A DNA stretch of 56,575 nucleotides, the filler included, from Dugesia japonica (lineage: Eukaryota): NCBI GenBank assembly GCA_001938525.1. It is 5 parts of 5 records of this genome, joined end to end, with 100 filler letters (N's around TTAATTAATTAA, not from the genome) between each part and the next. Parts side by side here need not be neighbours in the genome. Positions count along the whole stretch, not along the records: positions 37,794 to 48,367 come from MQRL01633637.1; 4 more parts are not named here. One strand, 5' to 3'. Each line of letters starts with the position of its first letter. Within the stretch, counting starts at the first letter, position 1. Below, in pieces: positions 1-56,575 of the stretch. The position numbers and the translations under genes are program-made. Below the pieces are notes generated by a model, which was given only the letters and a program-made list of their open reading frames with translations, was not told the DNA's origin and did not search any database.

Positions 1-267
1 ATTTTACAACTCAAGTGTTAATTTTATGGAAACAAATAACAAAATAAATGATTCTGAGGAAACTACTTACAATATAATTTTTAAGTATTGTAATTACACG
101 TGTTGGGAGCTAAGGGGTGTTAGAACAATATACTCCTACAATTATAATTTTAAATTAAAGCGATTGCAAAAAATAAAGACAAAGAAAACTTAAAGGTAAG
201 AATTAATAAATTAAAAAACAATTTTTCTGAAAAAATAGTTGTTCATTCTAGTATTAAATTACATTTT

Positions 268-754
268 TTATAAAAGAAAAGAAAGCATACAAAAATCTAT
301 TGAAAACCCTAAATTATGAGCAATGCCATGTAAAAAGTCCAATTTGTTACGATTTCCAACGTCTTGTACAACATTGATGATTCGAGCCTTCAGATATGAA
401 TAAGTTTTTCTTCGAGGTTGAGGAGCGTGGCTAGCAAGATCTTGCGCCAAGTGGACTTGCTGAAGGGCTAGTTCACGTTTGATGCAGTCAAGGAAACTCA
501 AAAAATTAGGATGATTACAACCAACATTGAAATGGAAATTGAGTTGTTTGTTCTTGAAGTTAATTTTGTGATCGTTGATACATGTTCCAAAGGTCATTTT
601 CAAAGGCAGATGGACGAAGCCATAGTTGCTGTGGTCTGCCGATGCAAGTGTCTTCAAAATAATCGATGGCAGGTTGTGCTTCAGTTGGAAGTTCATCAGA
701 CAAGTTACTGATAACTTTCGCAAAAAATAATTTAACTTTGGAATTTAAATTCAT
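268..754 (-). mobile_element. MULE (Mutator-like) transposase C-terminal fragment, frameshifted
   Basis: Two overlapping ORFs give IDYFEDTCIGR...FENDLWNMY and FHFNVGCNHPNFLSFLDCIKRE...LDFLHGIAHNL, matching the typical C-terminus of invertebrate MULE transposases. Confidence 0.8.
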
Positions 755-3009
755 AAGTAATATTCTGTGATTATGAAAAAGTTGTCTTGAGAATTATTGA
801 AGTGGTTATTTTTAAAATAAACTGAAGTGAAGTTAATTATAAAAGGTAAGAAAAATTGATTATTGAAAATTTAGTGAGAAATTATTTTGGAGATCTTGAA
901 CAGTTTCATGAATACTTTGAGAAAATGTATATATTTACAAATTTATACTATGAAATTAAATGATAATAAAACAAAATTTGTTTCAGGAATGGATAAAAGC
1001 CCTTATAAAGACTTTAGTTTAAATGAACAAAATAATGAAAACTTAACTAAAATAATTATAGAATAATTATATTATGTTCACTAATAAAATAAACGAATAA
1101 TAATCAATTTTGAGGTAAATATAAGAGGAATATTGTCCTAAACTCAGCTAAGGGATAAGTATCTAAATAACAACTAGTCAATACAATATAGGGTTTTCAT
1201 TAATAATATTTAATTATAAAGGAAATCAAAATATTTAAAGTTATTTATGTGAGAACAAATCACGCCTATTATCTGTCAAAAGAATAAAAATTTGCAGCTT
1301 TCGAGTCGAAGTTCGATGAATATGTGGAATTTCTAATAACACGTTTAAATGTATCCTTCTTAATATTTCCAATCAACACAATGATTTCGAAAATCTTTAT
1401 AATTTCTATAAATTACTTAGGCATGAAATTTAGAGTGAAAGATCTTTATTTTGTTAGTTCTGTCCGAAAATAAAATTTGAAATTTTTGTGGATAATTGTC
1501 AGATTCATCAACATTTTAAAATTAATTTTGTTTAACAGTAAAAAGATGATAAAAAACTTCATAATTGTTATTTAATTTAAANNNNNNNNNNNNNNNNNNN
1601 NNNNNNNNNNNNNNNNNNNNNNNNNNNNNNNNNNNNNNNNNNNNNNNNTATCAGCTGGAAATCACATGATTCATCAATTCAAATAAAATGGCAAATTTTT
1701 TCCAAAATGAAGAAAATTAGGGAAATAGATTCAGTTATTTTCTTGTAAAATATTAAATTATGTTAGATTTCAATGACTTCGGCCAAAATTATGACTTGGA
1801 AACTCATATTGTGATTACATGACACAATATTACGATAAAACATCTCAACAGGAAACACGTATCTCATTTAGAAAGATTTAATTAAAAATGCATCAGGCCT
1901 GAGGTTTCATTTTTCACAATTAATATACAAATAAATATTTTCGTTTGCAAGAAGAACCGAAATATTTTTTAGAGTAAAAATATAGAAAAAAATTTAATTT
2001 TGCACAATTTCTTTAACAGAAAATTTTTGGTATAATGTAATTCAAGTAATCCATAATTTTCAGAAAATGTTAGTACTTGATTTTAACAGTATTAATTTTC
2101 TGATTTTTAATTTAGTTAAATTAATATTGATATGATAATTTAAGTCATTGGGCTCAGAATCCTCAATAATTTTATTTCTAAAGATTTTATAAGTCATTTT
2201 TAAGATATTAACTATAAGAATAATTCATAAATGATGCATATCTTGAAAATATTTTTATTTAATAATTTGGTATATATTATATAGTATTATATTAAAATTA
2301 ATTATTGAAATATTTTAAAATATTGTACAAAAATTATTTTTATTAAAAATATCTTTTAAATTTTTGAAATATTTATATTACCGATTTTTTAAAAATAGTA
2401 AAAATTAATTATAAAATTATTTGGAAAGAATAATAAAAATATATCATGTGTAATTTTCTTGGAAATCGATATTTTTAAATATTAAATTTAAAATTATCTG
2501 ATATGGATTATTTTAACATCATTGCAATTTTAATAAAACAATTGTGATAGTAAATAAAACATGGAAAATTGTAAAGTTCTCAATTTAACTAATATTAACA
2601 CAAATTATAATTTTAAGAAAAATAAAATTTGTAATTAAAATTCATTGTTCATTTTTGTTTTAAAAAGTTATACTAGAAAACTTTGCAATAAGTTATCTGA
2701 CAAATATAGGTATTTTTAATTAAAAGTTGCCAGGAATATCAGACATAATTATACTTTATAATTAAACCTAATATTGAGGAAAATCAAGAAGTACTAAAAT
2801 AATAAAATTACCATTTATTAATGATAATTTACAGCCAGATCATGAAAAATATTATATAGCAATCAATAATGAAGTATAATCTTAGAATAATATTCAAGAT
2901 ACAGGCACCGTTAAGAATACAATTATAAAAATAATTCTCTCATTTATGTAGAAAGAAATATTTTAAAAAAAATTTCATTAATGAAATAACATTTACTCTA
3001 TTCCAAAAT

Positions 3010-3065
3010 ACATATATATTGGTGAAACTTGTAAAATAGTTCAAACAGAGAGAAAATGAAGTTTT
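3010..3065 (+). mobile_element. possible Penelope-like GIY-YIG remnant
   Basis: tatattggtgaaacttgtaaa translates YIGETCK; surrounding sequence is too decayed to confirm. Confidence 0.3.
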
Positions 3066-4059
3066 ACATACACACAAAATCTCATCTGAACCACATCACA
3101 TGGGAGACTAAGTACAGAATATAATTCTTTACCTCATATAAATAATAAAAATAACTACCCTAAAGATAATTATTAAATTCTTTTAAATATATGTAATATT
3201 TTGATTTAACCTTTATTAACTAATTTTAATATAATTCTCATTATTAATTTTTAATTCATTTTATTTGTATTGTTTAATCAATTAATTTAATTAAATTTTT
3301 TCACCTGAGAAGATTGAAAGAACATTAAGAAATTTATAAAAGGGAAAAGTTTTTAATCCTCGCTTATAGGTTAAAAAATGCACGTATACGGATAAAATCA
3401 TATAAAGGAAACAGACTACATTAGTATAAATATAAAATATATGTTTATATATTTTAAACATTAATACCATTTTTAAGAGCGTTTGTCCTTGAAAATTTAA
3501 AAAAACATTAATCACCTATTAATAGAAAAAATTAAGAATAATAACTGAATTAATTACAAAATGTTCTTGAATTTATTTGATCAAATAGTAAAGAAACCAA
3601 TTGAAAAATAATTCAATTTATATATTCTGGTTCTAAGGTAGTTCTAAAATTTTGATTTTAGAAAGTAAAATACGAATAACATCAAAATTTATTTATATAA
3701 AAATTATCCATTAAAATAAATTCAGAATTGATTAACTTAAATGTCATAAACAGAAAAAATAAAGATTCATTAATGACAAAAAGGAGAAAAATTGTTTATT
3801 TCAGAAGCTAAAATAGATTTTATGACATAATGAATAATTGCTAAAAATTAATTAAAAATAAAAAAAATCTATAGACAGATTTATGAATTAATAAAGAATT
3901 TTAGTTAATGATTGATTTTAGAAAGAAAGTTGAGGTTATAAAAAAATGATAATATACATAAAAAGAAGACCACTATTTTGAAATTTATTGAATTAAAGAA
4001 AATTCTCCAAGAAATGCTTTCAACACTCCAACAGTTTAATTCAGAAAAATGGTCGGCTA

Positions 4060-4536
4060 TCTTTTTTAGTAATCGAGCATACTTCTGAAATATAAAGTTT
4101 CCGTGGGCACATAAAACACAAAAAACCCTGGAAAACTACCAATTCGAACTACACGGGAACATAGGCTACGTCGTATGACCAGCGTATTTTTATTCCTTAA
4201 CCATTCTACATAAATTGTACAATTTTTAAAATAGAGAAATTAAAATAATATTCAATAATCTCGTTTTAAACAACAACTATTTTTTATTAAAAAAAAATAT
4301 TTAACAAGCGAAGATCAAAATTTCTGTTCTTTTATTTGTTTTTAAAAATAATTTTTTAAATTTTAAAACAATTTAAAAATAGATTTATAAAATCATATTG
4401 CCCAATTTTTACGACTTTACTAAAATTTTCATTACATCTATGAATATTTACTAGTTTGTAGATATTTGAATTCGGGCATTTTAAAGTTGTCTCACGGACA
4501 CCTTGGTGCCCGCGCGCACCACGCTACCAGCCCCTG
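4060..4536. mobile_element. non-autonomous hAT-like element fragment
   Basis: GC-rich end ...ggtgcccgcgcgcaccacgctaccagcccctg resembles a CAGGGG-type hAT terminus; the left boundary is uncertain. Confidence 0.35.
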
Positions 4537-5337
4537 ATTTAGAAGATAAGGTTATTCGTGAAAGTAAATTAAGAATTATAAAATGAATTTTTGCTTATTA
4601 AAAAAAATTGTCTAGTGTTTAGAATAACCAAATTAGTGATATTTCAATAAAATAATAAAATGATATAACTAAAACAAATTAAATTATATCCATCATCAAT
4701 AATAAATAAGTCTAAGAGATTTTATTAAACTTTACATCGATTAAATGCATTAAAATGAAATGTTACAAATATTTTACTATGAAAAGAATCTTTATCAATA
4801 ATCAACGGATTGTTTATTAAATTTTATTGTTTAAATTATAATCAATAGAAATCTGTTAATCAAATGGTTGTTTCGAAATATTTATTTAGAAGAGGTGTGA
4901 TTTTGTCTAATTATATTTAATCAATGATTTCAAATAAATACACTAAAATTAATAATCTAAATCAGTGATGGCGAATCTTTTAGAGAAGTGGGTCAAATTT
5001 TGCTAATTATTTTTTTAATACTAGCCAAGGACGTTACTTGGAGGGGTAAAGGGTTTGATAAAAAAAGGTACCTATACTTTGAAACACCAAAAATTTGTTA
5101 ACAAAAAATTTAACAATTGACTATTTTTTGTTTATCACTTTTAAAATCCTCTAAAATGGTTTGTTTACTTTTTGTTTTACAACTTTTACTTTTGCAAATG
5201 AAGATCAAAAAATAAAGATGAAAAATATTATCAAATTTATACCATGAATTACCACAAAAGTGACTTCATACCCAGTGGCGCCTCAGCACTATATAGAGAA
5301 AAAATAGAGAAAAGAACATACTTATTAGGATATATTC

Positions 5338-7330
5338 TTAATTAATAAACATGGTTACAGAGGTATGTATGATAGAGTTGGTAAAAGTATATTTAATGTG
5401 AAATCCGTAACTGTTTTTATTTTTAAGTAAATTCGATTGTATAACTAATTCAATATTCCATTCGCCAATGATTTTTTGAAACAAACTCTTTGTCATCCAC
5501 GCATTTTCACTGTTTAAATATTGAATACTCATTGCATTTTGATTTATCTTTTTTATTCCCCTAGGAAATTTGCTTTTCTAATAAAATATGGACTTCTTTT
5601 CACACTTGAAGAACTAACAAAAAATAAAATTGTTAATCGTTCTTTTGACCTTTTAACTCCTTTTAATTTATTATTCTTCGTTGCTACAGATTTATCAGGT
5701 AACGTTCTCCTCAGTAATCCTGTTTCATCGTATTAGCGTTTCAAAATTACCTAAATTACAACTACCCGGATATTCGAGTAGTGAATTTTCAAATTATCCG
5801 GGTAATTTTAAAAATACATAAATTCGTAAAAACTATATCTTCGCATTGCTATATCTGTTTACTCTTCTACTGTAATTGCAAATTTTGAATCATTTTGAAT
5901 TTTTTTTAATCAATGCTATAGTTTCAACTTTTTTTCATAGAAAAATTTTGTAACACAATTTTGGATAGTAGTTAGACGTTGACATTTTGTAATTTCGATT
6001 AGTGACAAAACCTCGAATAGCTTCACATTTTACAATAGTATTAAATGAAATTCTATCTTTTGCAGCACATGTTGCAATTATTTCTTCCAATGATTGCCTA
6101 TGTAAAAAATACAATATTTCTAAATTAGTATTTCGCTCATTTGATTGTACATGAGTACGTTTATTTGGTGGTGCTCCACTAATTTCCTTAGAACTGCCGC
6201 ATTTCGATGATTCAATGTTAATATCATGGATTTTCAAGTGGTTTTCATGGCAGTCATATTTTCTCCTTTAATTGAAATTTTCCTTGCGCATCCATCTACT
6301 TGGCACTCTCGATTATTTTGAAATTTTATGGGCTAAAAAACCACAAGTTAAATATACAAAATTATTGCATAAAATATTTATTTAATGTTTACTTATAAAT
6401 GTGCTATTTATGTTTCTCAATTTAACCACTTTAAATATTTTGATAAATAAAAACAAAAATATTGAACATCTAAAATTACCTTGATAAATGTTTTACTTGT
6501 TTCACTTTTTAAATTTAACTTTGCACAAAAAATTGAAATGACATAAAAAAATTAAATTTTGAATAGTTAACATAGCAACCATCCACAATCAAAGTTTACT
6601 TGGATATGATTAGTGGAAAGAAACTTATTTACTATAAATTCATATTCAAACCAATTGGGATAGCTAAAAGGACCATCTGTAAGCGAATAGTATTCTGAGT
6701 GATAGAAATGATGAACAATTTAAAATGAGAAATTTGAAGTGAAATTATTTGAACATCAAAAATTTGTTATCAGGATACCCGATCCAATTACCTGGGTAAT
6801 AAAATACTCGAAAAAAACACAAATTATCGGGTACCCGGTTGGAAACACTAATTTGTATTGTAAATATATTCTGGTAAGTAATCTTTAATTATATTTTTGA
6901 CATTTTCAACATAAATATTTCCGGATTCAATATGCCCTGAAGATGATTCTCCGTGTAATTTTTTAATGACTAAATTATGTTTCTTTTTTAATTTATCAAG
7001 CCATCCTGGGGAAGCTTTAAAATCATTTACTCCATTTTTTTCAGCAAAAGAACTTGCCTCTTGTTTTATTAATGGACCATTAATACAAAAACCGTGATCA
7101 TTGCACTCTTTAATAAAATCAATTATGTATTTATTTAAATGGTGTATTTATCTTTAGACTATCTTTTCATGTTTCCATCTAGGTTATTATTAGCTTCAAA
7201 AATGTTTTCCTTATTCTTGACCATATATTATACAGAAGACTTTAATATTACATATTTCGACGCTGTCTTCGCATCATCTGTTAATTCATATTCACTTACA
7301 ATTTCTTTCTTCGGGCTTATTATAAGAAAA
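5338..7330 (-). mobile_element. pogo/Tigger-like transposase relic, interrupted by a hAT insertion
   Basis: Minus strand gives FKASPGWLDKLKKKHNL...LHGES (CENP-B-type HTH end, ~6950-7020), IYN|DETGL...KRSKERLTILF (5600-5733 and 6851-6870) and NAWMTKSLF (~5480-5510). Confidence 0.8.
5734..6850 (-). mobile_element. internally deleted hAT element
   Basis: Imperfect TIRs tagcgtttcaaa / ttggaaacacta, subterminal tacccgg-like repeats, degenerate 8-bp TSD; internal ORF 5935-6237 has SLEEIIATCAAKDRISF, like hAT transposase N-terminal regions. Confidence 0.65.
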
Positions 7331-8344
7331 GTTTTCTTTATTGATAATTTTTAATAAGGGAGATTAAAAGATTACCTAAATGTAGAAACTTTAAAAATCA
7401 TTAATAATAAAATTGATTAAAAATATAAATTAACATTTAAACATAACAAATTAATTTTATAAGGATATGCTTTTACATCGAACAATTTATTAAATATATT
7501 TGTTCAAAAAAATGAATTAATGGCCAAAGTCTCCAGCCTTTTCATATCATCTACTTTATATAGAAATTTTGTATTGAAAAAATTGCCTTAATCGGGAAAA
7601 GTCCAAATAAGACAGATTTTACTGTATATATTCTTTAAAAATAACTTGATACAGGGTCAATTTGTTACTAAACGATTTCGTAAATATTATTTTGAACTTG
7701 AACTGATATTACAAAACTATCAATACCGATCACTTAAAAAATATTTATTAACATCAATAATAAATAAAATTAATTATTAAAAATATTATTAAAAATTTAT
7801 TTTTGTCTAAAATACTTACTTGACTATATACAATTTTATTCATTGAAAAAATAGTGAAATTTCTATTTTTAAACAAAAATTATATTNGAATTTGTAGGCG
7901 TTTCTCTGCATTAATTTGTATTAAAATAATGTTTATTATAAATGGAAAATACGTGAATATTTCCAAAAAAATTGACATAACATAACTAAATATAGTAATT
8001 GTATTTTTTTACAATAAAATTTTACAATAACTTAATTAATACTTAGTTTTATAATAATCAAAAATACTCAAATTAAACGGAGTTTAAATTTTATTATATA
8101 AATTCTATTGTGGAATGATATTTTTGGTTAATAATTTGAACTTATTAATTTCATAGTTTTCAAAGATATTTTTATATTGTACTAGAATTGTACTAGAATA
8201 TCCATTCTACCTTTCTTTGAATACATACATTATTTTGAATATGATATTTATATACAAGTGTTTTAGTGTATTTAGAACATCAGATTCCATATTGATTAGA
8301 ATCGATTACTTATAAGTTTAAATTATTAATTAATTTACGAAAAA

Positions 8345-8830
8345 TTAATTGCCTAATACAGGAATCTACAACAGCTTTGATTTCGGTCACAACTCGAAAA
8401 AAGATATGCTTTATTTTTAAAGAAAAACCATTACACATATACCAAAAATAAATGGCCGTAGACCATATGTTGGAGANNNNNNNNNNNNNNNNNNNNNNNN
8501 NNNNNNNNNNNNNNNNNNNNNNNNNNTTGATAAAAATATTAATTAACAATTGTGTAATATTATATATAATTAAATATATATAATTAAAAACGGGGAAATT
8601 AAAACAGGAATTAATACACGAATCTACAACAGCTTTGATTTCGGTCACAACTCGAAATATGATATGCTTTATTTTTAAAGAAAAACCATTACACATATAC
8701 CAAAAATAAATGGCCGTAGACCATATGTTGGAGACATCTGGTTTAATATAATTATTTGATAAAAATATTAATTAACAATTGTGTAATATTATATATAATT
8801 AAATATATATAATTAAAAACGGGGAAATTT
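8345..8830. repeat. near-identical local direct duplication across an N gap
   Basis: gaatctacaacagctttgatttcggtc...gaccatatgttggaga occurs at ~8362-8476 and ~8620-8734; 8527-8600 recurs at ~8756-8830. Confidence 0.8.
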
Positions 8831-9485
8831 TCAAAAGTCAAAGTTAATTTTTAATTTAATAAATAAACAATATTTATAAATATTTATTTAGTAATCATTA
8901 AATTGCTTTTTTATATTTTTTATTGCTTTCATAAATAACTAAAAAGTTATTAGTCGTGTGCTTGTAAAAACTAAAAGAAATTTCCTGATAGCCTAATACA
9001 TGTTTCAAATTTTTATTGAGTTTAATGTAAAAAGGCGAAAATAATTAAATACATAAGTCCATATTGTTTTTATTTTCAAAATATTTTACTGCGCAAAATA
9101 CAATAAAAATCAATAGTTGACAATATCGATACTGTTGACAAAATAATAACATTTTCATTAAGAAATCTACATTAAATCTATTTTTAGAAACGAAAGTACT
9201 ACAATATGCTACTTATAAATGTGTCATTATTTATTAAAATTATATCAAATAAAATCTAATTATAGAATCTTATTACGAAAAATAATAATTTTGAACATTA
9301 ACTGTTTTAATAAAATATTCAATGACTAGAAATTGCCCTCTCTTTGCTCTGCTTGATCTCTATTTTCTTAAAAATCTTAGATAAAAGTGTAGAATGTTTT
9401 GATGATGAAATAATATTCAATTAAAAAAAACATTAAATTAAACATATAAAACAATAAAACTTTTATTAAAAAATCTCATGAAATA

Positions 9486-11853
9486 TCACATTTTTAGTAA
9501 ACATTCTACTATCACCTTCCAAAATTGACCATGAGAAAACACTGGTTCATTTAGAATTAAACCCACATGATCAAAAGTTTGTCCTNNNNNNNNNNNNNNN
9601 NNNNNNNNNNNNNNNNNNNNNNNNNNNNNNNNNNNNNNNNNNNNNNNNNNNNNNNNNNNNNNNNNNNNNNNNNNNNNNNNNNNNNNNNNNNNNNNNNNNN
9701 NNTCATTTTTGTGGGATTCATTGATAATTTTTGCACAAATTAAATGTTTATGACATGAAATAACTATCAAGCGTGTTCCATTACATAATCCTATTTTCGG
9801 ATTTAAATTTCTAATTAACATAACAATCATTCCAACTTTGATATTAAGAATATGAGGAGGCATTCCTGATGGTGTAAGATTGTTGAGTAATTCAACAGTG
9901 ATATCTTTGGCAATTTGATCGTTTTCGTGATCTTCTGTGATTATTGAATCATTGCTAAGATATGTGAATTTTCTTCCATGTATTCGATCTATTATGTCAT
10001 TGTTTAAAGATAGAGCATCAATATTTGTTGAAAGCAATATTACTCTTTTTGATAGATNNNNNNNNNNNNNNNNNNNNNNNNNNNNNNNNNNNNNNNNNNN
10101 NNNNNNNNNNNNNNNNNNNNNNNNNNNNNNNNNNNNNNNNNNNNNNNNNNNNNNNNNNNNNNNNNNNNNNNNNNNNNNNNNNNNNNNNNNNNNNNNNNNN
10201 NNNNNNNNNNNNNNNNNNNNNNNNNNNNNNNNNNNNNNNNNNNNNNNNNNNNNNNNNAATTTTTTGAAATATTTCCACAAAGATGACGATTTAATGCAAG
10301 TTTCTACGATTTAAATTCATGAAGCTCTTGGCACAACTAGTAGACATTGTCGAAAATCTCCTCCAATTAAAATTACTTTGTTTCCGAATGGTTTGTCACG
10401 TTTAGAAGGATCATATTTGAAAGCATCTCGAAGAAAAAGATCTATGCATCTTAGACCATGCTTTGGTAACATTGTAACTTCATCTATGATTATCAATTTT
10501 GAATCAAGAATGTCTCATGCATTAATAGAGGAAGGTTTCAAATTTGTAGCCAATGGAAAAACTATACCACGATTTCCTCTGATGTAACTCATTATAACAC
10601 CATAAAGATATGTTTTTCCTGAGCCTCCGGGACCATCAAGATAAAAACATATGTTTGGATAATTGTCATCATAAACCGAACGTATTATTTCTTCAAAAAG
10701 GATGAAGAGTAGATGTAACATGATAAATTTGTCCTTGCACTCGGAAAACATATGGGCCATATCCTGGAGTGGGAGAAACCTTGGCTCCCATGGAAGCAAA
10801 TGATAATGAACTGTTATACGATCGAATGCAATCACGAAAATTTTTATAGTGCTCATTATCAGGATTNNNNNNNNNNNNNNNNNNNNNNNNNNNNNNNNNN
10901 NNNNNNNNNNNNNNNNNNNNNNNNNNNNNNNNNNNNNNNNNNNNNNNNNNNNNNNNNNNNNNNNNNNNNNNNNNNNNNNNNNNNNNNNNNNNNNNNNNNN
11001 NNNNNNNNNNNNNNNNNNNNNNNNNNNNNNNNNNNNNNNNNNNNNNNNNNNCTTCGACGTCATCAGAGTCTAATTGCAGAACATCATTGACAGCGCCCAA
11101 ACTTCTGCTTCTAGATTCTCTAATACACTCAGCTGCTTGAATTCTTCTCATTCGTGATTGTTCTGTATTTTCTAATCTTCGAGATTCTATAAGTGACAAT
11201 GAATCTTTAAAANNNNNNNNNNNNNNNNNNNNNNNNNNNNNNNNNNNNNNNNNNNNNNNNNNCCTCCGGGACCATCAAGATAAAAACATGTTTGGATAAT
11301 TGTCATCATAAACCGAACGTATTATTTCTTCAAAAAGGATGAAGAGTAGATGTAACATGTTAAATTTGTCCTTGCACTCGGAAAAAATATGTGCCATATT
11401 CTGGAGTTGGAGAAACCTTGGCTCCCATGGAAGCAAATGATAATGAACTGTTATACGATCGAATGCAATCACGAAAATTTTTATAGTGCTCATTATCAGG
11501 ATTNGAGAGCATTTCACGAAGAAACTGAGGATATTCTAAACGATTTCCATTTACATCCAGAATTGATTCGAGGCGAACTTTTCCAAAGTGACAACAATTT
11601 TTGAAACATCTATTCGACGATCGTTCAGATTCGAAATTATTTGAAGTACAAAATTGACAAATTGAATTCATTACTCCACAATAATGAGCTTCGACGTCAT
11701 CAGAGTCTAATTGCAGAACATCATTGACAGCGCCTAAACTTCTGCTTCTGCTTCTAGATTCTCTAATACACTCAGCTGCTGGAATTCTTCTCATTCGTGA
11801 TTGTTCTGTATTTTCTAATCTTCGAGATTCTATAAGTGACAATGAATCTTTAA
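9486..11853 (-). mobile_element. Helitron RepHel relic: N-terminal Cys-rich region fused directly to the PIF1-like helicase
   Basis: HYCGVMNSICQFC...CCHFGKV and IRSYNSSLSFASMG...FRVQGQIYH (Helitron N-terminus); LDGPGGSGKT (Walker A), IIDEVTM, GGDFRQ, PSGMPPHILNIKVGMIVMLIRNLN...LCNGTRL, GQTFDHVG...VFSHGQ (PIF1 motifs). Stops and gaps present. Confidence 0.92.
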
Positions 11854-12540
11854 AAAGTTAAACTTTATTATTCAATAATTTTAATTTATCCTTAAACGAA
11901 CATTTGTTTATTTAAATGTTTCATCAATAATTTTAATCTGTTTTAAACAAAAGATTTTAAAAATAAGATCATCAATCACACAAAAATTTCAACTTGCTTT
12001 TCAAAACTGCTCACATACACCATGTATATATACAATAATTAATTATATAAAAACAATTTTCAAATTTAAGATCAAATATTATATACAGAAATGAAAAAGA
12101 AATCTCATTAAATGAATACTGTCACTTCTATTTTGAAACTATCAACAAATTACATTAAAAAAATCACAACTCACAAACCACTAGGAATAAAAAATCTGAC
12201 ATTAATTCTATATTCCTGGATCACATATAAGAACACACGGGTTTAGAGTTAATAATTAGTTTATATTTGTAATAGCATAATCGACTAAATTTTCAATCCA
12301 TTTCATTGGTCTAAAAAGCTAAACTGATTCACTAATTCATAATTGACAATTTCATGTTTCTACCGTTGCGATTAAAAGTTTAACAGATTAAAAATCCGGT
12401 ATATTTAAAAAATACTTTACTTAATTTGATTACCTTTTATTAGTAATAAAAAATAATTTAATTATTCATTAAATTAGGAATAATAATTTGACTTTTGAAA
12501 GAATTTTAAGAACAATGATTATTATTATTATATTATTTAA

Positions 12541-13100
12541 AAGCGTTGTTTGTCTGTCATAAGACATCACGTTTTTGACATTTTTTGGCGAAACTAAGCA
12601 AGATATTTAGATATTAGTGTCACACATGAAATGCACTATAATTTTATCTCAATAAATTTTTCGTTTTCGATATATAGCCTTTCAAAGGGTACTTTTTCGA
12701 CTTTCTCGATTTAAAAGTCTGACAAATTGGAGAAAAATTTAGCCAATTCAATTATCTACACAGTGATTTATAATTTGATGAAATGAAATCGGATGAGTCG
12801 TTCAGGAGATATAGAATGACATGCGGTAAATTTTTCATTTTTTCAGACATTCAATTTTTCAAAAACAGGTTTTTTAGTAACAGAACTAATGAAATACGAT
12901 AGATAAATTAAACATCACACTAAGAAACCTATAATGTTTAAAACCTATTATTTTTAACTGAAAATTTACAATTAATTGTTTTAATTAATATAGATTTTCG
13001 AAATTCGTTAAAATTATGAATTATTTTTTTTGTTGATAAACAATGAAAAGTGATACATGTAAAATTTGAATATTTGTCAATTTGTGTCAAAACAACGCTT
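12541..13100. mobile_element. non-autonomous DNA transposon, Kolobok-like
   Basis: Inverted termini aagcgttgtttg / caaaacaacgctt with TTAA on the left flank; superfamily assignment is inference. Confidence 0.45.
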
Positions 13101-13264
13101 CGAATCTACTGTNATATTTGGTAAGAAGGATTAAAATTTCGCCATTAAAAGGTCTCTAATTTTGAATTTACTTTCAGATGACAAATAACATCTGTAGAGC
13201 ATAATTTAAGTTGTTTTTTTGTTATTTATAAAGGTAAAAATATTCAATTTTGTTGTGAATTTGA

Positions 13265-13364
13265 NNNNNNNNNNNNNNNNNNNNNNNNNNNNNNNNNNNN
13301 NNNNNNNNTTAATTAATTAANNNNNNNNNNNNNNNNNNNNNNNNNNNNNNNNNNNNNNNNNNNN
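13265..13364. other. artificial assembly spacer (44N-TTAATTAATTAA-44N)
   Basis: Identical 100-bp spacer occurs four times; TTAATTAATTAA has stops in all six frames. Confidence 0.93.
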
Positions 13365-13397
13365 TCCTGACGAAGACAAGGTGGAAATATCGAATTG
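13365..13397 (+). ncRNA. degenerate minimal hammerhead ribozyme motif (Penelope pLTR type)
   Basis: tc-CTGACGA-a-gac aag gtg-GAAA-tat-C-gaattg; one stem II mismatch relative to the 51741 copy; truncated by the spacer. Confidence 0.5.
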
Positions 13398-13641
13398 TTA
13401 TCCAATATCAATAATTTTGATCTAAGCTTTTATATTAAATGAATTAATAATTATGATAATAATAATGATAATAATAATGATAATAATAATGATAATAATA
13501 ATGATAATAATAACTAAAATAAACTTCTTTTAAATATTTTTATATTTGATTCATTTTTTTAAAATTGGTTTTTGAGTGAAATCAAACCAAATTTAAAAAT
13601 AAATAAAATTATTTTTGTGTTTACTTTTGCTATTATTTTAG

Positions 13642-15108
13642 ATAGATTTCACAATAGTAACCAATTCAATTTTTCCTCAGTTAACATAACGAATAAAACG
13701 ACTTCATCCTATTCAAAAGGTTTATCATTACCAGAAATTATTATCTATTCAATATTAGGTGGGATAGTTGTTATTATTACTGTGGTAGGAAATTTACTCG
13801 TTCTCACTAGTTTTGTTGTTGAACGACAACTTCGAACAATCAGTAACTATTTTCTTCTTTCATTAGCTGCTGCAGATTTAATGATTGGGTTGGTTTCTAT
13901 GCCTCTTTATACAGGGTATTTAGTTGTTGGTGAATGGCCTTTACCCTATTATATATGCGACTTGTGGTTGTCTATTGATTATACGATTTCAAACGCTAGT
14001 GTTGCAAATTTATTGATTATTTCCATTGATCGATATTGTTCTGTCACTCGGCCACTGACCTATAGAATTAAGAGAACATCAAAAAAAGTTTCAATTTGGA
14101 TAGGGATAGCATGGATTATTTCTGCTCTTTTATGGACGCCTTTGATTTACATTTGGCCTATTATTGATGGAAAACGAAATGTTAAACCAAAAGAGTGCTA
14201 TATACAATTTATTCAATCAAGTTACTTATTAACACTTTTGACGGCAAGTCTAGCTTATTTTATACCAGTTACAATCATATCAATATTGTATTTTCGCATT
14301 TACAGAGAGACTAATTTAAGACAAAAAGTATTGAAAAAAATGCATGGGTTGCCAATAAAAACGAATTATCAATCTTCAAATGGTTCTAGATCATCGAATA
14401 TCCATAAGAACCATTCTAAAGAAAACCCATTTCAAAATTTAATTAAAAAGTTTAGTTCATTTAAAAGCTTATCATCTGGAGGTAATAAAAGTTCTAATTA
14501 TTTTAATAGTTTTACGTCGCATCCTTTTCGACCAAATTCAATTACTGGATTTTCAACTCAGATTTCAATTAATCAAGAAGCAGAAAGCTCAAAATATGAA
14601 TACGGAAGATCTATTTATTCAGAATTGAGTGCATCCAATCATAGATTACGTTATAGTAAATCACAATCACTTGACTCAAATTCATCATTACCTGAACCAA
14701 TATTTAATAATAAAAATGAAACAGAGAAAACTGTGTATAAATGTAGTGTTGGAAATATTAATATTCCTGAAGAAGTCAAAATTAGACCAAATAGAATTGA
14801 TTCTCCGATTCGTCAGCTTTCACTCAAATCTCAAAGAAAAAAATCGTGTGATATAGAAAGCTTAAATCACTTAGTCATAGCAAATCCAAATGCTAAAGAA
14901 TTTCCAAATAATCCTACCAGTAGTAGCACTATGGTGATGTTATCACATTGTTCAGGTTCACAGAAATCCGAAAATAAGGCTGCAAAAACACTTAGTGCGA
15001 TTTTATTAGCATTTTTTATCACTTGGACTCCTTACAATATTTTTACAGTAATAAATGCTTTTTATTCTGCTGAAAATCAACCAATCGGACCCACAGTATA
15101 TAATTTGG
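13642..15108 (+). CDS. muscarinic acetylcholine receptor, large exon TM1-TM6 (partial gene)
   Basis: GNLLV, NYFLLSLAAADL, CDLWLSIDY..SNASVANLLIISIDRY, C.IQF, AAKTLSAILLAFFITWTPYNI are muscarinic signatures; AAxTLSAILLAF resembles the M1/M3/M5/GAR-3 type. Likely acceptor ttttag at 13641, donor G|gtatga at 15108/9. First exon and TM7 exon not found. Confidence 0.92.
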
Positions 15109-15369
15109 GTATGAAATTATTTTTATCTATTTAGTTTTATCTATTTTACTTGGTTTTTTGTATTTAAATATGTTTTATTATTTAGGAATCAACTAGAAAT
15201 GAAATTTATTTGTTTATATAAATTGATATATGTTAGATGTTGACAAAATTTAAATAATTGAACACAGATCTGGATTATTTTTAAATATTAAGAATAATAG
15301 TTTAACTTACTAATTTTCATTGAATAACATAACTACTACATAGGTAGAGATTACAGTTTAATAATAAAC

Positions 15370-15593
15370 CCATTCAAGGATAAGAAATCCGTTAAAAGGC
15401 ACTTTGAATGTTTTTTGAAAATAGACCTGAAAAGTTCTACAAACGCAGAATAATGAAAGTGGCAGAAAGATATGAGACGTTGATTGATAAAAATGGGCAA
15501 CACATTACTTATTTAAATTTTTTTTTTAAAAAAAACCTTTTTGGTTTTATGGCTTTTCAAACAAACCAAACGAACTTACTTACCAACCTAATA
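15370..15593 (+). mobile_element. mariner transposase C-terminus and right TIR
   Basis: FFENRPEKFYKRRIMKVAERYETLIDKNGQH followed by TIR-like acgaacttacttaccaacctaata. Confidence 0.75.
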
Positions 15594-18500
15594 CTTTGCA
15601 AGAATTTAACATCGGTAATTAATATTAGATTTAAGCAAAAATAATACTCGATGAGAAAATTTCGAAACACTAGTTAACTTCATTCACATCAGAAAATCCG
15701 ACTCTACTCACATTGAATCTCTTCACTCTCAAGAATGCCAGCCTGTACGCTGAAATATTGAACAATCTATGAAAATAGAAGAACAGCAATTTTGATTTGT
15801 GCTTGTAAAATGCTTTTAACAANNNNNNNNNNNNNNNNNNNNNNNNNNNNNNNNNNNNNNNNNNNNNNNNNNNNNNNNNNNNNNNNNNNNNNNNNNNNNN
15901 NNNNNNNNNNNNNNNNNNNNNNNNNNNNNNNNNNNNNNNNNNNNNNNNNNNNNNNNNNNNNNNNNNNNNNNNNNNNNNNNNNNNNNNNNNNNNNNNNNNN
16001 NNNNNNNNNNNNNNNNNNNNNNNNNNNNNNNNNNNNNNNNNNNNNNNNNNNNNNNNNNNNNNNNNNNNNNNNNNNNNNNNNNNNNNNNNNNNNNNNNNNN
16101 NNNNNNNNNNNNNNNNNNNNNNNNNNNNNNNNNNNNNNNNNNNNNNNNNNNNNNNNNNNNNNNNNNNNNNNNNNNNNNNNNNNNNNNNNNNNNNNNNNNN
16201 NNNNNNNNNNNNNNNNNNNNNNNNNNNNNNNNNNNNNNNNNNNNNNNNNNNNNNNNNNNNNNNNNNNNNNNNNNNNNNNNNNNNNNNNNNNNNNNNNNNN
16301 NNNNNNNNNNNNNNNNNNNNAAAAAAATTAAATAATAATTCTCTAATAATAAATACTAAATTTGCTGAATTTTGTATACGAATTTTTATTTTGAGAATTT
16401 CTTAAAAAATTCGAAGTATTTTTTTGAATATAATTTTCTAATGTATAACATTAAAAATTTTTTTTTGTATTTTCTTTTGGTATTTTTGAAAAATTTTATT
16501 TTTCAAAGAATATTTTTGTAATATTTTTGTAATTAGACCTGAATTTAAATTTGTCGAATTTTCAAAAAAATTAGACCTGAACTTGTTTGTTTTGATTAAT
16601 TGAGTATTTCCAATAGTTATGTATGTTATAACAACTTATCTTTTACTTACTTTTGTTACATTATATTTAATATTTTTTCTTTATTAATCTAAAAATCCGC
16701 TAAATCTCTGGAAAGATTTTTAACTTCAAAATTTTTTAAAAAAAGAGGATATTACGCTTATCTTATTTAAATAGATTTCCTTCATTCATTTTTTTATATT
16801 TTTTTAAAATTTACGTTGAGATTGCTTTGAAAAATCTAACTAAATCCTTGTTTTGAAAAAATTTTAAATAAAAATGTTTTATCAAATATCCAGTTATTTT
16901 AAATTAAATCAATGGTTAGAATAATAAAAATAGAAAATTTATTTTAATGTTTGCACCAATTGACCGAGAATATGTTCAATAAATTTAATGTTATAATTAT
17001 TAACCAATGAAAATTAATTTCAATCAGATTAATTTATATTTTTTAATAGATGTTTATTACCAGAATGAATTGAAGAAGATTATGCTAAAATATTGAACAA
17101 TCTATGAAAATAGAAGAACAGCAATTTTGATTTGTGCTTGTTAAATGCTTTTAACAAAAAAGTTTTATCAAAACTTCTGTTATTTTAGATTATACCTGTC
17201 TAAATTATACCCATCTGTTTAATTAAAAAAATTAAATAATAATTCTCTAATAATAAATACTAAATTTGCTGAATTTTGTATACGAATTTTTATTTTGAAG
17301 GAAATCGATAAATCAAATATTAAGTTTATTCAATTTTAATATAAACTCTTTATTAATAACTCAACTACACAAATTTAACACACTGCGATAAACAAAGTCC
17401 TATTTCAGGCTGAAAAAATCCTCCCTATGCTTAATCATGTCCTGGTTTGGCAAGCGTAAAACTGTCAAACAAAATAAATTAGAAAGAAATAAGAAAAAAA
17501 TGCAAAGAAGTCGTGGGGAAATTATTATAGCTCTTATTAACTTTTTTTACATTACACAATGCAACTCTTCTCACATTGATTCTCTCCACTCTCAAGAATA
17601 CCAACCTGTCCATTGTGGAAACTTCAATTCATACTCGACCAAACTGTGCATTTTCTGATCGAGAAAAGAGCAGATTTTCTAATCACATTAGTGCCGAAAC
17701 CAACCTGTTTTAGCACTGTTTTATTTTTAACATACCATAATACCAGAGACTCTACTGAGATTGTCTTAAGGAGGACTTTTTAATTTAGAAGGTTTTTCTA
17801 AATTTTCTCCTTGAGTGATGTGTTTATTTATGTCCGATTCCCTTGTTAACTTTAAATAACTGGATGCTTCGTAAGGGGTCTTCGCGTTCAGTAAGATAAT
17901 ATGCTTCTTTCTAACAAGTCAACGCGATTAGTCATGTTAACAAAGTTACAGGTCTGATCGACAATGACTATGAAGCTTGTGCTGGCTTTAAAAAAGCTAG
18001 CAATCAACTAAATACATCATAATTATTAATAATAATTAGTGTGAAATAAATTAAATCTTTACAAGATAATGTGCATTTTTATTAGTGAAAGTCTTGATAA
18101 AAACAAAATCATTTTTTTCAATTTCAATTATTAATCTTTTTTAAGAAGCTTATTAAAATTGTTTATAGATTTCGATTCAATTTGTATTACAAATAATTAA
18201 AAGAAATAATAAATAAATATTTTTTTGTTAAAGTTTAACAGAGAATAAAGAGAAATTTCAAATAAACTATAAAGAAAACAATAAAAAAAACACTTATCTG
18301 GACCGGTATTTTCTGATTATTTCAAATATTTTACAAGTCTAATAAACTGTCTAATTGATGAGATTACGCTTGAAATTTTTGAAAATTTTCACATTGATTT
18401 GAAGTGTTGTATTTCAACTTAGAAGTGTAATCACGTATTAGTTTTCGACGCATTCAAATCTTTACTTGGGATTTTTAGATTGATTATTTTAATTTAATTT

Positions 18501-19563
18501 ATTTGAAAAACCAAATTCTTATTTGATAATCCAACTTCTATGGCAATTGGTAATGAAGTTCTAATTTAATCGGTTTTATTTTCTGAGGGTAGTTTAATAA
18601 CTCTGGTAAAAATGAAACAAGAAATAATACATTTACGCAAAAGAAAATTTTTTTTATCATAATCTCTATAAAGTTTCAAAAATTTATTCCAACGTTTCTC
18701 AATTCACTTTACTTCTTCTTTGTAGTATGATTTATCTAAAACTTTCAAAATGGGCATTAACTTCAAGTATGACTGTAGTATTTGATCTAGATTTTCTAGA
18801 ATAAGAAATAAACGGAACTAAATCTGGAAAACATAGTGGATGTGATAATATTTGAAATGGTTTTGAAATAAAATTTTGCCATTATTAGTATTGAGAACTA
18901 AATACAAATTAATAAAATTGTATTATAATAAAAAATGGCAATTACACACTAATTGCATTCTTAAATATGGGGAATATAAGTGATCGAATGATTCGAGAAA
19001 TATATTGTATAATTAACAATGTTCATACAGATTGCATCAATCGCAACTTACATACGGGTCACATCAATATTTAATTATCAGAAATATATCCTACTCACAT
19101 CTATTATAGTAACAATTCCTGTGTCATGGTGGACCAACTTCTTATTTTCAACATGCGTGGTCGTTTTGCAAGTACAATTATTGTTTTGTTGTCATAGTCT
19201 ACTGTGTGTGCGCATTCAATGAAACGTACCTCGCTAATTATATTTATTAACTTGAATTTCAGAGCATGTTTTTGTTTACTTTTGATCTTTTTGCTTTTTA
19301 GTATTATCAGATTTTTGTATTTCCTATTAATCACTTTAATTCTTAATTCTTTTTTCTCATAAATATATTCTTATATTTTTAAAATATTTTTATCGAGCAA
19401 AATTGTAATTTATACCACTTATTATTTTTTTTGATGAAATTATTTCATAATTTTTAAATCCTCATTATTTTGCTTTCTACGTGATTTTCTTTTAAATAAT
19501 TTTACGGGTTCAATAATTTACAAGAGTTTATTAGATAAATTTCTAACACAAATAATTTATTTG

Positions 19564-19567
<4 letters not shown>

Positions 19568-19614
<47 letters not shown>

Positions 19615-19717
19615 CATTATTATTATTATTATTATTANNNNNNNNNNNNNNNNNNNNNNNNNNNNNNNNNNNNNNNNNNNNNNNNNNNNNNNNNNNNNNN
19701 NNNNNNNNNNNNNNNNN

Positions 19718-19782
<65 letters not shown>
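19568..19782. repeat. (TTA)n microsatellite spanning a gap
   Basis: Read directly. Confidence 0.95.
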
Positions 19783-19783
<1 letters not shown>

Positions 19784-20259
19784 ATAAGTAAATTGAATAG
19801 CAAATGTTTAATAAAACATTAATAATGCCATTCAAAATTTTATTGGTAAATATTTCGAAGGATCATCCGTCTTTATCAGACGAAATTTTCAAAAATGGGT
19901 TTATTCAGTCTATATTATTTTAACAAAGATTCAAGCAATTATACTGAATATAAGATGGATATAATCATAATTCTTAATTTTTTAAATTTTAACAATTTTT
20001 CAATAAAAAATTTATTTATATTCTAATAAAATTTTTCTAATAATAATATAGAATTATCATTTTAAACCTATAAAAATCAAAAAATCTAAAATATATTTTT
20101 TTCAAAATTTTTAAAAAAACCTATAAAATAATAAAATTAAAAATTATTTTGAAAATATAAAATACAAAACTTATAAAAACCTATGAAAACATGAAAATAT
20201 AAAAATTTTAAAAATTAAAAAACTTTTTATAACTAAAAAATTTTAATCAATTTAGTCAA

Positions 20260-21060
20260 AAAAGCTGCCTGTACATTAATGCTTGGATTATGAAATCTAA
20301 TCATACAACACTCTTTCCCAGTTATTCTTAAATTGCTTAGACAAAATTTTAAAATTTGAAATTTCAACATTTGCATTACATTTATTTTTCTTTTTATTTT
20401 TATGCTCAGCAATATTACTACCACCACCAAAACTATTATGCTCTTGAACTGATGTACAGAGATAACAGACAGTTTCTCCAATGTGTGTGGCATCACACCC
20501 ATACATTTGAATTGATAAACAAGGTTAGAACAAAAACCAATTAGTGCATGGAATTTATTAACAAAGCTATTAACAATCTTATGGGAAGTAGAAACAATTT
20601 TCAATAAAGGAAGANCCTTAGCAGCTTTCAGAATCGACTTCTTATACTTTTTAAAACCTTCAGAATAAAGAATCGATAAAACAAATGACAGTTTGACAAA
20701 GGGTAATAAAGTTCAGGATTTTTCAACACAGTTTCAATGATTTTATCGAAATCAATATTATTAACAACCAATATTTTGTCAATTGTCTGTGAAGTCAATG
20801 AATTTGGAAATTGTTTATTATATCCATTAGCTTGCAGTAATTTTAATGCATGTTCAATATTTTTAATGGATTTTGAAAAATAACATTAAACCCTTTATAA
20901 TGTTCCTTTTACAAAGGCGTTAATGATAAGATTTTATAATCGATGCAATTATGTACAGAAAGTTCTTTCGACTAAATTGATTAAAATTTTTAGATATAAA
21001 AGGTTTTTAATTTTTATTCTAGTATCCTGCAAATTTGGTGCTGTATGAGGAGAATAACTT
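20260..21060 (-). mobile_element. Penelope-like retroelement 3' part (RT tail and GIY-YIG endonuclease), decayed
   Basis: Frameshifted SNLVYQFKC / GCDATHIGETVCYLCTSVQEH...NFKIL...ERVLY...PSINVQ matches PLE GIY-YIG (VY.F.C..C...YIGET.R.L..R..EH); upstream LQANGY-like segment. Confidence 0.8.
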
Positions 21061-22035
21061 TTNNNNNNNNNNNNNNNNNNNNNNNNNNNNNNNNNNNNNN
21101 NNNNNNNNNNNNNNNNNNNNNNNNNNNNNNNNNNNNNNNNNNNNNNNNNNNNNNNNNNNNNNNNNNNNNNNNNNNNNNNNNNNNNNNNNNNNNNNNNNNN
21201 NNNNNNNNNNNNNNNNNNNNNNNNNNNNNNNNNNNNNNNNNNNNNNNNNNNNNNNNNNNNNNGATTCATCTATTCATTGATTAATTGATTGATTGATTTA
21301 TTAATTGATTGATTGATTGATTGATTAATTGATAAGTAGAATAAGTAAAAGAAATAAGTAAAAAGGTAAATTAAAATTAANNAAAGCTTTGAAAAGTCAT
21401 CAAACATGTAATTATGAATAAACAACATAGAAATCATAGCATCGTGTAAAGTGGGTGCTGCATGATGTGAAGTAACATAAATTAGACGCCAAATTGTGTC
21501 ATTAATCTAATTGATAATGTAATTAATGAAGAGATGGTAAATAATTGGGATATAATTTACAGTTAAAAAAATCTGTAATCAAAAATAACAATTTATAAAT
21601 TTTAAAGTGTTTCTCGACAATTAAATCGCAAAATAGTTTTATTTTTAAAATTTGAAAATGAAAGTTTGCGTAATAATATACCAATTTATTTTATACAAAT
21701 GATTGTTTTAATCTTCATTATTAAATTTTTTAATTTTATTTCTATTTTCAATGAGCTTCGAATTTAACAATGAATTTTGTTATTTGAGATAATTAACAGT
21801 TAATTTTGTTTTTAATTAATTTCTATTGTTTTATTTATTTAATTGGAATTTTTACTCAACTGAATAAAATTGAACCTTTTTTATTTAAATTTGCACACTA
21901 GATAAATTTTGATTATTTTGTGCTAATAAATGGCTGAAATGAAGTTTAATTTAAAGCAAACGCAAAAAAACGTGGAAGAAAATATACAGGAAATTACTTA
22001 TTTAATAAATTAATCAATGTTTAATTTACTTTTTA

Positions 22036-22041
22036 TTAATA

Positions 22042-22105
<64 letters not shown>

Positions 22106-22249
22106 NNNNNNNNNNNNNNNNNNNNNNNNNNNNNNNNNNNNNNNNNNNNNNNNNNNNNNNNNNNNNNNNNNNNNNNNNNNNNNNNNNNNNNNNNNNNNNN
22201 NNNNNNNNNNNNNNNNNNNNNNNNNNNNNNNNNNNNNNNNNNNNNNNNN

Positions 22250-22314
<65 letters not shown>
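22036..22314. repeat. (AAT)n microsatellite spanning a gap
   Basis: Read directly. Confidence 0.95.
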
Positions 22315-22317
<3 letters not shown>

Positions 22318-23972
22318 CAAAAGAGTCGTTCAATGTTTGCATTAGTTATATGAAATTAATGCAAAGTTATGGCATTGTCCTATTTAGTTATGTCAAATGA
22401 AATGTTGTAATGCGCTAATTCAGAGAATTTAGAAAGAGATTGCAAACAGAAAAACTATATTTAAACCACAAAGCATTTTAGATGGACAAGAAATCATTAA
22501 AACAAATGAACTTGTTGTCAAATAAGTGTTGAGAAAATTTTGAGTAATCAGATGCAAATGAAGTAATTAAGTAAAATATTAAACAGTTACTATAATTGCA
22601 ATACTTATTGGACTTAACCATAGATCGATTTGATATTTGAAAATTCCTGACCAAGACAATAGTCCAAAATTCCGATAGCTACTAAAAAAGAAATAAAAAG
22701 AAACAAAACAACAATTTGATCAAAGCTTTTAAATAACAGAAATCTAAAATATTAAACATTACGCAGAATCTTATATGGAGGGTTGTTGATAAATTTTATT
22801 AGAAATAGGTTCATTATATGCTTGTATGGATTCGAACCTAAATCTTATCTCGCGAATGAAAAATAAAAAGAAAGTGTGTACCCGATGGACCATATTTTGA
22901 TATTGAAATGGTGTGTTATGAGTAAATTAAAGTTACCATTTCAATATATATTACAATCTTTATTTGTAATTCACTAAATCGAATAAATAATATTAGTTTT
23001 ATCATATTTCCATGTCAAAAATTTTATTTTTATCTCAATTAATTATAATATTTTACAAAATTATCTATTTAAAAATTTCTTAGTTTTATTGATTATAAAT
23101 TTTTTTTTAATTTATTTTTTAAATTTCTTATTTAATTTTTAATTTAAAAATGTTATTAGTGAATATTGGAATTTAAAATCTGTTTGAGAATTTTAATGTC
23201 TATTTTTTTAATATTTGTTTTGAATTCATTTAATAAAACGAAAAAGATTAATAATTTCTATTAAAATTATTTCTTTATTAATTACGGTTTCATTCAGTAG
23301 TCGAATATCCTAAAGTAGTTCATGCATTTTTGAGGAGTTTTTATTTCTCTCCAATTTTCCTGTCACGAAATTTAACATTAATTCAAATATTTCTTTTCAA
23401 TAATTATACTTCATTTCATTTAAGTTTCATTTAATTAAAATTTGATTTCAATTTTTTTTACTATATTATCAGTTATTTGTTTATATTCTATTTTTAATTT
23501 AATTGAAATACTAGAATGGTCATTATTAGTTTGATTACCAATATCACTAGTTTCCATAATAAACTTATTTAATTATAAGTTAATTTGATTTTGATTAAAA
23601 GCTAAAAATATAAATATTCATAATATTCAAACAAGTTAACTCATATCAGTATATCAATAAAACAATATATTTAAAATAACTAATGCCTTTGAAATTCAAA
23701 AATATTTATAATTTAATATTTACCTATGTATACATTCAATTAAATTTTAATTTAAAATTAAAATACATAATCCATCATTACAAGATTGAGCCTTTAAATA
23801 AATTTCAAAAGAAAATATATATTCTAATAAAAATCATTCTTTCAAATTAAAATTTAAATCTTGATACATTTTATTATTACAATTATTGCGAGAATAATTT
23901 TTAGACTTAACCGTTGATCGCATTTGAGATTTCATTAAAATAAAGAAAAAGATAAAATGTATTTTGATAGAA

Positions 23973-24006
23973 ATTCAAATTTTCGACGCTTGTCTTCTTC
24001 AGGAAT
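23973..24006 (-). ncRNA. minimal hammerhead ribozyme motif
   Basis: Minus strand ATTC-CTGAAGA-A-GAC AAGC GTC-GAAA-ATT-T-GAAT: stem I, core and stem II all pair. Confidence 0.55.
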
Positions 24007-25840
24007 ATGATGATGACTTTTTCCTAGATTCAAAACGATAATAGNTCTTTGTTACAAAATTCTTTATCTTTTATCTCAATTTTATTGGTCTATTAAATTT
24101 TAATTTTAATTCTAAATTAACTTAATTTAAATCTCAAAATTAAACCGAAAAAGCTTTTAAATGTTTAATTATTAGTTGGGTTTTGATATAATTTTCATAT
24201 AATAAAAATTTGTTTTTGATACATTTAATAAAATTTTCAAATAAAAACACCAAATAATATTGAGGATAAATTTTAATAAATTCGTTTTTATCAACAAAAG
24301 ATTTATATTAAAAAAAAAATTTTAACAAGCAAAGATCAAAGTTGTTGTTCTTTTATTTAAAATATTTCGGCATAGCCCTCTTCAGGAACTGTTGTTCAGT
24401 AAATTCTTATCACAAACTTTGACATGAAAATAGATTTTAAATAAATCTGAGTAAAATAAATTTTCATTNNNNNNNNNNNNNNNNNNNNNNNNNNNNNNNN
24501 NNNNNNNNNNNNNNNNNNNNNNNNNNNNNNNNNNNNNNNNNNNNNNNNNNNNNNNNNNNNNNNNNNNNNNNNNNNNNNNNNNNNNNNNNNNNNNNNNNNN
24601 NNNNNNNNNNNNNNNNNNNNNNNNNNNNNNNNNNNNNNNNNNNNNNNNNNNNNNNNNNNNNNNNNNNNNNNNNATAAGTTTTAATATTCAATTTAAAATT
24701 CTAAAATTTAATTTAAAATAAATATAATTGGAACACAATATTAAATTTAAAAATTTCATAAGGCATAAGCTATTTCTTGCAGTCATAAATCAAGCTGTTT
24801 TTGATTTGCTTTTTTGTTCCTCTTGACAATGGATTAGTTGTTTCCATTTTGGATATTTGATTAAAATCATCATCTTTACATTGAACTCTAACTTCGATAT
24901 TTTGAATTCAAACTTTCATTTTATAAAAGAAAATATAATATTTTCAGTGTTTTAAACGTCATAATATTAAATTTTGGATTAATATCAATCAATTTAAACT
25001 TAATTTCTATTAATTTTGTGAATAATTAATTAATTATTTATAATAATATACTGTTTTGTATAACATTGTATCATACCGATGATTGTATGAAAATGAAATA
25101 TTTATCTCTAATGAAATATTTATCTCTAAATTTTGTTACATTCATGCATTACTGATTTTATAACTTGTGTTTAGTAAATGATTTTTTCTCGAATTTGATT
25201 GGTTGTTCAAATGAACGATTTTTAGACTGATGAAATAAACAGTTGACATTTTTCGACATCAAATCCTTTAGTTCATACATCTATAGCCATGATAAAGAAC
25301 CAACAAGTTTGATTTTTTATCAATATATTTAATACTCGGTTTATTGCTTTATAATCCGTTTATCGATAAAACTTGAAATCTGAATCAAATAAAATACACG
25401 TATTCATACGTTGTTAGTAGGTGGTTAGGTGCAGACACGGGCGGAAGTGACGCAATCACCGTTCACCCCTCTTTATGTAAACAATAATAGGTGTGAATTA
25501 TCACACCTTTTAGGTCAACTTTCACACCTTTATTTGACCTGAAAAATTAATTTTTATTTTTTTCGAGTAAATTACACTATTAAATGTAAACAATTTATTT
25601 TTCATTGTTTCTTTGTTTAAAGCGTTGTGCATTGAGTAATAATACATGAAATTATTAATGTTATTATTATTATTTTAAATGTTTTTCAATTTTAGGTGTG
25701 AATTTTCACACTTCATTTGATCTCAAATCAATTTTCTTGTTTTAATTAGCACGAAAAATTTCACACATTTATTTTATTAAAAATTAAAAGCGTGGCGCAT
25801 TGAAAGTTAAAAATTCAAATTAATTTTTTATTGTTTTAAT

Positions 25841-25940
25841 NNNNNNNNNNNNNNNNNNNNNNNNNNNNNNNNNNNNNNNNNNNNTTAATTAATTAANNNN
25901 NNNNNNNNNNNNNNNNNNNNNNNNNNNNNNNNNNNNNNNN
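25841..25940. other. artificial assembly spacer
   Basis: 44N-TTAATTAATTAA-44N. Confidence 0.93.
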
Positions 25941-27079
25941 TATTATTATTATTATATTATTAATAGTAGTAGTAGTTAACAATTGAAACATTTTTATGTA
26001 AATTTATAAATTTATTATAAATCGAATTTATTTGGTTTTGCTGTAAATCATTCGAAATTTTTTCGAAGTTGTGATATTTCTGTAAGAATCAATTAAAATA
26101 TTTATGTGTAAAACGTTTTCTGGTAAGATTTTTCGTGCAATATGGTGCCAGTTATTGTTAGTTATTGATTTTCCAAGCCTACATGATATTCAATAAATAT
26201 TTGCATAAGTATTATATTCAAACAGCTGTCTTTGAGATTAATAAATATTGACGTAATTGTAAATTATATATGAATATTAAAATTGTAAATCTGCGAACAA
26301 AATTTACATTTTTTTGTAACTTCATATATTGATTGCATAATTGGTTTTACACGACTAATTTTGCTAATATCTCATAAGCATTTCTNTTATTCTATTATGG
26401 ATTTCATTGAGAAATTGTTTTATCTTTACAAAATTCAGTTATTTGTAAATTAAATAAGACCTCTGCACTTTTACCTACTAAAATTCATCATAAAGATTAT
26501 CTAAAAATCTATTGTTTGAAGATAGATGCCTTTTCATTTTATTTATCTACATGAACATTGAATTCTCTTTAAAATAAATGTGATTCTATCAGTCATCTAA
26601 TTATTTACAAATATTAATGAATTAGTTTCACGTTTTTCATTCATATTTTGATCCTGCATGATTTATAGTAATCATTGATAACTTTTCTTGCAAAGAACGC
26701 ATTTCATTGAAATATGAAAATTTTTAGAAAATATTAATAAGTATTTTTAGCGAAAGAATTTATTCTGATTTTCAATGTCAACAAATACATTTTCATTATT
26801 CTATTTGTCATAGTTATTTTTAAGGCAAATTGTCTAGTTAGAAACCTTGAAATTTATTACAAAATATGAGTTTGTTGAAATTAAAAGTATGCACTATAGG
26901 ATGTACTTTTCTCAATGAAACTTGAAAGTCAGGCGGTCGTATTAATTGTGAACTTTGTGTCGGTAAATATTTATCGAAATTATTTGAAGATGGCAAAACT
27001 CTATAATTTTTTTTATTTTTAATAAACAAATCACAAAATAATCGGAAACTAAATCAATATAGTTTATTTTATGTTCTAG

Positions 27080-27318
27080 ATGGAAATGGTGGTTTATATC
27101 GTGCTCTTTATAATTACAAATTGATAGATGATATGAAATCTCGAGGGATCAAATATGCACTTGTTTATGGAGTTGATAACATTCTCGTTAAGATTGCTGA
27201 TCCAGTTTTTTTGGGATTTTGTGTTGAGAAGGGAGCTGAATGTGCTGCGAAAGTCGTTGAAAAGGTTCATCCAAAAGAAGCGGTTGGAATAGTTGGTAAA
27301 GTCAATGGGTGTTATCAA
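27080..27318 (+). CDS. UAP1: UDP-N-acetylglucosamine pyrophosphorylase, internal exon
   Basis: ag|..[10 protein letters not shown]...[19 protein letters not shown]...AAKVVEK..PKEAVG...YQ|gtaagt. Confidence 0.92.
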
Positions 27319-27402
27319 GTAAGTTTATTGTATTATAGCTATTGATCAGTTTTTATTAAAGAATATAGACGTTTTCAAAATATTAGTTAATGAACTGAAA
27401 TA

Positions 27403-28270
27403 CAGGGTATTCATAAACTTTTTAGGCAATTTTATAAAGTTATTAAAAGTTAATTAAATATGAAGGCATAATATTTTCATATAAATATCAATTAACCCGT
27501 TTTTGCCCGAATTTTGTTTCCACGAAATTCATGATTATTTCAATAAAAACAGCTGCTCACTCTAAACGGATCAAACGTGCTAGATCACTTAACCGTACAC
27601 TCTTCACACTTGTTAACTATCGACTGGTGCAATCATAATCTATATTAGACAATCGATATTGGAGTGGGGATAAAAATAAGCAAAATATTCCAATAATGGA
27701 ACATTGGGCAAAATTTGGTTACTGTTTTATATAAAATGTTGGAAAATTTAAGTATAATTTACTTTATGAATTGCGAAATTTTTAAAATATCGCTTAGATG
27801 ACTACTTCGCAAGTAAAAAAAAAATAACGGCAGGCATTTATCTTAATACTCTAAGAGAGTTCATTTTACCACAATTGCAAGAGCAATTAATATCTAATAT
27901 CATTTTTCAGCAAGATGGCGTATTACTTCATTGGGGATAAAATTTCGTGGCTTTCTAAATAAAACTGTTTCAGGTTGATGAATAGAAAGAGGCGGCCCGA
28001 TTTTGTATCTTCCTGGTTCCCCCAATATAACACCAATGGATTTCTTTCTTGTGAGGTTACATGAAAAATACTCTGTATCAGATCAAAGTTAAAGATATAT
28101 AATGATCTGAAACAAAGGATAACTACGGCTGTAGATGTCATGGTAAAATGAATATTGACGGAAATTACGTATCGTTTGGTTATTCTCCGTGAAAGTAATG
28201 AAAAGCACACAGGAATTTTCTCTTGAGTTGAAAAAAAACTTTATTGAACACTTGATATTATTTAAACGTT
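27403..28270 (+). mobile_element. decayed Tc1/mariner-family element in a UAP1 intron
   Basis: Starts ta-cagggtattcataaac; translated remnants FQQDG, IGRGGP, PGSPNITPMDFFL*GYMK. Confidence 0.7.
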
Positions 28271-29592
28271 TCAACAGTTTCCTGTTTTATTTTTAATTTT
28301 CATAAATTTTTGAAATTTTCAGAACAAAGTTAACTTGAAAATATTTGTGAAGAATTTTTGAAACAATTAATGTATATTGTTGATAGATTTAATGAATATC
28401 GAATTGTATATGTTACGATAAATATGTGTATCTAACTGTTTAGTTTGACATGAAATTGTCAATTTTACAATACGTGAAGTTTTAGACAATTAAAAAGTAA
28501 ATTTTATGCACTATATTTAGTGAAACCAAATGAGAATTCTATTATCTTTTTTTATAAACACTTTCTCATATTAACTGCATCAGCAGCTCTAATAAATCTA
28601 CAAATATGAATTAGAGTTTATAAATAGATTTATTTATTAGTAATTAATATTGGTTATCTGTTAAATCAGACATCAATNNNNNNNNNNNNNNNNNNGCACT
28701 TGAGATATTTTTTTCCTTCCTTGAGACAATGTTTTTAATAGTTTCAAAATCAAGATTTTTTTTCTAATTAATTTTTTATTCATTTATTTTTTTAAAAATC
28801 GGCTATATTGAATTGAAAACATGAAGAGTTTTGTTCATGAATAATTTTTGTTTTAATATCAAATATTGTCTTTCTCAATGTACTCTTGACCCTCTTCGTA
28901 AATTCATATAATGTCTAATGTAATCATGTACAACCTTTTCGACTTATAATTAATTCTGGACCAGAAATTATTCGTTGATTCCAGTAATGTTAAATCGGCT
29001 CTTATGATTTCCTTTGACTCTAAACACGAAAGCTTTTTTTGCTAGAGATATAGATCATGTACCAGGAAGATGGAAACAATTTATAGGAGACAATTCAAAT
29101 TATATTTTGGGTTAGATACAAATCTTTGTTTAAAATTTTTTATTTCCATTTTTGCTTGAAAATCAGCAAGAACTTTCTGTTCAATTTAATATATTTTTGC
29201 TCTTTGAATTTGGTTTTATTAACCATGATGGATTCTATTAATTTACGTAGTAATATTGTAAGAAATTCTTTTCCTAGATTAGTTCTATTTTGATTACTGA
29301 AGTCTTTTCAAATAAGTTAATTATTCCCATTTTAATATGCGTTAATCATTTACATTTCAATCTTATCCAAAATAGAACCATGATACATAATATGTATGTG
29401 GCTCGCAATTTTAATTATTTTTGTTGTAAAAATAATAACTTCTATTTTAAAACTAACAATTTCTTAAGTTAGAATTAACCTTAAAAATGAAAAGTATAAA
29501 ATGTATTGTTTGTCTAAAAGGAAATCGAGTAATTTAACTATAGAATCCATAAAATGAATATTTTAAATCTATAATGATTGCAGTGTATGAAC

Positions 29593-29656
29593 CAGGCGCG
29601 CACCTAGGGGGATCACGGGCTTGAGCCCTCCAACGAAAAACCTGGGTGCGCGTCTG
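29593..29656. mobile_element. 64-bp hAT-type MITE with 8-bp TSD
   Basis: TIRs caggcgcgcacctagg / cctgggtgcgcgtctg flanked by perfect GTATGAAC duplication (29585-29592 and 29657-29664). Confidence 0.85.
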
Positions 29657-29992
29657 GTATGAACAGTATCTTTGTTTTTGTATCTTTTTGCAAAATGTGA
29701 TCAGCCAATTTGTAAATATTCTTTTAATAATTGCAAATAAATAATTTTGTATCGATTTGAATGAAAAATAAAAGATTTCAATTTAGCCTCTGATTTTTCT
29801 CAATATTGGAAGCAGGCTGTTTTTCTAAAATTTAAATGGTTAAATTTAAATTAAATAATAAGTTAAAAATCAATATATTATAAATGTAAAAAATGAATAG
29901 ATTTTTGACTATTGGTATATTGTTGATTTTGTAACTATTATTATTATTAATTTTTTAAAATTAAATTAAAAGTAATATTTTGCATAAATCAG

Positions 29993-30270
29993 GTCATCGA
30001 ATACAGCGAAATTTCAATGGAAACAGCAACAATGCGTGACATAAAAAATAATAAATTGGTGTACAGGTGTGGCAGTATTTGCACTCATTTGTTCAGTGTT
30101 GATTTTCTCTCTCAAATTTGCCAAAGCAATATAAATAATTTGTTAGTGCAGCACATTGCGATTAAAAAAGTGCCTTTTATCAATGTGGAAACTGGAATAT
30201 TAGAAATTCCCGAAAAAGATAATGCTATAAAAATGGAAAAGTTCGTATTCGATGTATTTCCTCTTGCAAA
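29993..30270 (+). CDS. UAP1: UAP1 internal exon
   Basis: ag|VIEYSEIS...GSICTHLFS...HIAIKKVPF...NAIKMEKFVFDVFP|gt; phases match neighbouring exons. Confidence 0.92.
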
Positions 30271-30689
30271 GTAATACTACATTTTATTTTATTTTATAAA
30301 CCAGTAATAGTTATTGTTAGATTAGTCTGTAACACTCATGTTTGCATTTAAAAATCAACACTTCATTTTCAAAATTTCTTTCAAAACAAGACTGATAAAA
30401 ACAACATATAAATTTGTCTTTTAAAACAAATTTTATAACTGAAACTGAAAATAAAAAATATTTTTAAATGAAATTTTAAAATACGATAACAATATGTTTT
30501 AAAGAAAATTAAATCTATAACAGAAATTTAATAATTTCAAACATATATATTATTGACGACTTCCGAATTATAACTTTTAAATATACACTGTAAATTACAA
30601 ATTTTTAAATTTATTTACAATTTCTAAATTTAAATATTCCTTTTCTTGAGACGTTTGATTACATAAAAGTTAAAGAATAATGGCAATCA

Positions 30690-31335
30690 TTTTATAAATA
30701 ACTTAACATGCCATTTAATTAAATATTTATTTATTACAAGTTTAGACAGTTTATCTGTCATCTTCAGACAAACTGTTTAAAACTAATAATATAGTATTTA
30801 TATTAAAGTTCCGAATTATGTAATCGATTATGTAACAGTATCAATAAAATTTCAATTAATTAAAGGCGTTCAATAAAGATTTAGAAACATTAGATCTAAT
30901 TAGATCCATTAATTTTTGGATCATATGATCCAATCATCAATACTTCGTACATGATTCTTTCACAATAATCTTTAAAATTACTGCACAAAATATTGAAATA
31001 ATATTTATAACTGATTTTCACCGAATATTATCATGTTCTGCAATATTACTGCGACTACCTAACCATCTATGTTCCTGAATTCTTGTACAGAGATGACGGG
31101 GGAACTCTCTCCAATGTATGTAGCATTACATTCATATTTTTAAATAAGATTAGAAACCAATAATTTTAGGAGTCTTAGACTTATTACATAACCGATTGCA
31201 CAATGTGGAACTTTAGTATANNNNNNNNNNNNNNNNNNNNNNNNNNNNNNNNNNNNNNNNNNNNNNNNNNACAGATATATTGTCGAAACTTGTAATAAAT
31301 AAATATTTAATTAAATGACGTATTAAGTTATTATT
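30690..31335 (-). mobile_element. truncated Penelope-like element with inverted pLTR-like ends
   Basis: Internal minus-strand remnant LI*KYECNATYIGES / RHLCTRIQEH; ~30695-30830 is inverted relative to ~31190-31335 and carries CTGAAGA-T-GACAG..CTGTC-(G)AAA hammerhead-like cores. Confidence 0.7.
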
Positions 31336-31840
31336 AATATGAAATTTTACGTATGAAAATTATAGACTAGTTATAAACTATCAATTCTAAATTTTAAAAT
31401 TTACTACAAATTATTAATTTAAAATGTAGTTTATTAAACATTTAATTACATAAAATTTTATGTTTATTTCACAAATTTCTTTTATGATTTAATTAAAAAT
31501 ATTTAACAAAATAATTTTAATAAATTCCGTCTCAATATAGAAGGTTTTTTTTTGATCAATACATTTATAAAATCAGTATTGTGGATCATATAAAAAATAT
31601 TAACACAATGAAAAATTGCAATTATTACAAGATGTAACCATTTATCGTTTTTCAGAATTCATTAAAATAAAAGCTTCGATCAAATTTTGTTTATGATAAT
31701 AATTCTAATTTTCAACTTTGTCTTCGTCAGGAATTGTTTTTTTTTTGTCAATTCCTATTATTCTTGCAATAATTCTTGTAATTATAAACCTATTCAATTC
31801 ATTTGTGGCAATATTTCAATAATTTTCTATTCATTTCCAG

Positions 31841-32060
31841 AACCTTTGCTATTTGGGAAGTAGAAAGAAATAGAGAATTTTCTGCTTTAAAAAATGCTCC
31901 TGGGAGCCAATCAGATTGTCCAGAAACGGCGAAAAATGATCTCCTTGCATATCATCGTCAATTGATTCTTGATAATATTGATGATGATGATTCAAATCTA
32001 AAAGAAAAAGTTAATAAAACTATTATAGAATTATCCCCATTACTAACCTACAGTGGAGAA
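31841..32060 (+). CDS. UAP1: UAP1 penultimate exon
   Basis: ag|TFAIWEVERNREFSALKNA...DCPETA...ELSPLLTYSGE|gt. Confidence 0.92.
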
Positions 32061-32109
32061 GTAAATTGTTTTGTTACTTTATCGGTAAATATTAAATTGA
32101 TTCATCTAG

Positions 32110-32193
32110 AATATGGAAAATATATCAGTTCTAATTAAAAATTCTGGTGACGAATCTATTGTTCAGTTGGAGAGTAAACAAGTTGGCAAATAA
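32110..32193 (+). CDS. UAP1: UAP1 terminal exon
   Basis: After a 49-nt gt..ag intron, the frame reads NMENISVLIKNSGDESIVQLESKQVGK-stop. Confidence 0.7.
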   Translation, partial: NMENISVLIKNSGDESIVQLESKQVGK

Positions 32194-33156
32194 AATTTAT
32201 TGTTGGTGCTTTCAAATTTATTTGGAAAATGGAATTATTAAATATTTTTCTGTGATATAATTTTGTTTATTTTCATTACAAAAAAATGTATCAAAATTAT
32301 TTTTAATGTGCTGCAATCAATCAATCAATCAATCGGTTTAGAGTTAATTATCAGTTGAATGAATGCAATCATCTTTGTTTAATAAAATTTATTTTCATGT
32401 TTTCTTTTTTACTTTTTATTGATTTTTAACAATTTTTTTTTATTGATTAAAAATATTTTAATCAATTATATATCATTTATAAATTGATTTAAGATTTTTT
32501 TAGCATTTTAAATGGGTGAAAGAGTGAAATGAAAANNNNNNNNNNNNNNNNNNNNNNNNNNNNNNNNNNNNNNNNNNNNNNNNNNNNNNNNNNNNNNNNN
32601 NNNNNNNNNNNNNNNNNNNNNNNNNNNNNNNNNNNNNNNNNNNNNNNNNNNNNNNNNNNNNNNNNNNNNNNNNNNNNNNNNNNNNNNNNNNNNNNNNNNN
32701 NNNNNNNNNNNNNNNNNNNNNNNNNNNNNNNNNNNNNNNGTCTCAGTAAAATTTTTCCTAAATATTTTAACCTTGTTATAAGAATACTCAATTCCAGGAC
32801 GTTTTGTTCGGTTACCGATTAATCGATACCAGCTGTCACAATCTTCACGATTTATTTGCATTATCAATAATATTTTATAATCAGTATCAGTAGAACCTAA
32901 ATTATTTCTTACTATCGTTATGATTTAGGAAAATAATTCAGCACTTTTCTACAATAACCGCTCTTATTTCATTGGTTAAGTGGATCTTTGATTTGAGGTT
33001 GCTTGTGAATTACTTTAAAAAAAGATAAAATCAACAACAAAATTTAATTAAAAATGATGATCATGTAATGGCAAAGCACAATTCCTTCTAATTAATCGAT
33101 ACTAACTATCACAATCTTCACTATTTATTACATTACCAATAATATTATTTAAATCA

Positions 33157-34357
33157 GGTGGCCGAACAAAATGGTACAGAAAAAAAAGTATGAGGACAAA
33201 AGCATTTCAACTTTGAACCATATACGATTTTTAAAATGCTGTTTTTTTAATATCTGAAAGAACCGAACAAGTATATCAAAAATTCTCAATTGGAACCACT
33301 TTCAATTGCAATTGATTTTGAATTGGCAGCAATTTATTCCACAACATATTGAAATAGATGTCTTCGAAATTCTCACTTCAGATCCAGCATACAGAGAAAT
33401 TGAAGTAATATGTGATGATATTGAGGACAACTTTATTGGAAGACAAACTAGAGAAGAAGAGATCCGCTAAGATTTTCGATTCAGATGTGGAGTCAATATT
33501 CCAAAGTTATTGATAATCTGCCTCGCGGCAAAAATGCACTTAAGGGTTGGCATAATATATTCAACTTCCGGAAAGAAAAATAAAATCTACAATTGTATAA
33601 ACAAAGTACTTCGCAGTATGGTACTTGATTACAACAATCGTGATCATATCACATATTTGGGAGATATTGCACGAGTGATGAACATAAATGTTGTGTGATA
33701 TGACTGCTACAACAATGCACAAACTTTTCACTTTATTGGTGTTAGGTAATTTTAAAAATTCGTAAATATTTTTAAAATTTAATTCATAAATTAAATGACG
33801 TAAACATAAATTAAATTCATAAAAATTTAATTAATAATGTTTTTATTAAATCAATATTTATTAGTTAAAAGNNNNNNNNNNNNNNNNNNNNNNNNNNNNN
33901 NNNNNNNNNNNNNNNNNNNNNNNNNNNNNNNNNNNNNNNNNNNNNNNNNNNNNNNNNNNNNNNNNNNNNNNNNNNNNNNNNNNNNNNNNNNNNNNNNNNN
34001 NNNNCAAGTTTTGAAAGAAGCGTTCAAAAAGAAAGAAGAATTTCAAAGAATTAATTGTAATTGAAATAAAGTATTGAACTAAAAGTCTTGTTTTAGTTGA
34101 TTTAAATGAAGAAGAAAACAAATAAAACTAGCAATTGTAATCGATTTTTTGTTTGACAGTTTAATTTACTAAAGTATTCAAAACTNATTTAAACTTTAAA
34201 TTGCGCTATAAACTATATTATTTAAAATCACATGTATGTACCAATTCTTGCTAAAAAATCTTAAAAGCAAATTAAAAGAATAAATTTTGCCAATACCATT
34301 TTTCCTCATACCACTTTGTCCGTACCTATTTGTTCGATGCCATTTTGTCCTAGAACG
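33157..34357 (+). mobile_element. internally deleted MULE with 9-bp TSD
   Basis: TSD tttaaatca at 33148-33156 and 34358-34366; imperfect TIRs built of acaaaatgg repeats; remnants IDFELAAI and DDIEDNFIGR. Confidence 0.8.
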
Positions 34358-34599
34358 TTTAAATCATTATCAGTAGAAACTAAATTATTTTTTACTATTG
34401 TCTTCTATTTGGAAAAAGAATCAAATCGTTTTATACAATAAGTGCACTCGTTTTATTGGTTAAATGGGATCTTTGATTTGAAGTTGTTTGTTTGTTAATT
34501 ATTCATATGTAATAAATTTTTAAAAACGATAGAATTTGAAATCACCAATTTATATTTTGATTGAAGTAGAAATATCTGTTTTAAATAAATATACAATGT

Positions 34600-35400
34600 A
34601 AACTGTTTAAAGTAAATATATTTTCTGTAGATAAGTTTCAAACAATTAAGCCTATAGTAAGAGAACATCTACATTGGAAAATAATTGAACATGGTGGAAT
34701 AAATTATTTAAACATATTTTATTATGAGGATGAAAACACAAGTGAAATTCATTATGTATGGCGCACTAATGTAAGTAATTTTGTAAATAATGGTCAACAT
34801 AAAGCATTCCCATATTTAAATTTAATTTCACAAATCTCACAATAAAGATTAGGTAGACATTGGCCATAACTTTTAAAAAATGGTCCATTGAAAATTATTT
34901 TTCCAAAAGATGATTATTTAGAATTTTATAAATTTAGTTTTAAAAACAAAGTACCTGTAGTTTTTGTGGCGAATTTGGAGGCATATAATGATAATGTTTC
35001 AAATAATCCTCTTGAAGTAAATCAACAAGAAAAGTCACAAAACAAACAGTAGGTTTTCAAAAGCCATTATGTTTCAGATTATATAATTATGAGTATTTTN
35101 NNNNNNNNNNNNNNNNNNNNNNNNNNNNNNNNNNNNNNNNNNNNNNNNNNNNNNNNNNNNNNNNNNNNNNNNNNNNNNNNNAATAGATTGTCAGAGATTC
35201 TTAAAACAAATAATGCATTTATTATGGAATTAGTTCCTCCATTAACAGAAGAAAAGAGAATGTTACTGTTGTAAACAAGAATTCAAATCTCATAAATTAG
35301 TAAGGGATCATGAAATTTGGATGATNGTCTTCTAATGAATGTAATTTTAAAGCAATAAACAGTTTTGTTCCATTATACTTTTACAATAGAAGTAAGTATA
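34600..35400 (+). pseudogene. second, heavily decayed Polinton-type pPolB N-terminal fragment
   Basis: EIHYVWRTNVSNF, IIFPKDDYLEFYKFSFKNKVPVVFVANLEAY, KLVRDH, NECN, FVPLYFYNRSKY run parallel to HYFLCRD, KIPFVLIGDFEAY, VKDH, NKCN, IPFYFHNASGY of the 44-47 kb pPolB. Confidence 0.7.
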
Positions 35401-36559
35401 GAAAGAAATATGAAAAATACATTGAAGCAAAGAGAAAAGAAATAGAAGAAAGAATTAATAGAATAAAATTGCGAGCTGTACCGCAGGTGACAACTGCACT
35501 CACGGGTCAGTGTGAGATCGCTGAGGAACTGTTAAATTGTGTTGTATTGTTTTAATAGATGTTATATTTTGAAATCATTTATTTGTTTAGTTCATGTTTC
35601 TCACAAAACTATTTCAAAGTGAAATAAAAACGTTACGAAAAAAATATTTAACAAAAACTGATGAAGAATAATCTCATTTTAAATTGGATATATTAGGATG
35701 TTAACTACTTACAGATTACTTCTTAATTCATGGCAACAATTAAATGAAATTTTAAAAACAGGACAATGTAAAATACTAGAGAAATATAATTTATCAACTA
35801 CAGAAAAACCAATGAAATGAATGTACCTTTATGAATATTGTTAGATGAGTTTGAAGTCCTCGTTGGATAATTAATGTCCAAACTCGTTTCCATAAAAGAT
35901 TTATTCACAAAACAAAACTATAAATATAAATTTGCTTTTTTCAAACAAATTTANNNNNNNNNNNNNNNNNNNNNNNNNNNNNNNNNNNNNNNNNNNNNNN
36001 NNNNNNNNNNNNNNNNNNNNNNNNNNNNNNNNNNNNNNNNNNNNNNNNNNNNNNNNNNNNNNNNNNNNNNNNNNNNNNNNNNNNNNNNNNNNNNNNNNNN
36101 NNNNNNNNNNNNNNNNNNNNNNNNNNNNNNNNNNNNNNNNNNNNNNNGTAAAATTTTAAAAATAAAGTAAAAAAATATATTTTATTGACAATCAGAAATT
36201 TGATAATTTTAAAAAATTTTAACAAAATTTCAAAAATTTTAATACACATTGTAAATCAAAATTTTATATGCAACGCAAATTATAAATTTCACATTCCTTA
36301 GTTGTATAAAATTAAATTTTAAAAATTTTTTTTATAAATTATTTTTATTATACAAATATAAATATTCTAAAAATAAATCAAATCTGCTTTCAAAAACTAT
36401 CTTACAAATATATTTTTAGGAAGAAGGAAGAAACATTTGAAAGAATTAATAATATCGGCTAGTTGAATAATTCCATAGAGCTTTTTAAAAATTTTATTGC
36501 GAACTTTGACAATAAGTAAATCAGTGAAATTTTTATTAAAAATTATAACACTTTAACAA

Positions 36560-37450
36560 ATTAATCAGTTATGTATTCCCAGTCGTTTTCTACAAACTTC
36601 TTTCACATGTTGACCAACTTGTTTATTCCATTTATCTAAAACTCCTATGGTGTGAACTCGAAAAAATTGGTAAGCCACTTTTTGAGATTCTTATCGTTGT
36701 CGAGAGTTACTCTGTTCATGTTGTTGAACAGCGAGCGAAAAAGATAAAAGTCGGTTGTAGCAAGAGTACGCTGGATGCCAGTGAATCTATTAGCCGAGCT
36801 CTTGAAGAGTTTCTTTAACGATTTTTGTCGTGTGAGGTCTCGAATTATCATGGATCAAGATTACTTGGCCTTGTTGACTGGGTCTTTTTTTGGATACCAT
36901 CCTTCATATTGTCAGTTGGGCTAAGTAAATGTTCTTGTCAATTTTCTTGTTTTTTTCAGGCATTTTTCAGTATTTGAGACCCACATAATCCCACCAAACA
37001 CAGAGCATTGTTTTTTATGCAGATTTTGCTTTGCTCTGAGCTTTGGCGTTTTCCCTGCAAGCACCCATTCTTTTCTTTGACTCATTTTTACATGGAAAAT
37101 TTAGTTTTCATTCCCCGTGACGATTCTTTACAGGAAATATTCTTTGTAGCCTTGCGTTGATTGATGGCTAGTGAAATGTTGAGTTGTGAGNNNNNNNNNN
37201 NNNNNNNNNNNNNNNNNNNNNNNNNNNNNNNNNNNNNNNNNNNNNNNNNNNNNNNNNNNNNNNNNNAATTGAAGATGTTCAGAGATTTTTGCAAAGTTGC
37301 AGTTCATTTTTTAGCCAACTCTTGGCATGTTTAATGGCCGTTCTCCTCCAAAAGTGCTTTGAGACGCTCTTCATCAAACTCAGAATTTCGACCAATTGTG
37401 GGTATATTTTTGATGTTGAAGTTGTAATTTCTGAATTTGACATATCATTT
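36560..37450 (-). mobile_element. decayed mariner transposase
   Basis: LATTDFYLFRSLFNNM...LKKWLTNFF...NGINKL (YSPDL-D..LFRSL region) with upstream remnants. Confidence 0.75.
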
Positions 37451-37469
37451 CTGAACAGTTGATTTTGCG

Positions 37470-37625
37470 GTAACTATGTAAATAATACACTTCATAACCA
37501 TATAATGCATGGTTGCTATATAAATAATATACTCATTAACCCTATAATACAGGGTTACTATGTAAATAATGCATGGTTGCTATGTAATTAATATACTCAT
37601 AAACCCTATACTCATTAATTCTATA
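37470..37625. repeat. short imperfect tandem repeat
   Basis: Recurring taatgcatggttgctat / tatactcat..accctata units. Confidence 0.6.
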
Positions 37626-37693
37626 CAATCATAAAAATATTTTCTTATAAGTTTTTATATAGACTTATTAGTTATATATGGAAAGGTTCCATG

Positions 37694-37793
37694 NNNNNNN
37701 NNNNNNNNNNNNNNNNNNNNNNNNNNNNNNNNNNNNNTTAATTAATTAANNNNNNNNNNNNNNNNNNNNNNNNNNNNNNNNNNNNNNNNNNNN
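37694..37793. other. artificial assembly spacer
   Basis: 44N-TTAATTAATTAA-44N. Confidence 0.93.
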
Positions 37794-38348
37794 AAAATAT
37801 TTTGGTCTTATTTTTTTTCCATCTTTTATTAATCTTCTTATTGTATCTTTTTCATTTCTACCAATTGATAAAGGTAATATTAATTGACCATTAACCATTT
37901 GACTATTTGGCATATCAACAATATTTCCACTATCCATTTGAATAATTCGTGTTGCATTTGGATGAAGTTTTAAATTAAATTTTGGTGGATAAAATTCTTC
38001 TAATTGTGGTAATGGTTTAAATGTATTTCTTTTTAATAATTTTAAATTTTCTGGGTTATTAATAATTACTAAATTCTCTGGTGTTTCAATGTTAAATGTT
38101 TCACTTTCAGTTTCAAATTGTCCGGAAGCCAGCGAAGCGCATTCAGAACTTTCACTTTCACTTCCTTCTTGATCATTTCTCATTTCTATATATTCTGATT
38201 CTGAAAATTGGGATTCACTTTCACTTTCACTTTCTGAATTAATTAAATTATCAAGTGTTGTTATTAAACTTTTTAATTCTTTTTTCATCTTCTCACTAGA
38301 TTTTATTTTAGGTAATACATCTTCAATTTTACTTGTTACATCTTCCAT
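37794..38348 (-). CDS. Polinton hypothetical protein with Ser/Glu-rich linker (truncated by spacer)
   Basis: Open ~185 codons, co-oriented with the element; no recognised family. Confidence 0.55.
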
Positions 38349-38454
38349 TGCTTTGCTATTTCTTAAGTATATAATTTGAGACTCGTGTGTGTCAGATTTT
38401 AGATTTTATATTTTAGATTTTATATAAAACATGTAACATGAAACATCCGACATC

Positions 38455-39045
38455 TTATTGCATTCTTAGCTTCGCTCTCATTTCATTTATAACTTTAGTT
38501 TGATTTTCTAATATTATTTTTAAATTTTCATCTTTTACTTTTTTATGTCCAGATATTAATTCATGAACTTCATTCACCATATTTTTACTTATAAGTAATT
38601 CATCATCAGTTAGTATTTCATCATTAAGTGCTTTTTGCTGAAATGAGAATAATTTATTTTTAACACATTCTAGTTTATTTATTAACTTTTCATATTTATC
38701 TTTTCTTGAATTAATTAATGATGAATTTAATGTGCCAATAACTGGTAAAATGGAAATTGCACCAGTAATTAATGGTTTACCAATTGTTGTAAGTGCAAAT
38801 CCAATTGGAGTAATTAATATAACACCACCAATTCCAATTATAACACCAACACATATTTGTGTATAATTTATAGCCAAATCTATTCTGATCCATCTTTTAT
38901 AGATTTTCTTATAATGTTTAATTTTATCTTTAATATAATAAAGATCATTTTCAAAATCTTTTACTCTAGATAATGCAAGTTTATTTTTTAAATCTAAAAT
39001 TGTGTAATCTTCATGTAGGCTAGTATATAACTTTTCTGTGTCCAT
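38455..39045 (-). CDS. Polinton-associated predicted membrane protein
   Basis: Intact 196-aa ORF with Gly-rich hydrophobic hairpin and KALNDEILTDDEL, like the KALxDxxIxDxEF motif I recall from invertebrate Polinton ORFs. Confidence 0.65.
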   Translation of the reverse strand: MDTEKLYTSLHEDYTILDLKNKLALSRVKDFENDLYYIKDKIKHYKKIYKRWIRIDLAINYTQICVGVIIGIGGVILITPIGFALTTIGKPLITGAISILPVIGTLNSSLINSRKDKYEKLINKLECVKNKLFSFQQKALNDEILTDDELLISKNMVNEVHELISGHKKVKDENLKIILENQTKVINEMRAKLRMQ

Positions 39046-39050
39046 TTTCT

Positions 39051-41028
39051 TTATGATAAAGTTAAATACTTTAAATTTATTCCTTCTGGTAAAACTATTT
39101 CAATATAATTAATAACGGTTTCACTGCTTTCTTTAAAAATAATAATAGTTTTATTAGAATGTGTAAATGTTTTTATCTTAACATTAATTTTAATGACATA
39201 TGTAAAATTTTCAATTTTAGAATAACCATTAATATTTATTTTTACTTTTCTATTAATGTTTATGTGTAAACTAATCTGATAAACATTTCTCTTTTCTTTT
39301 AAAATCAAAATCATGAACATATTTTTCTAAAATACTAAAATGTGGAAGATTATCTTTTACTTCTTTAATTGAAAATAGTAAATGTGGATTTGAATAATAA
39401 GGNNNNNNNNNNNNNNNNNNNNNNNNNNNNNNNNNNNNNNNNNNNNNNNNNNNNNNNNNNNNNNNNNNNNNNNNNNNNNNNNNNNNNNNNNNNNNNNNNN
39501 NNNNNNNNNNNNNNNNNNNNNNNNNNNNNNNNNNNNNNNNNNNNNNNNNNNNNNNNNNNNGTAAAATTATTAGAATAAAGTTAATATTAAGATCTTGATT
39601 AACTACACTACTTTCAACATTAATATTAATATCATAACCATCTTTTAATCTAACATATAAAAATGATACTGCAATTTTATTAATTTTAGTGACATATGCA
39701 AATTTTTCCATTTGTCCACATTCACCTTTAATATTTATAACTATTCTTCCAATAACTTTAGTATGTAAAGTAATATTTAAAATTTTTCCATTCTTTTTGA
39801 TAAAATTAAAATCATGAACATATTTTTCTAAAAAAAAAAATATTGATCTTTAATTGAAAATATTACATTTGGGTTTATATAATAAGGTAGGTAATTAACA
39901 AAAATTTCTTTTATAGCTTGAATATTTGAAGTTTTAAAAAAAAACATTAATTTTATCAATATAAATTTTATGGAGTTTTGGTTTAAATATTTTAAACATT
40001 TTCTTAAAATATTCAAGCATTTCTAATCTATATAAACTAACACTTAATTCACTTATATAAATTTCTTTTGGTAAAATTATTTCAATATAATTAATAATGG
40101 TTTCAGTGCTTTCATAAAAAATTTTAATACTATCATCTTTAGGTTTATATAAAAATGATTGTGAAATATTATTTATTTTAATGATGTATGTAAATGTTTC
40201 AATTTTAATAGAACCAAATATATATATACTAATTTTTTCTTTTATTTTTGTATGTCAAGATATTTCTTTACCTTTTCTTTTAAAATTAAAATCATTAACA
40301 CATTTATCGATAAAAGAATAATAACGGGAGTAATTAAAATTATCTCATAAGTACTAACTGTAAAATCATAATTTAAGAAATTATCAAGTATTTCTTTTAA
40401 GTTTTGAAGTGATGAATCTGTAAGTGTTTCTTTATAAGTTTTAAATAAAACATCAATTTTATCACTATATATTTTATGTTGTTTTGATTTTACTATTTTA
40501 ATTTCTTCAGTTAATTTTAAAATTTTTGGTCTAAAATTTTCTATAAGGGATTTAATATTATTAATAAGATTCATATGCTGATCAAATGTTTTCTTATCTA
40601 AATCATCATCTAATTTATTAATTTTAACATTTAAAATGTCAATGTCTTTTTTAATTTTACGTATATCACCATAGTCTAATTTTTTTAAATGAATTAATTA
40701 ATCACTTCTTTTATATGGAAAAGGTTCTTTTTATTTTATATTTATTTTTTTTATTTTATATTTAATTTATTTTATCAAATGTTTCTTTATTACAGTATTT
40801 AATTAAGATATTATCCATCTTTAATTTAAGTAGTTTAATATATTTTAAATTAACTGCATCAATTAAAGCTTTAGGTTCTTCTGTTATTTTTAAAGATGTT
40901 ATTGTGTCACTTGTCTTATTTACAAATTTATTTTCATTGTATGCATCTGACATTTTAAGCTTAGCATCAACACTTTTTAATACTTGTGTAGTATTTAGAT
41001 TTAATATATTTTCACCAAACTTATTCAT
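39051..41028 (-). pseudogene. fragmented fibre/receptor-binding-like protein with three tandem C-terminal domains
   Basis: MNKFG start, KFVNKTSDT..PKALIDAVNLKYI motif, coiled-coil segment, then three ~480-500-bp paralogous units. Confidence 0.5.
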
Positions 41029-41467
41029 TCTTTTCTAATAGTGAATTATAAAGTGTTAACATTTCAGATATAATATCATCAAACTCACTTCGTTCGTTCA
41101 TCTTATATAAAAAATAAATACATAATACACCACATATTTTAGTTCCAAAATGTTGAACTTGAATTTCATTATATTTCGTGACAAACTTTTCAATTTTATC
41201 TAAAGGTTTTAAACCAAAAGAGTCAAAGTAAAATCCGTTAGTGTAACATGTCCAATGTATTCCATTTTGATTTGAATTTTGATAATTAAAAATATAATTC
41301 GTATTATTTACACTGAGCGCTTGCGCCCAATTTAAGTTTAAAATCTCATCTTTCATATATATTTCTAAATCCATTTCTAAAAAGTTAGCAATTGAATATA
41401 AATCAAAATTTGTAGTTATATTAATTCCAAATGTTTTTAAAAAGTCTAATAAGTTGTAATCTGTCAT
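41021..41467 (-). CDS. adenain-like (C5) cysteine maturation protease
   Basis: NGIHWTCY...YFDSFG...QVQHFGTKICGVLCIYFL: His, Asp, Gln and Cys catalytic motifs intact. Confidence 0.9.
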   Translation of the reverse strand: MTDYNLLDFLKTFGINITTNFDLYSIANFLEMDLEIYMKDEILNLNWAQALSVNNTNYIFNYQNSNQNGIHWTCYTNGFYFDSFGLKPLDKIEKFVTKYNEIQVQHFGTKICGVLCIYFLYKMNERSEFDDIISEMLTLYNSLLEKNE

Positions 41468-41504
41468 GGCTATTTATTAAATGTTAAATGTAACACGAAA
41501 CCTT

Positions 41505-42128
41505 TTACATTCGATACTTTCGTAAATGAACTAAAATTGTAATTGTTTCTTGGTTAAAATCTACGGTTTTAAAATGTTCATCTACAACAGTAAATTTTAA
41601 TCTTGAAATGTAATAAGTATTAATTTTAGAATAAGTTGTTGTTGTTGGTCTGTCAAGAATTTTATATCCTAAACCAACTGTATTAATTGGAAATGAATAT
41701 AATAAATTTATTTGTTCAGTATTTCCTATTTCAGATTTTACATAACTACCTTTAACAATATTACAAGTTATATTTATTGTGTTAATATTTGAAATGTCAA
41801 TTTTATTTTCTGAGAAATGATCTCCTGGTTGATAAGTTTTAGGAATGTTATCATTTCACATTTTGCAGTTGCTGTATTGGCTAAAATTTCTATTTCATAT
41901 ATTTTTAATTTATCTGATATTGCTTTTACTTCATATGATCCAGGTTCTAATTTAGCTTCTTTACTATCAACAGTAAATTTATTATTTAAATTTGTTATAA
42001 TAAAAATAATATTGTAACATGAAAAAACAAATTAAACTAAGTTCATATTCTGAATCTAATTCTAAAGGATATTTTATATCTAATATTAAATCTTGTTCTT
42101 TTCCAACTACTAAGAATTGATGTGACAT
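41505..42128 (-). pseudogene. Polinton minor capsid (penton-like) protein, frameshifted
   Basis: MSHQF...YPLELDSEYELSL...LEPGSYEV...INITCNIVKGSY...LLYSF...GYKILDRP...YISRLKFTVVDE...VDFNQETITILVHLRK. Confidence 0.75.
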
Positions 42129-42279
42129 TTTCTATAAATAAACTTTAGCTTGCACAGCAAGCTTTTGTTAAACTTAAAATGTTTTGTATTAAATGTTAAC
42201 ATTTTACATTATCACAATTAAACCCCACTTCGTGGGCATGTTAATTTTTAAAATATTTAGCTTTATATTTATCATAAAT

Positions 42280-42990
42280 CTTATTAGATATTAAACCCAT
42301 CATCTTTAATTTTTACATGTCTTTTTAATTTCTTCATGTAAATTGCTATGTCCTGATTTTGTTGCTGAAATTAATAATGTTAACTTTTCAAATAAATTTA
42401 TAGGATTAAGAGCATTTATTCTAGCTTTACCTTTTGGTCTACCTTTTTTTTAGCTGTTAAAAATTTACAGTGTTCATCATCTTAAGTTACTTTTACCATT
42501 TTAGTTAAATATAATGAAATTAAATTTTTTGCATCATCATCTTTGTTTATCTTATCTCTATTTCCTAAAATTATTTCTAATAATTTTTCATTAAAGGTGT
42601 AACTTTTTCATCTATATTATAATATTTTGCATTACCCCTTTGATAAAAATATAACTCATCATCATTTCCTGGAAATTTTATTGTTAAACATTTTTTATCA
42701 TTAATAACTGTCTTATATATTTTTGGTTTTGTTAATTCTGTTAATCCATTTTCTTTAGGTTTTAAAAAAGGAAGATAAAATTGTTGTATTTCTTTTTTTC
42801 TTAATACCTCAATAATTTTTTCTTCTATTAGTTCTTCTTTTTCTATTTTTGGTTCTATTATTTCTTCTTCTATTATTGGTTTTTCTATTATTGGTTCTAT
42901 CTTTTGAGTTTGACTTTTTTCTATTGCTGAAATTATTGGTTGTTGCATAAAAGATAATTCACTTTGTATGTTTCTCGAATCAATTACATT
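42280..42990 (-). pseudogene. Polinton conserved hypothetical protein, disrupted
   Basis: ORF 42577-42948 plus downstream LNPINLFEKLTLLISATKSGHSNLHEEI, resembling the DPNELxxRLxLLxAxxxAGN motif of Polinton ORFs. Confidence 0.55.
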
Positions 42991-43047
42991 ACCACAGAAA
43001 AAATCATTATACTTTTAATTAAAGCTTTTAATTCTTGAATTCTTTCT

Positions 43048-43560
43048 TCAATTTGTTTCGTGCCCATATCTATTTCTATAAGGATTTAAATAAATACCTT
43101 CACCTTTCCATGGGTTTAAATAAATACCATTACCTTGTTTAATTATTTTAATTCCTTCTTTAAAGTTTTTTGTTACTTCTTTTAAGTAAGGATCTTCAAT
43201 TATATTCTTTAAATATTTATGAATAGCCTTTCCTTGCCATGGATTTAAATAAATACCGCTACCAGATGTGGATGTTTCTTTTGATTTATCCAACATCTCG
43301 ATTTCTTTTTGTTTTTTAATTGCTTCTTTTGAACTAGCTACAGTAGATGCAATTCCAGATGCAATTCCTGCTGTTCCACCTAATGCATCGATAACTGCAG
43401 GTATTGCAGCTAAAAATGCAAATCCACCCTNACTCCTTCGGGATCTAAGTTCATCCTTTACTTTTTTAGAAATTTAATNATTTTTACCATCTATCTTTAC
43501 AGATTTACATTTTTTAGAATTAACTATTTTTTCTAATTCTTCTTCTGTTGGGTTGCTCAT
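43048..43560 (-). pseudogene. putative virion core / membrane-penetration protein
   Basis: GGFAFLAAIPAVIDALGGTAGIASGIASTV followed by three GxGIYLNP(W/Y) repeats; two N bases lie near the frame break. Confidence 0.7.
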
Positions 43561-43563
43561 TTT

Positions 43564-46500
43564 CTATAATAAAAAATTACAAGTTAAAGTTATATTTATT
43601 AAGTCTAATCTTAAATGCCATTGATTACACAAAGAGCATTCATATTCATTTCCATGTGGCCATGTTGTTTTTTTTCCTTCACTTTTTTCAATAATTCTTT
43701 TATCATCATATCCTGTTAATCCTATCTTTTATTGTTCTACAGTTTCAATTTCATGTAAGTTAGATCTTAATGAATAATTTTTTCCATAAATTATTTTTTT
43801 AGAATCATCTAAAATTTCATCAAAATCTTTCATCAAGTGAGGACTGTTTTTCTTTAAACCTTTATTTTTAAAATCAAACTTTATTTGTCTTTTAACTTTA
43901 TCAATCCACGTAAAACCATAAGATTTTGCTTTTATAAAATTAGCTTGAATTATATCAGAATAAGTCATTTCCCAATAAACTTTCTAATTTTCCAAAATTA
44001 TCTCTTCCAATTATCTCTACAAATATTGAATCAGTGTTTTTTATAATTAATGGAAATTTACAATTAAATGTACCATCACTTGTTTCAATATCATAAACAT
44101 CTTCTACACCTTCTCTTAAAAATCTAACACTTTGCACATTATATGAAACATCTTCTATTTCTCCAAGTTCAAATTCACCTGTAATAAATAAATTNNAGCT
44201 ACAATAAAATGCTTTGGCTAAAGATATTTTATCTGGAAATGATCTATTTCTAAATTTTAATCGTTCACCCATTATCTCATTGTGTAATAAGATAGTTTTT
44301 TTAGTTAATTTGGTTGGTTTAATTTCTTTACCTTTATGATCTAACAGTGAATGATCTTCTGTTACATCTACAATTCCAAAATGAGTTCTAACTCTATAAA
44401 TCTTTTTATTTGTAGTGTGTTTTATTACTTTCTTTAATGGAACCCAATCACTTTTAGTCCAAATTTTATAATCTTCAGGATAAGAATAAAATTAACCATT
44501 ATATTTATTGTAATAGTAAGGTTTTGATATTTCTGAAATCTTTTTTATTATAACTTTATAATTTTTTAGTAGTAATGTTGGAGTGTCAGCTGTTACACTA
44601 TCACTGTAATGTATTTTATAATTATCATTTCCAAGTAATGGATCCATTTGATTATAAATAAAGTCGTACATTACTTCTTTTGCATATTCTAAAATGGTAA
44701 ATCCTATATATGGAAATTTATTATATTTTAATTTTCCTTTTATCATGTGCATTGCTGCAACATTTGCTTCATTGCTATCATTCATTGTGAAAATTTTACT
44801 AGACTTAAAATTTATTTTACTTGCGAACTTTTGATAGTCTCTGTCGCTATCTACAATTTCTATGTTGCATCTATTTCTAATATTTTCTAAGGTTTTTCCA
44901 AAAAAATGCATTCAACATTAATTTATAAATATAATCACCAAAGACATCTTTAATTCTTTTTGATTCTTTTCTTAATGTTATAATTTGTGAACATGATTTT
45001 TAAACCATGGAGATGTTGGCATTTTAATTTTCTTGTGAACATTTTTTAGTATTACACCTAGTTTTAAATATAAATTTAATGTACTTCCTAGAACTACATA
45101 ATTTTTCTTATTGAATTGATTTAGTGTTAATTGAATATTTTCCTATCCAATTTTTTTATTAAATGATTTTTGGTAATCACTTAACATGTCTTCTGTGATA
45201 TTTATTCTTTCAGGTGCTAATGGATAATATTTAGTTTTATTATGAATTTCTCTTGGATAATCAAGATCAACTTCATAAACAAAACTAATTTTATCATTTG
45301 ACATTTCATATGTCAACTCATTGCACTTGTTTAATTCACATGTGGTTAGTGGTCTAGTCATACAACTAGAATATAAACTATTTTTGTCAATATATTTTAT
45401 AAATGTTTCTTCTAATAAATCATCAAGATAATCATCTAGAATGAAATCATGTGTCTTCATCATTTTTATTAAATCTTCAAACTCTGCTTTATTTAATTGT
45501 TTAGTATATGGATCTCGTAATTTATTACAACTAAAAACTTGACGTTCGCCACAAACACCAGAATATCCACCTCTAATTCCTGATTCAATCATTAAGAAAA
45601 TGTCAAATGTTTTAGATTTAGCATATTTTAAATTAACATTTGCATTTAACATTCCTGTATCCCATGCATATCCTAGTGCTGAATATGAATAACACAGATC
45701 TAATTTAATAATATTATTTAAACACGAATCTCTATAGTTTTCTAAAAAGTCAGTTAGAATTAATACATCTAACTTTATATAGTGTAACATGTAACACCAC
45801 ATATTATCATATCCGCAAAAGTCATTCAGAAATATTTGATAATCTTCATCAGATATTTTGTTTTGATTTTATGTGTTAAAGAAATCTTCTTTTGTTGGTA
45901 TTCTGTTAGATTTAAATAATTCTTCAACTTCTGTTATACTGTCACCTTTCACATATTCATATGGGAAACTTACTTTTTTCAGTCTTAAATTAAATGAATT
46001 TAAAATTGGATAATTATTAGCTTGTGTTAGTAATTTTCCCATTACTTCAACTGTTGTAAATGGAAGTAATCTTGCCGAATCAAGAAATCTAATATTTCTA
46101 AATTGAAAAGAAATATAATTATCTGATGAATGTAGAATTATCCTTTTTACATTTCCTGGAAAGTTTATTATTGGTTTTCTAAAAAATAAATGGTTATTAT
46201 AACCTGATGCGTTATGAAAATAAAATGGTATAAATAAATTCTTTATACTTTTATCATTTATGTTACATTTATTAAATGAATATCCTCTAAATTCACCATT
46301 AAAATGATTATGATCTTTAACTGGCTCCACTATTTTTTTCACAATATCTACATTTTGTGTTAGGTGTAAAATCTGGAACTTCACTTGTAATTTCTAATAT
46401 TAATTTATTATCTTTTATATCTTGTAATTTATTATTAGTTTCTTCTAAAAATTTAAAAAATTCATCATAAATATTTTCTCCTGCAAATTCATAATATTTG

Positions 46501-47291
46501 CTTTCTAATAAATCTTGATAATCTGATTTTAAATAAACACCTAAAGATAAAGCTTTTTGCTTTTTAGTTAGAATGTTTGTGTATGCTTCAAAATCTCCAA
46601 TTAATACAAATGGAATTTTATTTTTCTGGTAAAATTTATTAAAATAATAATAATCATTATGTTGAAAAACAATGTTGTTTGGTTTATGGTTAATACACAT
46701 TTCTTGATGTTTTTTTAAAACTTCTATATTTGAATAACAGTTCATACAGCGCAAGCATGGATAATTTGTATTAGTATTTTTTACAAAGAATACAGTTACA
46801 TCTCTACATAAAAAGTAATGATTTTTATACACTAATAAGTTACATTTATTTTCTTCAGGATTTGGTTTTATTATATAATGTGAAATGTATAATGGTTACA
46901 GTTTTTTATTATCATTTACTGAAAATACATTTATTTGAAAATTATTTAATTTCTCAAATTTAGTTATATCATCAATGTTCATAGGAAAATTAAATCCATC
47001 ATATTTTAAATCTGTTAAATGTGGAATGTAATTACTTAAATATGTTGGATTATCAAAGAAATACTTGTGAGCTAAGATTGAATATAGAAAAAATTTGTCA
47101 TCTTTATTTTCTATATTAATAACTCCATGTTTTTTAAAAGGAAGTTTACAATATGTTGCTCCAACTAATGATTTATATTTAGAAAGATCTAATTTAAAAT
47201 CAATTATATGAGGCATCGTCCATCCTGAACCTTTCCTAAAGAAATGAAACTTCCATTTAAATTTCTTTGTATATTTCTTGATGAATCCCAT
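43564..47291 (-). pseudogene. protein-primed family B DNA polymerase (pPolB), multiple stops/frameshifts, intein-containing
   Basis: GSGW..INIENKDDKFFLYSILAH; GDFEA; VKDH..G.FRG..NKCN; FHNASGY; FLDS; IRGG; YIDKNSLY (motif A); KLMLNAFFGKTLEN (motif B); YSD|intein|TDS (motif C); KAKSY; KNKG; YDDKR..TWPHG. Confidence 0.95.
44036..44599 (-). mobile_element. mini-intein (Hint domain, no evident homing endonuclease) in pPolB motif C
   Basis: In-frame 188 codons: block A SVTADTPTLL; IWTKSDWVPLKKVIKH; block B IYRVRTHFGIVDVTEDHSLL; block F VYDIETSDGTF; block G IIKN then +1 Thr. One TAA at 44492-44494 and an nn at 44195-44196. Confidence 0.93.
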
Positions 47292-47405
47292 GATCTAGTT
47301 TTATATTCAATGTTCCATTTTTTAAATAATTTTTTACAGTTTTTTCATTTACATTATAAACTTTACAAAACTTATGTATAGAGTTATTTTTAAAATTATA
47401 GTCAT

Positions 47406-48017
47406 CTAACATTTTATATAAAACTGTGTCCATTTATTTATGATTTTTTTAGCATAAGCTCTATCTACTCCAGTAATTTCTTTTAGAGACGCGATTCGTT
47501 TTAATACATTAAATGAAAGCTTGTCTGTATTTAAATTTTTAACTAAAGTATTAAAACGTTTTGCGGTTAAATTTACTCTTTTATTTTTATCACTCGAATG
47601 AATTACTATAGTAATATCATCAATTATTTTTGGTTTCAATTCTTGTTTAAATTGCGATAAAACATTATTGAGTTCACCTCTCTCTTTTTGGTGGGCATCA
47701 CGGATTTCATTAATAGCTTTTAAATAAGCTTTATTCTCAGTAATAAATGAGTCAAGCAAAAAGGCACGACTTTCACTTTCTACACATTTTGAAATAATAA
47801 AAGTCATTATCCCTTTATATAAATTTTTATTATCTTCTTCTAGATTTAATTCTTCTAATGTTTCATATATTCCATGAAGAATATCTAAATGATGTTTTAC
47901 ACAATCATGTGAAAGTTCATAATCTAAATAACCTTTTATTTCATCTAAATTTGACTCATCAAATTTTTCAAATTTCTTTATTGAATTTACTAATGTACAT
48001 AAATTTAACTCACACAA
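47406..48017 (-). CDS. Polinton hypothetical ORF upstream of pPolB (possibly its N-terminal/terminal-protein part)
   Basis: 203 open codons co-oriented and adjacent to pPolB; start uncertain. Confidence 0.5.
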   Translation of the reverse strand: MCELNLCTLVNSIKKFEKFDESNLDEIKGYLDYELSHDCVKHHLDILHGIYETLEELNLEEDNKNLYKGIMTFIISKCVESESRAFLLDSFITENKAYLKAINEIRDAHQKERGELNNVLSQFKQELKPKIIDDITIVIHSSDKNKRVNLTAKRFNTLVKNLNTDKLSFNVLKRIASLKEITGVDRAYAKKIINKWTQFYIKC

Positions 48018-48367
48018 AACTTTTTTCTCTAGAACAACTTTTCTTGTTGTTATTATAGTTGTTATTATAGTTGGGGGATACTAGCGCACGGACCCACTTT
48101 TTTAAGCAATTATCGAGGGGACCCCCCGGGGAAGGCTAAGAAACACATTACGCTTGAGCTGCGTTTTTTAATTATAATTTTTGGGTTGGTTTTTTTTTCT
48201 AAGATTTTTGGGATCAAAAAGTTTTTGATCATATCAAATTTTTTTTTGATCAGATCAGTTTTTTTGATCCTGATAGTTTGTGTGTGTATTTTTAATATTA
48301 AAATTTGTGTGTGTTTGGGTTGTTAAGGTGGTTTTTAAAAAGTAGGTCAAGTTGAGTTTGTGTGTGT

Positions 48368-48467
48368 NNNNNNNNNNNNNNNNNNNNNNNNNNNNNNNNN
48401 NNNNNNNNNNNTTAATTAATTAANNNNNNNNNNNNNNNNNNNNNNNNNNNNNNNNNNNNNNNNNNNN
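48368..48467. other. artificial assembly spacer
   Basis: 44N-TTAATTAATTAA-44N. Confidence 0.93.
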
Positions 48468-48644
48468 AAACACAAATACCAGTAACAATATCAGTAAGTT
48501 ATATAAAATTTGTTGCAATGTATTTATTATACATAATATCTTTATTATAAATCAACATTAATTAAAATAATTTTGTTTAAATATTCTAAAAAGTAAGCCC
48601 TTTTTAAAATTAATCTAGATGTATATAAAATAAATATTAAGAAT

Positions 48645-49055
48645 ATGCCTAAATCTCATATCACGAATCAATATACAAACACCGAAAGGACGGACATGCA
48701 TTTTATGTATGGGTAAGAGAATTGGAATTCATTAAAGGCTAAGCAGTTGTACGACCAACGATTTCCAAAACGTCATGTTCCTGATAGGAAAACTTTTGAA
48801 AGAATTCATCGCCATCTTCACGAAACAGGCACGTTTAAACACAATTGTGCTCCAGGAAGACCAAAACCAGGAAGAATATTAGCAATTAAAGAAGATGTGT
48901 ATGATATGGTAGAGGAAGATCCCCATACTTCAACGAGAATAATAGCAGACGCATTGAATGTAAAAATTTTGAGGCAATTAAAGCTTTTCCCATACCACAT
49001 TCAACGCGTTCAAGCACTTCTTAACAGAGATTTTTCTACACGAATCGCATTTTAG
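48645..49055 (+). mobile_element. Tc1/mariner-family transposase N-terminal HTH remnant (DUF4817-like)
   Basis: YTNTERTDMHFMYG*...LYDQRFPKRHVPDRKTFERIHRHLHETGTF...VEEDPHTSTRIIA...FPYHIQRVQAL. Confidence 0.8.
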
Positions 49056-49438
49056 ATATTTGTGTTAACATAAGAATGCTACAAATGTGTTAGAATTGGG
49101 ATGATGAAAATTTCAAGTAAGTATCCAGACAATTAGAACAAATCAGTTTATTTCATTATAAAATAATAAAGAAAAATTAAATTTCTGTAAAAAAAATGAT
49201 TTTGTATATTTTAGAATATTAAATACATATTCATGAAGAAGACAATAGTCGGAAATTTGAATATTTATAAAACAACAATTTAATTTAATTGAAGCTATTA
49301 TTATTTCAATGAAATTAAATATCAAATTTTTCAATATAGGATTTATAAGTGTTGAATTTTTAAATATTAAAAATACTTTTTCGTTTCTTATAATAAAAAT
49401 AATTAAAAATTCTATGCCAAGACTTAAATTTTCAAATA

Positions 49439-49811
49439 CACCGACCCTCGTATAACACTGGAGTTATAATCACGTTATGCGATACTAAGTTCCAATACAC
49501 ATAGATGAGTTAGGATCCAAATAATTTTTATTTAAGAAAATAAATTTAAACATTACAAACATAAAGAATTTTTTTATTAATTCAATAAAATCAATTTAGT
49601 AAACAAAAATTATTAAAACAGATAAGATAAAAAAAATTGAGAAAAATAAATAATATTTTTTCAAATTTAATATGTAATTTAAAAAGTACACTGAATAATT
49701 GAAAAAATATTGAATTTTTAACTTTGTCTTAATGTTACTTTCGCAGTGAAAAAATTGAGTTATACCAGGTTTTAGCGAAATTTATTATTCGCGTTATACG
49801 AGGGTTAAGTG
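49439..49811. mobile_element. MITE with TA TSD
   Basis: ta-caccgaccctcgtataac ... gttatacgagggttaagtg-ta inverted termini. Confidence 0.7.
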
Positions 49812-50473
49812 TATTATGAACTGAAATTTGTTTTAAAGTTTAAATTTTCATGCAATATTTTATATTAAGAGATAAAATAAAAATATTTAAAATCATAAAA
49901 ATTCATTTGAATTTTGAATTATTCGACTTATTTAATCTGTTTGTAAATTATTATTAACCAATTTTCTGTAGATATAAAATACTCGTAAATGCTTAATGGT
50001 GAACGTCAGTTCTACAATTTTTATAATCTCTTATTATGGTCGAACTTGAATAAACGACAATAAGACCCAGTATGCAGTAGTGACGAATTATCGCAGTTCG
50101 ACTATAATAAACTAGAAATGCAATACATTTAATATATAATAAACATTTTAACAAATATTTTTCCATATCGATTTATAACTTTGTTGTTCTTGTTACAATA
50201 GCTCTTAAATTTAAGTGATTTAATCATAGCACAACGCAACAAATGCAACGAAAAACAAATGAATTGTATATGGATAAATGAAAAATCTCAAGGAAATTTT
50301 AATACGAAAATCTAATCATCGCAAAGTTAAAATTTAGATTCTATATGTAAATATAAAAACATGAGATCAAATTATACTGTTAAACTATTTCAAAATTGTG
50401 AATTATTAGCATCAATTACTTCGAATTTCGGCGCTAATTTAGTAAGCATACTCAATAATATTTCATTAATTAC

Positions 50474-50696
50474 CTAAATTACGTAATTCTTGAATTCGAC
50501 GACTTAATAATGCGAGATCCAATGTTTTCTCAATTTCCGAATCTTGTGACGCGATTTTTACATCGGAAGAAGGAGTGAATTTTTCAAATTGAAATGATTT
50601 TGCTATTGATTTTATATATTCATCACTTTTGATTTCAATGTTGAATAATCTCGCCCGTAATTTCGTTGCATATTTGACGAAATCCAAATGATTTGA
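50474..50696 (-). CDS. UBA1: ubiquitin-activating enzyme E1 (UBA1-like) exon
   Basis: ag|SNHLDFVKYATKLRARLFNI...FEKFTPSSDVKIASQDSE...LG|gt; continues in phase from the 55936-56205 exon. Confidence 0.8.
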
Positions 50697-50764
50697 CTAA
50701 AAAACACAAACCATTCATAATTTAGATAAATAACCAATAAAAATTAAACAAATATATAATTTAT

Positions 50765-51145
50765 TGCGATTATACTCAATATAAGACGGCTATAATTCTT
50801 TATTTTTAAAATAAAATTCTTAATTTATTTAAATTTTTAACGACTTTTCAATAAAATTAATTTATATAATAATATTTTATTAATGTTACCTATAAAATCA
50901 AAGATGTTTTACCAACATATTTAAAATTTTGATTTTTTTTAAATAAAATTAAAATAAAATGAAATAAAAAAAATAAAAATTAAAAAATTTAAATATGTTG
51001 GGAAAACATCTTCGATTTTATAGATAACAGTAATAAAATATTATTATATAAATAAATTTTATTGAAAAGTCGTTAAAAATTAAAAATTAAGAATTTTATT
51101 TTAAAATTTAAGAATTATAGCCGTCTTATATTCAGTATAATCGCA
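50765..51145. repeat. ~380-bp foldback inverted repeat (MITE-like)
   Basis: tgcgattatactcaatataagacggctataattctt... mirrored by ...aagaattatagccgtcttatattcagtataatcgca; arms ~175 bp with short A-rich spacer. Confidence 0.88.
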
Positions 51146-51699
51146 TTAATATTTGTTTGAATAATACAGACTGAATAAAATATAATTTGTCATTTAGTAT
51201 AAAATGTCTTAAAACGTATAATAAAGTAAACTTATTCATCTATTGTTTACAAAAAAACCAAAATCAATATACCAATGTAGATTCCAATGTTATAGAATTA
51301 TTATTTCAGTTTTCAATGGATGTTTTTAGTAGATCGATTGAATACGAAATTTAGATCTAATATTTGTTAGATTCAAGTAAATAATAAAAATACCACGCAT
51401 TTACAAATAATTATTTTATGAAAAGTGTATATGAATAACCTTTACATATCTACACAAAATATGCATAAGTTCATCTTAGATTTGACTTTAGAAATATCAT
51501 TAATATAAAATCACAAATTTCAAAGTATTATATTATATTGTATTATGTGTGTGTATTATATATATATATATATATATAGTATATATATATAGTATTATAT
51601 GTTAAATATGTATTTATTGGATTCATCGAAATAAAATAAGAAGTTCATTTGAACACAAAGTAACAAATATATTCAAGTTATTATTTTTTTTGGAAATCA

Positions 51700-51892
51700 T
51701 TTAAAATAAAAGCTTCGATCAAAATTTTGGTTTTTGATAACAATTCGATATTTCGACTTTGTCTTCGTCAGGAATTGACTTTTAATGAACTTTTAAAAAG
51801 TCAATTGCTGACGAAGACAAAGTCGAAATATCGAATAGTTATCAAAAACCAAAAAAACAAAATTTTGATCGAGGCTTTTATTTTCAATGAAT
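51700..51892. mobile_element. inverted pair of Penelope-type pLTR fragments
   Basis: aaaataaaagcttcgatcaaaattttg...gtcaggaattgactttt mirrored on the right; same family at 13365, 22642, 23973 and 31655. Confidence 0.75.
51741..51777 (-). ncRNA. minimal type I hammerhead ribozyme
   Basis: Minus strand CAATTC-CTGACGA-A-GAC AAA GTC-GAAA-TAT-C-GAATTG: perfect 6-bp stem I, core boxes, 3-bp stem II, palindromic ATAT stem III. Confidence 0.72.

Positions 51893-56575: not shown

Follow-up and report, generated by a model that had tools for sequence, protein, structure and literature searches.

A motif-C mini-intein in the protein-primed polymerase gene of a decayed, many-copy Polinton-like element of Dugesia japonica

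A 2018 survey reports 67 viral DNA-polymerase inteins and describes metazoan genomes as being without inteins (PMC5784728). Algae and a labyrinthulomycete have nuclear scaffolds on which viral-like DNA polymerases carry inteins too (PMC10710043). In Polintons, the protein-primed DNA polymerases (pPolBs) are known to carry HNH and VSR nuclease insertions (PMC10748475, PMC11161782), which have been suggested to stem from intein invasions (PMC11161782). The word 'intein' occurs 0 times in the main texts of two descriptions of adintoviruses and animal Polintons-Mavericks (PMC8502044, PMC8097293). A published intein in a fish Maverick was looked for and not found (0 occurrences in the main text checked), nor did the literature searched yield any Polinton intein; an unremarked one may be contained in Repbase or paper supplements.

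The window, a stretch of 56,575 nucleotides (filler included) from D. japonica (assembly GCA_001938525.1), contains a 10.6-kb contig, MQRL01633637.1, whose features are given in Table 1. A neighbouring contig encodes a muscarinic receptor, which marks the host as an animal. N44-TTAATTAATTAA-N44 spacers mark both 37794 and 48367 as contig ends, of which a preliminary description had named the first. That description also put all genes on one strand: this is true of 20 of the 23 stop-to-stop frames of at least 80 codons in 37794-48367, which lie on the minus strand, and not of three plus-strand frames, each of only 85-97 codons. The gene order it proposed (ORF, pPolB, core-like, hypothetical, penton, protease, fibre-like, membrane ORF, ORF) is borne out by frames and searches, and the protease and membrane genes it called intact are indeed open. 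Many lesions were likewise ascribed to pPolB, correctly so, with at least five in-frame stops and at least four frame changes, but penton and core-like gene are broken too. The reported lack of major capsid, packaging ATPase and rve integrase is confirmed across the whole window, where the major capsid profile has no match and the best match of the other two profiles is an unconvincing E 0.12. Note that the contig is incomplete, being cut inside an ORF at 37794, and that the three genes plausibly lie past this point. At the other end, the summed depth of related contigs from host sequencing runs (see below) reaches 4.9-6.3e5 over the probable terminal repeat, against ~1e4-6e4 for most pPolB bins; an (AC)3A terminal motif is known in some Mavericks (PMC8097293). 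A second copy of the repeat was not found within the window, which holds one element end only. Two features were absent from the preliminary description, namely the intein and three repeats of ~490 nt.

Table 1. Features of contig MQRL01633637.1, in window coordinates.
Feature	Position	Strand	Evidence
Decayed Polinton/adintovirus-like element, one arm; whole contig	37794..48367	-	spacers at both ends, strand bias, family contigs
ORF with acidic stretch, truncated by contig end	37794..38348	-	open frame
Membrane protein, intact, 196 aa, single long hydrophobic stretch	38455..39045	-	hydropathy
151-codon ORF, then three diverged repeats of ~490 nt that encode a related domain; broken	39051..40697	-	repeats
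Fibre-like ORF (weakly supported)	40762..41028	-	weak match to gene after protease in L001 and L080
Adenain/Ulp1-type maturation protease, intact	41021..41467	-	alignment, model, Foldseek
Minor capsid protein (penton), two frame changes	41505..42128	-	profile, L001 homologue, Atlas
Hypothetical gene, broken; in place of conserved gene preceding penton	42300..43014	-	position only
Core-like gene (cupiennin/pX-like by position; weakly supported), one stop beside N	43048..43560	-	L001 match
Protein-primed DNA polymerase B, divergent, probably Beta-like class, broken; ends approximate	43600..47433	-	tblastn, tree
Mini-intein, 188 codons, in pPolB motif C between YSD and TDS	44036..44599	-	TIGR01445, homologues, Hint-fold model
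Open frame, 224 codons; separate gene or variable front of pPolB	47406..48080	-	low family depth in runs
Probable terminal repeat; contig end (AC)4A at 48367-48359	48207..48367	-	family depth, end motif

Polymerase, protease and penton are of Polinton/adintovirus type by homology, profile and fold, as the preliminary description had it. The pPolB is closest to polymerase P0279 (41% over 622 columns, tblastn E 2e-133) and shares 32-35% identity with P0003. Its pieces do not reach Pfam PF03175, which P0279 itself matches at E 4e-10; this weak match of its relatives, together with a split from P0002 and L001 in the polymerase tree, would place it in the Beta-like class. The open frame at 47406..48080 has no Pfam match above cut-off. 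In the protease, His71-Asp82-Gln105-Cys112 is invariant in all eight aligned sequences, and the model (pLDDT 87) retrieves adenovirus and ASFV proteases at Foldseek probability 1.00 (E 0.003-0.005); a PDB sequence search yielded chance matches only. The broken penton is assigned, from its sequence, to the minor capsid proteins by a six-homologue profile (E 1.7e-17), a homologue in the adintovirus-like locus L001 (E 1e-13) and Atlas 0.95 to a Sputnik minor-capsid cluster; a homologue search with its one-frame read-through retrieved 0 of 36 candidates. The remaining morphogenesis labels stand less firmly. A match to the gene preceding the protease in L001 (E 7e-5 pairwise, 0.005-0.011 in searches) weakly suggests a core-like gene, and the gene downstream of the protease in L001 and L080 (E 0.014-0.027) gives a similarly weak hint of a fibre. 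The hypothetical ORF is not matched by the profile of the gene before penton. Between the fibre-like and membrane genes sits a 1.6-kb stretch of repeats, spaced 480-506 nt apart and 48-51% identical to one another in protein. The membrane ORF has a weak lead, Atlas 0.92 to unnamed 197-aa clusters of viruses and eukaryotes; no family was found for the truncated ORF at the contig end, and no structural ORF receives a name from Pfam or NCBIfam.

Class 1 inteins carry an N-terminal Ser or Cys, a TxxH in block B, an Asp in block F and a C-terminal Asn followed by Ser, Thr or Cys at +1; a penultimate His is usual and not obligatory. The insertion in pPolB matches TIGR01445 above cut-off, has the junction YSD/S...N/TDS, and presents Ser1, TxxH at T80-H83, D170, the terminal Asn N188 and Thr+1. 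S1, T80, D82, H83 and N188 are invariant in 29 of 29 aligned inteins, D170 nearly so, and the penultimate residue is Lys rather than His, as it is in 22 of 28 aligned relatives. The model (pLDDT 83) adopts the Hint fold and matches 41 PDB structures at E<=0.001, every one of those listed being an intein or intein-like domain. The polymerase P0279 has the same flanks on both sides of an empty site. In-frame insertion, an empty allele elsewhere, the splicing residues and the Hint fold are all as in a class 1 intein, and the insertion is predicted to excise itself. Its 188 codons hold no LAGLIDADG match, and ~160 endonuclease residues are missing relative to P0002, the core having been deleted in frame; because this core is gone, we class the intein as a mini-intein and not as the full-length, homing type seen in P0002 and P0003 (350 and 354 aa, LAGLIDADG retained). 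In the window copy an in-frame stop at 44492-44494 interrupts the intein, and two of its bases are N.

Is the contig part of the animal's chromosomes at all? It is unplaced, and 37794-48367, both ends of which lie at spacers, shows neither a host flank nor a target-site duplication, so one might imagine contamination, a symbiont or a free virus as its source. We regard such a source as very improbable. The three DNA runs, which stem from separate studies (2014, 2015, 2025), each contain ~29,000 related contigs of 80-100% identity (~28,400-29,600 per run on 43480-48367, and ~18,800 per run on 37794-43430), the window copy has many private lesions, and its GC content of 23% is similar to that of the adjacent host contigs. 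This large, diverged family and the private lesions uphold the earlier view of an integrated, inactive copy. At three of the five pPolB stops almost all overlapping contigs differ from the window copy, and the stop in the intein is private to it. The intein itself is present in many host copies: at its positions each run has 14-43 distinct contigs, comparable to polymerase positions. An intein-free allele is present too, as a joint with a net loss of 564 nt, the exact intein length, in two of the three runs, supported by one contig per run with a short side of only 19-20 letters; a second joint at the same site (net 610 nt) is inconsistent with exact intein removal. A check of RNA data, as had been proposed, turned up 64, 13 and 126 reads of 10-14 million; almost all of these are partial, most are less than 90% alike, and they give no sign of transcription of the window copy. 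There was no RNA among the listed holders of the contig sequence.

Where might the intein have come from? Among the 120 homologues listed for it, 117 reside in proteins with PF00136 (RNA-primed PolB), two with PF03175 and one in another protein, and 111 occupy the same site. Of the best 80 viral loci, 37 are giant-virus MAG contigs and none holds a pPolB. In the intein tree the three complete pPolB inteins compared (window, P0002, P0003) form one clade (100/94) within a 47-row clade at 99/92, the window branch being long (0.93). Because this tree is rooted at its midpoint, a direction from giant virus to Polinton rests on the nesting and the numbers. A grouping of window and P0003 is not rejected (AU test, p-AU 0.53); a sister relationship of the window intein to an Alpha-type pPolB intein (100/91) was dropped after that test. 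Only four intein-bearing pPolBs are at hand, the fourth being L162, cut after ~27 intein residues. It is the one real hit among three matches of a junction-pattern search of metagenome contigs, L161 and L163 being chance, as is the single match in prokaryote genomes; the two junction patterns had no match in viral contigs. Nor were loci close to P0003 or P0279 found among viral contigs, and we saw no intact intein-bearing element in its genomic context, the contig of P0003 itself not having been recovered.

The pPolB tree (46 rows) requires four changes to account for the four bearers, so that one intein clade sits on scattered polymerases. This pattern might arise if the intein travelled with a whole polymerase gene, or a swapped polymerase segment, and not by homing. 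Polymerase replacement among Polintons is indeed documented (PMC10748475), and homing needs similar flanks, which differ between P0002, P0003 and the window. We nevertheless think a swap unlikely, since on either side the window flanks match those of P0279, a close relative that has no intein, and well-supported branches separate the four intein-bearing polymerases. Descent of an intein ancestral to Polinton polymerases and lost nearly everywhere would also yield a single clade, whose internal order may follow the polymerase tree. Such an origin strikes us as less credible again: inteins are absent from all 150 representative pPolBs (0/150), the window and P0002 inteins are 58% identical in polymerases whose N-exteins lack significant alignment (E 0.81), and the clade is nested among giant-virus inteins.

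A different scenario is that the intein never functioned in the animal and killed the polymerase, its bearers being multiplied by helper elements with an empty site. The empty allele in the host runs fits this, as does the lack of any sign of transcription of the window copy, with splicing a prediction. Against it, all splicing residues are retained, the endonuclease was deleted in frame, and the stop is confined to the window copy; improbable as it is, we rank this scenario highest among the alternatives.

In the explanation we favour, with a probability of roughly 0.75, the contig is one broken member of a Polinton/adintovirus-like family present in many copies in the animal, whose motif-C mini-intein was likely acquired from a giant virus, was likely carried from one Polinton lineage to another by homing, and is predicted to self-splice, allowing the polymerase to work. 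An endonuclease-bearing intein would have passed from the motif-C allele of a giant-virus PolB into a Polinton polymerase, in a cell holding both, and then moved into further Polinton lineages. Deletion of the endonuclease in the window family would have left an immobile passenger whose position in the polymerase active site makes it difficult to lose. The family would then have multiplied in the germ line while still carrying the intein, for which protein splicing in animal cells would have been required, and the window copy presumably decayed last, after amplification. A bolder version, for which we would put the chances at slightly less than even, posits a Polinton-specific intein lineage derived from giant viruses, still endonuclease-armed in some lineages and moving between Alpha- and Beta-type polymerases, amplified here to very many chromosomal copies, maintained by splicing in the animal germ line, and marking Polintons that share cells with giant viruses.

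A multi-copy Polinton family in a host is ordinary; the intein is the unusual part. For animal genomes, described as intein-free (PMC5784728), the window provides a concrete case in a multi-copy family, with the qualification that the intein resides in a viral-type and not a host gene. For Polinton polymerases, inteins had been no more than a conjecture drawn from nuclease inserts (PMC11161782). The intein would record an exchange of genes between giant viruses and Polintons, and it bears on whether Polintons accompany giant viruses or parasitize them. Moreover, a genome with both filled and empty alleles would open the intein homing cycle to study in an animal.

How, then, does the element compare with known systems? 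With adintoviruses and animal Polintons-Mavericks (PMC8502044, PMC8097293) it has in common the pPolB, adenain, penton, core-like and fibre-like genes, packed closely and without introns, as well as numerous decayed endogenous copies and an (AC)nA-type end; unlike those described, its pPolB has a motif-C intein, and the contig contains no major capsid, ATPase or integrase. In L001 the major capsid gene follows penton, whereas here the protease does. With the motif-C inteins of giant-virus family-B polymerases it shares the site YxD/TDS, the end residues, the existence of mini and full-length forms, and up to 49% identity over the splicing domain, but its carrier is the protein-primed polymerase of a small integrating element with copies in an animal genome. 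As in the algal and labyrinthulomycete cases (PMC10710043), the intein enters a nuclear genome inside an endogenous viral polymerase rather than a host gene; what differs is the animal host, the Polinton carrier and the multi-copy family. Like the HNH and VSR insertions (PMC10748475, PMC11161782), it is a selfish-type insert in pPolB, yet those consist of nuclease domains only, as described, while in the window polymerase the splicing domain itself is present.

The catalytic motif C of pPolB, the element's protein-primed DNA polymerase B, is interrupted: YSD is followed by 188 codons and only then by TDS. The insert scores above the NCBIfam cut-off for the intein N-terminal region (29.2 versus 24.5 bits), and its Pfam intein match falls under the cut-off. 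A homology search with the region returned 1,121 proteins; among the 120 listed, 117 are PF00136 polymerases and 111 carry an intein at the same site, between YxD and TDS. S1, T80, D82, H83 and N188 are invariant across all 29 aligned inteins, and the structural model (pLDDT 83) finds 41 matching PDB chains (E<=0.001), those listed all being inteins or intein-like domains. The top two homologues, P0002 and P0003, are themselves pPolBs, with inteins of 350 and 354 residues that have kept LAGLIDADG; from the window's intein ~160 residues of that core are missing. In a fourth pPolB, on a metagenome contig (L162, 598-1191, minus strand), an intein starts at the same site and stops after ~27 residues at low-complexity sequence.

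Where might such an intein have come from? Scanning viral contigs with intein patterns left 80 loci, 37 of them from giant-virus MAGs and none with a pPolB. In a midpoint-rooted tree of the splicing domain (112 rows, 159 columns, nine matches without a regex-defined intein omitted), the window's intein sits on a long branch. The inteins of the three pPolBs group as a single clade (100/94) nested among homologous inteins; inside it, a pairing of the window with P0003 is not rejected (p-AU 0.53, 30-row subset). Out of 103 representative polymerases whose motif C is complete, the first 36 were combined with ten chosen rows and compared over the 300 residues preceding motif C; in this 46-row tree the four intein-bearing polymerases require four changes, every one forced by starred branches. 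Between the window and P0002 the inteins are 58% identical and the polymerases do not align. Inteins are absent from all 150 representative pPolBs, and P0279, the nearest polymerase, shows the same flanks as the window around an empty site. The likeliest course is that an intein of the giant-virus motif-C allele, bearing an endonuclease, got into a Polinton polymerase a single time, inside a cell that contained both; it would then have homed into further Polinton lineages. Loss of the endonuclease, evident in this copy of the family, would have left the intein immobile; this copy decayed afterwards.

The family is clearly large. Parts of the stretch occur in 11 of the 24 sequencing runs listed (ten from one organism, one from another; five studies). 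Three DNA runs yielded 29,622, 28,385 and 28,365 contigs that match 43480-48367 with an identity of at least 80%, and against 37794-43430 two yielded ~18,800 each; summed depths should not be read as copy numbers. Among the five pPolB stops there are three (45870, 45145 and 44494) where almost every overlapping contig differs from this copy, so that those lesions are private to it. Family size and private lesions together support the preliminary description's decayed, host-integrated copy, on a contig that has no flank. At intein positions each run has 14-43 distinct contigs, versus 12-95 at the listed polymerase positions; given this similarity, the intein is shared by the family rather than peculiar to this copy. 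In two of three runs a single contig leaves out 568 nt and has 4 inserted, a net 564 that is the exact intein length and in frame. This joint supports, but does not prove, an intein-free allele, its short side being only 19-20 letters; a second joint at the same place (net 610) does not fit one. Because the intein interrupts the catalytic aspartates, the polymerase would work only once it has been spliced out, and the amplification of copies that carry it is thus a pointer to splicing in animal cells, unless those copies were made by helper elements with an empty site. That the host is an animal follows from the muscarinic acetylcholine receptor coded on another contig.

The element occupies a single entire contig of 10,574 nt, flank-free, and its genes lie on one strand as first described, with 20 of 23 frames >=80 codons on the minus strand. 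The many lesions reported for pPolB amount to five or more in-frame stops and no fewer than four frame changes. The protease ORF is indeed intact, with His, Asp, Gln and Cys kept in all eight aligned sequences; structure prediction, which the preliminary description had proposed, gave a model (pLDDT 87) whose structural matches are the proteases of adenovirus and of ASFV (probability 1.00, E 0.003-0.005; none at E<=0.001). The membrane ORF is likewise open, with no family name assigned. A 116-codon piece upholds the minor capsid gene (E 1.7e-17 against a six-gene profile drawn from related loci; 0.95 against a Sputnik minor-capsid cluster). Major capsid, packaging ATPase and rve integrase, not seen originally, again gave no convincing match in the window with profiles from three, five and three homologues, respectively, on an incomplete contig.

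Coordinates of features along the joined stretch
Feature	Position	Strand	Remark
pPolB	~47430 to 43600	-	P0279 aligned, 41% over 622 columns, E 2e-133; P0003, 32-35%
pPolB in-frame stops	46896, 45869, 45143, 44492, 43729		
Cys/His-rich segment in pPolB	46250-46350	-	same place matches Endonuclease VII in relatives P0279 and P0131; one frame change lands here
Intein insert	44036-44599		
Minor capsid piece	41508-41855		
Repeat region	39051-40697	-	three diverged ~490-nt repeats, related coded domain, 48-51% identity
Motif TTTCRTGTTACAT	38431-38443, 41488-41500	-	two intergenic gaps, preceding last ORF and protease; further near-match at 42012
TAWAGAAAATG	43558-43568, 42126-42136, 39043-39053	-	spans start codon of core-like, penton and membrane genes
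GATCAAA-like units	48200-48280		short array near element end
Spacers N44-TTAATTAATTAA-N44	13265, 25841, 37694, 48368		part the joined contigs, which are unplaced
Muscarinic acetylcholine receptor	13563-15134	+	long open frame, E 4e-79
Helitron replication-helicase gene (presumed)	9486-11857	-	resembling fragments
Sugar-nucleotide pyrophosphorylase (presumed)	27007-32138	+	resembling exon-like pieces
DUF4817 transposase-type frame	48717-49055	+	resembling piece
Ubiquitin-activating enzyme	55882-56223	-	resembling exon-like piece

The repeat region is possibly that of the fibre head; joints in the host runs pass over roughly one or two ~490-nt units, so unit number may vary between copies. With one mismatch allowed, TTTCRTGTTACAT has four matches in the window versus 0.85 expected and is a possible promoter element. 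TAWAGAAAATG has four versus 0.55 expected, one of them within an ORF. RNA data, which the preliminary description had also wanted consulted, supplied few reads (64, 13 and 126 of 10-14 million, nearly all partial) and, in the 6-25% of each of three runs that was read, no sign that this copy is transcribed. In RNA run X13, six to nine reads partly match the protease (near 41252) and the core-like gene (43285-43327) and then diverge from the window; they may reflect low transcription of a related family.

The literature searched (supplements, subscription papers and Repbase lay outside its scope) describes no Polinton or adintovirus with an intein. PMC8097293, PMC8502044 and PMC10748475 nowhere use the word 'intein' in their main text, and in PMC12220804, PMC3671162 and PMC13768754 inteins get passing mention only. 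PMC5784728 treats animal genomes as intein-free. PMC11161782 suggests that nuclease inserts in pPolBs stem from intein invasions, and PMC10710043 describes inteins in viral-like polymerases that two green plants and a labyrinthulomycete carry on nuclear scaffolds. What is new here is a giant-virus-type intein that is borne by a Polinton and repeated in an animal genome.

The element itself probably belongs to a known group, with one putative end and part of the hallmark genes visible on the contig. Depth over the final 160 nt is about ten or more times that of the pPolB bins, and the contig terminates in (AC)4A, which fits a true element end, although chance can also place a microsatellite at the end of a contig; PMC8097293 reports a resembling end motif for some Mavericks. 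As to the labels core-like and fibre-like, they have weak support: L001, an adintovirus-like contig carrying ATPase, rve integrase and double-jelly-roll capsid, has weak counterparts of both genes adjoining its protease.

What the first reader, a model, noticed from the sequence alone, without database searches (positions are those of the whole stretch)
44036..44599. Mini-intein inserted in the catalytic motif C of a Polinton/Maverick DNA polymerase in an animal assembly
Seen: the pPolB motif YSDTDS is split as YSD | 188 in-frame codons | TDSIF. The insert has Ser1 (SVTADTP), TEDH (block B TxxH), VYDIET (block F) and a terminal KN before +1 Thr. The ORF track hides it because one TAA (44492) splits it. 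Established: YGD|TDS is the classic Pol-c intein site of archaeal and giant-virus PolB, and Ser-start, KN-ending inteins of this style occur in Mimivirus-type PolB. True inteins are essentially absent from animal nuclear genes. Inference: the intein moved between an RNA-primed nucleocytovirus PolB and a protein-primed Polinton PolB during co-infection, implying a viral or virophage-like phase. From memory, a Maverick pPolB intein has been reported in a fish, so novelty may be lineage-level; check the literature.
Basis: partly seen in the sequence, partly recalled or inferred. Interest (0 to 1): 0.95.

Follow-up and report, generated by a model that had tools for sequence, protein, structure and literature searches.

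The report
Decayed giant-virus-type intein in Polinton polymerase
A self-splicing protein insert (intein) of the kind found in giant-virus DNA polymerases sits exactly inside the catalytic motif of a different, protein-primed polymerase of a Polinton/adintovirus-like element. The whole gene is now a dead pseudogene, and nothing here shows that its host is an animal.

Summary
On the minus strand the polymerase motif C reads ...HYSD | 188 in-frame codons | TDSIF.... The insert is a true Hint-fold mini-intein. Its two stop-free pieces match a profile of PolB mini-inteins colinearly, at E=8e-43 and 1.3e-6. 1479 database proteins match it, best E=2e-28. The model's 50 best PDB fold matches are all inteins or intein-like Hint domains. 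Ser1, the TxxH block, the VYD.ET block, the last Asn and Thr+1 are all kept. Its relatives sit in RNA-primed family-B polymerases at YGD|TDS. The named ones are giant-virus polymerases. None of the 150 listed relatives is a protein-primed polymerase.

The host gene is a protein-primed PolB. Its named relatives are a coral adintovirus PolB and a coral protein. An adenain/Ulp1-type protease gene lies nearby.

The copy is dead: 8 in-frame stops, at least 2 frame changes and one ambiguous codon. Animal origin could not be tested. No held paper reports an intein in a Polinton polymerase. I class it as a new variant of a known kind, of moderate to high interest.

The parts
43729..47291 (-). [quoted passage not shown] The N-terminal limit is uncertain because no terminal-protein domain was recognised upstream.
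   Evidence: Stop-free pieces map in order on a profile of six intein-free relatives, at positions 141-261, 267-487, 499-677, 682-897, 980-1061 and 1172-1217 of 1251. One 241-aa piece finds 67 proteins, best E=8.7e-37. Of 30 sequences aligned (29 relatives plus the window piece), 17 relatives carry Pfam PF03175. Named relatives are 'PolB [Corynactis coral adintovirus]' and an Oculina patagonica protein. Breaks: 8 in-frame stops (7 in exteins, 1 in the intein) and at least 2 frame changes.
44036..44599 (-). Mini-intein of 188 codons, pol-c allele type, with no homing-endonuclease domain.
   Evidence: It has one in-frame stop and one ambiguous codon. It keeps 33 of 41 highly conserved family columns.
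44600..44608 (-). N-terminal half of polymerase motif C (Y-S-D), the last residues of the N-extein.
44027..44035 (-). C-terminal half of motif C (T-D-S). The Thr is the +1 nucleophile of the C-extein.
46905..47246 (-). vOTU-like domain region of the pPolB.
   Evidence: BLASTP to P0220 residues 142-261, E=1e-16. The domain is named after Krupovic et al. 2024 (PMC11161782).
46244..46321 (-). HNH / endonuclease-VII-like segment between Exo I and Exo II of the pPolB.
   Evidence: It aligns to the matching segment of P0225. Many P0220-like relatives carry Pfam PF02945. It gives a weak PHROG endonuclease VII hit, E=0.034.
41021..41467 (-). CE-clan (adenain/Ulp1-like) cysteine protease gene with an intact ORF. 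This is a second Polinton hallmark.
   Evidence: It has 12 relatives, E down to 3e-40. H, D, Q and C are invariant in the alignment. The AF2 model has pLDDT 87.4. Foldseek hits include the CidB DUB domain, adenovirus proteinase, ASFV pS273R and SENP/Ulp1. The only PDB profile hits are adenovirus protease, and they are weak, E=0.7.

Best explanation
The region is a decayed copy of a Polinton/Maverick (adintovirus)-like element. Its protein-primed DNA polymerase gene carries a 188-codon mini-intein exactly between the Asp and the Thr of catalytic motif C (Y-S-D | T-D-S).

The intein belongs to the 'pol-c' allele family, otherwise found at YGD|TDS of RNA-primed family-B polymerases, mostly of giant viruses. 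It was most likely acquired from such a polymerase by ectopic homing or recombination at the only stretch the two polymerase families share.

In an intact ancestor the insert would have been translated as part of the polymerase precursor. It would then have removed itself by the standard class-1 route:
1. N-O acyl shift at Ser1.
2. Transesterification to Thr+1.
3. Cyclisation of the last Asn.
4. O-N shift that restores Y-S-D-T-D-S.

The intein has no endonuclease domain, so it could not home by itself. The present copy can do none of this, because both the intein and its host gene are interrupted.

Shown here: the anatomy, the family membership, the fold, the insertion site and the decay. Inferred: the direction and route of transfer, past splicing, and the kind of host.
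For: Site and frame. The N-extein alignment ends exactly at the D that precedes TDS in an intein-free relative.

Intein identity:
- 1479 hits with E<=1e-3 and 572 with E<=1e-10.
- Of the top 30, 29 carry DNA_pol_B (PF00136), 19 Intein_splicing and 6 LAGLIDADG_3. None carries PF03175.
- Both pieces are colinear on the intein profile.
- 33 of 41 conserved columns are kept, including every splicing nucleophile and the TxxH block.
- The relatives have the same junction types as the window.
- The AF2 model has pLDDT 86.8.
- The top 50 PDB fold matches are all inteins or intein-like Hint domains, best a PolB1 split intein.
- The nine best BFVD matches are giant-virus DNA polymerases, with TM up to 0.83.

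Nesting: the nearest neighbour is 51% identical. That is typical for the family, whose median nearest-neighbour identity is 53%. The window sits five nodes deep in a neighbour-joining tree.

Host gene. Second hallmark gene.

Literature: the Mimivirus PolB intein lies at YGD|TDS with Ser1, a last Asn and Thr+1, and the Nanoarchaeum split intein lies at the same position (PMC549080). Viral DNA polymerases are the commonest hosts of viral inteins (PMC5784728).

Composition: the intein matches its host gene, GC 24.7% against 24.6%. The density of stops is similar in intein and exteins. Both fit an insert that was resident before the copy decayed.
Against: - The window's polymerase pieces do not reach any Pfam, PHROG or PDB threshold on their own. 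The pPolB assignment rests on relatives.
- Integrase, packaging ATPase and capsid genes were not found in the 10.6-kb piece. 'Polinton' therefore rests on two hallmark genes and named relatives.
- 8 of 41 conserved intein columns differ, some in the C-terminal splicing block. Even the uninterrupted ancestor's competence is not certain.
- The best intein relative is only 45-51% identical. The donor is unsampled or the transfer is old.
- Only the best 150 of the 1479 intein relatives could be inspected.
Confidence: 0.85

Rival explanations
1. The contig is not animal. It comes from a protist, a free Polinton-like virus or virophage, or another contaminant in the assembly. On this reading the intein is not a relic in a metazoan genome.
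For: GC is extremely low, 23%. The twelve nearest relatives of the protease all lie on metagenome contigs of 5 kb or less from JGI, ENA and Logan. The best pPolB relative, 39% identical, lies on a 3-kb contig. The intein family lives in giant viruses, whose known hosts are mostly protists (PMC5784728). Held reviews state that inteins are absent from metazoan genomes.
Against: The only named pPolB relatives are a coral adintovirus PolB and a coral protein. Many other relatives lie on contigs of 0.1-2.7 Mb, as expected of eukaryotic chromosomes. Heavy pseudogenisation fits an endogenised copy better than a free virus. Endogenisation could equally have happened in a protist.
Confidence: 0.4
2. 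The copy is actually intact and active, and the interruptions are assembly or sequencing errors.
For: Isolated N and NN inside the piece show local base-calling uncertainty. The codon-position GC gradient is still coding-like. All splicing nucleophiles are kept. The polymerase motifs A, B and C can still be read in the translations.
Against: There are eight in-frame stops of three codon types plus at least two frame changes. Several conserved catalytic-motif positions in the non-polymerase domains are substituted. Substitutions that create stops are not the usual long-read error. No alternative genetic code rescues the gene, since TAA, TAG and TGA all occur in frame.
Confidence: 0.05
3. The join is an assembly chimera between a giant-virus PolB gene and a Polinton polymerase gene.
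For: The insert's relatives are all from another polymerase family.
Against: Only the intein is foreign. It starts at its own first residue and ends at its own last residue, in frame. The pPolB is colinear on both sides. There is no compositional step. No RNA-primed PolB extein sequence is present.
Confidence: 0.02
4. The intein is an old, vertically inherited resident of one pPolB lineage rather than a transfer from a giant virus. It looks unique only because that lineage is unsampled.
For: Identity to the nearest PolB intein is only 45-51%. Composition is fully that of the host gene. The element's lineage is poorly sampled: the best pPolB relative is 39% identical and the best protease relative 51%.
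Against: The window is nested inside PolB-hosted inteins, not sister to them. None of 204 retrieved pPolB-type proteins has an intein. None of the 150 listed relatives is in a pPolB. An old residence would still need an original transfer between the two polymerase families.
Confidence: 0.2

Closest known systems
pol-c (position III) inteins of family-B DNA polymerases of Nucleocytoviricota (Mimivirus, Megavirus, Klosneuvirus, Heterosigma akashiwo virus, Marseillevirus- and Pithovirus-like MAGs) and of archaea
   Same: Same insertion point between the D and the T of the Y-x-D-T-D-S motif. Same Ser1, last Asn and Thr+1. Same Ser-Val-Thr start and Lys-Asn end. Same conserved TEDHSLL and VYD.ET blocks. 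Same Hint fold. Mini forms of 165-220 residues also occur.
   Different: The host protein is a protein-primed PolB (PF03175 type), not an RNA-primed PolB (PF00136 type). The residue at -2 is Ser, not Gly. This copy is interrupted, and 8 of 41 conserved columns differ.
Polinton/Maverick (adintovirus) pPolB, for example 'PolB [Corynactis coral adintovirus]' and its coral-genome relatives
   Same: Same order of vOTU-like, Exo I, HNH/endonuclease-VII-like, Exo II-III and polymerase motifs A, B, C and KxY. 31-43% identity per piece. A CE-clan protease gene lies on the same strand.
   Different: Those polymerases have an uninterrupted motif C and no intein. The window copy is a pseudogene, and the piece shows no integrase, ATPase or capsid genes.
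Endonuclease-domain insertions in Polinton pPolB (HNH and VSR in nematode, oomycete and mollusc pPolB2; Jeong et al. 2023, PMC10748475). Krupovic et al. 2024 (PMC11161782) read these as possible traces of intein invasion.
   Same: Mobile-element-derived insertions within Polinton polymerases. The window's pPolB also has an HNH-like segment.
   Different: Those are nuclease domains with no Hint splicing domain, at other positions. Here the splicing domain itself is present with both junctions, at motif C, and has no nuclease.
Intein-bearing viral-type PolB genes endogenised in eukaryotic nuclear genomes (Klebsormidium, Tetrabaena, Hondaea; Gallot-Lavallee et al. 2023, PMC10710043)
   Same: An intein inside a virus-derived polymerase gene that resides in a eukaryotic assembly.
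   Different: Those are giant-virus RNA-primed PolBs in algae and a labyrinthulomycete, not a protein-primed polymerase of a Polinton-like element.

Membership tests
Intein (class 1, Hint fold; pol-c allele) | In-frame insertion in a host protein that is colinear on both sides | tested here: met
   with weak support. The extein pieces were compared apart and the insert was not excised.
Intein (class 1, Hint fold; pol-c allele) | Sequence homology to intein splicing domains (blocks A, B, F, G) | tested here: met
   Family profile E=8e-43 and 1.3e-6 for the two pieces. 1479 database relatives, of which 19 of the top 30 carry Pfam Intein_splicing. Curated Pfam and NCBIfam models on the pieces alone fall below their cut-offs.
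Intein (class 1, Hint fold; pol-c allele) | Hint fold | tested here: met
   AF2 model of the C-ward 152 residues has pLDDT 86.8. The top 50 PDB matches are all inteins or BIL/Hint domains. The N-terminal 35 residues were not in the model.
Intein (class 1, Hint fold; pol-c allele) | Nucleophile at residue 1, TxxH in block B, terminal Asn, nucleophile at +1 | tested here: met
   Ser1, T-E-D-H, Asn188 and Thr+1. The penultimate residue is Lys rather than the usual His, as in about 80 of 97 relatives.
Intein (class 1, Hint fold; pol-c allele) | Insertion at the allele's own site (Y-G-D | T-D-S of PolB motif C) | tested here: met
   Y-S-D | T-D-S in the window. YGD|S.. and ..N|TDS in the relatives. 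Literature: PMC549080.
Intein (class 1, Hint fold; pol-c allele) | Uninterrupted reading frame and actual protein splicing | tested here: not met
   One in-frame stop, one ambiguous codon and 8 of 41 conserved columns changed. It is an intein relic. Splicing itself cannot be tested with these tools.
[quoted passage not shown] | Homology to PF03175 proteins over the exonuclease and polymerase domains, with motifs in order | tested here: met
   The window pieces themselves give no Pfam hit. 17 of the aligned relatives do.
[quoted passage not shown] | N-terminal terminal-protein and vOTU domains, as in eukaryotic preplasmiviricot pPolBs | tested here: inconclusive
   The vOTU-like region is homologous to P0220 residues 142-261. 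No match was found for a terminal-protein domain upstream, but the profile there rests on one sequence.
[quoted passage not shown] | Intact gene | tested here: not met
   8 in-frame stops and at least 2 frame changes. Several conserved catalytic-motif positions outside the polymerase motifs are substituted.
Polinton / Maverick (adintovirus-like) element | pPolB plus CE-clan (adenain/Ulp1-like) protease | tested here: met
   for the polymerase. for the protease.
Polinton / Maverick (adintovirus-like) element | Retroviral-type integrase, packaging ATPase, double and single jelly-roll capsid proteins | tested here: inconclusive
   No Pfam or PHROG hit among the other ORFs of the piece. The piece is only 10.6 kb and is cut at both ends.
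Polinton / Maverick (adintovirus-like) element | Terminal inverted repeats and target-site duplication | not testable with these tools
   The element's ends are not in the piece. No long terminal inverted repeat was found within it.
Animal (metazoan) genomic locus | Flanking host DNA of animal origin | not testable with these tools
The piece shows no recognisable host sequence.

The most novel reading that the evidence does not exclude
The element is truly endogenous in an animal genome. That would make this the first intein, as a relic, recorded in metazoan DNA. It would also be the first sequence-level trace that an ancestor of animal Mavericks/adintoviruses replicated in the same cell compartment as an intein-bearing giant virus, close enough for a polymerase intein to jump from an RNA-primed to a protein-primed PolB. 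This would be a virophage-like episode in the history of animal Polintons.
Probability: 0.25. Interest if true: 0.8.

Novelty: new variant of a known kind. Interest (0 to 1): 0.62.

Why it matters
Inteins are known to keep to 'their' site across very distant homologues. The Mimivirus intein shares its site with archaeal ones (PMC549080). Here the same allele sits in a protein-primed polymerase that shares almost nothing with the usual hosts beyond the six-residue catalytic motif. This stretches how little target similarity an intein needs to colonise a new gene family.

It is also a physical-contact marker. The transfer needs the DNA of a giant-virus-type polymerase gene and of a Polinton-like element in the same cell. 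That bears on the debated link between Polintons, virophages and giant viruses.

The held literature only suspects 'intein invasions' of Polinton polymerases, from orphan nuclease domains (PMC11161782). This locus shows the splicing domain itself. If the host proves to be an animal, it also qualifies the textbook statement that metazoan genomes lack inteins (PMC5784728), though only as a dead passenger of a virus-like element.

Tried and rejected
Curated profiles on the separate pieces
- Pfam, NCBIfam and PHROGs gave only sub-threshold intein hits and nothing for the polymerase.
- PDB sequence searches with polymerase pieces and with a 30-sequence profile found no polymerase.

Alternative genetic code
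- Ciliate-type reassignment was rejected. All three stop codons occur in frame, and frame changes remain.

Upstream terminal-protein domain
- Not detected.

Search for intein-bearing pPolBs
- The search with the full-length relative P0220 saturated on near-identical coral-type polymerases: 7980 hits, 120 listed.
- None of 204 pPolB-type proteins in hand has an intein. This is a narrow sample.

Flank chimerism
- Positions -3 and +4 to +6 look like RNA-primed PolB exteins, and farther positions look like pPolB.
- I give this little weight. The pPolB comparison set is essentially one lineage, and from general knowledge Y at -3 and I at +4 are common in other protein-primed polymerases.

'LLGND' duplication
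- 'LLGND' occurs on both sides of the insert. I considered it as a duplication scar and rejected it by eye, because the two DNA stretches are not alike (sequence).

Literature
- Six of the seven full-text searches used looked for an intein in a Polinton, Maverick or protein-primed polymerase. None found one. The seventh found the giant-virus PolB intein papers.
- Kapitonov & Jurka 2006 and Krupovic & Koonin 2015 are not held.
- I have an unverified memory that the former may mention inteins.

Not done
- Reading the insert through its stop as one string.
- Excising the insert.
- Fetching contigs of relatives.

- Early in my reasoning I enumerated positions of some in-frame stops from ORF bounds.
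- print bounds of stop-free stretches.
Full report
**What is there**

The usable piece (37794-48367) is very AT-rich, at 23% G+C. All its long reading frames lie on the minus strand.

Then come 188 codons from SVTADTP... to ...PLIIKN. Then comes TDSIFVEII.... The coordinates 44036-44599 are exact.

The insert holds one in-frame stop and one codon made ambiguous by two N. The N were left as they stand. As the tools require, I searched the two stop-free pieces of the insert apart throughout. I never joined them and never excised the insert.

**Is the insert an intein?**

Yes.

- Curated profiles on the pieces alone are only suggestive: Pfam Intein_splicing E=0.0058 and NCBIfam intein_Nterm E=6.8e-4, both under their cut-offs.
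- The best PDB sequence hits are weak but telling: a 173-residue 'DNA-directed DNA polymerase' chain, 9hth, and the Nanoarchaeum NEQ068 split polymerase intein.
- An exhaustive HMMER scan used the C-ward piece plus the adjoining C-extein. It found 1479 proteins at E<=1e-3 and 572 at E<=1e-10, best 2.1e-28.
- Of the 30 best hits, 29 carry Pfam DNA_pol_B, 24 the family-B exonuclease domain, 19 Intein_splicing and 6 a LAGLIDADG domain.
- I located both junctions in 97 of the 150 listed hits. They read YGD|SVT (48 cases) or close variants, and [V/I/L]KN|TDS (76 cases). Intein lengths run from 165 to 635 residues, and 28 are mini-inteins of 220 or fewer. The window reads YSD|SVT and IKN|TDS.
- A profile of those 28 mini-inteins matches the window's C-ward piece at E=8e-43 (profile positions 50-212). 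It matches the N-ward 35 residues at E=1.3e-6 (positions 1-35). The two pieces are therefore colinear on the profile.
- The window keeps the family residue in 33 of the 41 columns where at least 80% of the family agree. These include Ser1, the T-E-D-H-S-L-L block, the V-Y-D-x-E-T block and the last Asn. Eight columns differ, some of them in the C-terminal block.
- An AlphaFold2 model of the C-ward 152 residues is confident, with pLDDT 86.8 and pTM 0.78.
- Its 50 best PDB fold matches are all inteins or intein-like Hint domains. The best is the Aes123 PolB1 split intein.
- In the viral structure library the nine best matches are DNA polymerases of Nucleocytoviricota: Marseillevirus LCMAC201, Klosneuvirus KNV1, Pithovirus LCPAC302, Heterosigma akashiwo virus 01, Megavirus courdo11, a phycodnavirus, an entry with no name in the tables at hand, Marseillevirus LCMAC103 and Pandoravirus hades. 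TM-scores reach 0.83.

No endonuclease domain is present, so this is a mini-intein.

**Is the host gene a protein-primed polymerase, and is the site motif C?**

The window's polymerase pieces hit no curated profile or solved structure on their own.

One 241-residue piece finds 67 proteins, best E=8.7e-37 at 39% identity. In a 30-sequence alignment of that piece with 29 of them, 17 relatives carry Pfam PF03175, 'DNA polymerase type B, organellar and viral'.

A full-length relative, P0220 (1193 aa), came from a cluster look-up. Its close kin include 'PolB [Corynactis coral adintovirus]' and a protein of the coral Oculina patagonica. Many of them also carry PF02945, endonuclease VII.

The window's stop-free pieces fall in order on a profile of six intein-free relatives, at positions 141-261, 267-487, 499-677, 682-897, 980-1061 and 1172-1217 of 1251.

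All six relatives have an uninterrupted ...[F/H][T/S]D-TDS-L... motif. BLASTP of the N-extein piece against P0067 runs to the window's last extein residue. It ends at P0067's H-S-D, residue 250, which is followed directly by T-D-S. The 26-residue C-extein is too short for a significant score. It still ranks 2nd to 10th of 355-1168 positions when laid right after that Asp.

So the insert lies between the Asp and the Thr of motif C. This is the site homologous to the 'pol-c / position III' intein site of RNA-primed family-B polymerases (PMC549080).

**What kind of element?**

About 2.3 kb downstream on the same strand lies an intact 148-codon ORF.

- It has twelve relatives, E down to 3e-40.
- H, D, Q and C are invariant in their alignment.
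- The model is confident, pLDDT 87.4.
- Its fold matches are CE-clan cysteine proteases: the CidB deubiquitylase domain, adenovirus proteinase, ASFV pS273R and SENP/Ulp1.
- The only PDB profile hits are adenovirus protease, and they are weak, E=0.7.

The polymerase also has a vOTU-like region and an HNH-like segment, as described for Polinton polymerases (PMC11161782, PMC10748475).

Integrase, packaging ATPase and capsid genes were not recognised among the remaining ORFs. The element's ends are not in the piece. 'Polinton/adintovirus-like' is therefore well supported but not complete.

**State of the copy**

Along the frame path given by the profile there are 8 in-frame stops: six TAA, one TAG and one TGA. 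Seven are in the exteins and one in the intein. There are also at least 2 frame changes and one ambiguous codon.

Several conserved catalytic-motif positions of the non-polymerase domains carry other residues than in the relatives. No alternative genetic code removes the interruptions.

The density of stops is similar in intein and exteins. The intein's composition equals that of its host gene: GC 24.7% against 24.6%, with GC3 of 10% against 14-19%. The intein was therefore part of the gene before this copy decayed. This is a pseudogene and nothing here can splice today.

**Where did the intein come from?**

None of the 150 listed relatives matches a pPolB profile or the window's own polymerase pieces. 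None of the 204 pPolB-type proteins retrieved contains an intein.

Over 147 splicing-domain columns the window's nearest neighbour is 51% identical. That is ordinary for this family, whose median nearest-neighbour identity among 50%-level representatives is 53%. In a neighbour-joining tree the window sits five nodes deep, in clades of 2, 6, 7, 8 and 10. It is a nested, ordinary member of a family otherwise hosted by RNA-primed PolBs. Transfer from such a polymerase into the pPolB is the economical reading.

The route is inferred. The likely mechanism is cleavage or recombination at the shared Y-x-D-T-D-S coding stretch while both DNAs were in one cell. Six of the top 30 relatives still carry LAGLIDADG endonuclease domains that could have driven this.

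The immediate flanks (-3 and +4 to +6) resemble RNA-primed PolB exteins, while more distant positions resemble pPolB. That is what co-conversion would leave. The pPolB comparison set is one lineage, however, so I give this little weight.

**Host**

Nothing in the piece is host DNA.

- Hints for an animal: the named coral and adintovirus relatives, and relatives on megabase contigs.
- Hints against: the nearest protease relatives and the nearest polymerase relative lie on short metagenome contigs. The composition is extreme. Inteins are reported absent from metazoan genomes (PMC5784728).

Looking up the contigs of relatives or other copies would settle much of this.

**Literature**

- Giant-virus PolB inteins at YGD|TDS with Ser1, a last Asn and Thr+1 are well known (PMC549080).
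- Viral DNA polymerases are the commonest viral intein hosts (PMC5784728).
- Intein-bearing viral-type PolBs occur endogenised in algal nuclear genomes (PMC10710043).
- For Polintons, the held literature has only nuclease-domain insertions, read as possible intein traces (PMC11161782 citing PMC10748475).
- Six of the seven full-text searches used looked for a Hint intein in a Polinton, Maverick or protein-primed polymerase, and none found one. The seventh found the giant-virus PolB intein papers.
- Two likely sources are not held. I recall, unverified, that Kapitonov & Jurka 2006 may mention inteins.

**Verdict**

The intein, the site, the polymerase family and the giant-virus kinship hold. 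Animal origin and the co-infection story are untested.
- I class it as a new variant of a known kind: a pol-c intein in a new host polymerase family, preserved as a relic.
- Interest is moderate to high (0.62).

- Early in my reasoning I enumerated positions of some in-frame stops.
- print bounds of stop-free stretches.

Noticed in passing
window 39060-40320: Three tandem paralogous units of about 490 bp (63-87% identical over the blocks found). Each carries a small minus-strand ORF, and one unit contains the 158-N run. No family hit. This may be a small gene family of the element.
   Followed up: no
window 43048-43296 (-) and 42577-42948 (-): Two small ORFs with internal repeats. One has three GIYLNPW-like repeats (45-nt repeat D10). 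The other has an E/I/K-rich 45-nt tandem (D11). Neither hits Pfam.
   Followed up: partly
window 44027-44035 and 44600-44608, with their flanks: The extein residues next to the intein (-3 and +4 to +6) match the usual residues of RNA-primed PolB exteins. Positions farther out match pPolB relatives. This could be a co-conversion tract, but the pPolB comparison set is one lineage.
   Followed up: partly
window 43958-44650 (-): The peptide LLGND occurs both shortly before motif C and at the end of the C-extein reading frame. By eye the two DNA stretches are not alike (sequence), so this is probably chance and not a duplication scar.
   Followed up: partly
window 46244-46321, 46905-47246 and the Exo II region of the pPolB (-): Several positions that are catalytic or metal-binding in relatives (vOTU-like, HNH-like and Exo II motifs) carry other residues here, while the polymerase motifs A, B and C are kept. 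This fits decay, or an already crippled lineage.
   Followed up: partly
relatives P0355-P0366 versus P0002-P0027: The protease's relatives lie only on metagenome contigs of 5 kb or less, whereas most pPolB relatives lie on contigs of 0.1-2.7 Mb. The two genes may have differently sampled kin, or the element's own lineage may be environmental.
   Followed up: no
window 47257-47433 (-) and 47406-48017 (-): Two ORFs lie upstream of the recognisable polymerase. One has a weak helix-turn-helix hit (HTH_Mga, E=8e-4). Neither matches the terminal-protein region of the one full-length relative. They could be a diverged terminal-protein domain or separate genes.
   Followed up: partly
window 43431, 43479, 44195-44196 and 39403-39560: Isolated N, one NN inside the intein, and a 158-N run.
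   Followed up: no
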